Assembly (NCBI GenBank): GCA_965202585.1
Contig: OZ241828.1
Location: forward strand, 56,916,001-56,980,000
Direction of reading: 5' to 3'
DNA from: Thalia democratica
Lineage: Eukaryota
Length of the DNA stretch: 64,000 bases
Shown here: one piece after another, positions 1 through 64,000 of the stretch
Layout: each line of letters begins with the position of its first letter
Numbering within the stretch: the first letter of the stretch is position 1
Translations under genes and position numbers: made by a program
Notes under the pieces: generated by a model
What the model was told of the DNA's origin: nothing
The model's input: the letters and a program-made list of their open reading frames with translations, nothing else
The model's database searches: none

Positions 1-980
1 TATAAGTGTACTTATTTTTTTAATGAAGATTGTTTTTCATTATTTAAAATGTAAACTAGAGTGCCTTGTTTTTTAATTAGTGTGATAGTTTATTTACATT
101 GAGATATATATATAATTTTGACACTAAAACATTTTTTAAATGTGAAGAAAGTGTCAGCTTTTTCGTTTTGGAATTCTTTACTTTTCGTTGCATTATAGTA
201 GAGTGTTGATTTTTTTAAATAGCTGCTTTTAAAGTAATGCTTTTTTTTGTTTGTATATATTTAAATGTATTAAGAAGAACTTTATTTTTTATTTTATTAG
301 GTCGTTGAAATTTATTTTATTTTTGAACAAAGAAGTAGATTTTTGTTTTTTTTTTTATGGTCATGTTTATAAAAGATCAAACATATCAAAAAATTCTACT
401 GTAGTAGTTAATTTTTACAGAGTTTTATGTTGAAGGGGTGAAATTCTCAATCAAAAATTCCTTCTTGTATTATTTTTAGAATTTTTGATGTTATTATTTA
501 CTTCTGAAAACAAATTAAGTGTCTTAAAATAAAAGTTACTGTTTAAAGCAGTTCTTTATTAATTGCTTTAAAAGTTTCTTTACTTTTTAAGTCAACTTTA
601 TATCTACAAAAAGTTATTACTGATGTTTATTTTTCTCTTTATTTTTACTAAACTATAGCTACTTTAAATTTTGTTTATTTTAAAATTCATTGATTTTTAA
701 ATGCTAAACTTTGATTGATTTTAATAATTAAGTAAAACAAACCAATTTCCAACTAACTTATAGTTAATAAAATGCTTTTAAAAGCTTAGTTTTTTAATTT
801 ATTATAAAGCCGGATGGTAGTAAACTATTTGTAACATGTATTTTAATTTTTTTTTATCTACGAAAAAAAGTACTTAACAACAAAAAGAATATACATACTA
901 TATGAACAACAATATTGTGTAGTAAATTGATAACTTTATAGGTTTCAGAAACATTTATTTATTTCAACTTGCTTAGACGA

Positions 981-2551
981 AGACGCCAATACCACTTTTA
1001 AAGACCAGCTTTGACTCTTTAAACGAGAATTCTCTAAAACTATTTTTTTATGACGAAAAATGACTTTTTTTTGTGACGTCATTTTTGAAAAAAAATACGT
1101 CAAAAACTAAAAATCAAAGACTGAATTGCAAAACTGCAGACCTTAAGAAAGACGCCCATACCATTTTTAAAGACCAACTTTGACTCTTTATATGAGAATT
1201 CTCCGAAACTATTTTTTATGACGAAAAATGACTTTTTTTTTGTGACATCATTTTTGAATAAAATACATCAAAAATAAAAAAACAAAGACTGAATTGCAAA
1301 ACTACAGACCTTAAGGAAGACGCCAATACCTTTTTTAAAGACCAACTTTGACTCTTTATACGAGAATTCTCCGAAACTATTTTTTTATGACGAAAAACGA
1401 CTTTTTTTTGTGACGTCATTTTTGAATAAAATACGTCGAAAATAAAAAATCAAAGACTGAATTGCAAAACTACAGACCTTAAGGAAGACGCCAATACCTT
1501 TTTTAAAGACCAACTTTGACTCTTTATACGAGAATTCTCCGAAACTATTTTTTTATGACGAAAAACGACTTTTTTTTGTGACGTCATTTTTGAAAAAAAT
1601 ACGTCAAAAATTAAAAATCAAAGACTGAATTGCAAAACTACAGACCTTAAGGAAGACGCCAATACCTTTTTTAAAGACCAACTTTGACTCTTTATACGAG
1701 AATTCTCCGAAACTATTTTTTTATGACGAAAAATGACTTTTTTTTGTGACGTCATTTTTGAAAAAAATACGTCAAAAATTAAAAATCAAAGACTGAATTG
1801 CAAAACTACAGACCTTAGGGAAGACGCCCATACCATTTTTAAAGACCAACTTTGACTCTTTATATGAGAATTCTCCGAAACTATTTTTTATGACGAAAAA
1901 TGACTTTTTTTTTGTGACGTCATTTTTGAATAAAATACGTCAAAAATAAAAAATCAAAGACTGAATTGCAAAACTACAGACCTTAAGGAAGACGCCAATA
2001 CCTTTTTTAAAGACCAACTTTGACTCTTTATACGAGAATTCTCCGAAACTATTTTTTTATGACGAAAAATGACTTTTTTTTGTGACGTCATTTTTGAAAA
2101 AAATACGTCAAAAATTAAAAATCAAAGACTGAATTGCAAAACTACAGACCTTAGGGAAGACGCCCATAACATTTTTTTAGACCAACTTTGACTCTTTATA
2201 CGAGAATTCTCCGAAACTATTTTTTTATGACGAAAAATGACTTTTTTTGTGACGTCATTTTTGAAAAAAATACGTCAAAAATTAAAAATCAAAGACTGAA
2301 TTGCAAAACTACAGACCTTAGGGAAGACGCCCATACCATTTTTAAAGACCAACTTTGACTCTTTATATGAGAATTCTCCGAAACTATTTTTTATGACGAA
2401 TTTTTTTTTTTTTTTGTGACGTCATTTTTGAAAAAAAATACGTCAAAAAATAAAAATCAAAGACTGAATTGCAAAACTACAGACCTTAGGGAAGACGCCC
2501 ATACCATTTTTTTAGACCAACTTTGACTCTTTATATGAGAATTCTCCGAAA
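981..2551. repeat. Tandem satellite, 168-bp unit, ~9.3 copies
   Basis: The GACGCC anchor recurs at 982, 1151, 1319, 1487, 1655, 1823, 1991, 2159, 2326 and 2494 (spacing 167-169). Units are near-identical and differ mainly in poly-T/A length. Units carry GAATTC, and nearly all carry TGACGTCA. Confidence 0.97.
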
Positions 2552-2552
2552 C

Positions 2553-4170
2553 AAAATTACATCGAATACTTGGCGAATACTACACTAAATGCTGCAACGT
2601 AAAATTTGTTGTATTTTAAAAGGAGCTTTTTCATATGTCGACAAGACGATATGAATTCACTCCTCTTATTTAAACAACCTTCCTTTTTTAACGCATACAA
2701 TTATACATAACGGCTGTTGATTCTTTTAAGCACAGCTTACAAACAGGGTTGTTACCATCTGCTATTGGCTGTGCTCTTTTTATCATCTCCCAATTTAATT
2801 TAAAATCAATGTTTTTGCGCTTAAGGCCGCTAACATACTTCGAAAGCTCAGTTTCATTTTCGTATACACCACCTTTAAAGGATTTTTTATGGTTAGCATA
2901 CCGAAATCTGAATTGAGTGGAGCATAAACCTTAGTAGAACTTCTTTCCAAGGTCAGAGTTAACTGTTGCCTTGTAAATAATGTTCTCTGACCGGCAATTG
3001 CCCCCCTTCAAATTATATTTACAGCCACCAGCGCAATTACACTGATTTTTGATTAAATTACTTTTGTTTAAAATCCTTTGATTATGTGACTTAATTAATC
3101 TCTCCAAATTCGCCATACATATCTTTGATAATGGGTTATTTTTATTGAAATGTTTTTTTACTAGATTTATAAACTCTCTGCCGATGTTTGTTTTAACTGA
3201 AGTACAGAATGGGGGATTATACCAAATTATATTTCGCTTTCTTTTACTTTTATTGGTCGTTTTGTTTTTTTGTTCCGTTGTTTCAAAATTAATTTATCAT
3301 TGTAACCACATTTTTTCATTATTAGTTCGTAATCTTGCTTTGTCTTTAAAAAGTTTTCTTCGTTGCTTGATCTTTTATTTAAACGTTGATTAATTATTTT
3401 TGGTATTCGGTTTATAATATTTTTTGGGTGGCTAGAACATTTATTTATATACATAATTTTTGCGTTTTGCTTTTTATAAGGCATATAGGAGAGATCATAC
3501 AAGTTGAGCTTCACATCCAGGTAGTCAGTCGTCAACATTGGTGATTCAATAGTGACTCGTAACCCCATAGACTTGAAGAAGGCGTGCGTTTGTTTTTTTA
3601 GCCTTTCAACTATAAAGCCAGAAGAGTTGGGCAGTACAGCTAGACCATCGTCCCTGTACAACCAAACTCTTTCTAAACCAAAGATATTTTTCAACCCATC
3701 AAAAAAAAAAGACCTACTAGTTCACATAACTCTGCACCCATGAACGATCCCTGCGCTACATCAAAAAGAGAGCTGGTGTTATTTGCTCTCTTCTTTTGCC
3801 ACAGGTTTCCTTGTTCATAAAGTATTGATTTACATGCGTTTTTCATTAGAATTAAGTCTTCAGTAAGTACGCTAGTAAAAATACCAGCAAATTTTAGTGA
3901 TATTATTACCAATTTTTCGCTGATAGAAGGATAAAAATAAACTACATCAAACTTAAAAAAGCTGTACATTTGTTTTTCCAAACCAGTGAACCAATTTAAG
4001 ACTTGGTCTGTATCAGTCCACTGCATAAGTTTAGATTTTAAACGCACAGCCTTATTAATGCAGTCAATCTTAACCTTAACTATGCGACCTACATCGGACT
4101 AAGAAGTATTAATTAATCTACATTTGGGGTGTGTCAAAAAGTTATCTTTATGGTCTTTGACCGTTATGAA
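2553..4170 (-). mobile_element. 5'-truncated, frameshifted Penelope-like retroelement (RT + C-terminal GIY-YIG-like endonuclease)
   Basis: Minus-strand translation gives FITVKDHKDNFLTHPKCRLIN, FDVAQGSFMGAELCELVG and LYRDDGL (RT). It then gives IKSHNQRIL..CNCAGGC..GGNCRSENIIYKATV..KKFY*G, CKLCLKE and LNKRSEFISSCRH (endonuclease). There are internal stops and frameshifts. The 5' end abuts a (TA)n run and the 3' end abuts the satellite. Confidence 0.9.
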
Positions 4171-4220
4171 TAAATATATATATATTGTAAGTTAATTATA
4201 AATAAAATAATATTTTCCAG

Positions 4221-4431
4221 GCGAATCCTGACCACACCGTCCACTTTCGCCAAAAACTCGGAGCGCGACCGCAAGCGGCGGGCCAAGGGACCGTTAGTAT
4301 TAAGAAAATCCCCTAAAGTGACGCGCATCGCCCCCGACACCGAAGAACTGGACGACGACGACCTGATGGGGGATCCCCTGTCCGAGTTCTTGAAGAAAAG
4401 CATCGAAGTGGGTGATTCCCCCCAACTGTGA
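4221..4431 (+). CDS. Terminal coding exon of an unidentified gene that starts upstream of the window
   Basis: Acceptor tattttccag|G is followed by a GC-rich open frame RILTTPSTFAKNSERDRKRRAKGP...DTEELDDDDLMGDPLSEFLKKSIEVGDSPQL, TGA at 4429-4431. An AATAAA lies downstream near 4792. Composition contrasts sharply with the flanks. Confidence 0.7.
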
Positions 4432-7354
4432 ACTATCTGCGCCCATTGTGAAGCAAATATCGACGTCTAGTGAATTTTTTCCCTGTGTGGTTTTTCTTTC
4501 AACAAATTATGTTTTAGGTAATTTCCCTCCGTTGAGAATCCGTTCATTTTGTGTTTTTATGCTGTGAACTTTGTTGAGTTGAAAGATTATTAAGTATCTG
4601 GTCTCTGTGTTATATTTGTTTACATTAAATTTTAATTTCTGATTTCTTACAGTAAATACGTTTACATTGAAATATTATTTTTAAAGTTTTAGGCAGCTTA
4701 ATTATTGTTTTGTTACTTTAATAATAATTATTGAGTATCTGGTCTCTGTGTACTTTTTCTTTATATTAAACTTGTATTTCTGATTTCTTTCAATAAACAT
4801 GTTCACATGAAAATGATGTTTGTTTTCATAAGATTTGAAATATTTTTGAAAAAAATTAAGTTGTTTCAACTTGTTTCAATTTAGAACACAACCATTGTAT
4901 GATGCTGATGAGCACAAATACCTTGATATGCAACTCTAAGTTCATTAAAAGCTTCTTAAAGCGTGAATAACATTTTCTTGTTAATTATTTTAAATAAAAC
5001 CAAGTTACTAGAAAATGTTAGATAAATTTGTAGATAAAAACCTTAAGTTTTAGTTGAAAAACATATTTTTTCTATTAACGCATCGCTTAAAATGAAAGAA
5101 GTTAGTTGATTAAGAAAATTAAAAATATATTTGCCGTTTTTTTTCTAACTACAGAAACGTTAAAACGAAATCAAATAAGTATTTTAGCTTAATTAAATAA
5201 GCAAAGTTTAAAAAACAAAAATGCAAATACATTGAAAGCAAAAAAAAAACATAGGAGTATATATCCAAGTTTTAAAAGTAGCCTTTGTTAAACAATATAT
5301 TGAAATAAGTTATAATTATTTAAACTTAATCTTTGTTTAGAAAATGTTTACTCTAATATACAATTTAAAAAACTTTGTTTTTTCTTTCTTCAAATAAATG
5401 GAACACTATCAAGTCATTCTAAATCAAAAATTTCATGTCCACTTATTTCAATGTGTATGAGATAAAAGTGTACAACGTATCATAGTTGAAACAAGCTAGT
5501 CACTTTACCGCGTTGATTTTACATAAGAATCATAAGAAAAAAAAATTTGTTATTTACTGTTAGTTTTTACAATTGAACGTTAAAGCAAAACACGTGATAA
5601 CATAAAAAAAGTACAAAGCATTTAAAACCATTATATTACAAAAAAAAGTAAGTTAGCATCTGTTTTATTGATTTAAAAGTGTGTATACATTTTTTTTCGA
5701 ATATAATTCGGACAAATTTGGATTGCAAAACGTAAAAAAAAGTTAAAATAAATAAATGATAAAACATTTTTAATGTGCATTTTCCTTTGTTGTGATTAAA
5801 ACTAGATGCTTGCTTAATTTTTTCGTGAATAAACTATTATAATTGCTGTTTTTTTAATAAAGAATTAAATTTAAGTCTTATTAAAAATAAATAGTTTCTT
5901 TTCGATGTTTTTAAGCTGTTGTGAGTTTGAACTAAAGCAAAATTATTAAAAGTACTTTCATTTATTCTTTGAAATAAAGGTTTCGTTAAACAAAACGTTT
6001 AAAAAGTATTTATATAAAATAAATCGTTCAACAGGTGCCAACTTTTTTTTTTCCAAAAATAGTGAAGAGTATTTAAATTTTTTTGATGCTGCAGATGTTT
6101 GGTGAAATAAAAAGAGTTTGCGTTTTTAATATTTTAGCACAAAAGTGCTTACTAAAAGTTTATGCTGAAGAAAAATCTGAACTGTTTTCTTTATCCTATG
6201 AATTTTAATACTGATTGTTTGTTTAACTCAATGTGTGTTGGTTTTGCTAACTGTTTTTACTTTCGCTAAATCTAGTGTGTTTTGTGTGGCGACATTTAAG
6301 CTATTAGCACGTATTTACTCATTTTAGTGTAATTTGAATTTCTTTTGCAATGTAATTTAAAATAATATTTCAAATGAACTTAAAACATTTAACTCAAGGT
6401 AATCTTCTTAAAATCACTTTAAAGATTTTCTTTTCTATGGTTGTAGAAGATTTTTTTTTGCATATTAACTGTAAATAAAAATGTACGGTGTGCGTAAGAC
6501 ATCTAACGGACACTTATTTGACCCGAAATTGTAAAAATTAATTGTAAAGATTCTTACTTAAAAACTAAGTCAAAGAGGTAGAACAAATAGTGTTTAGCTA
6601 ATTAACTTGTTGCTTGAGTTAGTTAAATTTTAAGATAACTTTGAGGTCTTCTCAATAAAAAACTGCTTGTAATTAATACCAATTGTACAGTAAAACATAA
6701 TGCTAAGATTAAAATGCTAGAAAAAACTGCTCTTGTTATTTAATGTTTTGTTCTATGATGTATCTACAATTTACGGGAGACTTAAATTAAATACTAGATT
6801 TTCGTGAAGTGTTTTATAGCTTAAAGAACTTGTGTAAAACAATTTCAACAGGTAACTTATTTATCAAATACCGTAAAACGTGTTCTTTACTGTTTATTGA
6901 ACGACAAAAAAGTACGTTTAAATTTTTTGGACCTGGTGCAAGAAAATATCTTTCGTTTATCGAGTCGCACACCACGGATACCTTTGATATCATGGATAAC
7001 GTCTTGCCCAGGACCGACTTTAAACTTTTTATTTAGTACCCAGTCAGTAGATTTTAGTAAACTATATAAAAAGTTCCAACGAAACATTTTATTAATTTTA
7101 AAGATGAAAAGTCGTACAAAAATGAGTTTGCGTTGAATTCAAAAGAAACATTATATATCATTTATATAATGCTATTTTACATACTAACTATGTTTCTTTG
7201 TACCCTTATGATATGAGGCGATGCTTTATGACCGACTGGTGGATAGTTCGAAACCTGGTAAATTTATTTTTTCAAAACGCAGAACAGATCAACAAAATAC
7301 TTGATAAGAAAATCACATGAGCGGTTTCATACGTCATAAAAAAACTCTAGGAAC

Positions 7355-7613
7355 GGGCGCTCGCCTATCCAAGTGGTTTGCTTAGCCGTTGTTTAGTCGA
7401 TGCGTCCCGAGTTCGAGTCCCTGTTTTTTTCTTTCCCAATAGGGACTAGGCGTCGTTGGCCTTACTCTCAGCGAGATTAAATAAGAGTGTAAATTAGCTA
7501 TACGTAATTCGGGGCGAGTTGGCCGGCCGTACCATTGCTCCACTGGTCTTAATTGATAGGCGACTTGTTTAAGACTGCCAGCATGGTTAGTACTTGGCTA
7601 GTCCTGTTTTTTT
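7355..7613 (+). mobile_element. tRNA-derived SINE-like / Pol III-type element
   Basis: A-box-like TATCCAAGTGG (~7366), B box GTTCGAGTCC (7411-7420), T7 run at 7424-7430, then a GC-rich body ending in a second T7 run. Confidence 0.6.
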
Positions 7614-8936
7614 GGCAGAATTTTTATCTGTGTTATATAGATGCTTTTAAATTTAATACTATTTATTACACATTTTTTATGCATAATTAAAAATTTTTAG
7701 TGTTAGCTTAAATTTTCGAGCACCATATAAAATAAGGCGATAAAATTAAAACTAATTAAAGTGTGTTGCCCAACCTAGCCTGCAACAAAGTATAAAAGCT
7801 CACATAAAACATACTAAACGTGTTTAAAGTGCATATAAAACCAAAAAACAATGTTTTCTATATTATTCGTTGTACATTTAAAGTGTTGCTTTATGTATAT
7901 ATAAATATATAACCAGCATTTAAAATTTATAAAGTATCGAAACAAAAACAATCTAATTAATACAAAATATGTTAATTTTTTAAGTGAAGAATATGTTAGG
8001 GTTAAAAAGAACTATTAACAATATAAAGAATACGCACGGTAATTTACTATAGGTTGAGATAAATACATTTAATATTTTTTGCCTTACTTGGTCAAGTCAT
8101 TTTAAATACAGCTTTTTTTGTTAATCTTGACAAGCTTTTTTTCATATATGCTATTTATTAAACGACAAAAAAACGCTCAAAATAGTTGGTCCTCAAGAAA
8201 AAAATATTTTGGTAATCATATCGCACACCACTTGCATGCCTTTTAACGTCTGGTCCAGAAGAAAATAAGTAAATATTATAATTAGCATTTAAAGTGCTAA
8301 GATATCTAATATGAAAATTAATTTCTAAAAGTTGTTAATTTTATTAATAAAAGAAAATGTGCTATGCATGTTCCTTTTAAAAATATATCTAGGTAACGAT
8401 AAGGAATGTTTACGATAACTACATATCATTTGTAAGAGACTAATGCAGTGTTTTTAAAAACAATCTTTACACATGTTTGCTTGCAAAATCGATCATAAAA
8501 GAGTACCAGAATAGAAAATAAATAAATTTAAACCAGACAATACTACAAAATAGGGAAAGCTGTTGTTTCTATTATTGCAATACTAAAGAACAGTTTATTA
8601 ACTCTTTAAGATAGAGTCGAAATCTTTAAAAATATCTATGTATTTAAGTTATCCAAAACAGCAGTTGGGAGTTTATGAAAAACTAGTCTAAATAACCATC
8701 AAAAAAATTAAAACCAAACCATGTTTCAAAACTTTAAAGGCTTTAAAAACATGAGTCTATCTAATATATACCTTTAACCCAAAAGTCTAAAGTTTTCAAT
8801 AGAAACAATGATTAGAGCTTAAACTTCTAGTTATTAAGATTACAAACTTAAAATATCTCCCTAATATTGTTATAAAAAATATTTGTCGTGAACTTTTAAT
8901 TTGTTCGAATCGCACTAGTACAAAAATTAATCTCTA

Positions 8937-11571
8937 CTAATAAATTATTTCATTATTTATAAATTCTGGCTCCAACGTAGCTCGCATGTCATTCCTGAAC
9001 TGCTCAACGTTCTTTCTTCTAACGACGTCACTCTTTATGACGTCACTCGCGTTAGGTCTATCTTCGTAACATTTTTTTTTCATTAAATCCAAAACCGTCA
9101 TCAGATCCGCGTCTTTAGACAAGGCTTCTGCGCAGGAAAGGTGCCTGACACACTCCCCGAGAGAATACACGTCGGCTTTGTTGACCGCTACTGGCCAACC
9201 TAATTCCGGAGCCTTATATAAACCGTGTACATGTTCGTTTTCAACAAATTCATCACTGTTTTTAGCTGAGCAACCGAAATCACACAGCTTAAACTTCCAG
9301 TCGCTGCCGAGGATGAGGTTGTCCGGCTTCACGTCCAAATGCACGATTTTTAAAGAGTGCATGTGCAGCAGCCCTTTGCAGCAGTCGGACAACAAGACCC
9401 ACTGCGAGTTGCAGTTTGCGTTGCAGGCGAAAAAGTAAACTTCCAAGCTCTTGCACGAGGCCAGACCCAATTCCATCTGAATGAACAGCGCTCCGTCTTC
9501 GGTGAAAGCCCGGTAGAACTCTGCGACGTTCGGATGCTTTCCCAGCTCTTCGTGGTTGTGCACGTCCTTTTTGATGCGCAACTGGGATTCTTGTCTGACA
9601 ATTCTCTTGATAGCGTGCTTTCCAAGCTCTCGGCTCTCCGCCCGGAAGGTGGTAGCAAAGTGCCCGTTCCCGATCGCTTTAGGGTTGAACGATTTGAAGT
9701 AAGAAAACTGAGTGTTCTTCGACTTGTTGTGTTGAAGAAGCCTGTTGTTTTTTTCTTCGCAACGAGACACCTGCACCACCTTGCCCTTGTTGAACTTGTT
9801 GACATTTTTTGCTCTCGGCACCTGAGGACAAACTTTTTCGTGTGACAAAGATTCTGCTATGCTTTTAACGGACACAGACAAACTTTGCAGGTTTGCGGTT
9901 GTTAGGGTGTGGCAGTTTGAAGGAAGGAGAAGTATTTCTGCTTCCTCTTTACTAACTTCAGAAAAGTGAAAGGATGTTGACTTTTGTGCAAATTCAGACG
10001 AATCACAAGAATCTGGTTCCTTTTTGTTTGTTGTAGTTTTGTCAGGACTTTCTGTAGTCAGGCTTGTATCAATGAGTTCAGCGTCAAGATTAAACTTTAT
10101 TGGAGAACCCGATAAAAAAGCACGCGAACCATCAGAAGAACTGTCATATGAATGATCAGGTGAATCGTAGTCATATGGGTCTGAATCTTTCCTGTTTGAT
10201 GTTTTTCTAAGTGGATTTTTCGTAGACAAAACTTTTCTATCTGACTCTTTTTCTGAATTCAGGTTCGAACATTTTGGAGAAAACGGTAAATAATCGTTAG
10301 AATTATCAAAAGCCTTGTTGACTGGAACGCCATTGCTTGTATGATTGGTTTGTGAATTAAAAAGAAATTTTCCATGTCTTCTTTCATAATTAAAATTCCT
10401 ATCCGCTGTCTTTTTAGTTAAAGTCAAATAGCCTGAATCCTGTTTGGCAAAGATTTCTCTTTTTGCAAGCGGCGTGCAAAGCTTTGGACATTTAGCAAAA
10501 GGACTAGTATTACTATCAGGACTGTCTGAAAATATTTTATTGAACTTGGACGGCTGCTCTGCCTGTTTCTTGTTACTTGAGCCCTCAGTTTGTTCTTTTT
10601 TGCTTTCGATGTTTAACAAATTAGTAAGTTTAGAGAGCCCAAAACTTTCCCTGCGTGGGCTGATTGGTGGGAAAAATTTCGATTTTTCACCAGAAACTTT
10701 AGGGAGACCGAGCATTGAAAGAGGAAAAGGTTTTCCTGGTGTTTTTAGGCCAGCACAGAAGTCGGGGGAACAACTTTCGACTGACTCATCAACATGACCC
10801 TGAGCATTTGGTGATGATTGAACGTTTTCATCACTGCAATTTTCATAATCCTGTAGAAAATTGCTGTTGTTAATAGATTATTCTTTTATTGAAAATTAAG
10901 CTTCAGATAACAGTATTATTTACTACTTATCATTATAAAAAGTATTCGCTGCTCAAAAAGTTTTTTTTCGACACATGTTCAAAAATTATATAGTTTGTTT
11001 TTGGTGGGGAATGTAAAACAATTTTAAGCTTTTTAACTTATTTTACAACAGCAGTAGTATGTCATTACATATAAATTGTGTTCAATTAAGTTTTCAAAAG
11101 TTTTGTAATAAATATAATTGAATAGAGTTATTAACTTTTAGATTATTTAAGTTTACAAACGGTTATTTAACTTAAAAACTAATTCATCTAATAATTTTTG
11201 AATACACAAACTATGCAGATAGTATTATAGTAACTATCTAAATTTTACCTACTTGTTTACTGAAATCATAGTTACTAGCTAATCTTTTGTAAAACTACAC
11301 AACACAAACAGTTTCATTAAACATTGAGCCACTTACACTAAACAAGTTCTAACTACAAAATAATCTAATTACAAACACTCCAAAATGTTGTTTTACTTTT
11401 TTTTTAGTACATAATAACAATCACAACCTCCTTTTTGTCAAACAACATCCGACGGTTCCTGTTGTTCGGTGTATTGCGACGTTTGAAAGCATTTGGAAAT
11501 GGCAATGGGTTATAAGCGTTGTTGGTGCAACGCTCTTCGTTCTCATTCCTCTTCCTTGTTGGATCACTCAT
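8937..11571 (-). CDS. PKMYT1: Wee1/Myt1-family CDK1-inhibitory kinase (Myt1-like kinase domain), 2 exons: 11428-11571 and 8937-10850, ~685 aa
   Basis: Kinase motifs IGNGHFA, HAIK, VHNHEELGKHPN, FIQMELG, HLDVKPDN, KLCDFG, YKAPE and ADVYSLG resemble Myt1 more than Wee1. The open frame extends up to acceptor ttctacag|GAT (10850). An upstream exon MSDPTRKR...RRMLFDKKE ends at a phase-0 GAG|gttgtg donor (11428). The intron phases match. Confidence 0.8.
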
Positions 11572-12624
11572 CCTTGGTGGTTTTGCAATTGAAAATTAAA
11601 ATTTATCTATTATATCTGAAAATTGTATACATGGTAATAAAACAGTATATTTTTACTAGGAAATTTCGTTATATAAGCTTTACATTGTAGTAATTATAAA
11701 CAAAAAACCAAGCTTCATTTAACGAGCCATTTGTTCAATACAGTAATTATTATTTTTTAATTTATATACAATTTAAATCTACTGAAGTATCAATTTACAT
11801 ACCAAGAGCCAACACATGTTGGTAGTAAATATTATTGAATACCAAGTAAATTAAAAATAATTGTAAACAATTAAGAAAAGTATAGGCAAAGATATGAAAT
11901 AAAACAAAGTTCTTAGCTACAAACTAAACTGTAACAATTTGTATCATACTTTATTGGCTAATAAAGTATGATGCTTTAAAAATTGCTGTTGTTAAAAAAA
12001 AAAAAAACCTAGCTTTTGGTTTTTTATTTAATCTAACTTGTTTTCAAAGGTGGAATGAAAACTAATACAGTTAAAAACGTTAGAATGTGGTAGCATCAGA
12101 AAGATTCCTTTTTCGTTGATAAACATACTAATACAATTTAAACAACCTAAAACATTAACAAAAATATGCTAAATTAAAATAAAAACAAAATAAACCATGA
12201 GGTAAAAGTACTAGTATGTAATTTCTTTAATTAGAAAACAAAAAATAATAAATTGCTTCGAAGGTGTGAGTTTTTAGTATACGAATATTTATTTTCTAAA
12301 AATATTGTAACAAAAATAATTAGTTTCAAACAGCAGTTCTGTCCTAGGCAAGACGTTAACTGCATCCAAGTGTGCATCACTTGACAACTGAAACGTTTTT
12401 TCGTATAATCGGTCGTAGGACGAGTTATTTTGACCTTTTATTTGTCGTTATACAATCATAAAAGCAATAAGTTGTTCAAAACAGTTAGAAGTAGGCTCAG
12501 ACCTTGAAAAAACAATTATCTTTTTAATATTAATACTTCAACCACGCAAAAACAACTTTTGTTATGTTAGTGAAAAATGCTTGACTTTATTTTGCCACTT
12601 TAAATTTACAAATAAACCCATATT

Positions 12625-12868
12625 TACAAAATTTCATATCTTCAACTAGTGTACTGCACTTCATAAGTTTATTTTAACTCAACAATTTTACCAAAAGAGT
12701 TTTTAACATTAGATTCAAATTGATAGGCAATACAGCTGTTACTCCGTTTCAAAACCCCATGCTTCAGTTTAGGGGTTTTCCCTCGAGTGACTTCAATTAT
12801 AAGCTTCACCTCAATCACACCCGGTTTAGAAATGTTAAGAATCGTGGTTGAAGATTCCAAAAACATAC
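12625..12868 (-). pseudogene. Degenerate internal exon, phase-compatible with the signal-peptide exon at 15920-16130
   Basis: Acceptor tttgtttatag|GT ATG (phase 1). The frame (G)MFLESSTTILNISKPGVIEVKLII... is open for ~65 codons and then hits stops. Confidence 0.45.
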
Positions 12869-13654
12869 CTATAAACAAATAAACAAAGTTTTGTTAAATG
12901 TTATTAAACTTCATAAACATTAAAAACGACTTAACTATGTTATCAATTGAACTCCATCAGGGGTTGGCAAAATACAGTCGGCGGAAAAATTTTAACCCGC
13001 TAACAAAAAAACTAAAGCAGTAGAAGCAGTTTAAAGCATTTTGTAAAAAAAATAACAAACTTACTTTTTGTCTCTGAATAAACTATTGCTTATTCTATGT
13101 TTTTTTCATTAATAATTTGCAGTATAATATACACACTTTTTTAATAACATGTATTGTATCTTAAATTTGGTATCTTAACATAATTTCTACTACTGAGCAT
13201 CGTACTAGAAACCTTGTGATCTAATTATTGTCCTGCCACTAGGACATTAAGTCAATTACTACGTTACATACTTTTGCGTCATTTTTTTGAAAAACAAATA
13301 AGTTTTCAAATACACAACATTTACATTGAACTTTATAAACTTTTATGTTGATTATTAAAAAAACGGCTTAAACTTCTTCAAAATCATTTATAGATACTGA
13401 GTAGAAATCATTACATGGATAGTAGCAACAACAAAAATATTATGCCATTAAAAGCTTACTTTCGTGAAAGGTTTTTTTATAAACAGCTTGGCTTGTTTAG
13501 TTATATTTTCAAAAGAATTTGAAACTTAGCATAGTTAGTTTCTTAATTGAATGTAAAGTTAGTTGCTTAGTATAACTGTGGAATAAATCAATATAGTATA
13601 CATTAGCATACCTGTATATAACTAAGTTTTTTTATTTTTAAAGTTTTATTTGCA

Positions 13655-14222
13655 CTCAAAAAGTAGAACCTTTTCAAGTTACTTTATAATTTTTATCCTG
13701 TTACATAGAATTTTTACAAGTACATGAAAAAAATATTTAAGTCTTATCATAATAAAGAAATAGCAAAGGTCATTATAGCCAGAGCCTGAATTTTATTTTT
13801 TGTGATAAAAGCTCAAGTTGTCATAAATATTTAATTAAAACTTCGTTTTTGTTTAACATATTTCTGTATCAAACAGAATATGTTAAAAGTAAGGGTAGTA
13901 GAAGGTTAACAACTGAGAATATAGAAAAAAAATTATACTTTTTGAGAATACAAAGTCATAAAATATTCATTACAAAAAACTTAGAGCTTTAACTCACATT
14001 AAAAATATCCACCCACAACTGAGTTTTGTACGTAATTTACCTGACCATTAAAAATTAAATTTTAAACTTCTTCGTCACTTGCTGATCATCTTGTCTGACG
14101 TAAAATCGTTTAGAGGACGTACTTAGTTGTTTCAACAATGACAACTGAAAACTCATTTGGAGGTGTAGAATGTTCAACAATTTCAATGAGTGAACAATTG
14201 GTTACTATACACAACACGCATC
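13655..14222. repeat. First copy of a ~570-bp direct duplication (second copy 15530-16092)
   Basis: Colinear similarity from ACTCAAAAAGTAGAAC to ACACAACACG in both copies. Confidence 0.9.
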
Positions 14223-14238
14223 AGAGCATAGTCTAGGA

Positions 14239-15518
14239 CAGTGGTTGGCACGCTACTTCGAATCCGTGAACCCTAAATCACAAAATTATAATTCTGTGCA
14301 CCCTAACTTGCATTCTTGAGCGCCGCTAGTGTTTAAGAATATATAAACACTTTTAATTGTTTTTTTACTAATAATTCAATAACACCCAGTTAATTTTACA
14401 CGCTAACTTTAAATTTACCAATTTACCCAATCAATTTCAATAAACTTTTAATATCGATGATCTAATTTTTACAACATTATTTTACTTGTATTACCCAGGT
14501 CTAAAATACTAACTATGTTAATTTAATACATTTTCACTACCCCAACTAACAATCAGTAGTCTTGGTACTTTTTATTGGGTCGTAAATTTAGATTTTTAGT
14601 TTAGTTAACTTAATATTTTTTTATTAAGCGATAAGTTTGACACTATTACATGTTAACCAATTTTTGAGTCAGAAAATAAGCTTGAGTGACTAAAGACTAG
14701 ACTTATAACACAAGCTAGCCTTAAAGAATGGTATATATAAGCAAAAAACTAATTTAAATTACAACGAAAATTAGAAATTTATAGATCTTGAATTTTTTAA
14801 AAATTAATAATTAATTACAAATTAAAGAATTTCAAGTAATGCAACAGTTGAAGATTTTTAAAGGATATCAAAATAAACCCAAGATTTTCAATAAATTTAT
14901 AACTAGCCTCAGTCAAGCTGAGTTTTTGTAAATATATTAAGACTAGCCTCAGTTGGTCTAGGTTTTTCATGATTTAAAACTAAACTTAATAATTCTTTGA
15001 GAGCTAAGTATGTAACAGCTCTGATATTATTGATCCTTCCTAAACTTTAATTTTATTATAAGTAAAACATAGTTAAATTTTTTTGGCCCTACTACTTTTT
15101 TTGTCAAGTATCAGTTGGTTAAGCTGATTAATAAAGTGATTTTAAATGTAGCAAAACGTTTTTAAACAATAAGAGTTAATAAAATTAAACATTAATAGAA
15201 TACTAACCGTTTATTTTGTTTTGAGAATCTATGAGGTTTGCTCACTTCGGTTTTTCTTTAGGCGGCTAGAGTGGAAGAAGTTTTACATAATGTAACAGGA
15301 TAGAACTAGGAGAACACAAAAATTGTCGTTTTGTTAACAACAAAATGGTCAATTAGATATCAAGGTTGAGTATATCTTAAATGTAGAAAAATAAAAATAA
15401 AAACTTTAATTTAGTTTCTGCGCGAAAAAAAAAATTCATGTACCCCAAAAGTCTCGTGCACCCTAAAAGAAATTTCATGTACAGTAGTGTGCACCAGTGT
15501 ACACCGTGCCGACCACTG
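14239..15518. mobile_element. Non-autonomous hAT transposon with 8-bp TSD
   Basis: TIRs CAGTGGTTGGCACG / CGTGCCGACCACTG. Perfect TSD GTCTAGGA at 14231-14238 and 15519-15526. Confidence 0.92.
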
Positions 15519-15529
15519 GTCTAGGACTT

Positions 15530-16092
15530 TACTCAAAAAGTAGAACATTTTCAAATTACTAAATTACTTTGAAATTTTTATCCTGTAACCTAGAATTTTT
15601 ACAAGTACATGAAAAAAAAAAGTCTTATCATAATAAAGAAATAGCAAAGGTCATTATAGCCAAAGCCTGAACTTTATTTTTTGTGAAACAAGCTCAAGTT
15701 GTCATAAATTTTTGATTAAAACTTATTTTTTGTTTAACATATTTCTGTATCAAATAGAGTATATTAAAAGTCAGGGTAGTAGTAGGTTAACAACTGATAA
15801 TATAGAAAAAAAAAAACTTTTTGAGAATACATAGTCAGAAAATCATCACTACAAAAAACTTAGAGCTTTAACTCACATTAAAAATATCCACCAACAACTG
15901 AGTTTTGTACGTAATTTACCTGACCATTGCAAATTATCTTTTAAACTTCTTCGTCACATGCTGATCATCTTGTCTAACGTAAAATCGTTTAGAGGGTTGG
16001 TTTCAATAATGACAACTGAAAACTCATTTGGAGGTGTAGAATGTTCAACAATTTGAATGAGTGAACAGTTGGTTACTATACACAACACGTAT
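15530..16092. repeat. Second copy of the ~570-bp direct duplication
   Basis: See 13655-14222. Confidence 0.9.
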
Positions 16093-16130
16093 CAAATCAA
16101 TTAAGGTAACAAAATTTAAGATGATTGCAT
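15920..16130 (-). pseudogene. Dead first exon of a putative secreted protein; partial duplicate at 14041-14230
   Basis: ATG at 16130. The 211 nt (70 codons + 1) read MQSS*ILLP*LI*YVLCIVTNCSLIQIVEHSTPPNEFSVVIIETNPLNDF... and end at donor TCAG|gtaaat. The N-terminus is hydrophobic with several in-frame stops. Confidence 0.5.
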
Positions 16131-17269
16131 GAAAGTTCAAGTTACAAAAACTCACTTCTGACAGCTCACATTCTTATAAAAAATTTTAGGTCATCTGAAA
16201 AAATTAAAAAAGTTTATATAGATTAAATAATGATATTACAATAGTATAAATAAAAGTATTTTTTGAAAGAGATAATTCACAATAACTTGGAGCTATTACA
16301 ATTAGAACTATCGAAATTTGTCTAATCAGAACTTGATTTTTAAGCAAGTAGTTTATATATAATTTGTACTAAATATAGTTAAGTTTTTGAACTTTTAACA
16401 GAAAACATTTTAAACAAAAGTATTTTGTAAGTGTGTAAAAGGACTGTATAATTGTTTTTTTGCACAAATTAAAAAACTAAAAACAACAATGCTGAAGCAC
16501 TACTTTTTTTGAAAATTAGTGAAAAACTTCATATAGGTATCTTATACATCAAGGTTTCTTAAACTTACTTTCATAATAGCACTTTTGATAGAAACTTAAA
16601 AAGTAATCATCCACTTTTGGAAGCCCTACTACAAATACATACATTAACAAAAACCTGTGGTTTAGTAGATTCTTGAATAATCAAAATCTGATTGTCCCAA
16701 CTTACAACTTTTTATTAAATGAGCATTTTAAGAGACGCTTTAGTGGATGTACTAGCACATGCCAACAAGAACTTAAGAAATTAAAATTTAAAAATGTTTA
16801 TTGTAAACAAAAAATTTTACGTTAAGATGTTACCAAAAATATAATAAGTAACTAGTTAATAAAATTTAATAAATTGCTGAAGAAAATTGCTAAAAATATA
16901 AACAGTGAAGGAGCTAAAACCCACATAGAATTGTAAATATGGTTTACATCTTCATTACACTGTAAACCATAATAAATGAATAATAACATTGACCTAACTA
17001 ATTCTTATATTAAATAATACTTAGGGCTACTCTATATAAAAAAGTACTTACTAAACAGCAACTACAAACACTAACAAGTATAAATAATAATGTACAATAA
17101 AAAAAAACTTTATGCTTTAGAAGTTACTTTGAATGTTATCAAAATTTAAAAACAATTTAAATTCTCAGAGAAAGATGTTAATCAAGGACTGCTTATAAGA
17201 AATAACTAATAAAAAATAACTTTATAATAAACAAAAAATAATACAAATATCTATTTTAACTACATGTTA

Positions 17270-17520
17270 GCAGCAGCAAGGTGGTTAAGACTTTAGAATT
17301 ATTGCCTGCTCCAACTGTTGAAAGTTTATATATGGCTGTAGTATGGAAATGCAAACTTGCATCAGTAAACTTGTGACTGCTCTTTGTTGTCTAATTATCT
17401 AAAATTGCTCCAGTATAACACGTAGACTTGCGAGCTTTCTCTTAAGCGCTTGGATGAACAAAAACTTTAACTTGAAACTTTCCATTAAATTTAAACAGTT
17501 ATTAAAATTAGTTTGATATC
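17270..17520 (-). pseudogene. Degenerate terminal-type exon, paralogous to 34200-34465
   Basis: Acceptor ctgtaacag|GATATC. Best frame KFQVKVFVHPSA*EKARKSTCYTGAILDN*TTKSSHKFTDASLHF...GAGNNSKVLTTLLLLTCS*. Clear nucleotide similarity to the 34.2-34.5 kb copy. Confidence 0.45.
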
Positions 17521-18574
17521 CTGTTACAGAAGTTAAATCTGATGCAATTTATAGTTAGCTGTAACAAAGAAGGGAATATTGACTTACTAAAAATAAGTAT
17601 TTTTACCGTATTTAAAAATATTAACATGTTTGTTATTATTGAATTTTTTTTTTTTGAAAAAGTTTAGATATTTAACAAAAGTAGTTTCGTATTTTAAGTT
17701 CAGTTTTAACCTTGTGCTAATAGTTTTTTGTAAGTTAACGTACTTGACTCAAAATTAAATGTAAGAGTAAAGCACTAGACAAGAAGTCTTTTCAGCTGAT
17801 GTGCTGTGAATATTAAGTACACAAATTTTGACAAGTATGCAGTTTAGTACGCACTTTTTAAACAAAACACATTTTTGAACCAAAATAAAAACTTTCTGTC
17901 AGGTTTCCTTTTTGTTTAGACTAGTAATTCTTAGCTAAAAAAATCCTTTCGAGTAACTGCTGTGTTCAGAATGTGTACTTTAGCAAAAAACAACTGTAAT
18001 ATTCAATACTAGAAAGATTACATACACAACTATTTGTTCAAAAAGGGTTTGTTCAACATGCTTCTAGGAAAAATTAAGGAATTTTTTTAAATTAGAAATG
18101 ATAGATTCTAACATTTCGACCTAGAAAAAACAGACTATTTGTCATCTTGAAGTCAAAAAACTAACTTGGCCTCACTTGGCCTGACCCGTTGTAACCCTGA
18201 CCACAGCTAACGTAACAAATCTCAATTGAGCTGACTCGAAAACCGAGTTGCATAGCTTGAAGCCTAGTGTGTTTGTATAAAACTTTTGCGAATATTTCTT
18301 AAACAAAAATAAAACGGTCTCAAAAAATAAAAAGACCTGCCCGTAACTAGAAAATCAAAACAAATGCAAACCTTTCAGTGATCGTTCTCAAATACTGTTA
18401 CGTAGAAAAGTAAACTCTTTATTTTATAATGTTTTCCGGCAAGTAGTTTGCTTAAAGCAATTTAAGCAAACTGTTTAAAACTGTTTAAACTGTTTAAAAC
18501 TAGTTCACGTACGTGAACAGACCGTTTGTGTTTTTTGTTTTTCTTCAAATGAATTCTATAGACTACTGTTCATG

Positions 18575-19240
18575 ATAGGGTATAGTTTCTACTATACCCA
18601 CCTTGTTACGCCTTTAACTTAAAAAGGAGGTTTTGGTGGGCGGTGAGTGCATCTTAGTTACTAATGACTATTTAGTTTCTATAGATTTTTAAAATCAAAC
18701 TACTTACAAATCAAACAAATCAGCGGTTCCGCTTTTCGAAAATAATTTGAGGACAAAAACACCTAAATGTACGGGACATAATGACCTACTACTTTTCGTA
18801 GCTTAATTAAAAATATACGGCTATACACCACCATAACGGGTTAGGAAATGGTATCGTTGATTGTCGTTTCTGTTTCACCTCCCTCTGTTTTGAATTAGGT
18901 CACCTAGATTTCTCTTATATTGTTTGTATCTTTATACAAGGGTCTCCAATCCTTTTCTGAAGAGGTACCTTTTGTAAAATTTCTTACTATTTCACTTTTT
19001 TGGAAAGATATTTATTTTTAATAATGTTTATATTTTACTTGTAGTTAACGTATAACCGCGTTGGCTGGCACATTATATTCCTCACTTAATTTAAGTTATT
19101 GACTATTTTAACTAGTTAAGAGTTGAATTTTTATATACTAGCGTTTATATTATTGTAAATGAAGGTAAGACAACACTTCAAACTTTAAGATTGTTTCTTC
19201 TAAATTAATATTAATAAATCGTGTTACACTACATACACTA
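18575..19240 (-). rRNA. rrnS: mt small-subunit rRNA pseudogene (NUMT)
   Basis: GTGCCAGCCAACGCGGTTATACG (~19050-19072), AGGATTGGAGACCCT, GCACTCACCGCCC, GGCGTAACAAGGT, and terminal hairpin GGGTATAGT-AGAA-ACTATACCC. The 5' end is approximate. Confidence 0.9.
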
Positions 19241-19274
19241 AGGTTTTATTTTATACACTCACAAATGAAATTGT

Positions 19275-20130
19275 AATTTATCTGAAGAATTTAACTCACG
19301 GTGTTAAACGGAATCATACGAAATTTTATACATCTATAAGACGAAACCGGGATAAAGCTGAACGACCACATAAAAAATATATTAGAAACAACAATATAGA
19401 TAGGGAAATAGAAATGAACCATTGATTTTGTATGAAAATATCTGGCTAATTGTCAACAAGCTAAGTATTTCTGAAGAAAAAAATAAATAAAAATTTTCAT
19501 CTTCCATATTCTAGATTAAAACTGGACACTAATTCGCTCTCTCCTTCTGCCAGATCAAATGGAGTTCGTCTTAATTTTATGATTCAAGCACCATTAAAGG
19601 TCTAGTAAGAAGAAGACGTGACCAAAGTTGTTTAAACTTATGTGGTTATTGGTGGTTCCAATTCAATTTCAATCCCTTATTCTCCTTTTAAAAAACATCA
19701 TTAATAATTGAAGAAAAATTTCGTAACTTAATATAAGCCTTACTACGCGTACATCCCTTGTAACACTGTATACCGATCTGTAAGAAAATCTGAGAAGTAT
19801 GAAAGTAAGAGATAACAGGGATAAGATACAAAATATTCTAAAGTATGTTATTTCTACATGTACTTATAGCTAAAGGTATTGGGCAGCTTGCGATAAGTAG
19901 TACAGTTGACAGGATTGGGGAAAGAGAGTACAAGAGAGCAGAAGTTAGAGTTAAAGCAATTCTTTATTTTATATTAACTTCACCCTGTCCGTAACACACT
20001 GGATAACGCTTCAAGGTCTTACGACGTTCGGTCTTTAACGAGATCAGCATAATCTTAAAACTGTGTGTTCTATTAATACTAGAAACGAAACTCTAAGACT
20101 CAATCTAAAATAAGTTAATACAATAATCAT
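19275..20130 (-). pseudogene. nad1: nad1 pseudogene (NUMT)
   Basis: With AGR=Gly: MIIVL..[62 protein letters not shown]..VW. Confidence 0.92.
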
Positions 20131-20131
20131 T

Positions 20132-20196
20132 ACAACGTGTATACTAATTTACGAAGTGGAATCTTAGATCCCATGTTTAAACCTCAGCAAACGTTG
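20132..20196 (-). tRNA. trnL: mt tRNA-Leu(TAA) pseudogene (NUMT)
   Basis: Acceptor CAACGTT/CACGTTG (6 of 7 paired). Anticodon arm TGGGA-tcTAAga-TTCCA. Directly precedes the nad1 ATG. Confidence 0.6.
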
Positions 20197-20202
20197 CCGA
20201 CA

Positions 20203-20262
20203 GTTCTTTCGGTATCATCCCACCAGATCGTTTTCAAATCGTTCACACCCTAAGGGAAAAAC
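20203..20262 (-). tRNA. Possible mt tRNA-Ser(TGA) pseudogene (NUMT)
   Basis: Acceptor GTTTTTC/GAAAGAA, imperfect anticodon stem around ttTGAaa, T arm GGT..ACC, minimal D arm. Confidence 0.4.
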
Positions 20263-20269
20263 TTAACTA

Positions 20270-20950
20270 TAGAAGGTTAGTTTCCTTTCTAACATACTAT
20301 TTTTTTGAAAGATAAAATCCAGTCTGATTTACATCGACCTTAACTCAACTCACGTAAAGAATTAAAAGGCGCACAAACTTACTAAAAGTTAGCTGCTGCG
20401 GTAATTGGTATCTTTAAGTCAACAAAGAGGTCGTTTATTTCTTTCAGCTACGATCGGAGTAAGAATAATAGCGCTCTTAACCCCAGCGTTAGTTAGTTTT
20501 TATTCAGCTAACTAGTTGGATACTTTTACCACGTATTTTGTTACAAATTTAAACTTATGCTATATAATAAAAAGCGTCCATCCCAGAAAAAATATACTCT
20601 AATGACTTGATTAGATAGTATTCAACTACCTTGGGTCTTGTCAAATTATTCTAGGTTTTTGACAAGAGTTCAAAATTATACTTGCGCAATAGAAACATAA
20701 AGACAAACTAATAATAGGCGAATTTGAATGGCCTAACTATGGCATATTTCTTCCGATTAAGCTTAAGCTATTCACGTCTTTTTTATAAAAATCAAAAAGT
20801 TGTGTGTTTAGTACACATACGTTTGTAATTAATGAGTTGTTTTATTACCGTATTATATAGTTGTACTTGGTGTATACACTACCTACTCCATTACAAATTA
20901 AAAATAAACTATTTTTAACGGAGTTAAGAGCTGACTCCTTTAATTAGGCT
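20270..20950 (-). rRNA. rrnL: mt large-subunit rRNA pseudogene (NUMT); 5' end uncertain
   Basis: Domain V motifs GGGGTTAAGAGCGC, CGACCTCTTTGTTGACT, CCGCAGCAGCT and TACGTGAGTTGAGTTAAGGTCGATGTAAATCAGACTGG align by eye to the mt 16S consensus. Confidence 0.88.
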
Positions 20951-21629
20951 TATTCTAGGTATCATAAAACGCGATTTAGCATGTAACAACTTTTACACTT
21001 TTCTTTACTCAATTGAATGCATTCTTTTGAAACTATCCGCAGTTCAAAGTGCAAAAGATCCTTTTATTTCGAGTATACGGAGATCGTACCCCAGTAAAGT
21101 ACAAGAAAAAGAGGGTAAGGAATTCTTGTTGTAACGTAATAAGCTTGACTGTAATTTTACGGAAAAAATCGTTTTAAAATTGAGGTGATTTATAAAATAA
21201 TACTTCCTGTTGCAATCAAAGGAGTTAAAGAAATACGGAAGAATTTAAAGGTACTAATCTTATTAAAACAAATAGCTTAAAAAAAAAGCTTCTTTTAGTT
21301 TCGTATATGAGCTACTTACAGCTAGGTCTAGTAGCAATAATACTATCGTAATAGGGAAAATATTTATTTATAGTAACATTAAGACATTTCTAGTAACATA
21401 ATATAGTATGCTTAAGTCTAAGTTAAGACCTAATAGGATTAATTTCTCCTAAAGAAACTGGATTCATTTATCCTACCTTAGCTGTCCAAAGAACTACAGT
21501 AGCTCACTTCTGTGGTTTCAAGACGACGATTAAATAATCTATATGAACTTTCGTCTCAGCTGATTCGATACTACACCATTATTAGCTGTAGCAGAGCTAT
21601 TTTACAAATAGTATCAACTTACACTATTA

Positions 21630-22578
21630 CCATAGTGAAAGCTTTACTGAAGTATGTTAAGCTAAATAGTCTGGATACAGTTAAAAGGGTTCCTCTACAG
21701 GTTTTCTTCTAAGTACTCTTAATAGGAGACAAATAACAAGGAATTTAGAACATATTAAATTTCTTAACGGAGGTATGGAGAGGTTCTTTCTTGAGACTAG
21801 AATGATAATGAGAGCCACAACACTAAGTAGTATTAGAATCAGCCTTCTTATTTTTGAAGGCACTGCACGAAGAATCGCGTAGAGTATTAAAAAGTACCAA
21901 TCTGGTTTAATAGGTGTCGGAGTAATTATAGGATTATTTTTTTAGGTTTTTAGTTTCTGGCATTAGGAATAACGTTATCGTTAATAGATTACAGAATTAA
22001 ATGCTGTAACGAGTCTTTCCCTCTAAAATGAGGCCAAAATGGAATATAGTAATTGTTACGATCTCTTATATGCTCTCTAGATATTAGCATGTGTAAAATT
22101 AAAATATATATTAAAGAGAAGGAGCGATCACTATTCTTAATAAAGAGAGTAAAGAAATCGTGTTAATGTAGGATGTCTTACAGTAAACCTCTCCATACCC
22201 ATTCAAGGATATCTTGTCTATAAGGAAGAGCTCTTAGAATCCTTTTAATCACTGTTGCTCTTATGCAGCTCTTACAGTTATTAAAAGAATTACAGCCATT
22301 TGCAACCTTATTGGAAAATTGGCCCTCCGTCTATAGTATAGACTTCGAAGCATGTATACTTAAGTTAGGAGGAGTATTGCTTGACTTCTTACAATGTGTA
22401 TTCTATAAACCTTAGGTCTACTTCACGTATAATGACTCTACACTAGTAAAAGGACTAATACCTACCCTAGCAAAGTAACGAAGGCTAAGTAAGATTCTCG
22501 AGACTAATTGTGAAGTGTAGAAAAGTCAATTAAAAGCCTAAAATTTCAGAGATAATTAATACCTTGAGGTAAAGGCAT
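21630..22578 (-). pseudogene. cob: cob pseudogene (NUMT)
   Basis: [70 protein letters not shown]. Frameshifts, and loss of the GYVLPWGQMS segment. Confidence 0.93.
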
Positions 22579-22582
22579 TTTA

Positions 22583-23223
22583 TTAGGCAGAGTTAGGTGT
22601 TACTGATTCAACTTTAATCGGCATGTAGAAATGACCTACTTTACATAGTTCATAAAATACTCAAGGACGTGGGAAACTGGTAGACATCGCGTTTAGACGT
22701 CCTGGTTCGGCGTCACACTTAGAAAAAGTTCCAGGTAAAGAAAATGCATGAAGCACATCATTAGATGTAATATAGAACGTAGTATTTTTATTTTTATCGG
22801 AACTACCCTACAATTGGCAATTTCTAGTAAGTTAGGATTTCTTTTCCTTTTAACGTTTTCTAAACGGCTTATATACAGTTAAGCTTTATTACCCTCCCTA
22901 TCTTATAGTTCTATACCATTGGTAAGCGGTAACTGGTAAGTTGTAGCCAATCTGTGAATCCGGATTTCGCGTGTACAGGATGACTAGTCTAGGACAATAT
23001 AGTGCCACTACTGTGAAGCAAGTTGAATCAAATATTCTTCTTTCTGCAAAAATTAACTGTATATCGGTTATAGATTCTCCTCTTATAGGATCACTACAAA
23101 TAGTATAGTAACAAGCCTTCTACAGATTAAGAAAAATAATCAAAGAATAAACCTATTATAAAGCGGTTTTTCCGAATTCGATAAGGTATCGTGGAATTTT
23201 ATCTGCAAAGAAGGATTAAACAT
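22583..23223 (-). pseudogene. cox2: cox2 pseudogene (NUMT)
   Basis: MFNPSLQMKFHD, AYQWY, ITSNDVLHAF, CDAEPGRLN, RP.VFYELCKVGHFYMPI. The GQCS part of the CuA motif is missing. TAA at 22583. Confidence 0.9.
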
Positions 23224-23224
23224 G

Positions 23225-23285
23225 TTTCACCTGCTAAACAGCTACTTCTTCCCCAGACAAGATATGATAATTTCACTAAGGTAAA
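23225..23285 (-). tRNA. trnP: mt tRNA-Pro(TGG) pseudogene (NUMT)
   Basis: Acceptor TTTACCT/AGGTGAA, D stem GTGA/TCAT, loop tcTGGgg, T arm GCT-gttt-AGC. Ends 1 nt before the cox2 ATG. Confidence 0.6.
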
Positions 23286-23344
23286 TACGATACCACCTTA
23301 AGAGATTCAACTCTTTTATTAGTTTTAAATAATAAGGTATTGCC

Positions 23345-25200
23345 TATACTAGAAGGCGTTTTAACTGAAGCATACGAAGATAAATAGCGTATAGATTATC
23401 CTCAGAACAACATTCTGAGGTTAAGTTTAGCCCTATGAGACCAGTTTTTAATTATGTATCACTCAGATTTCTTTAAAAATTAAATGTTGTAAAGAATTCA
23501 ATTCTTAAAATCACTCGTTTCAAATGTGTTAATTGTCTAATAGTGAAGCGTTATAAATTGCTAGGTAGTTATTAAGGTCTCAATTAATAGCTAGACCATA
23601 AGACAAAGTGACATAAGTAAACCTTACTGCGACAAATAGAATAAAACTTGAAGTTCATTTAGCATTATTTACTCTAGCAGGAGATATAAAAGAGTAATTT
23701 AAGAAGGATACAGGAAATGAAATAATTATATAGCCATGCAAGAAAGATGGTAATGGTGAAATTTTCGTATCGGAATAATGTCTTTTTAAGATTAGAAGAA
23801 CATACTCAATAACAAATCTTACAGAGTTGCCACTCGTTTTTTCAAAATTTTTCCAGGTTTTTCAAATTTCTTCCAGGTTTTTAAAAGTACACATTTTTGG
23901 GTTTATTTTTAGTTTAAAGTTAAATTTAAGGTAAAAAACAGTGTTAATTAGTATAAATTAATTGAAAAGATACTGTAAATTTACTTAAAATGTGATTTTT
24001 CATAAAAAATTTTTGGTGATGACAAAATTTTTTATCTATATGATAAATTTTTTAAGTCAAACCGAAGTTTTACTACTGAACATGTTAAAATTCTTAAAAA
24101 TTCCAGGTTTTTCCAGGTTTTTTGTTCAGAATTCAAGGTTTTTCCAGGTTTTTTTCAAAATTTCTTAAATTTCAGGTTTTTCCAAGTTATTTTTGCCTAA
24201 ATTGTCAAATTCCAGGTTTTTCCAGGATTCCAGGTAAAGTGGTAACCCTGATCTTAGTCTCACTCAAGATAATGAGAAAAGTACTGTTTTTACTATTATA
24301 GGCTAAGCAGAATCTAATATGATGTCAATTGCAGTCTCTTTGAAGGACCTGAGTCTTACTAGAGGTAAGGCTGCGAGACTAACCAGTAGCATAGTAAAAA
24401 TATTACCTATTTGCTTATGCGTGTACCTAAGGAATCTACGCACATCTTGCCCGTACATTGACTGTGTCGTAATTCTGTTGAAGACTTTACTACAGCGTAG
24501 AAGTTATATGCAAGTATATAACGTCATATTCACCTATATAGATTCAAATAAAAAGGAATCCTACGGTACAGACTGTCGAGCAAGCGACCCGACGTTTAAA
24601 CACGTAAGTCCTTAAGACTTTAAAGGTTACCCTTATAAGCCTAGCAACTAACATTAAGTTATAACACCTACAGTCTTTTATGTGAAAGCATAAAATTACT
24701 CTAGCTAGAACTAATGTACTAGAGTGAAGTAATCACTAGTAGGAATAAGACTGTAGGAGATGTCTCTAATATGAGTAGGGATGGCGGAACTAGAAATAAG
24801 TAAATACCTCAAACGTGACTTGATAGAAGCGTCACTACAGCCAAGAAACGAGCCAATTGACGTCTTCTTCATCAGCTTACTAAAAGGTATGAACTGATTC
24901 TAATAAATTCTCAAAATATCAAAAACCCATCCTTAACTTCGTTATAGATAGAAATAAAGTTGATGATGAGAAGAACCTGATTAGTAAATAAAATTGATGT
25001 ATATTAGACTCTGTGGCCATTTATCACAGAATGTACATGATCAACAATGTAAATCAACAATGTAAATACAATACAAATTGATGTATTGACCGATAGAGAT
25101 AATGTATCAAATTTAAAATAAAGGTTAGGTTGCTGCAGGCACGTGGCTTGGTACGTATACTTATATGCGAAAAAACTTGTTTTTATTTCAGCTTAAAAAG
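23345..25200 (-). pseudogene. nad5: nad5 pseudogene (NUMT), split by a MITE
   Basis: LYFKFDTLS, FWEFIGISSYLLVSWWGGR, LLHSSTLVLAGV, QDVRGF, SLAALPLVGLGSFKE. Both ends are approximate. Confidence 0.88.
23822..24250. mobile_element. hAT-related MITE with 6-bp TSD inserted in NUMT nad5
   Basis: TIRs CAGAGTTGCCAC / GTGGTAACCCTG. ATCTTA is duplicated on both sides. Subterminal TTCCAGG repeats. Confidence 0.9.
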
Positions 25201-25775
25201 ACTCTGCTTTCTTAGCTTTAAGTATTCATTTAAACTTAGTTATGCACTCCTGAGAGATAATTTCGACATGTATGTATTCTATTTAGCGCGTTAAAGCTTT
25301 TAATTTGACAAAAAGCTGCATGCAAATTTGATCCTAATCGAAGCTGTAGCTTCAAAAATCAAAATCATAAAATTTTATGTTACAAAAATTTGCATACTTG
25401 TTGTTACTATTGACTACGTTAAATGTTTGATTTATTGAATATAAATGTTTTTGAGTTAAATTGTGATTTTTTTATACTTATTTTTAATGAATGTTTTCTG
25501 GGTTTACACAAGTGGCAACACAAAAAGAGTCGTAGGGGGTGTGGAGCAAAATAAATTGCCTTGTATACACTTATCACTCGTACTTCAACATTCCACTTTT
25601 AATGTATTAACATAACTGCATAGTTTCAGATTAAATTCAATAACATTAGAGGTAGCTGTGTTCCCGCTAGGACGTTATCACGCGTCATTTCATATGTTTA
25701 AATTTTTGTAGATTCGTAACTTTTTTAAGCTAGCTACGTCCCTGGGTTGCTGTATGAAGTGTAATAAAATAACAT

Positions 25776-25838
25776 TGTAATATTACGTTACCGACATGTT
25801 CTTTAGAAGAGAACAAGTCTTAATTATCTTAATATTAC
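25776..25838 (-). tRNA. trnG: mt tRNA-Gly(TCT) pseudogene (NUMT), the AGR-decoding tRNA of tunicates
   Basis: Perfect acceptor GTAATAT/ATATTAC. Anticodon arm GTTCT-ctTCTaa-AGAAC. T arm ATGT-cggta-ACGT. Confidence 0.85.
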
Positions 25839-25904
25839 GTTGACTGGGTACATTTATCGCTTTAAAGTTGACAACTTTATGTACTCGGCTTATACTACAA
25901 CCAA
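25839..25904 (-). tRNA. trnD: mt tRNA-Asp(GTC) pseudogene (NUMT)
   Basis: Acceptor TTGGTTG/CAGTCAA, D stem GTAT/GTAC, anticodon arm TAAAG-ttGTCaa-CTTTA. Confidence 0.85.
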
Positions 25905-25906
25905 AT

Positions 25907-25972
25907 TGGTTGAGATACTCTTACAGTACTTGGAAACCCGAATTTTCCAGTTCTTTTTAAACTAACTTAATT
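25907..25972 (-). tRNA. trnR: mt tRNA-Arg(TCG) pseudogene (NUMT)
   Basis: D stem GTTT/GAAC, anticodon arm GGAAA-atTCGgg-TTTCC, T stem GTACT/AGTAT. The acceptor (AATTAAG vs CTCAACC) pairs only if three A were originally G. Confidence 0.65.
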
Positions 25973-26021
25973 TTATTGATACATTTATTTAATAAAACAT
26001 TACTTGCTGTGTAAAATCAAA

Positions 26022-26746
26022 TTAAAGAGCTAAGTAGTAAGAAAAATAAACGAAAACTCAAACTACGTCTACGAAGTGTCAGTAAATTACAGAACATAAA
26101 TACACAGGGTGACTTTCTGGGGTTGAGTTCCTACTAAAGACACGTCCTAAAGCGTATATTAGAAAGAATACTCTTACTCATACATGTATTCCATGAAATC
26201 TTAAAGAAGAAAATAATATTGATCTACAAAATTTCCTTGCCATTCTTAAGGAGAACGTGCTAAACTCTACTCATTGTACTCTAAAGAAAACCACACTTAA
26301 GACAATAGTTATCACTAACCTCTTAAAAGTTATTTCTGTAGACCCAAATCTTAATCTCATATGAGAGTATGTTATAGTTACAAATGAGCTAAGTAAGAGA
26401 GCAAAATGTATTAACCTATGGCCTATGGCTGAAGGTATTTCATTTTTTGCTACAATTCTACTATTTCTCACAGCCGGTGCTCATATGCTTTTAGTAAACC
26501 AAGAAAACAGCAGTGAAAAGAAGGCAAATGCCTCTGCTGCGACTAATCAGTAAAAGGATACCATATAATGTGAACGAGTTAATTCTCTTACCATTCTCGC
26601 TTTATCCATGAACCTTATTTCTGCACTAAGGAACCACGTGTTTAATACTAAAGGTATGAGTATTAACAAAGTACCCACTCCTTTCAGTAACATGATTAAC
26701 CTTTTTCTAGCACAAAAAAGGGTCCTTGAAACTAATAAGGGTGCAT
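26022..26746 (-). pseudogene. cox3: cox3 pseudogene (NUMT)
   Basis: MHPY, CGSMLFSSLGFHGMHVWVG, IYWHFVDVVWVFVY, TAA at 26022. Confidence 0.95.
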
Positions 26747-26787
26747 GAGAATATCTACTAAGAAATGTCTGCGGTTTGCAGTTGACA

Positions 26788-28263
<1,476 letters not shown>

Positions 28264-28269
28264 ACACCT

Positions 28270-28334
28270 AAAGAAGAGACCGTAGGTATGGATAGATTAT
28301 GAACTTAGTATCTTGCTGTTAGATTACTCTTCTT
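28270..28334 (-). tRNA. trnM: mt tRNA-Met(CAT) pseudogene (NUMT)
   Basis: Perfect acceptor AAGAAGA/TCTTCTT, D stem ATCT/AGAT, loop ttCATaa, T arm ACC-tac-GGT. The anticodon stem is imperfect. Confidence 0.75.
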
Positions 28335-28344
28335 GTATACACAT

Positions 28345-29630
28345 TTTAGTTTAATTTGGTTAATTTAAATTAGTAAAATAAATGAGTGATTTAGTAAGAG
28401 ATATAGTATGTATAGTTCTACACCGGTAGTGTATTGTCTTAATAGACTTCGATTACTATTTTGTTATAGACAAACTAATTTAAGTTATGCAATCGGCTAA
28501 TAGAATAAACATGGATCTTAAACCTATAACAGTTAGACTAGAACAAAAAAATCTTCGTATTCGTGTGTAATATTGCTCATAGCTTCGTAGTAGTACAGTT
28601 AGTGTTACTACAATTTAAACTCTGAAGTAAGTATAGCTGTTAAATAAAGCATTTAGAATAGATAGTTCTCTTCAAAAAGAAAACACTGGAGGTAAATCTG
28701 TTAGTATGAACCTTAATAGTATTGTATAACACCAAGTAAATTTATTTATTTTAGCAGGTAAACAATTTTGACTATAAGTTAGCACTGTATTTTACCTGCT
28801 AAATGGAAAAGTGCAGGGCTCGAAAGACATTGTCTTAATCTAACTAGACAAGCTTCTGTAAACCTTTAAACTGTGTACGTTAGCCGCCTAACACAATTTA
28901 AAGTTATATGTCTAACAAAGCAGTAAGCAAGAGAAACTTTAGTCTCAAATATGTCCTTATAATTAAGCTGAATAACGTAGCTTTAATAAATTTGCTACTT
29001 AAGAGCAGGTTTCTAAACAGAAAAATTAGATAGACTAATCTAACCTTTAAACTTAATCTTGCAAGAATTATAGACAGGATCGTAGGAGCCTGTACATGGG
29101 CTTTAAGCAGTCAATAATGCAGCCTATACACAGGTAGTTTAGCAAGTTTCGATATTAAAATTAGCAACTGTAGTACTGACTTCTGCGTTTGCCAGAAATC
29201 TTTCCCTGTACAAACAAGATAATCTGGATGATTTTCCTTTTCTGTACTCCCTAATAGTGTACACTGATAGTGTAGCAGACAGAACTAAGATGTTGTAAAC
29301 AAGGCATATGTTTGAAACAATTTATCTTTTGAAATATGAATTAACCTAAATCTTAACGTAGTTCAACAAAGCATTAAATCAGCAATAATCTACACGAAAA
29401 GAAGTTCTCTTGTGTAAAACGCAGCCAAATGCAAGAAAGCCACTAAGAACATACAGACAAGTGATTTCGAGGAAGTTATTGATTTGTAGCCAAGTAAAAG
29501 AAATGTTCCTGTTAAGATCACTGGTCTATTGATTTTTAAAGAAAAAATTCTGGGATAATTGGTTGTGGTAGCCAAAACTTTTGTAAAAAACAGAGGAGTT
29601 AGGCACAAAAAGAACAATTGGACATTTTTG
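28345..29630 (-). pseudogene. nad4: nad4 pseudogene (NUMT)
   Basis: [37 protein letters not shown] matches the nad4 KxPxYGxHxWLPKAHVEAP motif. Upstream AFYTGELLFV also matches. Ends are approximate. Confidence 0.9.
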
Positions 29631-29649
29631 GCATTATAGTAATAACGAT

Positions 29650-29980
29650 AAGTATTTTATTTCATTTCTTTAAAGAAAAGTAAGTAAATAGATATAAGAT
29701 AAAAACGCCATTACTCTATAAAAAAAAATGAAAGAGTAAGCATATAAAAGGTAGGAGGTGAAAAATTTCAAAGTCAAATACAATGAAGGACAAAGCTAAA
29801 GTAAAAAAATTTAACAAATAAGTTACTTTAGCTGAATTTGACTCGAACCTACATTCAAGTATAGTAAGTTCTGTAGAATTTATATTGTATTGCACTGCTA
29901 TCGTCAACAGTTTAAGTACAAATATCAGAATTAACATTAGGATTAAATATTGCAGCATTAATAGTTCCATAGTGAGCATA
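29650..29980 (-). pseudogene. nad3: nad3 pseudogene (NUMT)
   Basis: LECGFES (G=AGG), NFFTLALSFIVFDFEIFHLLPF, in-frame TAG. Confidence 0.88.
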
Positions 29981-29989
29981 TAGAGCTTA

Positions 29990-30230
29990 ATCTTCACAAG
30001 ATTATCTTTTATTAGGTCTAAACTAAACTGTTTCAGTAAACTAAGAGCATCGCTCAAAACACTACCAGTACAAATAAAAAGACCAATAAAATAACCGACC
30101 GCGATTCTGGATCGTTCGAAAAATTATCATTACTTTTCTGATTGCGTTAGATTAAATTTAAACTAAATAGAGCGACACTATTTCAAACACTAATTAAAGT
30201 CTCATAGCCTTTAGTATACCCTGTAAAAGA
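29990..30230 (-). pseudogene. Possible atp6 C-terminal fragment (NUMT right edge)
   Basis: Weak by-eye similarity (ETLISVWNSVAL; SNAIGK; VFWAMLLVY) to atp6 C-terminal helices. Confidence 0.3.
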
Positions 30231-32706
30231 CTTTAAAAATCTTGGAAAAAAACAGCAAAGCCAGATTAATGACATATAAAAACTATTTAGGAATTTTTGT
30301 CTGCCTTTTCACTTAACAGTTAATAAAATTTTGGTATGACAGGTAAAAAACAGAGTCTCAATAAAAACAAATTAAAATTTTTGGGCATTATTTATACAAT
30401 AAAAACCTTTATTTATATATAAACATTTTGCTTGATGCAATTAAAGCAAACTGTGAAGGGTTTAAGTAGGTATCATCTTTTAAAATCAGCTATTATATTT
30501 TATGGTTAAATGTTTTATTATTAAGGTAAACAAAACTTTGAAGCCTGAATGATTGTAATAACATCATTTGTCTGTTTATGGTTATAATCTAACTATCTAT
30601 AAAGTTTAGGTTACACATGTATGATACATCCATTTAAATTTATTGAAGCAAAACGAATTGATAGCACATCATTAAATTTTAAGTAATAAAAATAAGCCTT
30701 TTTTAAACCATAGACTAAATTTCTTAACAAACATCTAAACTTGTTTTCATGGTAAATTGCAAATGAATAACATTTTTAGAACTCAAACTTTATTTATAGA
30801 AAACTGTTAATTTAAACAAGTGCTTAAGTGATTAAGTTACGGACTATTTGCTTATGCAAAAATTTAAAACATCGACCATTTCTAAAGCTGCATGAGCTTA
30901 ATCAATTTTAATATAATATGTTTGATTTAATACTAAAATCGTTGTTATTTTTAATGCAAATAATGAGGGACTTTGATTAAATCCAAAATATACTCAATCC
31001 ACCAACAGAAATAATAAAAATACCAATTAAATGTGTGTTTTGTTTCTGTGTAGAATTTTGAAACAAGTTTTAAATTTTTAGAACAGTATTTGCATGATTA
31101 AGAACCTTATTTTTATCAAAAAAAGCTCTGAAACAATGATGATGAACAAGGTTATTGATGGAAGAATTTGATATGAAATAAATAACAACTTTATTTCTGA
31201 TGATTTATATTTTCAGTGATTATAAAAGAAAAACATTGAGATATCATTTAACCGATATTTTTTTTTATTTTTAGGTAAAACTTCAGGTTACAATTATAAT
31301 TTGAAATGTTCTCCAAAAACGAAATTAGTTTTGCGCGAATTGGACTCACCTGTTACAGATTATTCTAGTGTATTATTGCAAAAAGTTCTTTAAAAGTATT
31401 AATTTAAGCAAAACTTTGAAACGCGATTATTTCAATTATGTTATGCAAATAGAACAGTTTCCTTAAAAACTTGTTGAAGCATACATAGACCTTTTTGTAA
31501 AAGTTTTAGTTACAAAAAAAACAAACTTTTAAGCCTAAGATTAATTAATTATAGAAACTAAGAAGCGCGATGAATGAAAATAAAACTTCTAAAACTACTT
31601 TCAAGCTGAATAGCTTTAAGTCGCAGTATTTAATTTTCTTAAGAACTGCATATTTTCAAAATGTGAGTTTTATAGAAATTCGAAACACGAGCTTTTACCA
31701 TATATATTATTAGTGCAAACAAAACTTTAAAGCATGAATGATTGTAATAAAAACATTTGTCTATTTATGGTTATTACCTAACTAGCTCTAAAGTTTAGGT
31801 TACAGATGATTAATTTATTATTTATTACATGGCTAAGCTTATTTGCAATATTATACATCTGATCTCATATTACAAGCTTTACTTAACAAAATGTAAAATT
31901 AAAACACAGTTTATTTTTAATTTAAAAATTTCAAAAGACATTTAATGGACACCATTCTTAAAAAAAATTCCCTATAAAATACTTTAAGACCACTTGATAA
32001 AAACCTATAAAAAAAATTTGAAATAACATTAAAAAAATGCATACTTTTTTATACTTGATTTACTAAATTCCTGAAAACATTAAGTTTCGGACTTACCATT
32101 TCATGATCCAGATTCACAGTTGTATGATAGAATAAACTTTGCGTTTTTTGGATTTACCTTGTTCAGTCCTTTAATGTCTGTTTGCTTCTGAAATTGTGGT
32201 AGTTACTTTAATTTACGTTTTGTATTTTGAGCTTTAAAAGAATTAAGGTTAAAAATATAAAGAAACCATTTAACTTATAGCAATAATAAAATCATTTGCC
32301 ATATGCAAGTAAATAAGGTGAGATTTTTTCAAGAAGTGAGTTATATATAAAAAATTATCACAAGAAAAAAATATTTTATAAAATTAATAATAAAAATATT
32401 AAGTGCATGGCTATCAATAACTAATAGTCTGGTTACTTATAAAACAGCTAACACATACAAAAAGCAAGTTAAAAGTTAAGTAATGTTTAAAAATTATTAT
32501 ATGAACGCGATAACTTTTAGAATTTTCTTAATCAGTTAAAAGGTTCATTTTAATTTTTTAACCTGTTCATTGAGGAGCTTCATAGGAATAAAAAAGTGTG
32601 AGTTCTTGCACGAAAGTAATAGACTGAAATGAGACAAAAAGAAAAAAGTCAGTTTTGAACACAAGCTGGCGCTGTTTAATCGAAAATATTTTTATATTTA
32701 AGTTAC

Positions 32707-33481
32707 GAAAACAGGTCAAAATTGCACGAGGAGACTAAATTGCACAAAAAAATAACTTTGCACGTCAATTTTGCACAGAGGGTCATTTTCGCACGAGTAA
32801 AAAAAATATATAAAAAAACTAAAAAATAAATTGTTAAAAAAACAAAAAGAATAAAAAAAAAAAATTACGACCGAGAGTAAGGGTTAAGGGTAACAGTGAT
32901 AAGGTACATGAAATTTTGCTAACTCACTGTGACTTAAAATTGGTCAAAACTTTTTGTTACTTATTTATACTAAAGCTTTGTCAGTTCTACTGTGACTTTG
33001 TGGACTAAATTTTGTCAGTTCTACTTTGACTTTTTGAAACAAATTTTATCAATTCTACTTTGACTTTTTTGACTAAATTTTGTCAAATTTATTGTGACTT
33101 TGTAAAATAGAACTGGGATATAACCCATTGTGATTTATTTGACTTGAACGTTGTCACCTACTTTCTGTGACTTAAGGACTTAAATTGCCTCTTTGTACCT
33201 TTTGTGGTTTAAATAGACTTTAAATTTATCACTAATTTTCTGTGACTTATTAGGACTTAAATTGTGTCAACACATTTTGTAGTTTATTTTGACATAAACA
33301 TTGTCACCAACTTTTTGTGACTTATTAGGACTTAAGTTATGCCAACATATTTTAGCTTACTTTAACCTGTGCATTGTCACCAACTTTCTGTGGCTTAACA
33401 AAACTTTAATTCTGTTAATACCCTTAGTACTTATTACCTAAACCCTATATAATACTTTGTTCGATATGACCCCTTGTTTCC
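32707..33481. mobile_element. MITE-like element with TTGCAC subterminal repeats and an internal ~33-bp minisatellite
   Basis: Imperfect TIRs GAAAACAGGTCA / TGACCCCTTGTTTCC. TTTGTCA..TCTACT.TGACTTT is repeated at 32970-33110. Related ends occur at 34490-34570 and 41377-41937. Confidence 0.55.
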
Positions 33482-34199
33482 TATTGGTTTTCCCATCCCC
33501 TATTGTTTCTAGTTATGGGTAAAAACTCAAAGGCGTTAAAACAGGCAGATAGTAAATGTGAGTATTGCTTCTTAAAAATTAAATGAAAGCTTTAATGTGA
33601 ATTTTTTTTAGATCAATTGTTAAAAAATGCACTATTTAATAAAAATGACAAAAGTTTAAGAATGTGAATTGAAAATGTGATAAATCCTGTCTTCAACATA
33701 AAAAGTAATATACTAGTAAACTTTTTCTATGGTAAAATACTGTCATGGTATTATTTAACTTTTACCTAAAAGACATTCATTACTCATTACTAAAAGAGAG
33801 GCCATATAGGCTTTTAAAGTAGCGTATAACCACACTAAAAACCAAAATTGAAATTTAGACTTTACTTATACTAAAACCTGATATTAAATAATATTTAGGA
33901 CTACTCCATATAAAACTAGGCATGACAATAAGTGAGCATGTTGTATTAAAGAACAATTGCAAACGCTAACAAATATATAAAGAACATCATACTTCAGAAA
34001 GTATTTTAAATGTTGTCACAGCTTTTAGACAAAATTTAATCTAGTAGGTATATTTAAAGAATGTATAAAACTGAATAAAATTTAACTACTTAAAATGTAA
34101 ATGAAAAATACTTAGAGAAAAATAAAATAAAAATGAAAAAAGTAGCTTACCTAAAAAAATACCTTATATAACACAAGAAAACAGTATATATGTCTATCC

Positions 34200-34465
34200 T
34201 GAATATAATGTTTACTGCAGCAGGCTGCAGCTAGAGTACCTTCCTGCTCTAACTGTTGAGAGCTAATATATATATCTGTAGTATAAGAATGTAAACTTGC
34301 ATCAGTAAACTCGTGACTGCTCTTTATTTTCTCTTTATCTAAACTTGCATCAGTGTAACACGTAGCCTTGCGAGCTTACTTATAAACGCTTAGATGAACA
34401 AGAAATTTAACTCTAAACTTTCTCAATATTTACATTTAAACTGTTATCAGACACTTGTTGATATC
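34200..34465 (-). pseudogene. Degenerate exon paralogous to 17270-17520
   Basis: KFRVKFLVHLSVYK*ARKATCYTDASLDKEKIKSSHEFTDASLHSYTT. Shares the AG|GATATCAA start with the 17.5-kb copy. Confidence 0.45.
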
Positions 34466-35926
34466 CTCTTACATTGTCTTTGAGCAAAATTAACCCTGTG
34501 TTCAAACTTGACGCCGTGCAAAAAATGTCTTCGAGCAAAAAAATTCCTTCGTGCATATTTGACACCTACTGTTTTTTTTTATCCTAAATATTTTACTACT
34601 AATTATTTGCTGTACTTACTGCGTGATGGTTTTGCTGATCCATTGTATTACCATTGTTTGTACAAACCGCTATATCTAATGTCTCATGTGTGACTAAATT
34701 TAAGCTAATAGCAAAACTTGTTAAAATGTGTGGAGTAGTTTAAAGTTTGTTTTAATGTAACTTACGCTTTAAATTCTAAATAAAATGTAAGTTAAATATT
34801 ATTTAATCCTGGTTTGGCTAAGTCATCCTTTAATACCAAAGCTTTTTAGTTCTAAATATCTACAATAAAATCCACATTTTTTTAATAGTTTTAAAATTGT
34901 GTTATATATTTATACAACCAAGTAAAACAAACTTTTTAATTATGAATATAATTCTTATGCAGCTTTATCAATTTTAAATTTTTTTAATATAATTTACAAA
35001 AAATTGTAAGTAGTATAATAATTATTTTAGATAATTAAAATTTACTGAAATTAAAAGTGATATATAGTTTTATCAAAAATGAAAATATTGTTTGCAACCG
35101 TTTTAGAACGTCATAGCATAAAAATATTTATTTGTTATTATTTTTGTAAACTATTTTTTATAAATCTTTGAACTATTCTACACATAAAGGTTTCAACATA
35201 AAATAATTAACACCTTATCATGTGCAAAAATGAACTGAAAGTTACTTACTGTACTGTGTAAAAGAGTGTAAAATAATTTTAAGGAGTTCTGAGTTCTGAC
35301 TCTGAGTAAGAATACAAATATTTATTAAACAAACACAAATATAACTCGGATATTTTAACAAAATTTTAAAAACGTTGTACAGCTGGAATCGATAACAATT
35401 GTACAAGAAGCGTTTTAGTTACTTATTTAAATGGTAAACCAACATTATCAACAATATACTAAGAACCATATGTTTACTCAAGTTTTGTTTATGATATCCG
35501 AGCTGAATTAAGCAATATGTTTAAAATAGAAAAAATGAAGTATTATTTAATATGTTTAACTATATGAAAAAGATAAAAATACTTAAATATCTAGTCTCAA
35601 ATACTGTTTTTTTTTATAAATGATATTATTTTTTTGTGTCAATTGTACTTCCATGTCCAACTCAGTATTATAAATAATAAATTTTTACATAGTTGGTAGG
35701 GGATAACCAACTGTTGAAACTCGATTGTCAATTGTGCAAGTCTGAAATAATGAAATATGTAATGAATAATTTTGTAACATGTTTGTAGGTTTAAGAACAA
35801 CAAATTGTGGACTAGTAATTTTCTAATATTTCAACTTGTAAAAAAGTGTCGTAGGCGAGCGTAGCAATATGACCTACTTTCTTAAAGTTACTCTCTTACT
35901 ATTTGATTAGAACATATATAAATTAT

Positions 35927-36066
35927 NNNNNNNNNNNNNNNNNNNNNNNNNNNNNNNNNNNNNNNNNNNNNNNNNNNNNNNNNNNNNNNNNNNNNNNNNN
36001 NNNNNNNNNNNNNNNNNNNNNNNNNNNNNNNNNNNNNNNNNNNNNNNNNNNNNNNNNNNNNNNNNN
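35927..36066. other. Assembly gap (140 N)
   Basis: Run of N. Confidence 1.
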
Positions 36067-36229
36067 TTAATACTTTCAAATTTTTAAAACTCTTATTATT
36101 TATTGACTTTATTGTTGATATATATGTATATATTATTATCCATACAAGTAGTATTTTTTTTTCATACTACAGTATTTCATTATTCTAGTTAGTTTTTTAT
36201 GTTTTTAGAACTAAATACTTTTAATTAAA

Positions 36230-36682
36230 TATTTGTTTATTTGAGTTTGCAACAGCTGATTGTGAGTTCACACTGGTGGCAGTGATCACATGATTGGATT
36301 GTTGGTGTGTTTTTTGTTGTAGAGTCGGCAAATACTTACTTGGGGATTTGAGCTTCATGATTTTCCCACACTTTGTGGTTTTTAGTGTTGAGATTTTAAC
36401 CTTGTGAGTGTTTGCTAAATGACGTGTCACCAAAGGTTTTTTTCAATAAAGGGTTAGGATTAGTTTTTATTTCAGTTAGTTAATTTTTTTTTTCTTTTTT
36501 TATTACATACACATTTTTATTTTTAAGGTTTTTTTTTTTCATAAATTTAACGATAGGGCAGGTGGAATAACATGTGATGAGCTCAAACTCACTTGCTTGA
36601 CCTTCAGAAAACGTTTATCGTTGCAGAGGGGAGAGTGAGTATTTTCTGATGCTTTTCTACCTTTAAAAAAAAAAAAAAAAAA
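36230..36682 (+). mobile_element. Solo copy of the LINE 3' UTR with A tail
   Basis: Colinear with 38930-39365 and ends in an A-run at ~36665-36682. Confidence 0.85.
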
Positions 36683-36889
36683 CAATTAGTATTTTAAATT
36701 TTTTGTATAATTTTTTATTTATTGTTAAGAAACATCATTCTCAAAGTCTACCCCTTGCAACAATAAACGTTTTCTGGGGAAAAGTGAGTGTGTTACATCA
36801 TATGTAATTATAGCTGCTCCATTAATATTTAACTTTAACTGTCCAAAATAAAATAAACAAAAACTATCTTTTAAATAAATTAAAAAAAA

Positions 36890-37090
36890 CCCTTGGTGAC
36901 ACGCCATTTGGAGAAAACTCACAAGTCTAAAATTTCAACACTAAAAGCCACAAAGTGTGGGAAAATTATGTAGCTCAAATCCCCAAGTAAGTATTTAATC
37001 AGCACTACAACAAAAAAATCACACCAACAATCCAATCATGTGATCACCACCACCATAGTGAACTCACAATCATTTGTTGAGCAAATGCAT
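36890..37090 (-). mobile_element. Inverted fragment of the same LINE 3' UTR
   Basis: Reverse complement of ~36240-36440. Confidence 0.8.
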
Positions 37091-37214
37091 AAAACTAGTA
37101 TTATAATAAACACATAAGCATTAAATAACTATCTTAAAGCTTGATAACTAACTAATTTACTGAAATGTTACTCTAAAAAAATTAAAAATTAAGCTAAATA
37201 AGCTGTCACTTAAA

Positions 37215-39390
37215 TATGCTGAAGTGGTACCAATTTACAAGTCTGGTAAAAAAAGTGATGTTAATAACTATAGACCTATTTCTCTTATGTCTCCTTTTTC
37301 AAAAATTTTGAGTCCTTAGTGTGTGAGAGGTTGAATATTTTTTTTTTGTCTAATGATGTTTTGCATAAAAATCAGTATTGTTTTAGGAAAGATAGTACAA
37401 CTGAGCTTGCTGTGAATCAGATTGTGGATGAGTTGATTGAGGCTGGTGAGAAAAAGTTAGTTAATTGTTCTGTTCTTTTAGATTCAGCAAAAGCATTCAA
37501 TACGGTAAATCATGAAATACTCTTGTCAAAATTAAAAGGTTATAAAGTTGAAGGATCTATGTTAAATTTACTACAAAGCTACTTATATAATAGAAGCCAA
37601 TTGACTGTTATCAATAATGTTGTGTCTGAGCGTGAAATTGTGAATGTTGGTATACCGCAAGGTTCTTGTTTGGGTCCTTAATTGTTTCTTGAGTATATAA
37701 ATGATATTTTTCTTCTACTGAGATTAACATGAGATTGTTTGCTGATGATGCCTGCTTAAGCTACCAACATAGTGATCCTGCTTGTGTGAACAGTGTTATT
37801 AATGAAGAACTGAGAAAAGTTGATGTATGGTTGCGTGATAATAAACTTTTTATTAACTATTCTAAAACTAAATTCTTGCTTTTTAACAATACTTCTAAAA
37901 AATGTGATTTTAAAGTAAATATAAATGGATTTGCTCTTGAACAGACTGAAAGTATAAAATATTTAGGTGTAGTTTTGGATGAAAAACTGAATTGGAGGGC
38001 TCACTTAAGATGTCTCAAATCAAATCTGTCTAAAAGTTGTTTTGTGTTGTCAATATTGAGGTACTATTTGGATGTGAGTACACTTAAAATGGTGTATTAT
38101 AGTTTGTTTTATCCGCATATTCAATATTGTATTTCTGCTTGGGGTGGTGCTGCTGAATGTTATTTGAAACAAATTGTTACTATGCAAAAAAGGATAGTGA
38201 GGTATGTTTGTTGTGTGCCTGCTTTGACTCCAACAAACCCACTGTTTGTGAAAACTGGTCTGCTGAAATTGAATGATGTGTATAAATTGCAAGTTTGTAA
38301 ATTGATGCAGAATAGTATGACTGGATTTGATGTTGAGCATAAAAGTTTTACTCTTGCTAGTTCTCTTCACTCACATAATACAAGATTTTCAAAAAAATTT
38401 AACTTCATAACTATAAGACCTAGAACAAGACTTGGCCTAAACTCCATTAGGTATTTGGGTCCAAGGTTTTGGTCTAGTGTCCCAGAAAATTTGAAAAGGT
38501 TAAAAAAAGATAAGTTTAAATGCGGTTATAAAAATTTTCTATAAATTTGCTACAAGAAGTGAAACTTGAGTGCTTATAATCACATGCATGAGTATATTGT
38601 TTTATTGTCTTATTTTTTTGTGCATTTGTGTATAAACTAGATTAATTATATATTTTGTTTTCCTTGTTGTTTTCTGTATAAGTTTAAGTTCAAATATTTT
38701 ATGTTATTTAACTTATTTTTAATATATAAAGGAACATTTCTGTTGAGATTTTTTATTTTTTCTAATACAAGTTTGTTAAGAGAGAAATTATTTGTCAAGT
38801 TTTTGAATATTGATCAAGATTTGTGTTAACTTAATGCTAGCAATAAATTACTTAAGATTTTGTTATAGAAGTTTTTTGTTTTGTAGCTATTGTTTTTAAA
38901 TTACACTGCTTAATGGTATATTGCTGCTTAAATTTTCAATGGCTAATTGTGGAATCACTTGGTGGCAGTGATATCATAATTGGATTGTTGCTATTGTTGT
39001 TTTGTTCAGAACGTCGGAAGCACTTGCTTGGGGATTTGAGCTTCAGGATTTTCCCAAACTTAGTGGTTTTTAGTGTTGAGATTTTAACCTTGTGAGTGTT
39101 TGCCAAATGACTTGTCACTAGGGTTTTTTTCAATAAAGGGTTAGGATTAGTTTTTTATTTTGGTTAGTTAAAAGTTCTACTTTTTATTTATTTATAGATT
39201 TAGTTTTATTTTTTTAATTAAATGGTGAAATTTTTTCTTAGTAAATTTAAAGATAGGACAGGTGGAATAACACGTGATGAGCTCAAACTCACTTGCATGA
39301 CCTTCAGAAAACGTTTATCGTTGTAGAGAGGAGAGTGAGTTAATTCTGATGTTTTTCTACCTTAAAAATAAATAAATAAAATAAATAAAT
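37215..39390 (+). mobile_element. 5'-truncated CR1/L2-group LINE (RT, frameshifted) with 3' UTR and (TAAA)n tail
   Basis: VVPIYKSG..NNYRPISL, LDSAKAFNTVNHEILL, GIPQGSCLGP, LFADD, IKYLGVVLDEKLNW. The tail is AAAATAAATAAATAAA. Confidence 0.93.
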
Positions 39391-39816
39391 TAGAAGAAAA
39401 AACTATTAAGAAAATGTAGTTTCTGAAACTTGTATTGGTAAAATTAATTTTAGTTTAATAAGGGTGAGATGAAAAAAAAACTTATATTTATGCAACAGTA
39501 ATTAATAAATACAGTTAACAAATAAAATATAACAAAAATATAATAAAAGCTGGATAGCAGCAAATAAACAATCACGCACAACCATACAATATATTTTCCC
39601 ATCAACAGACCAAAACCAGCCAATCATGATCAGAGTAAACACAAACAAAATTGACCATACATATATTAAGAGAAACAGATAAAAATAACAACCAAAAACA
39701 ATTAAGCAAAATCTGCATGCTACACAAATTACTCAACCACACTTAAACAAAAAAAAATTATTTAAATCTTTGATTTAATATTCATGAGTCAAATTTGGCA
39801 TAGTTTGCTGTATTAA

Positions 39817-40494
39817 GGGCAAAGGGGGGAGGGGAGGTAAAACGCCTATTTTTTGAAATTTGATCTTATTTTTATAGTTTTTACTAAGCTACAAAATGCT
39901 TTTTACGGATTTAAAAAATTCAAAATAATATTTAACTTATAGTTGGTCAAAGTCAGAGGCAACAATAGGTTTCTTATAGGAGGCGCAAACTAAAGCATCA
40001 AAAATAGACTATTTCGCTAAAGTCTATCTTCTCCTACAATTTTTGAGATAAGTATCTCAAATTTTCAGGAAACGTTCCTTGGTATATTTAGAAAATTCTG
40101 TCAAAAGGATTTTTTTTTAAATTATAAAATAAAAATTTATATAAAAAATAAACAAAAAAAAACAGTTTTTTTTTGTTTTAAAATCTGTTTTTTTTTAATT
40201 TTTTAAAATGTTGTTCCTTAGAAATTTCTAAATATTGCAAGGAACACTTCCTGAAAATTTGAGGTAGATATCTCAAAAAACGTAGGAAGAGATAGATGTT
40301 TAGTGATTTCTTTTTATTTGCCATTTTAGTTTGCGTCTCTTGAAGGAATCTATTGTTGCCTCTGACTTTGACCAGCTATATCTCAAAAATTATTTTGAAA
40401 TCTTAAAATCTGTAAAAAGCATCTTGTAGCTTAGTAAATACTATATAAAATAAGATCAAATTGTACAATAAGGTGTTTAACTCCCCCTATGCCC
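39817..40494. mobile_element. Foldback MITE with TTAA TSD and GG termini (Kolobok-like)
   Basis: TTAA|GGGCA...TGCCC|TTAA. The two halves are long imperfect inverted repeats (e.g. GGTCAAAGTCAGAGGCAACAATAG / CTATTGTTGCCTCTGACTTTGACC). Confidence 0.8.
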
Positions 40495-40620
40495 TTAACT
40501 ATAATAAATTTAAATATGAATTATAGTATAAACATAAGACTTTAGTAAATTAGTATTATAGTTATTTGTCTTAACTAAAAAAGATTGCTCAATTTACTGA
40601 AATGTAAAGAGCTTAGTTAA

Positions 40621-40800
40621 ATAAAGATGTGCAAACTAAATATTTTATTCACAACCAGGTTTTGGTGAAAAAAAAAGTGACTTCTTCAAGTTAAATAATA
40701 TAATTTTAATTCATTGGTATTTTATTTAACTTGAAGAGTTCACAATTTTTTCTAACTGAAGCCCGGTTGTGAATAAAGTATTTAGTTTGCACACCTTTAT
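40621..40800. mobile_element. Short palindromic MITE
   Basis: ATAAAGATGTGCAAACTAAATATTTTATTCACAACC / GGTTGTGAATAAAGTATTTAGTTTGCACACCTTTAT. A related fragment lies near 51790-51830. Confidence 0.75.
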
Positions 40801-41376
40801 GTAAATTAGTATTACTAAAGTATGACTTAAAGTTAACTGTTAGTTTTTATTTCATACTTAAATATATTATAAACATTTTTTTTTTCTGCAAAAACTTTCT
40901 TTTCCAATTATAAAGTTGAAGCATTTATTGCTAAAACTATAATTTTTTAAATCTGAGTAGTTTTAGCTCTACTTACTCCAAGTAAATACATCAAACCTAG
41001 CTTTATTCAATAAACATTATAAATTCATAAGTCATAATACAAACATTTTTTGTTTAAGAATGTCTTATTTCATACTAAAAAAAAGTTTTAATAGTTTAGT
41101 TTTAAGTTTCTATATATTTTAACCAACTAATATTACTATTAGAAACACACAAGTATTTATAACTATTTTCCTTTATATAACTTATCTACAAAACTTAATA
41201 TCTGAAGCAAAGTATTTCTAAAAATATGTTTTAACAGAATAAAAAAGCAAGCATTTTGTTTTTGTAATTTTTAATTTTCTTTTAACCATATAGCATTTTG
41301 ATATATTTGCTATTTCTAAACTAAGGTAGGCATTATCTATTTATAATTTTTTTTCTTTATTGTGGTGTATAATAAT

Positions 41377-41937
41377 GGAGAACAGGGCTAATATGCACAA
41401 AGATCTTTTGCACTAAGGGTCAAATATCACCAAGAGACACTTTAGCACAAAAAAGTTTTTGCACAAATGGAATTTTTTACACAAAGGCACTTTTAAGGTA
41501 ACCTTTGTACAAAAGTAAAAAAGAAACTAGTTAAAACAAATAATTACAAATAAAAAAAAAACAAGGATAAATTGATAACAAAAATTACTGACTAAGGGTA
41601 AAGTTAGGGGTAACAGTGATAATAAAAATTATCTACAAAAAGTAAAAAATAACAAAAAAAAGTATTAAAATAGAACTTGATAAAAAATAGTTACTGACCA
41701 AGGGTAAAAGTGATTAAGAAAACCAATAAAAACTGTTAATCAAAAAAAAAAAACAAAAAAAAAAAAGAAAATAAAAAACAAACGAGGGTAAAGGTTAGGG
41801 GTATTAGTGATAGTAGAAAAAAAAAAAAAATTCACGCTAGACCCTTTGTGCAAAAGTGTGTTTGTGCAAAAGTGTCTTTGTGTATAAATGTCCCTTCGTG
41901 AAAAATTGTCTCTTTGGGCATATTAGACTCCTACACC
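41377..41937. mobile_element. MITE with TGCACAAA subterminal repeats
   Basis: CTAATATGCACAAAGA / TCTTTGGGCATATTAG inverted ends. TAATAAT flanks both sides. Confidence 0.7.
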
Positions 41938-43437
41938 TAATAATGTGTTACTTTAAATTTTAAAACTTTTAGACTTTTTTTTGTTTAGTAAATTATAAAA
42001 ACAATAGTAGTCCAATGACTGTACCTTTAAGCACTTCTTCTATACTATCACTGGTTGATACATATCATTAAAAACTAGTTTTTTTTTCTTTCAACTTAGT
42101 ATGGTTCTATTAATTTGATGTTTTTCTTTGTACCATAGTTTTATGACTTTTCTAATGAAATTCTTCTATCCACACAGTAAAAGCCTTACTCAGATCCAAC
42201 AAAACATTATCAAAGTAGAACAATGCTCTTCGAAAAAAGTACCAAAAAAATTATATAAAACACAACATTTTTCAAGGTAGTTAAAATTTTTTCTCTTGTA
42301 GATAGCTTGTAGACAGTGTCATCTCTACCTAATGCACACAGTTTAAATAGAAATTATCTTGATTCTAGGTTATAACCAATACATAGGTTTTATAAAAAAA
42401 CATTATTATAATTCGAGATTGACTCTATTTCAACGTTATTAATAAAAAGTTCAAACAATTTTTGTTGTTATACTTACAATTTTTTTTTGTATCTAGTAGT
42501 ATTGTTTTGTACACAGTTGAAATTTAAAAAAATGCTACTGTGCTTAGGTGCACTTCACAATGTGCTTTACTAGCCTAATCTAGCTGTACCATCTAGTTAG
42601 TAACCATGAGAAGAAATTGTGATTCTTTTTTGTCTACAAACACTTTTTTTTGAAACATGTAAATTACTATGTTTGAAATAGTTTCTATTTAGTCAAAAAA
42701 AGTATTTTTTTAAATTAAAAGTTTAAACAGTCTTTTTATTTTTCTATATGCAAAAGTAGACTTTTTATGTCTGCTTACTTTTCTTTTAAGTGTAACTGTA
42801 GTTATAGCTGATAATCAATTCTTTTGAAACTTTTTTTTATGCTCAACAAAAGTATCTCATCTATATGTACAGTTGAGTTATCACACACTCAAGCCAACTA
42901 GTTTAAGTTTTTTGAAAAACGCAGGCCAACTCGCGCTAGTTATGATTTTTTCTCAAAAATATGTATAGTTTTTTTGAGTTTTAAATCAATATTTTCATTA
43001 AACATTAACTAAGTTGTTTATTTATTATTGTTTATATAAGTTTTCAAACTTGACCAATTGTTTTATTTTCTATAAGGAAGATATTTTTAAAAAACTAAGA
43101 AACTAAAGATATTTTATCTGATGAAAACCTTAATGCAGTTTCTTAATTTGTTTTCCTCATTTGTTTTAAAGTTTAAATGTTATGTTTTCTCAGAAATGTT
43201 TTTTTTTTATATGTTTTTTTCAATTTTAGGATTAGTATCTTAAAGACCTTTTTTGTTTTGAATCTGACATATATTTTTTTTTATTTTTAGATTTATCATA
43301 TTTTTATACTACTTCAAAACATAACCTGCCAGTCAACTTAAAAAAGTATTATTTTATTGAACTATAGATTTCTATAAACATATAAACAATTTTAAAAGTT
43401 TTTACAACATGACCTTCTACATAAGTCTTTATAAACT

Positions 43438-45031
43438 CAGGGTTGCCACACACTCAGGGAACTCAGGGAATCTCAGGGAATTTTCAAACTGTAGAAAATC
43501 TCAGGGAAACTCAGGGAAACTCAGGGAATTTTGGCATTTTTCTTTTAACTCAGGGAAACTCAGGGAAGTTTTGATTTTTTCTCTAAATTTCAGGGAAGTT
43601 TTTGAAAATCTCAGGGAAATTTTTTTCTAGATCTAGAATGAGGTTTAGTTAATCCAGTTTCAATATTTTGTTCAAAAGTAGTAATTTTTATTATTAAAGT
43701 GGTTATTTAGAATTTTTTTAGCCTTGCGGCTAGTTCTTCAATATTCTTAGTATTCATTGTCTTAGTATTAACATTGTTGTATTAACACTCGATATCCCAA
43801 GCAAGTATAAAGATTTAACAAGAGTCCTTGAGGCTGTTTTTGTGCTTCACAATGGCCAGGCAAGTGTTGAACGAGGCTTTAGCTTAAATAAGGAAGTAAT
43901 ATCAGCTAATATGGGAGAGATGACAATAAGGTCCCGAAGAATGATCAAAGATCATCTATATATGCAAACAGTCTAGAACAAAGCACAGTTGAACTAAGTT
44001 CTGAATTGTTAAAATTTGTAAAATCTTCTAGGGCAACCAATATTTGGCATATCTTGAGCAACAGCGCTTTGCTAAAAATGTTCCAAATAAAGGTGATGCT
44101 TTGAGCAAGTTAAGAGAACAAAAAAGTAAACTTACAAAGCAACTCAAATGTTTGAATGAAGACTATGACAAATATACTGCAGATGCCAACAAACAGTCTG
44201 ATTTAGAAGCAATGAAAGAATTATTAGCAAGAAGAATAGCTGCTAAGGAAAACGCAAATAAACTTGAAAATAAAATTAAAACTATTGATTTAGAAATTGC
44301 ATACTTAAAAAAACAGTATTAAGATTTTTTATTAGGTAATATGAAATTGTTTTAAAATCAAAATTATGTTTTCAGTTATTTAAAATAGATTGTGTATGAA
44401 CATCTAAAAGACATTAAAAAAAATTTAATTTTAGATTATTTTGTATCAGTTGTTAGGTATTAAGTTGTACCTTGATATGAGATATTTCTTTAGCTATTTC
44501 TTTAAACTTTCTTTTTGCAGATTTTTTTACAATAATGTTAAGCTTTTAAGTTTTATTTACTGCATTCAGAACAGTTGCTAGGAAAGACATACAAGTCATA
44601 ATGAAGTTATTATGTATGCATTTAAGTGAGTTCTTCATGTGAAATTATTACTATAGTATAATTAAATTTTGTCAATTAAAATGTCAAACAAATTAAACTT
44701 TTTTCTTTTATGTAGAAAGTTAACTAACAAGTTTACACAAAGTTGTGCAAAAATTTAGTTTTTAATTTTTAATTGGTTTAAACCTTTTAAGATTGAGTTT
44801 TTGAAAACAGTTTTTTTCATAAATTTAATGCAGAAGCATACACATACAACCTTCCTTTTATTATTAAAGAAGAAAAATGAGAATGAGGTATTAATAATTT
44901 GTGTTAGAAGAGAAAAATTTTTTTTTTAAGATTTGAAAGATACTCAGGGAAACTCAGGGAAATTTAAGGTTACTCAGGGAAATTTTTGGTCACTCAGGGA
45001 AGATTTTTTGGCTCAAAGAGTGGCAACCCTG
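43438..45031 (+). mobile_element. Internally deleted hAT element (6-bp TSD) retaining the transposase C-terminus
   Basis: TIRs CAGGGTTGCCAC / GTGGCAACCCTG. TAAACT on both sides. CTCAGGGAA subterminal repeats. 43800-44322 reads VFVLHNGQASVERGFSLNK (hAT dimerisation region) and then the 44044-44322 coiled-coil ORF. Confidence 0.92.
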
Positions 45032-45832
45032 TAAACTGTTAAATGTTCTTGAATTCTATATTAGTAATGATTACTGAATGTGATATTATTTTTGAGTTAA
45101 GTCAATGTTTTTGAATTTGAATTTTTTTCAAATGATATCCAGTGAAAATGAGAACCTGTTACATGAAAATTCTTAAACATTAATAGCAAATTACGTTTCA
45201 TAATTTAAGTACTATTTATCAGAGTTTTATTACCAATATTAAATTAGGGGACTTTTTGTCTAAAAACTTCTAATCAACAAAGAAAAAAAAAAAAAAAAGT
45301 TTATAAATATGGTGTAAATGTTATAGTTAGTAAACTTTGGTGCTAGTTTTAATAGTTGTATTAATAAAGTTTGACAAATGACAATTTTGAAAATCCAATT
45401 AAGTATACTTCAACAAAAGTAGAGCAACCAATATTTAGCCCATTTCCTAGAAAAAGTTGTCACATCTAACCCACTACTAGAAAAGTTGCCAAAGTCTATT
45501 ATAAAAAAATCAAAAAAGTTATATAAACAATAATTACAAAATAAAGACAAAAGTAATTGGCATTGTATCATGAAATGAAATAAGCAAACACTAGACCTAT
45601 AAGAATTTACTTAGAAGTTATAATATTTTTATTATAGTTTAAATGTTTTCAGACTTAGTTGTTATACAAACTCACCACGAAGTAACTTAGACCAATATTA
45701 CAAAATATATTTTAGTAAATATTAAAAGTAAGTTAATCTATTAATAAAAAAGGCCATAACAAAAATTTATTACAGATGAGAGCCTGTTTATAATTTTCAT
45801 AGATTTTAAACTTGATAAATCAAAACTAAAAA

Positions 45833-47338
45833 ATGAAAGACCAAACCCTGAAGTACTGCGGGATTTTCATCAGTGGGGCAGGAGTAACTTGTGGTCTCTA
45901 CTACCTCAGCAAGTGGGCCACATCTTCTCACCAGCAGGTGGCCTGCTACGCCGGGCTCACCAACAACGGTAACACTTGCTACATGAACTCTGTTCTCCAA
46001 TCATTAGCCAGCTGCCCTCATTTTGTTAAGTTTCTCAGGAGCAACAGGGAAAAGGTGGGGGGAGGTGGGAAAATGAGTGAGGTGATCCTAGAAGTGCTGG
46101 ATCAGTTGGAGGAGAAGGGCAATTTGAAGTACTTCAACCCTTGTTGTGTGATGGCAGGTTTGAAGAGAAGAGGGTGGCGCATCAGTGAGGAGGAACACGA
46201 CTCGCACGAGTTCCTGCATGCCCTCACTGCAACTGTGCAAGATGAAAACCACAAGTTTATTTCGTGCCACCTAAAGCCTTCTCTTGCAAATATCAAAAAA
46301 AGTGAAGTTTTAAAAGAACCTTCCAGTCGTGTGAAGTTCAAGCAAGGCGTAAGTCAAGATTTGCGTTTTCTCAAAAACATGTTTCACTTGAACACAGAGC
46401 TGCAGGGCAGGGTGGGTACAAAGCTGACTTGTTCCAAATGCGGCCACCAGAACCCCATCAGGTACGAAGCCTTTCACAGTCTGAGCGTTCCTTTCAGCAA
46501 CTTGGTGTGCAAAAGCAAAATAACCTTGCAAGACTGCCTTGAAAACTATTTCTCTCCGGAGCAACTTGAAGATGTGATCTGTGAACACTGCACAAAAGAG
46601 AGCGGAAAACAGAAAGGTCTCGGAGATTTCAGTGATTCTACGTTTAAAAGTTCCAGAAAACCTTTTCAAACTGACATGTACAGCTTGAATGTTTTAGACA
46701 TGACTTTAAAAGGTGTGAAGGTTGACCGTACTAGCATTAACAATAAGTCATCAAAACCGGTAAAAATTAAAAACAAATTCACCAAAACTTTGTTTTTGGT
46801 TAAAAGCCCAAAAACGTTGTGCATACATCTCCAAAGGTTGACTTGGAGCCAAGGGTATCCGGTAAAGCTTCAAAATCATGTTGACTTCCCTTTGTTTTTG
46901 TATAAAAAAGATTTTTCCAAACACTGGCACTGTCAAAAAGACACGTCGTTGTGTGATGTGACCAACAAAAACAAAATTACAGAAACAAGCATGAAAAATT
47001 ACTTGAAAAAATTGAATTTAGACAAAACAAAAAAAGGACCTAGCAGCAGTTCTTTAGACAGTTTTGTGTCGAAAATCGTCAGCAAAAATCAAAACTTGTT
47101 GAAGCCAACCACCAACCAACGACGTCCCATTTACCAGCTGTGCTCCGTTATAGTCCACCACGGACACGGTCTGAACAACTCCGGACATTTCGTGTGCTAC
47201 AGAAGAGTTTTGAACGATGGCAGAGAGTGTTGGCTGCACATATCTGACACTGAAGTGATAGAGTGCAGTGTCAAAAACGTTTTAAACTCGCAAGCTTACA
47301 TGCTTTTCTATGAAAGATTGAGCAGTAAGGCACTTTGA
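45833..47338 (+). CDS. USP30: Ubiquitin-specific protease 30 (mitochondrial outer-membrane DUB), intronless CDS, 501 aa
   Basis: N-terminal TM, Cys box GLTNNGNTCYMNSVLQ, LCIHLQRLTWS, His box VHHG..NSGHFVCYRR, ISD with the USP30-type Ser, and AYMLFYER. Confidence 0.9.
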   Translation: MKDQTLKYCGIFISGAGVTCGLYYLSKWATSSHQQVACYAGLTNNGNTCYMNSVLQSLASCPHFVKFLRSNREKVGGGGKMSEVILEVLDQLEEKGNLKYFNPCCVMAGLKRRGWRISEEEHDSHEFLHALTATVQDENHKFISCHLKPSLANIKKSEVLKEPSSRVKFKQGVSQDLRFLKNMFHLNTELQGRVGTKLTCSKCGHQNPIRYEAFHSLSVPFSNLVCKSKITLQDCLENYFSPEQLEDVICEHCTKESGKQKGLGDFSDSTFKSSRKPFQTDMYSLNVLDMTLKGVKVDRTSINNKSSKPVKIKNKFTKTLFLVKSPKTLCIHLQRLTWSQGYPVKLQNHVDFPLFLYKKDFSKHWHCQKDTSLCDVTNKNKITETSMKNYLKKLNLDKTKKGPSSSSLDSFVSKIVSKNQNLLKPTTNQRRPIYQLCSVIVHHGHGLNNSGHFVCYRRVLNDGRECWLHISDTEVIECSVKNVLNSQAYMLFYERLSSKAL

Positions 47339-48975
47339 TGTTTTGATTAGTAAATGGGTTTTATAAGTAGAAAATTTGACAATTTTTTAGCCAATTTTGC
47401 TTTTGTTTTCAGCTCAAAGTTAATTAAGCCAAATGTTAAATGTTTAAGTTTCTTAAATGTGCTTCGTATATTACAAAAGAAAGCTGTTTGACTTTTAAAC
47501 TAAACTTTCTTAAGTTTATTACTTTTAAAAAATTCATGTATGAAAACTTTATATATCTTGATATGCAGTTGAATATTATTAAAAAAACAAGTTCCACATC
47601 TAAAAATATATTATGTATTAAGAAATATTTCCAGTACTTTTTGAAACTTTAAAGAGCTTATCTTTAATACGTCTAGTTTGCTTATTATTGTAAACAAAAT
47701 ATGTAAATTTTAATTTACAAAATATGTTCGAGTTTTTTTATAATTTTTTTCAATATAACTTGTATTGTTTTACGTTTATTTATTTTGTAACACTGTGCCA
47801 CTGTTTATTAAATAAATAATAAAGAGCTTAAATTGAAAGTTTCATATATGTAAATTTGTTTCATTCTTCTTATTTTTTAAAAAAATTGTTAAACGAATAC
47901 GTAATTAACCAAGTTAGTTAATTTGAATCTTTAGTTTAAAGATGGTATTTTATTTTGAGAAACATAGACTTAAAATTCTTTCCTAAAATAAAACAAATTT
48001 AAAAATCTCAATAATTCTAGCTGCTAAAGTCAAATTACTTAAACTTTTTAGTTTATAATGTTTTAAAAGTACATATTCGAATTAAAACTTTTGTTTTAGA
48101 CAAGAACAGTGGTGTTCATAATAAAATATAGTCTTATTTAATGAATTATATTTTTACAGTCTATTGTGCACAGAAGTTATTTTCTTGCAATAAACTGTAC
48201 ACAGTTTTTTTAAACCTTCAAAAACCTTTGGTATAGAAATTAATAACATATTGTTGTTATTAAATTATTATTATATTATCTAACAAAAAGTTAATGCTTG
48301 TTTACAAATGTTTTCGTCAATTTAGTTTACTAACATTTACACTAAAAATAAAATTTAAAAAAAAACTAATTTCTTATTTTTGTACAAAGTACTTCCAAAA
48401 CTACAATTTTAAAGTCAAGAAAAACTACTTAATAGTTTGTCATATATTTTAATTGCTACAACAAATCATGTAAAACAATAATGTTTTATAACTAGTGATA
48501 AGTTTAATGACCAAATTAGATTTGTCCTATATCCAAACTTTATAAACTAAGATTATTAAACTCGATTTAAAAAAAAATAATTTAGTCTACTGAGTTTTTT
48601 TTAAAGTTTTAGCAAACTTGTATGTTAAGTATAATTTATTCAACAATTGTCAATTCAAGCTAACGCCAATTCACCTAGAAGGTTCTTCAGAGCTTTTTCA
48701 AATTGAATTTTTTAGTATATGCAAACTTGTATTGTAAAAATATATTTTTTAAGTTTATATTATTTTTATCATAAAAATAATCATTAACTTTATTTAGAAA
48801 ACTCGAAGCAAACACCTTATATCATTAGTTAATTATTTCAGGCAAAAAAAAGTATTTCTGTATAAAAAGTATGCTCTGAGTACGTTAAGAAGCCCTAATG
48901 TTACAATTAACCGTTTAAACACTCAAAATTTAAAACAGATTTTAGCAATTTGAGTTTAAACTGAATGTGGTAAAC

Positions 48976-51355
48976 ATGGAAAGAACAGTCACCGTGGTGG
49001 AAAAGGACCCGATCACCAACCACCTTCGCTTCCACTCCGACAGACTGGAAAACCTTATCCGAGACAATTTCGCCGAAAACCTACTTATAATGCCCATATC
49101 AATAGCAGGTCCATATTCCACTTGGAAGTCGTTTTTCATGAACTTCATGGTGAAGCTGCTGAACGGAACGAACTCTGACGACTGGATCGAAGCAGAGACC
49201 GAAATCGTGAGTTTGAACCTCGACGCGATGACTATCGGAAGTGGGGAATCCCCTATTGTAGGTTGCTGCATGAAAGTGTACCACAAAATATTCCGCCTCA
49301 AAGATGAGAACAACGAAGAAGTGGGAGTGATGCTCATCGACTGCAAAGGGTTCCACGGCCGAGACCTGACGCTTTCCGACGCGGCAAAAATTTTCACGTT
49401 GAGCAGTTTCGTGAGCAGCCTACAAATTTTCAATTTGAGCAAAATGATAAGAGCCGAGGACCTACACTTTCTCGATTTTGTTTGCTCTTGCAGCAAGCTG
49501 ATTTCAGATGCCAGGCCTTTCAGCGACCTCGGTTTGTTAATAAGAGATTACAGCGGTACCGACAATCAAGATTTCAACGGAAACACTAACGGAACGTCTT
49601 ATTTTAGGTCATGGCAAAGACTACCAAACACTGACCTCGGATCATTGCAAAATCGTCTTACTAGTTGTTTTGAAAATGTAAACTGCTTTTCGTTGCCCAG
49701 TCCTGGAAATCTAGTTAGTATTGGTAGACCCAATGATGTTTCTATAGCTCAAATAGATCACAGATTTAAAGAAAATGTTCAAAGTTACGTCGCGAACATT
49801 TGCAGAAACTTGAAAGTTAAACAGGTTGATGGGCACAGCATAAACTGTTCGCAGTTACTACAACGTTTTCAAGACAAGTTTGATGAGGTAAGCAATCAAA
49901 GTATCTTTGATTTAAAACTCTGGAAGCATTTTGTGTCACATGATTACTATGAAGAAAAAGCTTTGAAGCTTTACAAGTTGTTTTGTGACCAAATTGGCAC
50001 TAGTTTAAATGGTGAACATTCTGATTATGAAGCTTGTAGGCAAGATAAACTACAGCAATTTGACAATTTAAAGGACTTAGGTTGTATTGAAATAAGAGAA
50101 AAGTGCAGAAAAAAAGACTATGACTAGATGAAGACATGACAATTAAAATTGATGAAACGAAAAAGATTGTGCTTGTTATTGAAAAAGTAAAAAGCACTAA
50201 GATAAACTGGAATAATCACCTTAGAAGCTTTTATACTTTTGCTATACCATTTTTAGTAGTAGTTTTACTTGTTTTGTCAAATGCTGCGTTTAATACAAGC
50301 AGTTTAAAACAAAATGAAAATTTTGATGTTTCAGAAGTGGAGGTGGTAAACTTTTTCAAAACAACAGTAGAAGATTGCTTTGGAATTTACAAAGAAGAGC
50401 TAAACTCTAAAAAGCATATGATTAATAGTATCGATGATTTGCATAAAAGCTATGTAAAAGCAATGGACAATGCACTGACAAGGTTAAATGATGAGGTTGC
50501 TACTTTCAAGACAGATATGAGTTTTAACAAAATGTCTTTATCTTCAAAAGAATTAGTTAACAGAAACAACTCAAAGTACAAATCGAAGCTTAAAGAAAAA
50601 CTTTATAGCTTTTACGTCACTTTGAAAAATCAGTTTGCTGAAGAGTTTGAAAGATCAGAAAAAGAAACAAATCTTATTGAAGACTTTTACAAAGCAGAGT
50701 TTTAAGAGTTAACGATGAAAAATTTCCAAATTTTATTCAAAACAATCCATCATCTGATGAACTAGTTTCGTTTTTAAGAAAATTAAAAGATAGTCTTTTA
50801 ACAAAATACGAATATTCAGTACTTGTAGGTAAATTAGCTTCAAACTTTAAATTTAAGCTTCTAAACCCAAATGAAAATCATGTCAAAAATGAAATAAAAA
50901 TCAGTTATACCAAAGAATGAACGAAAACAACCTAAATGCAAACAATGAAAATGAAATTTCTCCCATTAAAACTCGAGTAAATAACTCCTTTGAACTAAAA
51001 GTTATAAAAATCGTTCTGTTTAATCTAATTGCTTACTTGTACTGGATTATTTGTTGTTTATTAAGCGGATATTTTTTGTATAATTTAACAATTTCCAAAC
51101 GTTTTAAAGTTAAATATTCAATTATTATCTTTTTCTTTGCAATAACAATCTGTACATCTTTTATATTGTCCAATTCTATGTGTACTCTTATACCTTCGAT
51201 ACTGCTCATGTTGTGTTTACAACTGCATCAATTAGTAATTCTAAATATTAATAATTCTAATTAATAAATACGGTAATTCTACGTTACATGATTATTTTCT
51301 GATACTTTGGTGTTTATACAGTGTTATTCGTATATGTGTCTAAATTTTGCAGTTA
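48976..51355 (+). pseudogene. Atlastin/GBP-related GTPase gene, copy 1 (P-loop Gly->Trp, several frameshifts)
   Basis: ISIAGPYSTWKSFFMNF, LIDCKG, LLIRDY. Split into frames 48976-50127, 50136-50705 and 50917-51264, colinear with copies 2 and 3. Confidence 0.88.
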
Positions 51356-52489
51356 GCAAACTAAATAAAAGATTAAATAAACAATTTCAACTCTTTCTTT
51401 TTAAACAATAAGAAGTTGAAAACTGCTTGAGAAAAGACAAATTTTAAAAATAGACTGGCTTTAATTTTATTTTAAAGCAATTTGTTTATAAAGTAATATT
51501 TTAAAATATCAATGCACATTTTTAAATACTTTTTGAAAACTGTTATTTATTTAAATTGAACAAAAAACATCAGATAAACTTACAATCATAATTTTACTAA
51601 CTATCAAGCAAAGGCTTCCAAAAACAATGTAAAATGAAATAATGAACTTAATGTTGTTGTTTTTGTCGAAGCTGTTTTTTTCTTTAAACAACAATTATCT
51701 ATAATAATATTTAAAATTTCTTAGTAAGCAACATTTTTATGTGCAGTTTACTAACTTATTTACTTGAAGAGATCGCAATTTTTTGTCACCGAAACCTGGT
51801 TGTAAATAAAATATTTAATTTTCACAACTTTATTTGAATTAAGATTTAAAATTTAAGTAAAATAAATAAAATATTATCTTAATGACATAAAAAATGCATT
51901 GTAAAGTTTAAGAATACTAAACAGCTTACTTTTCTTAGTATCTTTTAATAAACTAAAACTACTTTAAAACCATTTTATTAAAAAGTTTCATTTGTTTTAA
52001 AATAATTCAGAAATAAAAGTACGTTAATTTTAAAACGTAATTTAAAAGGTATATACAATGTAAGTAAGCTAACAAGATACTTATATAGATTAGATTAATA
52101 TTTGTTTTTATACATTAGATTACAAAAATACATAAATCTATATACTATCTAGTATTTATCATAGTATTTCATACTGATATAAGCCAGTATTATTTTAAAG
52201 AACATTTTAAATGAATAATTTAATAAAAAACATTTTGTAGGCATTTAGGAAATCAAAAAATTAAAATTTTTTAACCAAAGTTTACATTTGCTTATTTAAT
52301 TTTTTTTTGTTAAAATGTTATACTGTTTTTGGTTGTATTTTCAATTGTTTATATCTAATAAAAAAACTTTTTAAGTAAACAGCTAAAAAATTCATTTAAG
52401 TTTAATAGAGTTTAGCAAGCTTTAAAAGTTTGCAATTTTTAAAAGTAAACAGTGGGCAGCGAATTCTCGGAAAAATTTAAAAAAGGTTT

Positions 52490-52990
52490 CTTAAATATGC
52501 TTCGTATATCGCAAAAGAAAGCTGTTTGACTTTTAAACTAAACTTTCTCAAGTTTTTTTATAAAACTTTTTTATTATTTTTAATAAATTCTTTTATGAAA
52601 ACTTTGTATATCTTGATATGCAGTTGAATAGTTATAAAAGTAAAAAAATTCCACATCTAAAAATATATTATGTATTATGAAATACTCCCAGTACTTTTTG
52701 AAACTTTAAAGAGCTTACTTTATTACGTCTAGTTTGGTTGTTATTGTAAACAAAATATGTATATTTTTATTTACAAAATATGTTTAAGATTTTTTATAAT
52801 TTTTCCATTGTTATCTGTATCATTTTACGTTTATCTATTTTGTAACACTGTGCCACTATTTGCTAAATAAATAAAATACAGCTTAAATTGAAAGTTTTAT
52901 CTATGGAAATTTGTTTCATTCTTCATATTTTTTTACTTAGTTGTTAAACAAATGCGTAATTAATCAAACCAGTTAACTTAAATGTTTAGT
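52490..52990. repeat. Duplicate of the USP30 3' flank (47430-47960)
   Basis: TTCTTAAATxTGCTTCGTATAT..CAAAAGAAAGCTGTTTGAC... is colinear for ~500 bp in both places. Confidence 0.88.
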
Positions 52991-54386
52991 AAAAAGATGG
53001 CAAATGTTTAGCATCTTAATTTTTGTGCATTTAGATATGCCTGACGTGTTAACTTATTTAAAAAAACAGGTCTCTTACAATATCTCGTTTTTTTGTTCAA
53101 AAAGTAAAGTTAAATAAAAATATTTCTTATGATTAATTTTCTCAGGCAAATATACTTTTTTTTTACCTTTTTGATTGAATTTTCTATGGTGTACTGTCAA
53201 CTTGTAGGGTTTTTCAAAATATAACTTGTTTCTGTATTTTATTTTGAAAAAACCACTATTGTTACATTTTGTGTAAAAAGAACATGTTGTAAGTTGTTTA
53301 AAGAAACATAATAATTTTTACTTGTACTATGCAAATAACATGACTTTATATATAAGATTAATTTTGTAATATTTGAATGTTTAAAAATGCTTGGCATAAC
53401 TTTACCTCTTTGTATAAGAAGTTTAGTTATAATTAACTAAAAGTTTTTTTTTTATGTTTCCAACTCATTTAGTTTATTTAAACAAATTTCAGAAAGACAC
53501 AACAAGCTACTCTTATATTTTTTTTTTTAGTTTATGGCAAGTTTTGTTTATAAATAACTCTCAAGCTAACGTTTTTCAAAGTTAAAAACAAAAAGTTATA
53601 CTTCTTGAAACAATTTTTTATTTTATCTAATTCACCACTGTTTTCAGATTTTATTTATAATTTAAACTACTGTTTAATAGTTGTGTATTTAATTCAAGTT
53701 TTGAAATTTTATCATATACTAAGGCTGACTTGGTCTAATTTATATTGGTTAAAGAAAGTCTAACTTTTAAAAACACTATAAGGAGCTAACAAAAGGTGCT
53801 TAACATTTGTAGCATTTGTTCTTTGTTAAAAAAAAATAATATAGACTTGATTTAATAAAACTGTGCAAAAAAACTAAAAACTAGTTTTAATTAACTAAAT
53901 ATGTAACAAAAATCATGTAATAAGATAAATATAAACAATAAAATTATAAACTAAAGGTTACATAAGTATTTATACATAGTAAATTAATATGTATACACCT
54001 AATATAAAGTTTTTAATGTGTGGGTAATACCCAGTTTAGTTAAACTTCATTTTGTTTTGAAATCATGGTTACTTTTTAAAAAATCGTTACTTTAAGACAA
54101 TAAAACAAAATATACTATATACAGAATTGAAGCTTAACTTTAAATATGCTTCTTTATCTCAAAGCTAGTAAGCAATATAATTTTAATCTTCGATGTAATC
54201 TTTTTAAAATAATAGTATTTAAAACTTTTTTAAATACAAAAGTGATGTTTTAATGTTCTTTATACAATATGGTCTCTACACTTTAAATCTATATAAAACT
54301 TATTTTAATAAAATTTGTACAGACAAAAAGGACATTTTAAAGTTCTTTTAACTAACGTACTTTAATTTAAAAATAAATTGTACTTA

Positions 54387-54627
54387 GACATTTTCGTTAC
54401 ATTTTTTCGTTCGAATTCGTAATGTTTTGCAATTAATGTTTTGCCGAAATGTTTTAAATTCATAGGTATTTAAATACCCATGAGTTTAAAACATTTCGGC
54501 TGCAAAATAAATTTCGTATACAAAAAAAATTATGCAATGGAAGCATGTGGCTCAACATATGTATTACAGCAATGTTAATAAATTGTATTTTGAGTCGAAT
54601 TCGAACGAAAAAATGTAACGAAAATGT
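54387..54627. mobile_element. Palindromic MITE
   Basis: GACATTTTCGTTACATTTTTTCGTTCGAATTCG / CGAATTCGAACGAAAAATGTAACGAAAATGTC. Confidence 0.75.
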
Positions 54628-55871
54628 CAAAAAAGGCAACAAATAATAAATATATTTAAAAATTATAAAAGAAATAGTAATATGTATGTGTATTATTTTT
54701 TTTTTATCCTCAATTAGCTTTTTTAGCACGTCGCCATTCAACATTTTTACTAGTACATTTACATCGGTGTTTTTCAAACCCTGCATTTTGGAAATAAACT
54801 TTTGTTAAACTAATGGTTAGTTTAAATATTATGTTAGAAAATATTTTTAATTGATAATTTATTAATATCAATCAGTAGTTCTCTTTATATGCACCCATGC
54901 ACAGTAGTGTGCATAAAATCTATATTGCTGTGCACAGAAAATTTGCTACGGTAAAAAAATATTACTATTAACGTTTGTCTTTTCTTTCTGTTACAAAAAG
55001 CATATTTAATCCACAAACTAACAATTAACAATATTATAAATTATCAAAAAAAATAGAATAAATGTCTTTTGAAGTGATAAGTACCTTTTTAGTCCAATAT
55101 ATACAGCTTTTAAAAAAATTGAGAGGCTCTTATCTGGATTAAAGAAGGAACTCAAAATTCTATATTTGACTTTCAGAAATCTGGTATACGCCACTTTTTA
55201 ACTAAAGGCATCGTATAAAGCTTTATTTTTTAAATCTATATTTTTAATAATTAATCCACGACATCTTATGCACAACAGTCTAAGTACAGCTGTTCCTAAA
55301 AAAATATTTTCTCAAGATAACATAAAAACATTTTTTTACCAAACGGGAACTAACTCGTTCTAAGGCCGCATCAGTTGAACTTTTTTCACGTCCGGACTAT
55401 AAAATTAAAACCCTATACAATTAAATATTAACTTATTTTGAAGAGCATCAATAATGTTTTATTTTGGTTTAGAAAAATACTTTTATATAGGTCATAATAG
55501 TGTGACTTGTATAAGAAAACGTTTCATTAGTACTTACAACTTGTTTGTTTGTTGTGTTTCTTCATCTAATAAATCAAATTTTATAGTTATAATAAACCTA
55601 ATGACAAATTCTACTATAAATAGTTTAAATATAACAATATAATAATAATACACAATAAAAGATATTCTAACGATAATACAGTTACTGTCAAGTAAATTGT
55701 TTACATCAACACTTGTTAAAATTTTTAAGTTACTTGTTATTTTTGATACAAGTAAATGACTTTTAATTTATAATTTATCTTAGTTAGTTTCTTATATATG
55801 GACTTGTAAACTAATAAAGTGTGTAGTGTACATTGCTTAAATATACTTAAACTGATTACTATCATCTAAAG

Positions 55872-56117
55872 CAGGGTTTAACAAACCTTTTTTCAAAGGG
55901 CCCTGTTTAAAGAAATTAAAAAAGCTATGGCCCCTTTCGATAAGATTTCTCAAAAAACTAACATTAAAACCGCCTAAGACCTTTTTTTTGCTCTTTATCA
56001 TCAACTCAAGAATATGTAGTGTAAGTTTCAATTTATGACCTCATGGTTCCCCTGTGGCCCCTTTGCTGCTCATTGCCTCCTAAATTTCTGTCATTGCCCA
56101 AAGTTTGGGAAACCCTA
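55872..56117. mobile_element. Old hAT MITE
   Basis: CAGGGTTTAACAAAC / GTTTGGGAAACCCTA. The 8-bp flanks ATCTAAAG and ATATAGAG match at 6 of 8 positions. Confidence 0.65.
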
Positions 56118-58531
56118 ATATAGAGTCGACTTATATATTATATAAATGTTATGAGTATTGGTATACACACATAATCAGAATAAATTTTATATTTTTATAT
56201 ATTTAAATCGTTTATAGTTCATTGTGTACTTAAAAACACAATACTAAATTTTACTTTAGTATTTTTAAAAAACAGCTAGTTAAATTTTAGTTTTAAACTC
56301 AAAAATATATACATTAAATTCAATTTAAAACTATATTTTAAGATATTTAAGACCACGTTTTACTTTTATACCACTCCAACGGTAGAGCCTCTGATATGTC
56401 GTCATTTTCAGTAGCTCAGCAGAAAGCTCTTTTGACGATCTTAGACACGGCGTAGTACGTAGGGCAATGAATAAAATGTAAGCTTTTGTGCAATAATCAC
56501 ATTTAATTAATAAAATAGAGAAACATGCACTAGTACAGTAAGCTGAACACAGAACGCCATATATGAAAAATCACTACTTATCAGAAGTTTACCTGTACAG
56601 CTTGTTTAATGCTAAAAAAACAAGCACTATGTGTTTTACTGTTTGTGGCTTAAGTAATAAACTCCAAAAAAAATTGTAGTAGTAGCGTAAACAAGCATTG
56701 AAGTTTAGCAAGTAACTAGTTTGCGTAGAATTCTTTCGTTAGTAGTTTTTTATTTAAGTTAAGTAGATGTTTTTGAAAAAAAATGATTGTTCTTTATTAA
56801 AAAATTATTTCTAAAATATAAACCTGGTTAATCAAAGTCAAGCTACGTTATAAAGTTTAAGTAACAACTAATTCGTACTTGTTTAAGTAAACAGTTTAGT
56901 ATTTGTTTTCATGCAATCATTAACTTTTGTTTGCGATAATTTCGTGTTGCATTTTACTATCAGCTTACAAAGTTAACTACTTTCCTAGCTTGTGAAAAAT
57001 TATACAGATTTAAATGCTTTTCTTGCAAACAATTTGTTTCAGTTTTTTTTTTTTGATCAGATAGACTTAAATAAATTTTAAGCTTTATAATTCAGCAAAA
57101 GTTATACGAAAGTAGAGTAAGTTTTTTTTAACAAAAGTTTTTAAGTTTTTTTAATAAGTAAAGTATTTTACTTGTTTTACTATGTTTTAAGTCAAAATAT
57201 TTTAGTTTTTTTTTAAGTAAAATAAATTTGATAATTAGTAAAACAACTAAAACGAAAAGATAGAAACTTTAATATCTTGCATACTTATAAATATCCTCTC
57301 ATAATTATTCTAAAATCAGACAAGTTTTCAATTCAACCTGCAACGGACAATTAAAAAAAAAAAACTAAAGTCATTAAGGAAATTGCAAGAAATGTTGTTA
57401 TTAATAAAATTAAAATAAACCAAAAATCAAGTTACTAAGTACTATTTGTTCTAAAAAATAATTGTGGTTGTAAGAATTAGAACTATTGTCAAAGAAAGAA
57501 GCTAGCTTAAAATGTTTATAAAGAGCTGCTCTTAAGATTTTAAAAAGTTTTACTTTTAAGCCAACTGGTTTAAAAGTATAATGCTTGTTATCAAATTAAT
57601 TTATCAAATTAGTGGTTTTAATTGTCTATTAAATTTAAATAACTTCGTTGAATTATCTACTTCAAATGTTATATTTCATTTGAAATCTAAACCTTAGGCT
57701 TTTTGATCAAAAACATCGTAAAATTATTTTAGAATAAATTTCTGGAACTTCTTAACTTAAATAGTACTGCTTTTCCAATCCTTAAAAGTTTTGTTTACCT
57801 TGTTTATAAAACATTTTATTTTGAAAAAAAACTAAAACTTTAACTAAAATTTTCTTTCGGAAAACTAAACGAATTTTAAAAACTCAATGATTGTAATACT
57901 TTTACTCTAACTACATAACTTTTAATTTTATTATGCTTCAAAAGTATACAATCAAAAACTTATACTTTTTATTGTAGACAAGAAAAAAGGTCTTTAAGGC
58001 GTGCATATATGTACGGAAATTATTTTATAAAATTTTTTGTTGTTTAGTTTTAGATTTATATGTTTTATTGTCGGTAATGCACAGAAACTGTTCTGCAGTA
58101 TTAAACTGTACTCAGATTTTTTAAAATATAACAATATGATAATGTTTTATAATAAGTAACAAGTTTAAAGAACAAATGAGATTTGTCCCATATTTAAACT
58201 TTATAAACTAAGATTATTTCAGTTTACATATAAAAGTTAATTCTAAAACTTTTTGCAAAACTGTTTTGTAAAACTATATTGTATAAGGTTTAAGTTTGTG
58301 TATCATAAAAGTAAATGTTTACTTAACTATTACACTCTTTGCCTAAAATTTATATTATTGATTATTTATAGCGGGTGAAAGGTATTGATTTCTATAATAA
58401 AAAAATGTTTTGAATATGCTGACAAAAACCAGCTTTAATGTTACAATTTACAGTTTAAATGTCCAAAATGTTAACATTAGAAAATTTAAAACAGATTCTA
58501 GCAACTTTAATTTAAACTAAAAGTAGTAAAC

Positions 58532-60706
58532 ATGGAAAGAACAGTCACCGTGGTGGAAAAGGACCCGATCACCAACCACCTTCGCTTCCACCCCGCCAGA
58601 CTGGAAAACCTCATCCGGGACAATTTCGCAGAAAATCTGCCCGTCATGCCCATATCAATAGCAGGTCAATATTCCACTGGAAAGTCGTTTTTTATGAACT
58701 TCATGGTGAAGCTGCTAAACGGAACGAACACTGACGACTGGATCGAAGCAGAGAGTGTGAGTTTGAACCTCGACGCAATGACTATCGGAAGTGGGGATTC
58801 CCCTAATGTAGGATGCTGCATGAAGGTGTACCACAAAATATTCCGCCTCAAAGATGAGAACAACGAAGAAGTGGGAGTGATGCTCATCGACTGCAAAGGG
58901 TTCCACGGCCGAGACCTGACGCTTTCCGACGCGGCAAAAATTTTCACTCTGAGCAGTTTCGTGAGCGGTTTGCAAATCTACAACTTGGAGAAACGAATAA
59001 GAGCTGAGGACCTGCACTTTCTCGATCTTGTTTGCACTTGTAGCAAGCTTGTTTCAGATGCCAGGCCTTTCAGCGACCTCGGTTTGTTAATCAGAGACTA
59101 CAGCAATGCAAGCGACCTAAACTTCAACGGAGATGTAGAAGGAAGGTTTTATTGGGGATCGTGGCTGAGGCGATCACAAAGCAATGACTTTGGTTCGTTG
59201 CAAAATCGTCTTAATAGCTATTTTGAGAGCGTAAATTGTTTTGCGTTTCCCAGTCCTGGAAATCTAGTTAGTATTGGTAGACCCAATGATGTTTCTATAG
59301 CTCAAATAGATCACAAATTTAAAGAAAATGTTCAAAGTTACGTCGCGAACATTTGCAGAAATTTGAAAGCTAAACAGGTCGATGGGCACAGCCTAAATTG
59401 TTCGCAGTTACTACAACGTTTTCAAGACAAATTTGATGAAATAAACAGTCAAAGTATCTTTAATTTAAAACTCTGGAAGCATTCAGTGTCACGTGACTAC
59501 TATGAAGAAAGAGCTTTGAAACTTTACAAGTTGTTTTGCGACCAAATTGGCACTAGTTTAGGTGGTGATTCTGATTATGAAGCTTGTAGACAAGATAAAT
59601 TACAGCAATTTGACAACTTAAAGGACTTAGGTTGTATTGAAATAAGAGAAAAGTGCAGAAAAAAGCTAGATGAAGACATGACAACTAAAACTGATGAAAC
59701 AAAAAAAATTGCGCTTGATTTTAAAAGAATAAAAAGTACCAACAACAACTCGAACAATTACTTAAGAAGCTATTTTACTTCTAATAAAACATTTGTAATA
59801 GTAGTTTTACTTATTTTATCAAATACTGCGCTTAATACAAGCAATTCAAAAGTGAATGAAAATTTTGAAGTTTCAGATGTTGAGGTAGAAAACTTTTTTA
59901 AAACAGCAGTAGAAGATTGCTTTGGCATTTACAAAGAAGAGTTAAACTCTAAAAAGTATAAAATTATAAGTTCTGATCATTTACATGAAGTAGCTTTAAA
60001 AGCAATGGACAATGCACTGACAAGGTTTAATGATGATGTTACTACTTTCAAGACAGATATGAACATTAACAAAATGTCTTTATCTTTAAAAGAATTAGTT
60101 TACAGAAACAACACAAAGTACAAGTCGAAGCTTAAAGAAAAACTTTATAGCTTTTACGTTACTTTAAAACATCAGTTTGCTGAAGAGTTTGAAAGATCAG
60201 AGAAAGAAACAAATCTTATTAAAAACTTTTACAGAGCAAAAGCAATAGAAGTTTTAAGAATTTACGATGAAAAAATAGCAGATTTTATTCAATACAAGCC
60301 ATCAAATGATGAACTAGTTTCGTTTTCAAAAAAATTAAAAGACACACTTTTAACTAAATACAAAGATACACAATTCGTAGATAAAGTATCTTCGATTTTT
60401 AAATTTAAACTTTTAAAACCAAATGAAAGTCGAGTAAAAAACGAAATATTTAATCAGTTATATCAAAGAACGAACGAAAACAACTTAAATGCAAACAATG
60501 AAGAAGAAAGTTCTCACTTTAAATCTACAATAGAAAACTTCTCAAAAATTATTGAACACGTGCACTTTTATACAGTGATAAATGGTCTGTTAACTCTAGT
60601 TAACTACTTGTACTGGAGTTGTTGTTCAGTAGTAAGCATACATTTTTTTCGTTATCTATTCTCCGAAAGCTTCAAAATTAAATTTTCATTCAAAACTTTT
60701 TCTTAG
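58532..60706 (+). CDS. Atlastin/GBP-related membrane GTPase, copy 2 (724 aa; last TM segments shifted into 60727-60963 by a 1-nt deletion)
   Basis: SIAGQYSTGKSFFMNF (G1), LIDCKG (G3), LQIYNL, LLIRDY (G4) and FAFPSPG, as in the atlastin/GBP family. Intronless. Confidence 0.88.
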   Translation: MERTVTVVEKDPITNHLRFHPARLENLIRDNFAENLPVMPISIAGQYSTGKSFFMNFMVKLLNGTNTDDWIEAESVSLNLDAMTIGSGDSPNVGCCMKVYHKIFRLKDENNEEVGVMLIDCKGFHGRDLTLSDAAKIFTLSSFVSGLQIYNLEKRIRAEDLHFLDLVCTCSKLVSDARPFSDLGLLIRDYSNASDLNFNGDVEGRFYWGSWLRRSQSNDFGSLQNRLNSYFESVNCFAFPSPGNLVSIGRPNDVSIAQIDHKFKENVQSYVANICRNLKAKQVDGHSLNCSQLLQRFQDKFDEINSQSIFNLKLWKHSVSRDYYEERALKLYKLFCDQIGTSLGGDSDYEACRQDKLQQFDNLKDLGCIEIREKCRKKLDEDMTTKTDETKKIALDFKRIKSTNNNSNNYLRSYFTSNKTFVIVVLLILSNTALNTSNSKVNENFEVSDVEVENFFKTAVEDCFGIYKEELNSKKYKIISSDHLHEVALKAMDNALTRFNDDVTTFKTDMNINKMSLSLKELVYRNNTKYKSKLKEKLYSFYVTLKHQFAEEFERSEKETNLIKNFYRAKAIEVLRIYDEKIADFIQYKPSNDELVSFSKKLKDTLLTKYKDTQFVDKVSSIFKFKLLKPNESRVKNEIFNQLYQRTNENNLNANNEEESSHFKSTIENFSKIIEHVHFYTVINGLLTLVNYLYWSCCSVVSIHFFRYLFSESFKIKFSFKTFS

Positions 60707-61704
60707 CATTAACAATATGTACATCTTTGTATATTATCCAACTATATGTGTACTCTTACACCCTTGATGCTGCTCATGTTGTGTTTATGCCTGCAACAAT
60801 TGCTTTTAATCTAAAATACATTGTTGGGTTTATGTTTGCAACACTTGCGGGTAAAATAAAAACTGTGATGTTTGAAATTACGGTGTTTTATTATTTGATG
60901 ATATTTTGGGCTCTGTACAGTGTTGTTCGTACACTTACCTACTTCTTGCAGTTAATGTTTTAAGTTAAAGATTAGAAATACTTCTTTAAACTAAATTATT
61001 AACTTTTTTATTATATCGAATTAAAAAAGAAGTTAAAAACTGTTTGAAAAACGTAAAAGTTAAAAAAATGCTGATTATAATTTTGAGTTGTAGTAGCCAA
61101 ATGTTTGTAAAGTGTTATATTAAAATATTTCAGATACTTTTTATTACGCATATTTTTGACAATTGTTCATTTATTAATTTTTAATAAAACAACAAAAGAA
61201 CTTGCAATTCATAATTCTACTTACTACCAAGCAATATTTTCCAAAGTTAAAAAATAACTCAAAATAAAAAATTTCAAATGAATGTTCCTGTTTTTGCAGA
61301 GGCTATTATTTTGCTCAAAAATACTTTCAAACTGTTCAAAAAAAATATTTTTCAGATTAAAACTTAGTTGTATTTTTGTACTAAAAAACTATTAAAACTT
61401 GATAAGTTAGGTGAAAAAATAAAATGATATTTATATAAAAAAGAAAATACTTTATAAAGTTTTTTTTTATCATCTGTTTTTAGACAATTTTAAAAAGTAA
61501 TTTTTAAATGTATGTATGTCCTAAAAGTTTTAGAACAACCAAACAAACATGTTTGTTTAAGGTTTGAATCGTTAGAAAGATATACAAAACATCTATATAC
61601 AAGCTTTAACAAAACAAGTCACAGCTAATATATTTAAAATTACCAATACTGCGTATATCTAATACAGATTTTGACTAATTAGATTTAAACTAAATGTAGT
61701 AAAC

Positions 61705-64000
61705 ATGGAAAGAACAGTCACCGTGGTGTGGAAAAGGACCCGATCACCAACCACCTTCGCTTCCACCCCGCTAGACTGGAAAACCTTATCCGAGACAATT
61801 TCGCCGAAAACCTACTTATAATGCCCATATCAATAGCAGGTCAATATTCCACTGGGAAGTCGTTTTTCATAAACTTCATGGTGAAGCTGCTGAACGGAAC
61901 GAACTCTGACGACTGGATTGAAGCAGAGAGCGAAAGTGTGAGTTTGAACCTCGACGCGATGACTATCGGAAATGGGGATTTCCCTAATGTAGGATGCTAC
62001 ATGAAGGTGTACCACAAAATATTCCGCCTCAAAGATGAGAACAACGAAGAAGTGGGAGTGATGCTCATCGACTGCAAAGGGTTCCACGGCCGAGACCTGA
62101 CGCTTTCCGACGCGGCAAAAATTTTCACTCTGAGCAGTTTCGTGAGCGGTTTGCAAATCTACAACTTGGAGAAACGAATAAGAGCCGAGGACCTGCACTT
62201 TCTCGATCTTGTTTGCACTTGTAGCAAGCTTGTTTCAGATACCAAGCCTTTCAGCGACCTCGGTTTGTTAATAAGAGATTACAACAATGCAAGCGACCTA
62301 AACTTCAACGGAGATGTAGAAGGAAGGTTTTATTGGGGATCGTGGCTGAGGCGATCACAAAGCAATGACCTCGGATCAATACAAAATCGTCTTGCCAGTT
62401 GTTTTGAGAGTGTAAATTGTTTTTCGTTTCCCAGTCCTGGAAACCTGATAAGTAGTAGGAGAACAAACGATGCCTTTACAGCTCAAGTAGATCAAAGATT
62501 TAAAGAAAAAGTTCAAAGTTACGTCGCGAACATTTGCAGAAACTTGAAAGCTAAACAGGTCGATAGACACAGCATAAACTGTTCGCAGTTACTACAACGT
62601 TTTCAAGAAAAATTTGATGAGGTAAGCAATCAAAGTATCTTTGATTTAAAACTCTGGAAGCATTCTGTGTCACATGATTACTATGAAGAAAAAGCTTTTA
62701 AACTTTACAAGTTGTTTTGCGACCAAATTGGCACTAGTTTAGGTGGTGAACATTCTGATTATGAAGCTTGTAGGCAAGATAAACTACAGCAATTTGACAA
62801 TTTAAAGGACTTAGGTTGTATTGAAATAAGAGAAAAGTGCAGAAAAAAGCTAGATGAAGACATGACAATTAAAATTGATGAAACGAAAAAGATTGTGCTT
62901 GTTATTGAAAAAGTAAAAAGCACAAAGATAAACTGGAATAATCACCTTAGAAGCTTTTATACTTTTGCTAAACCATTTTTAGTAGTAGTTTTACTTGTTT
63001 TGTCAAATGCTGCGCTTAATACAAGCAGTTTAAAACAAAATGAAAATTTTGAAGTTTCAGAAGTGGAGGTGGTAAACTTTTTCAAAACAACAGTAGAAGA
63101 TTGCTTTGGCATTTACAAAGAAGAGTTAAACTCTAAAAAGTATAAAATTAAAAGTTCTGATCATTTACATGAAGTAGCTTTAAAAGCAATGGACAATGCA
63201 CTGACAAGGTTTAATGATGAGCTTGCTACTTTCAAGACAGATATGAGTATTAACAAAATATCTTTATCTTCAAAAGAATTAGTTAACAGAAACAACACAA
63301 AGTACAAGTCGAAGCTTAAAGAAAAACTTTATAGCTTTTACGTCACTTTGAAAAACCAGTTTGCTGAAGAGTTTGAACTATCAGAAAAAGAAACAAATCT
63401 TATTGAAAACTTTTACAAAGCAAGAGCAAATGAAGTTTTAAGAGTTTACGATGAAAAAATTGCAGATTTTATTCAAAACAAGCCATCAACTGATGAACTA
63501 GTTTCGTTTTTAATAAAATTAAAAGATAGTCTTTTAACAAAATACAAAGATTCAGTACTTGTAGGTAAATTAGCTTCGAACTTTGAATTTAAGCTTCTAA
63601 ACCCAAATGAAAATCAAGTCAAAAATGAATTAAAAAATCAATTATACCAAAGGATGAACGAAAAATACCTAAATGCAAACAATTTAGATGAAAGTTCTCA
63701 CTTTAAATCTAAAACAGAAAACTTCTCAGAAGTTATTGAACACGGGTACTTTTATCCAGTAAAAAACGTTCTGTTTACTCTAGTTATTTACTTGTACTGG
63801 ATTTTTTGTTGTTCAACAAGTGGATGTGTTTTGTATGATTTAATAATTTTAAAGTTTTATAAAGTTAAATATTCAATTAGTATCTTTTTCTTTGCAATAA
63901 CAATCTGTACATCTTTGTATATTATCCAACTATATGTGTACACTTATACCCTTGATGCTTCTCATGTTGTGTTCACAACAACAATTGCTTATGGTACCAA
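61705..64000 (+). CDS. Atlastin/GBP-related membrane GTPase, copy 3 (2-nt insertion after codon 8, otherwise open to the window end)
   Basis: ATG at 61705 has the same context as copies 1 and 2. GTGGTGTGG replaces GTGGTGG. The corrected frame has no stop through 64000 and runs into the multi-TM tail. Confidence 0.85.

Follow-up and report, generated by a model that had tools for sequence, protein, structure and literature searches.

Nuclear copies of mitochondrial DNA (NUMTs) evolve more slowly than mtDNA itself. The Numt of the domestic cat, reported by Lopez et al. in 1994, is said to be a 7.9-kb piece of mtDNA that was tandemly amplified in the nucleus. Hardly any other animal mtDNA rearranges and evolves as fast as that of tunicates, so that the individual steps of a rearrangement have normally been wiped out by the time species can be compared. 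We know of no tunicate mitogenome in which a duplicated control region has been described, and our literature search found no study dedicated to tunicate NUMTs. For birds, snakes and fish, excerpts of published work describe random loss after tandem duplication, where concerted evolution keeps the duplicated control regions alike (PMC6278868, PMC7720580, PMC4430869).

The 64,000-nucleotide stretch analysed here (the window) contains a decayed NUMT of ~12 kb on the minus strand (18492/18513-30425), at position 56.93 Mb on contig C4, which is 101 Mb long. This locus is a real, old nuclear copy of the host's own mitochondrial genome. Very probably, host mtDNA was captured once, decayed and was segmentally duplicated, and the source molecule stood at an earlier stage of duplication and loss than the present mitogenome. 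The NUMT is an ordinary kind of object; the probable duplication-and-loss intermediate that it preserves is the more interesting part.

Nine recognisable protein genes, an atp6 fragment, rrnS, most of rrnL and 12 tRNAs are retained, all on one strand (Table 1). Pfam matched stop-free pieces of the window to COX1 (three pieces), COX3, COX2, cob, nad1, nad3 and nad4. The tRNAs were detectable only with the mitochondrial mode of ARAGORN, which called trnH, trnM, trnD, trn(UCU), trnS(GCU) and trnL(UAG) on the minus strand; Rfam and ARAGORN in standard bacterial mode returned no matches in the region. An initial annotation had already recognised a fossil, near-complete, single-strand mitogenome of tunicate type in nuclear DNA, and the minus-strand gene series bears this out, as it does the retained cox2-cob adjacency; the presence of a MITE, which that annotation also mentioned, holds as well. 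Its ends, 18575 and 30230, fell short of the actual 18513 (perhaps 18492) and 30425, and it omitted trnW, trnI and trnF. What it had tentatively called atp6 is instead control-region sequence, after which come the final 29 codons of an ORF resembling nad2 and then trnH. One stretch that it left unassigned (~0.5 kb) is a transposable element (MITE-1), and another (~0.7 kb) comprises trnS(GCU)-trnF-trnL(UAG) and the start of atp6; between rrnL and nad1, where it suggested trnS and trnL, only trnL(UAA) is present.

Table 1. Features of the NUMT and its flanking repeats, in window coordinates, listed from the 5' end of the insert.
Feature	Coordinates	Strand	Basis or remark
Direct repeat, 28 bp, 5'-end copy	30427..30454	-	same junctions in paralogs
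NUMT 5' end: 3' part of control-region repeat (from ~position 90) and spacer remnant	30150..30425	-	
Degenerate tail of nad2-like ORF (last 29 codons)	30042..30128	-	protein score and DNA alignment
trnH(GUG)	29958..30033	-	ARAGORN; 87% identity to live trnH
nad3 pseudogene	29637..29957	-	Pfam and live-gene comparison
nad4 pseudogene, 7 indels, 4 stops	28483..29715	-	Pfam and live-gene comparison
trnM(CAU)	28272..28333	-	ARAGORN and live comparison
cox1 pseudogene, 82.7% identity, 9 indels, 4 stops	26791..28304	-	Pfam and live-gene comparison
cox3 pseudogene, one 1-bp deletion, no stop	26025..26791	-	Pfam and live-gene comparison
trnR, trnD, trnG(UCU)	25776..25970	-	ARAGORN and live comparison
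nad5 pseudogene, split by two MITEs	23364..25819	-	live mtDNA alignment
MITE-1, hAT-like	25136..25744	.	8-bp target-site duplications GGTTGCTG at 25128-25135 and 25745-25752
MITE-2	23822..24250	.	terminal inverted repeats match at 10/12 bases; TAAGAT flanks
trnW and trnP	23225..23358	-	live comparison
cox2 pseudogene	22586..23241	-	Pfam and live-gene comparison
cob pseudogene	21622..22599	-	Pfam and live-gene comparison
trnS(GCU), trnF, trnL(UAG)	21420..21619	-	unbroken across arbitrary end/start of C1833
atp6, 5' 385 bp	21093..21448	-	alignment to live mtDNA
rrnL, 3' ~920 bp	20199..21094	-	87% identity; large-subunit motif conserved
trnL(UAA)	20131..20197	-	live comparison
nad1 pseudogene, 7 indels, 5 stops	19254..20163	-	Pfam and live-gene comparison
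trnI(GAU)	19179..19246	-	live comparison
rrnS, complete	18610..19178	-	530-loop motif identical to live gene
NUMT 3' end: first 95 to ~118 bp of control-region repeat	18492..18609	-	conserved hairpin with 8-bp stem
Direct repeat, 28 bp, 3'-end copy	18447..18474	-	same junctions in paralogs

The host's intact mitogenome is present in the same assembly as a 14,120-bp contig, C1833. Its ORFs are intact under the ascidian code and open only under tables 13, 5 and 4, with AGR codons at invariant glycine positions of cox1 (the GGFGNW and DPxGGGDP motifs). As expected of a tunicate-type mitogenome, it carries trnG(UCU) and trnM(UAU), as called by ARAGORN, and the ORF map places its genes on one strand; trnG(UCU) is retained in the NUMT too. 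In the live genome, Pfam found no match for nad2, nad6 or nad4L; these names were therefore assigned by elimination, and it is only by elimination that the 310-codon ORF is nad2. The NUMT follows C1833 collinearly, with 74-87% identity, and the alignment continues unbroken across the end and start of the contig, making the NUMT an internal check that C1833 is a complete circle. The source is thus the host's own mitochondrial lineage, not the highly divergent or unrecorded one initially proposed. Since all genes kept in the NUMT follow the live order, the gene order is not new; the initial annotation had thought it possibly unrecorded or ancestral, and had itself named this comparison as one that could remove the novelty.

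Two MITEs interrupt nad5, the second of which had previously been missed. MITE-1 resembles hAT-type elements in its 8-bp duplication, short terminal inverted repeats beginning with CAGG (12 bp, imperfect), lack of an ORF and many dispersed copies (dozens in the nuclear genome, at 85-88% identity), and its site is empty in paralog B and in live mtDNA. We call it hAT-like solely on duplication length and termini. MITE-2 is likewise absent from live mtDNA.

The insert exists as at least 4 paralogs, 5-10% apart. Paralogs B, C and C757 share the flanks and junctions of the window copy, and the tree of copies is (((A,C),B),C757), where A is the window copy and mtDNA lies outside. Segmental duplications of roughly 30 kb would have spread the NUMT with its flanks to at least 4 paralogs. 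A deletion of 1,573 bp (mt 486-2058) has its junction at 21093/21094. Because the C757 paralog keeps mt 527-2107, this 1.57-kb internal gap arose later, by deletion in the nucleus, which would have occurred in the lineage of copies A and B before the window copy gained its two MITEs. Differences between the NUMT and live mtDNA amount to 13.4, 9.1 and 34.3% at the three codon positions. Most of the divergence therefore dates from evolution under selection within the mitochondrial lineage. The nuclear share, estimated from these sequences, would be at most about 9%, with neutral decay presumably following insertion.

The live mitogenome contains two 311-bp control-region copies, CR1 and CR2, which are 99% identical and flank trnG-nad2 and a degenerate copy of trnH (72% identical to trnH). 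The 5' end of the NUMT matches both (65-69% identity, E 5e-11), and matches a second, independent NUMT 5.6 Mb away, NUMT-D, at 71% identity over 342 bp (E 3e-49). Between this sequence and trnH lies the nad2-like tail, with a protein-level local score of 67 (shuffle mean 50, maximum 66) and a DNA alignment to mt 5927-6018; upstream of 30130, a protein-level search for further nad2 gave no score exceeding those of shuffled controls, and that stretch is control region. NUMT-D reads nad2-trnH1-CR2-spacer-nad2 tail-nad3 and shares its remnant junction with the window copy. Both NUMTs thus carry, after CR2, a spacer and nad2 tail that the live genome lacks. This fits a block in two copies, one of them partly deleted or degenerate, and the tail appears to be the leftover of a second, lost nad2 copy. 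The NUMT is probably the fossil of an intermediate stage between tandem duplication and complete random loss, documented by nuclear fossils in one genome and not by species comparison. In the source molecule, the spacer and nad2 tail would still have stood between CR2 and trnH, to be deleted later in the live genome. The ancestral state first suggested for the gene order shrinks to this remnant. A young, independent NUMT on contig C1 (95% identity) reads nad1-trnI-rrnS-single CR-trnH-nad3. We also compared the ages of the window family and NUMT-D at nad3 codon positions, although these 355 bp offer too few sites.

Both NUMT ends map to a single control-region coordinate and may overlap by 13-27 bp at their termini. 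The insert is flanked by a 28-bp direct repeat whose motif occurs exactly twice in the window (0 expected by chance); a short AAACAGTTT array precedes the 3'-end copy. This repeat may be a target-site duplication. A search of this genome with both flanks found no empty pre-insertion site, only NUMT-bearing paralogs, and the exact insert ends and the target-duplication reading are therefore tentative. We infer that linear host mtDNA of ~12.7 kb entered chromosome C4 in a single capture, for which end-joining at a staggered break is the probable route; this mechanism and the order of some events are inferred. The paralog-shared junctions agree with the single insertion proposed at the outset. 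The captured copy would have begun near position 90 in the second of the control-region repeats, run through trnH-nad3-nad4-trnM-cox1-cox3-R-D-G(UCU)-nad5 and then W-P-cox2-cob-S-F-L-atp6-...-rrnL-L-nad1-I-rrnS, and ended in the first ~95-118 bp of the first repeat, missing only trnG(UCC), nad2 and the first trnH copy.

We considered whether live mtDNA reads, through misassembly or contamination, had been misjoined into a nuclear scaffold. A high-depth mitochondrial contig does exist in the assembly, and a mitochondrial contig overlaps part of the stretch (18575-18609). However, the stretch is 13-26% diverged from live mtDNA and has lost its coding capacity under the mitochondrial code, with 23 in-frame stops and many frameshifts where the live copy is intact (frameshifts in all protein genes, stops in all but cox3). 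It also holds two nuclear MITEs and has junctions common to three paralogs. Logan contigs from public runs X1 and X3 bridge the 18513 junction, and those from X1, X2 and X3, representing two studies, bridge the NUMT-specific deletion junction. Together these observations refute an artefact, to which we give practically no credence. It is also highly improbable that the gene order of the NUMT is a truly different, ancestral one, or that its source was another species' mitogenome. Such a reading could draw on the absence of trnG(UCC)-nad2 and on the nad2 tail adjoining trnH, where the live genome has none, but it is largely refuted by the live order of all retained genes, the C757 paralog that fills the internal gap collinearly, and NUMT-D, in which the full nad2-trnH1-CR2 arrangement coexists with the remnant. 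Moreover, cox1 identity to host mtDNA is far above the ~50% of any other metazoan cox1 found; proteins near-identical to the live gene came from marine-plankton catalogues.

Recombination between the two 311-bp control-region repeats might have produced a subgenomic circle, which was linearised at one point and then captured, a possibility that we rate somewhat below even. The coincident, possibly overlapping ends fit this origin, and the C1 NUMT has the structure expected of the recombinant, but the same picture would result if both control-region copies broke at a shared fragile site and the larger piece was captured, and the structure of the C1 copy could stem from a collapse between its two repeats once it was inserted. 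A subgenomic circle of this kind is expected to lack trnG-nad2-trnH1. Alternatively, the insert could at first have been longer than one unit length and have lost the CR1-CR2 block later, through recombination in the nucleus. Collapse of this kind is favoured by direct repeats of 311 bp and could plausibly account for the young C1 copy; in the window family, however, the missing block lies beyond both insert ends, not inside, and in every paralog both ends adjoin nuclear flanks with the 28-bp repeat, making this very unlikely. Less likely than not is the combined proposal that the window family, NUMT-D and the C1 copy, fossils of different age, form a time series of one duplication/loss event, the window family coming from such a circle that opened at a specific control-region site and integrated with a 28-bp target duplication. 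If true, recombination between the two control regions would be a standing feature of this lineage.

More generally, single capture and decay of host mtDNA has preserved an earlier state in nuclear copies, indicating that tandem duplication, and then stepwise loss, gave rise to the duplicated control region. With at least four cox1-bearing copies at ~83% identity, these NUMTs are a contamination risk for barcoding, eDNA and mitogenome assembly of the species; the barcoding hazard had been correctly foreseen from the window cox1, 83% identical to the live gene.

Like the domestic-cat Numt, this locus is a large multi-gene mtDNA fragment that was captured once, underwent pseudogene decay and was amplified in the nucleus, and it is likewise a slowly evolving "fossil" of a mitochondrial lineage and a barcoding hazard. 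It differs in that its host uses the ascidian code, its amplification was by ~30-kb segmental duplication (4 copies) and not as a tandem array, and both its ends lie at one control-region coordinate. As in the duplicated-control-region mitogenomes of birds, snakes and fish described in those excerpts, the live tunicate carries two nearly identical copies, and the NUMTs represent an earlier stage; unlike in those cases, as the excerpts present them, the intermediate is known here from fossils within a single nuclear genome.

The minus strand of the NUMT region carries a series of mitochondrial genes (the assembly measures 801.8 Mb; the window is C4:56916001-56980000). Standard-code stop-free pieces gave Pfam matches to nad3, nad4/Proton_antipo_M, COX1 (three pieces), COX3, COX2, the cytochrome b C-terminus and nad1, and ARAGORN in mitochondrial mode placed trnH, trnM, trnD, a tRNA with anticodon UCU, trnS(GCU) and trnL(UAG) on this strand; over the same region, ARAGORN in bacterial mode and Rfam found no tRNA or other RNA. 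Long open frames appear there only with codes that read TGA as sense. The gene series noticed in the initial annotation is therefore real.

A whole-assembly search with the NUMT region as query identified a collinear contig, C1833 (14,120 bp; the assembly's last contig), the host's live mitogenome. Its single coding strand holds intact ORFs for atp6, nad1, nad3, nad4, cox1, cox3, nad5, cox2 and cob, three further ORFs named nad2, nad6 and nad4L by elimination, and trnG(UCU) and trnM(UAU). In cox1, AGR codons encode invariant glycines: under the standard code two motifs read RGFRNY and DPVRRRDP, as against GGFGNW and DPAGGGDP in other animals. C1833 is thus a tunicate-type mitogenome with the ascidian code, and the NUMT alignment continues unbroken over its arbitrary end/start, confirming that it is circular and complete. 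The closest proteins to its cox1 are nearly identical plankton-catalogue entries; separately, an ENA-derived 172-aa 'COX1' (P0007; 713-bp contig, 86% identical to live cox1) has odd substitutions, and its C-terminus is scrambled, suggesting that a NUMT or decayed cox1 copy has already entered a public protein catalogue.

Sensitive alignment places the NUMT on C1833 as five collinear blocks, with identities of ~78% in nad4 and nad3, 79% in nad5, 87% in the rRNAs and 94-95% in some tRNAs. The source is thus the host's own mitogenome rather than the highly divergent tunicate initially proposed, and the suggested unrecorded gene order falls by the criterion set out with it, because the NUMT and the living genome share one order.

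The NUMT is nuclear and old. Every coding gene has frameshifts, and all except cox3 have in-frame stops (code 13). Differences from the live genes amount to 13.4%/9.1%/34.3% at codon positions 1/2/3; most divergence therefore arose in the mitochondrial lineage, after transfer and under purifying selection, and divergence from neutral nuclear decay is at most ~9%. Two non-autonomous transposons interrupt nad5; MITE-1 has dozens of nuclear copies, and its empty site is seen in a paralog and in live mtDNA. Public-run contigs bridge the nuclear/NUMT junction at 18513 (one sample) and the NUMT-specific deletion junction at 21093/4 (samples from two studies). The frameshifts and stops, codon-position divergence, MITEs and bridging contigs together rule out misassembly.

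Coordinates of the NUMTs, their paralogs and associated features (mt, C1833 positions)
Feature	Location	Remarks
Window NUMT (copy A)	window ~18.5-30.4 kb	minus strand
Alignment block	window 18513-21094	mt 4710-2059
Alignment block	window 21093-21548	mt 485-1
Alignment block	window 21549-23821	mt 14120-11771
Alignment block	window 24251-25135	mt 11776-10800
Alignment block	window 25747-30040	mt 10805-6437
MITE-1	window 25136-25744	8-bp target duplication (GGTTGCTG), CAGG-type inverted termini
MITE-2	window 23822-24250	10/12 inverted termini, internal AAACCTGGAA repeats
28-bp direct repeat	window 18447-18474, 30427-30454	25/28 identical
Paralog B	C4:56.875-56.889 Mb	
Paralog C	C4:56.843-56.847 Mb	large deletion
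Paralog C757	unplaced contig	
Insertion in paralog B cox1	C4:56883255-56885457	2.2 kb
Insertion in C757 rrnL	C757:34563-37888	3.3 kb
NUMT-D	C4:51325989-51327438	74% identity
Young NUMT	C1:109459499-109461170	93-95% identity; nad1-trnI-rrnS joined to trnH-nad3 via single control-region copy
Very young NUMT	C1:28104889-28107142	96-99% identity; cox2-cob-trnS, trnF-trnL, start of atp6
Control-region repeats	mt 4616-4926 (CR1), 6124-6434 (CR2)	
Degenerate trnH copy	mt 6025-6098	
High-copy dispersed repeats	window 1-2600, 2601-4171, 37200-39390, 43400-45040	93-98% identity
140-N run	window 35927-36066	assembly gap or masked stretch

The live mitogenome carries two 311-bp control-region repeats, 99% identical, that start within the final bases of rrnS and each open with a conserved hairpin (GGGTATAG...CTATACCC). 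Between them lie a spacer, trnG(UCC), the nad2-like ORF and, ahead of CR2, a degenerate trnH copy 72% identical to the functional trnH just past CR2. In the NUMT, the nad2-like ORF is represented upstream of trnH by its final 29 codons. Farther upstream there is no more nad2; the sequence from this tail to window 30425 consists of a spacer remnant together with the distal two thirds of a control-region repeat. In NUMT-D, an old and separate insertion, nad2, trnH copy 1 and CR2 are followed by the spacer remnant seen in the window copy, the beginning of that copy's nad2 tail, and then nad3; its second trnH is deleted. The mitogenome was therefore already duplicated when both NUMTs left the mitochondrion. 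At transfer, the second copy lacked trnG and most of nad2 while still keeping the nad2 tail; the living mitogenome has deleted this remnant since, so that CR2 now adjoins trnH. Together, the two NUMTs would preserve, in fossil form, an intermediate stage of tandem duplication and random loss. We infer the polarity of the original duplication from comparisons within this one genome.

Paralogs B, C and C757 share nuclear flanks and junctions with the window copy, in a duplicated unit of ~30 kb or more. Over 2 kb of nad4-cox1 the copies differ mutually by 5-10% and from live mtDNA by 19-20%, and in the resulting tree, (((A,C),B),C757), mtDNA falls outside all four; a single insertion, copied afterwards, underlies them all. 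The window copy and copy B have in common a 1,573-bp gap (mt 486-2058), but C757 keeps mt 527-2107 collinearly at 84% identity, which shows that this segment was deleted secondarily, in the nucleus. As first inserted, the NUMT included atp6, a nine-tRNA cluster, two small ORFs and the entire rrnL. Paralog B and C757 also carry insertions, in cox1 and rrnL respectively, and a deletion in C757 leaves cox3 at mt 10277 abutting atp6 at mt 527.

How the insert formed is suggested by its ends. The 3' end lies 95 to ~118 bp into the control-region repeat; the 5' end starts close to this point of the repeat, and the two ends may overlap by 13-27 bp. A 28-bp direct repeat (0 expected by chance) adjoins both ends in all paralogs; this genome contains no empty insertion site, and the repeat is a putative target duplication. 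At its NUMT 3' side, a short AAACAGTTT array has grown longer in the window copy than in paralog B. We favour simple capture of a linear mtDNA fragment by end joining, in which staggered ends would have been filled in; release of the large fragment when both control-region copies broke at a single fragile site fits the coincident ends. A subgenomic circle made by recombination, without trnG-nad2 and opened at a single point, fits them too but is the less likely of the two. Such a recombinant structure, rrnS - single CR - trnH - nad3, is what the young C1 NUMT (95% identity) reads, and is the product expected from CR1 x CR2 recombination, although its single control region may instead reflect collapse after insertion.

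Another ~40 short NUMT fragments are scattered across chromosomes, and the very young NUMT indicates that mtDNA transfer to the nucleus is ongoing. Elsewhere in the window lie high-copy dispersed repeats, each with many copies in the genome; these are probably transposable elements that were active recently.

NUMTs are a well-known kind of object, and this one is real and well explained; our literature search turned up no study devoted to tunicate NUMTs. Its closest analogue is a large NUMT that was amplified once inserted, as the cat Numt was. To our knowledge, a duplicated control region is unusual among tunicate mitogenomes. What remains of interest is the rearrangement intermediate apparently preserved here as a fossil, and the coincidence of the two end-points. 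The history of the host's control region matches the duplication-loss and concerted evolution described in birds and fish (PMC6278868, PMC7720580, PMC4430869).

What the first reader, a model, noticed from the sequence alone, without database searches (positions are those of the whole stretch)
48976..64000. Tandem array of receptor-like atlastin relatives: G domain, three helical-bundle repeats split by a TM, and a ~4-TM tail
Seen in copies 2 and 3: an atlastin/GBP G domain, then a bundle (EERALKLY..DKLQQF), a ~17-aa hydrophobic stretch (TFVIVVLLILSNTAL), two more segments that resemble the atlastin three-helix bundle (AVEDCFGIY..LHEV..AL.RF; AIEVLRIY..ELVSF..LL.KY), and about four hydrophobic helices. 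Known: atlastins have one bundle and a TM hairpin, and GBPs have no TM. Inference: if the internal segment crosses the membrane, bundles 2-3 face the lumen or outside, giving a GTPase-coupled receptor or tether. Intronless tandem expansion suggests an immune or recognition family. This is my best candidate for an undescribed system.
Basis: partly seen in the sequence, partly recalled or inferred. Interest (0 to 1): 0.78.

Follow-up and report, generated by a model that had tools for sequence, protein, structure and literature searches.

The report
Atlastin-derived multi-pass membrane GTPase array
A tunicate chromosome carries a tandem array of intronless genes for an unusual relative of the ER-fusing GTPase atlastin. 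Its stalk bundle has been copied twice beyond its first membrane helix, and the tail has four more membrane helices. The layout appears undescribed, and the function is unknown.

Summary
Three + strand copies of an intronless gene of about 800 aa lie at 48976-51400 (c1), 58532-60963 (c2) and 61705 to the window end (c3).

- **c1** is a pseudogene with several frame-breaking indels and a P-loop Gly changed to Trp.
- **c2** has a single 1-bp break at 60693. Contigs of two public runs carry an extra G there, so an intact allele exists.
- **c3** has a 2-bp insertion at codon 8. This is unresolved.

The head is atlastin-type: E 1e-31 to ATL1, 3e-14 to RNF112, 0.19 to GBP1. It is followed by an atlastin-like three-helix bundle. 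A conserved hydrophobic run then sits exactly where atlastin has TM1.

Next come two more three-helix bundles. AF2 gives pLDDT 81, and both match atlastin 3HBs weakly but in register. Four tail helices follow.

The Arg finger is lost in all members, and the switch-I Thr is lost in the window copies.

dN/dS is below 1. Metatranscriptome contigs cover the ORFs but not the spacer.

The lumenal placement of bundles 2-3 is likely (about 0.6) but unproven. The "receptor/immune" reading has no direct support.

I class it as a new variant of a known kind. The scan had already noted this family in the overlapping next window.

The parts
48976..51400 (+). Copy 1 (c1): pseudogene of the family
   Evidence: Frame-breaking indels relative to c2 and c3: +8 bp at 50115, -10 bp at 50696, -1 bp at 50896, -1 bp at 51161. 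It reads in three frames. P-loop is GPYSTWKS, i.e. G>W. It is still 97-99% identical to c3 over some 150-bp stretches, which indicates gene conversion.
58532..60963 (+). Copy 2 (c2): full gene. A 724-aa ORF runs to 60706, then continues in the 60727-60963 frame after a 1-bp gap at 60693.
   Evidence: ORF list. 57% identity and 99% coverage to the intact 801-aa P0001. Contigs of runs X1 (about half the depth) and X3 carry an extra G behind 60693, which joins the two frames.
58532..59431 (+). c2 G domain (atlastin type). The P-loop AGQYSTGKS lies at 58661-58687.
   Evidence: Pfam GBP matches aa 32-281. ATL1 matches aa 24-298 at E 1e-31. Foldseek gives TMt 0.88 to the ATL1 G domain for the P0001 model. 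Motif table: Arg finger and switch-I Thr lost; GK[ST], DxxG and RD kept.
59444..59761 (+). c2 bundle 1 (atlastin-like three-helix middle domain)
   Evidence: AF2 helices at P0001 313-345, 354-369 and 377-442. Foldseek to ATL1 1-446 gives TMt 0.65-0.70. hhalign to the 3HB profile of 54 atlastin-like proteins gives 92.7%, E 4e-7.
59789..59833 (+). c2 internal hydrophobic segment (putative TM1)
   Evidence: KD 1.43 here, 1.91 in c3 and 2.33 in P0001. Same spacing from the 3HB as atlastin TM1. The preceding 25 aa carry net +3 to +8 and the following 25 aa carry net -2 to -5. Aliphatic runs of 9 or more occur once in 23,827 residues of the soluble parts of atlastin-like proteins.
59876..60178 (+). 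c2 bundle 2
   Evidence: AF2 mid-region model with pLDDT 81.2 and helices 15-38, 47-75 and 83-152. VIA gives Z 10.6, rmsd 3.4, 86 aligned to ATL1 345-433, and Z 9.3 to the RNF112 3HB. hhalign to the atlastin 3HB profile gives E 2.3e-4 over 76 columns covering all three helices.
60191..60499 (+). c2 bundle 3. It shares the long helix with bundle 2.
   Evidence: AF2 helices 83-152 (second half), 158-177 and 198-222. VIA gives Z 8.1, rmsd 2.2, 84 aligned to Drosophila atlastin 323-409. hhalign gives E 2e-3.
60560..60960 (+). c2 hydrophobic tail, about four helices, interrupted in this assembly at 60693
   Evidence: KD scan. AF2 helices at P0001 685-719, 723-745, 751-768 and 775-800. The loops between them are K/R-rich. 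dN/dS is about 0.7-1.15.
60693..60693 (+). Site of the 1-bp difference that breaks the c2 frame
   Evidence: c2 lacks one base relative to c1 and c3. 'Put in behind: G' is seen in X1 (97 of 192 depth) and X3 (63 of 66).
61705..64000 (+). Copy 3 (c3): open from 61728 to the window end. It has a 2-bp insertion after codon 8 (about 61726-61729), and its last ~45 codons lie beyond the window.
   Evidence: DNA contigs of X1 and X3 end exactly at 61725 and 61728, so the insertion could not be checked. Its TM1 lies at 62973-63017.

Best explanation
This is a tandem, gene-converting array of a lineage-specific (pelagic tunicate) family derived from atlastin.

**Architecture (shown).** Each intact member is an intronless ORF of about 800 aa with these parts in order:
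1. An atlastin-type G domain and its three-helix bundle, which must be cytosolic. There is no signal peptide, and the head binds nucleotide.
2. A hydrophobic helix at the position of atlastin TM1.
3. Two further bundles derived from the three-helix bundle. They share one long helix and form a rod of roughly 10 nm.
4. Four more hydrophobic helices. The protein then ends, with no C-terminal amphipathic helix.

**Topology (inferred).** The first hydrophobic helix crosses the membrane N-in/C-out. The rod therefore sits in the ER lumen, or a topologically equivalent space. The tail follows a five-TM, positive-inside topology.

**Biochemistry (inferred).**
- The head keeps the P-loop GK[ST], DxxG and the guanine-specifying RD, so it should still bind GTP.
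- It has lost the atlastin arginine finger in every member. The window copies have also lost the switch-I threonine.
- It is therefore most likely a slow or non-hydrolysing GTP-binding module, not a fusogen. It would tether or scaffold endomembranes, or pair with canonical atlastin.
- The lumenal rod would act as a spacer or interaction surface.

**Status of the copies.** c1 is dead. c2 is intact in an allele seen in public reads. c3 is unresolved.
For: **Atlastin head and bundle 1**
-.

**Bundles 2 and 3**
- AF2 pLDDT 81.
- VIA Z 10.6, 9.3 and 8.1 to the atlastin and RNF112 3HBs.
- In-register profile matches to the atlastin 3HB.
- A match to the last two bundles of the soluble paralogue P0014 (E 1.6e-4, 194 columns).

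**TM1**
- Spacing equals that of atlastin TM1.
- Hydropathy.
- Charge asymmetry across it and K/R-rich tail loops.
- Rarity of such aliphatic runs in soluble parts.
- AF2 runs the third helix of bundle 1 straight into it, as in atlastin.
- It evolves fast (omega about 1) while staying hydrophobic.

**G-domain motifs**
-.

**Evidence that the genes function**
- dN/dS is 0.07-0.22 in the G domain and 0.35-0.57 in the middle region.
- An intact 801-aa relative exists on a separate contig.
- An intact C-terminal half exists on a 1.2-kb JGI contig.
- RNA-library contigs lie on the ORFs only and not on the 60831-61765 spacer, which the DNA runs do cover.
- An intact c2 allele exists.
Against: - No topology predictor or experiment was available.
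- In c2 the hydrophobic core is only 9-10 residues plus SNTAL (KD 1.43, below the usual 1.6).
- The middle region has one Cys and no excess of N-x-S/T sequons: 2-4 observed against about 3.4 expected. It is highly charged, as cytosolic stalks are.
- Z scores of 8-11 are within the range seen for generic helical bundles, and Foldseek found nothing significant for the rod.
- Profile matches for bundles 2 and 3 are weak (44% and 13% probability).
- All three window copies carry a frame break in this assembly.
- Nucleotide binding and the function are inferred only from motifs.
Confidence: 0.55

Rival explanations
1. The protein is an all-cytosolic long-stalk atlastin anchored by a four-TM tail. 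The internal hydrophobic run does not cross the bilayer; it dips into the cytosolic leaflet or is buried. The result is a three-bundle cytosolic rod, like the soluble multi-bundle paralogues of the same genome, with a membrane anchor added at the end.
For: - The nearest relatives by tree (SH-aLRT 94) and by profile are soluble multi-bundle rods (P0014, P0024), in which the equivalent connecting helix is charged.
- The hydrophobic core in c2 is short.
- The rod has cytosol-like composition: one Cys and no sequon excess.
- An even number of tail TMs would be self-consistent.
Against: - With the rod cytosolic, the K/R-rich loops between tail helices 1-2 and 3-4 would face the lumen, against the positive-inside rule.
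- The charge flip across the internal segment fits a true N-in/C-out span.
- Its spacing equals that of atlastin TM1.
- The 9-13-residue aliphatic run is conserved in every member.
Confidence: 0.25
2. The array is a decaying cluster of pseudogenes with no present function. The apparent constraint is left over from a recently active ancestor.
For: Every copy in the window has at least one frame break in this assembly. c1 is clearly dead. A related contig (L002) is also split into three ORFs. Relaxed evolution in the tail (omega about 0.7-1.15).
Against: - c2 versus c3 have dS 0.23 with omega 0.22 in the G domain, so selection acted after their duplication.
- The c2 break is absent from an allele in two runs.
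- RNA-library contigs cover the ORFs only.
- Intact relatives exist.
Confidence: 0.1
3. One reading: a surface or endomembrane receptor of an immune or recognition family. Bundles 2-3 would be an exposed, ligand-binding ectodomain coupled to a cytosolic GTPase switch.
For: Tandem expansion, gene conversion and pseudogenisation give a birth-and-death pattern. The relatives GBPs are immune GTPases (established knowledge). The likely N-in/C-out TM1 would expose the rod.
Against: - There is no positive-selection signal in the rod (omega 0.35-0.45; isolated 40-codon windows near 1 are noisy).
- The rod has no disulphide or glycan signature.
- There are no induction data.
- Atlastin-type signal anchors normally give ER residence (established knowledge).
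Confidence: 0.1

Closest known systems
Atlastin (ATL1-3, Drosophila atlastin)
   Same: - Large GBP-type G domain (E 1e-31; G-domain TMt 0.88).
- A three-helix-bundle middle domain directly after it (TMt 0.65-0.70 for ATL1 1-446).
- A hydrophobic helix at the same distance after the bundle.
- No signal peptide.

   Different: - The Arg finger (ATL1 R77 in GAFRKGKS) is replaced by D, S, C or G in all members.
- The switch-I Thr is Gly in the window copies.
- The second TM is not adjacent. It follows about 250 residues holding two extra bundles.
- There are four tail helices instead of one, and no C-terminal amphipathic helix.
- The family sits on a very long stem branch (1.12 substitutions per site).
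Soluble multi-bundle atlastin paralogues (P0014 of 886 aa, P0024 of 786 aa, P0042 of 608 aa; unnamed proteins from marine metagenomes and, per scan note s1-311163, this genome)
   Same: An atlastin head followed by tandem copies of the three-helix bundle. They group with the family in the G-domain tree (SH-aLRT 94). The last two bundles of P0014 align with bundles 2-3 (E 1.6e-4). P0024 has the same Arg-less P-loop (YSTGKS).
   Different: They have no hydrophobic segments at all. They have more bundles. P0014 keeps the Arg finger and switch-I Thr.
RNF112 / ZNF179 (PDB 9jju-9jjx)
   Same: Atlastin-like G domain plus 3HB (E 2.7e-14; Foldseek E 4e-19). Its 3HB matches bundle 2 at Z 9.3.
   Different: There is no RING finger here, since the protein starts about 20 residues before the G domain. 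It is more distant in sequence than atlastin.
Guanylate-binding proteins (GBP1-7)
   Same: Same Pfam G-domain family (PF02263). Expansion in tandem clusters.
   Different: Sequence match is only E 0.19. GBPs have a long alpha7-13 helical domain, CaaX or no anchor, and no TM helices.
Spectrin-repeat rods
   Same: Two three-helix bundles joined through one continuous helix. Spectrin pairs are the top, non-significant Foldseek rows, and VIA gives Z 8.9 over 200 residues.
   Different: No sequence or Pfam match. The sequence profile points to the atlastin 3HB instead.

Membership tests
Atlastin | GBP/atlastin-type large G domain | tested here: met
   Pfam PF02263 at E 1.5e-22. ATL1 at E 1e-31 over aa 24-298. 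TMt 0.88.
Atlastin | P-loop arginine finger (GAFRKGKS, ATL1 R77) | tested here: not met
   The position is D, S, C or G in all six members with this region. It is R in most of 54 atlastin-like sequences.
Atlastin | Switch-I threonine and following glycine (R-x-T-x-G-I-W) | tested here: not met
   Thr is replaced by Gly in c1, c2, c3 and P0002, and kept in P0001 and P0012. The following Gly is Cys in all members.
Atlastin | GK[ST], DxxG and RD (guanine specificity) motifs | tested here: met
   GKS or GKT, DCKG or DCQG, and LIRD are conserved. c1 has WKS.
Atlastin | Three-helix-bundle middle domain after the G domain | tested here: met
   AF2 model. Foldseek to ATL1 1-446. hhalign gives 92.7%.
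Atlastin | Two closely spaced TM helices (hairpin) right after the bundle | tested here: not met
   One hydrophobic helix lies at the TM1 position. The next one lies about 250 residues later.
Atlastin | C-terminal amphipathic helix after the TMs | tested here: not met
   P0001, P0152 and the c2 tail all end within or right after the last hydrophobic helix.
Atlastin | GTP-dependent homotypic ER membrane fusion | not testable with these tools
   Needs biochemistry.
GBP | C-terminal alpha7-13 helical domain, no TM, close G-domain similarity | tested here: not met
   GBP1 at E 0.19. TM helices are present.
RNF112 | N-terminal RING finger before the G domain | tested here: not met
   The ORF starts about 20 aa before the first G-domain strand, and there is no RING hit in Pfam.
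Spectrin repeat | Match to the spectrin-repeat sequence family | tested here: not met
   No Pfam hit in the middle region at E up to 1. The structural likeness is non-significant.

The most novel reading that the evidence does not exclude
This would be an atlastin derivative in which copies of the cytosolic stalk bundle have been moved to the lumenal side of the membrane. It would be a five-pass protein with a GTP-binding but catalytically crippled head in the cytosol and a rod of about 10 nm in the ER lumen. A nucleotide switch on one side of the membrane would thereby be coupled to a structural or recognition module on the other. No dynamin-superfamily member is known to have such an arrangement.
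Probability: 0.35. Interest if true: 0.7.

Novelty: new variant of a known kind. Interest (0 to 1): 0.55.

Why it matters
Atlastins are the textbook ER fusogens, and their domain plan (G domain, one 3HB, TM hairpin, amphipathic tail) is considered fixed across animals.

This family, together with the soluble multi-bundle paralogues in the same lineage, shows that the 3HB is a duplicable module. It also shows that the head can survive loss of its catalytic arginine under strong purifying selection.

If the rod is lumenal, this would be the first dynamin-superfamily protein with a folded domain on the far side of the membrane. That gives a natural test case for what an atlastin head does when it cannot cycle. 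It would also be a candidate ER-lumen spacer or sensor.

If the rod is cytosolic, the family is simply a membrane-anchored version of the long-stalk paralogues.

Tried and rejected
1. **Word-index protein searches.** The whole c2 query and the C-terminal half each found only one close relative (P0001, P0152). They are too insensitive to find atlastins.
2. **Metagenome locus scan with the family alignment.** 204 pattern hits, none confirmed.
3. **Literature.** Searches for atlastin with tunicate, atlastin-like expansion, LOC432253, and atlastin with RNF112, GBP and phylogeny found nothing relevant. LOC432253 was identified as RNF112 from the PDB titles instead.
4. **Direct profile comparison of the three bundles with each other.** Weak: B versus C gives E 0.002 at 14% probability, A versus C gives 0.15, and A versus B gives 0.35. 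The comparison to an atlastin 3HB profile was more informative.
5. **Foldseek on the rod.** No match below E 0.001.
6. **Lumenal signatures.** Sequon density, sequon conservation and Cys count gave no signal either way.
7. **Pfam on the C-terminal half and tail.** Nothing.
8. **Sliding dN/dS for positive selection in the rod.** Only noisy single windows near 1.
9. **Rejected: GBP membership** (E 0.19) **and RNF112 membership** (no RING).
10. **Rejected: the c2 frame break as proof of pseudogenisation**.


Full report
**What is there**

The last 15 kb of the window (GC 21-35%) holds three + strand copies of one intronless gene. tblastn with the intact relative P0001 places them at 48976-50905, 58532-60655 and 61728-63959. 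A three-way DNA alignment gives 84-90% identity.

- **Copy 1 (c1)** has an 8-bp insertion at 50115, a 10-bp deletion at 50696, and 1-bp deletions at 50896 and 51161. It can only be read in three frames. Its P-loop glycine is a tryptophan. It is a pseudogene.
- **Copy 2 (c2)** is a 724-aa ORF (58532-60706). It lacks one base at 60693 relative to the others and then continues in the frame of the 60727-60963 ORF.
- **Copy 3 (c3)** starts at 61705, has a 2-bp insertion after codon 8, and is otherwise open to the window end.

Identity along the copies is mosaic. For example, at alignment columns 300-450 c2/c3 are 100% identical against 95% to c1, while at 1200-1350 c1/c3 are 98% against 78-79% to c2. 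The copies therefore exchange sequence by gene conversion, and the dead copy takes part.

**Are the genes alive?**

- The only close full-length relative in the 5.8-billion-protein index is P0001. It is an uninterrupted 801-aa ORF on a 3.6-kb ENA metagenome contig, at 57% identity.
- P0152, on a 1.2-kb JGI contig, is an intact C-terminal half that includes the natural end.
- Nei-Gojobori dN/dS between c2 and c3 (dS 0.23) is 0.22 in the G domain, 0.36 in bundle 1 and 0.57 in the middle region. Against P0001 the G domain is at 0.07-0.085 and the middle region at 0.40-0.44. Selection therefore acted after the c2/c3 duplication.
- Laying Logan contigs of four public runs on 58400-64000 gave three results:
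  - At 60693, run X1 (97 of 192 depth) and run X3 (63 of 66) carry an extra G. This joins the two c2 frames into a family-typical tail. The break is therefore an allele or an assembly error, and an intact c2 exists.
  - DNA contigs end exactly at 61725 and 61728, so the c3 insertion stays unresolved.
  - Contigs of two metatranscriptomic RNA libraries (X6, X7) lie on the ORFs. None lies on the 60831-61765 spacer, which the DNA runs do cover. This argues for transcription of family members, and the contigs are collinear with the genome (no introns). They are 93-99% alike, so they may come from paralogues or other individuals.

**The head is atlastin, not GBP**

- Pfam gives only PF02263 (E 1.5e-22).
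- Against PDB sequences the order is atlastin-1 (1e-31, aa 24-298), atlastin-3 (2e-30), Drosophila atlastin (9e-27), RNF112 (2.7e-14) and GBP1 (0.19) (9jju is identified as RNF112).
- An AF2 model of P0001 was built from a 73-row alignment that included 54 atlastin-like proteins from the exhaustive HMM search. Its mean pLDDT is 77.8, with the G domain mostly above 90.
- Foldseek returns ATL1 1-446 at E 4e-24 (TMt 0.65-0.70). The ATL1 G domain alone gives TMt 0.88.
- Helices 313-345, 354-369 and 377-442 form the three-helix bundle (3HB). This segment matches a 3HB profile of the 54 atlastin-like proteins at 92.7% probability.

**The head is catalytically degenerate**

In a motif table against the 54 atlastin-like sequences:
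- The P-loop GxxxxGK[ST], DxxG (DCKG or DCQG) and RD are kept.
- The arginine finger (R in GAFRKGKS) is D, S, C or G in every member.
- The switch-I threonine is kept in P0001 and P0012 but is glycine in c1, c2, c3 and P0002.
- The glycine after it is cysteine in all members.

From established atlastin biochemistry (the R77 finger and switch I are needed for hydrolysis-coupled dimerisation), I infer nucleotide binding with slow or no hydrolysis. This was not tested.

**The internal hydrophobic segment**

- Its Kyte-Doolittle 19-residue maxima are 2.33 (P0001), 1.91 (c3) and 1.43 (c2).
- It contains an uninterrupted run of 9-13 aliphatic residues in every member. Such runs of 9 or more occur once in 23,827 residues of the soluble parts of the atlastin-like set.
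- It begins 30-34 residues after a fixed column in the third 3HB helix. In the 32 atlastin-like proteins with a detectable TM, the first TM begins a median of 30.5 residues after that column.
- AF2 runs the third helix straight into it, as in atlastin.
- The 25 residues before it carry net +3 to +8. The 25 after carry -2 to -5, with one exception.
- It evolves fast (omega about 1) while staying hydrophobic.

Together these points favour a true N-in/C-out span. The weak points are the short core in c2 and the lack of a real topology predictor.

**Bundles 2 and 3**

- An AF2 model of c2 residues 435-675 alone (8-row family alignment) has pLDDT 81.2 and pTM 0.64. Its helices are 15-38, 47-75, 83-152, 158-177 and 198-222. 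This makes two three-helix bundles sharing one 70-residue helix.
- Foldseek finds nothing below E 0.001. Spectrin-repeat pairs top the list.
- The Foldseek-independent VIA scan of 48,161 chains gives:
  - Bundle 2 against the ATL1 3HB (345-433): Z 10.6, rmsd 3.4, 86 aligned, rank 2 (tied with ribosome-recycling-factor bundles).
  - Bundle 2 against the RNF112 3HB: Z 9.3.
  - Bundle 3 against the Drosophila atlastin 3HB (323-409): Z 8.1, rmsd 2.2.
  - The tool warns that Z below about 13 can be generic for helical bundles.
- Independently, bundle 2 aligns to the atlastin 3HB profile across all three helices (76 columns, E 2.3e-4, 44%). Bundle 3 aligns across the first two (E 2e-3, 13%).
- The whole rod aligns in register with the last two bundles (652-870) of the soluble paralogue P0014 (194 columns, E 1.6e-4, 51%).

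I take the 3HB origin of both bundles as likely but not proven.

**Tail and topology**

- AF2 and hydropathy give four helices (P0001 685-719, 723-745, 751-768, 775-800). The protein then ends.
- The loops after tail helices 1 and 3 are K/R-rich.
- This fits a five-TM model with the G domain in the cytosol and the rod in the lumen. It contradicts the model in which the rod is cytosolic.
- Lumenal hallmarks are absent: one conserved Cys and 2-4 sequons against about 3.4 expected. A sequon right after the segment is present in most members but lies too close to the membrane to count for much.

**Relatives and origin**

- The exhaustive profile search found 1286 proteins at E up to 1e-3. Matches to the C-terminal half among the best 150 were all short fragments of this same family (P0006, P0011, P0013, P0019, P0068). 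Weaker C-terminal-only relatives would not have been listed.
- The list also holds soluble atlastin-like proteins with repeated 3HB modules (P0014, P0024, P0042) and long multi-repeat proteins (P0021). Stalk duplication as such is therefore not unique.
- In a quick ML tree of G domain plus bundle 1 (62 rows, LG+G4), the family is one clade (SH-aLRT 100) on a stem of 1.12 substitutions per site. It groups with P0014, P0024 and P0031 at SH-aLRT 94. Composition bias was flagged for some rows.
- It remains open whether the first hydrophobic helix is the retained atlastin TM1 or arose anew in a soluble rod.
- Earlier scan notes, which I did not check except where stated, describe this genome as a tunicate's. 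They list several other atlastin-like variants in it, including a soluble five-bundle one, and they note this same family in the overlapping next window.

**Mechanism**

- Shown: the domain order, the selective constraint, the transcription evidence and the loss of catalytic residues.
- Inferred: the membrane span, the lumenal rod, GTP binding without efficient hydrolysis and residence in the ER.
- My best guess is an ER-membrane GTP-binding scaffold or tether, or a non-cycling partner of canonical atlastin, with a lumenal rod of about 10 nm acting as spacer or interaction surface.
- The immune-receptor idea rests only on the birth-and-death pattern of the array.

**Limits**

- No topology predictor was available and model coordinates could not be inspected.
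- No named reference sequences were available for a rooted tree.
- The array runs beyond the window.
- All read evidence is from contigs, not raw reads.

Noticed in passing
window 45833-47338 (+): An intronless 501-aa ubiquitin C-terminal hydrolase (Pfam UCH, E 5e-39) with a hydrophobic N-terminus. It resembles USP30 in layout and lies directly upstream of the array.
   Followed up: partly
window 47448-47945 and 52486-53000: The 3' flank of the UCH gene is duplicated about 5 kb downstream at 85% identity, between c1 and c2. This points to a larger segmental duplication unit. No second UCH copy was found by tblastn.
   Followed up: partly
window 48976-64000: Mosaic identity between the three copies. 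Different pairs are nearest in different 150-bp stretches. This indicates ongoing gene conversion that includes the pseudogene c1.
   Followed up: yes
window 8937-10715 (-): A 592-aa ORF with a protein kinase domain (Pfam Pkinase, E 2e-23).
   Followed up: no
window 37729-38544 (+): A 271-aa ORF with a weak reverse-transcriptase match (RVT_1, E 1.6e-5, below the gathering score). It is probably a retroelement remnant. An N run lies at 35927-36066 nearby.
   Followed up: no
window 54384-54631: Short inverted repeats or a palindrome (54443-54500 is self-complementary at 93%) in the AT-rich spacer between c1 and c2.
   Followed up: no
L002 (ENA contig k119_868839) 92-2171: A divergent family member split into three consecutive ORFs (98, 265 and 303 aa). 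Its middle region is very basic (net +27). It is either another pseudogene or an assembly with indels.
   Followed up: partly
P0003, P0009, P0007, P0008 (proteins): Predicted proteins from other organisms with two or three complete atlastin-like G domains in a row. They are probably tandem atlastin-like genes merged by gene callers. Tandem arrays of atlastin paralogues therefore occur elsewhere too.
   Followed up: no
window 58484-58531, 48928-48975, 61657-61704: About 48 nt upstream of the ATG are conserved between copies. c2 and c3 have ...GTAG|TAAAC ATG, where c1 has GTGG. This could be a trans-splice acceptor, as tunicates use spliced leaders. RNA contigs begin at 58535. Not tested.
   Followed up: no
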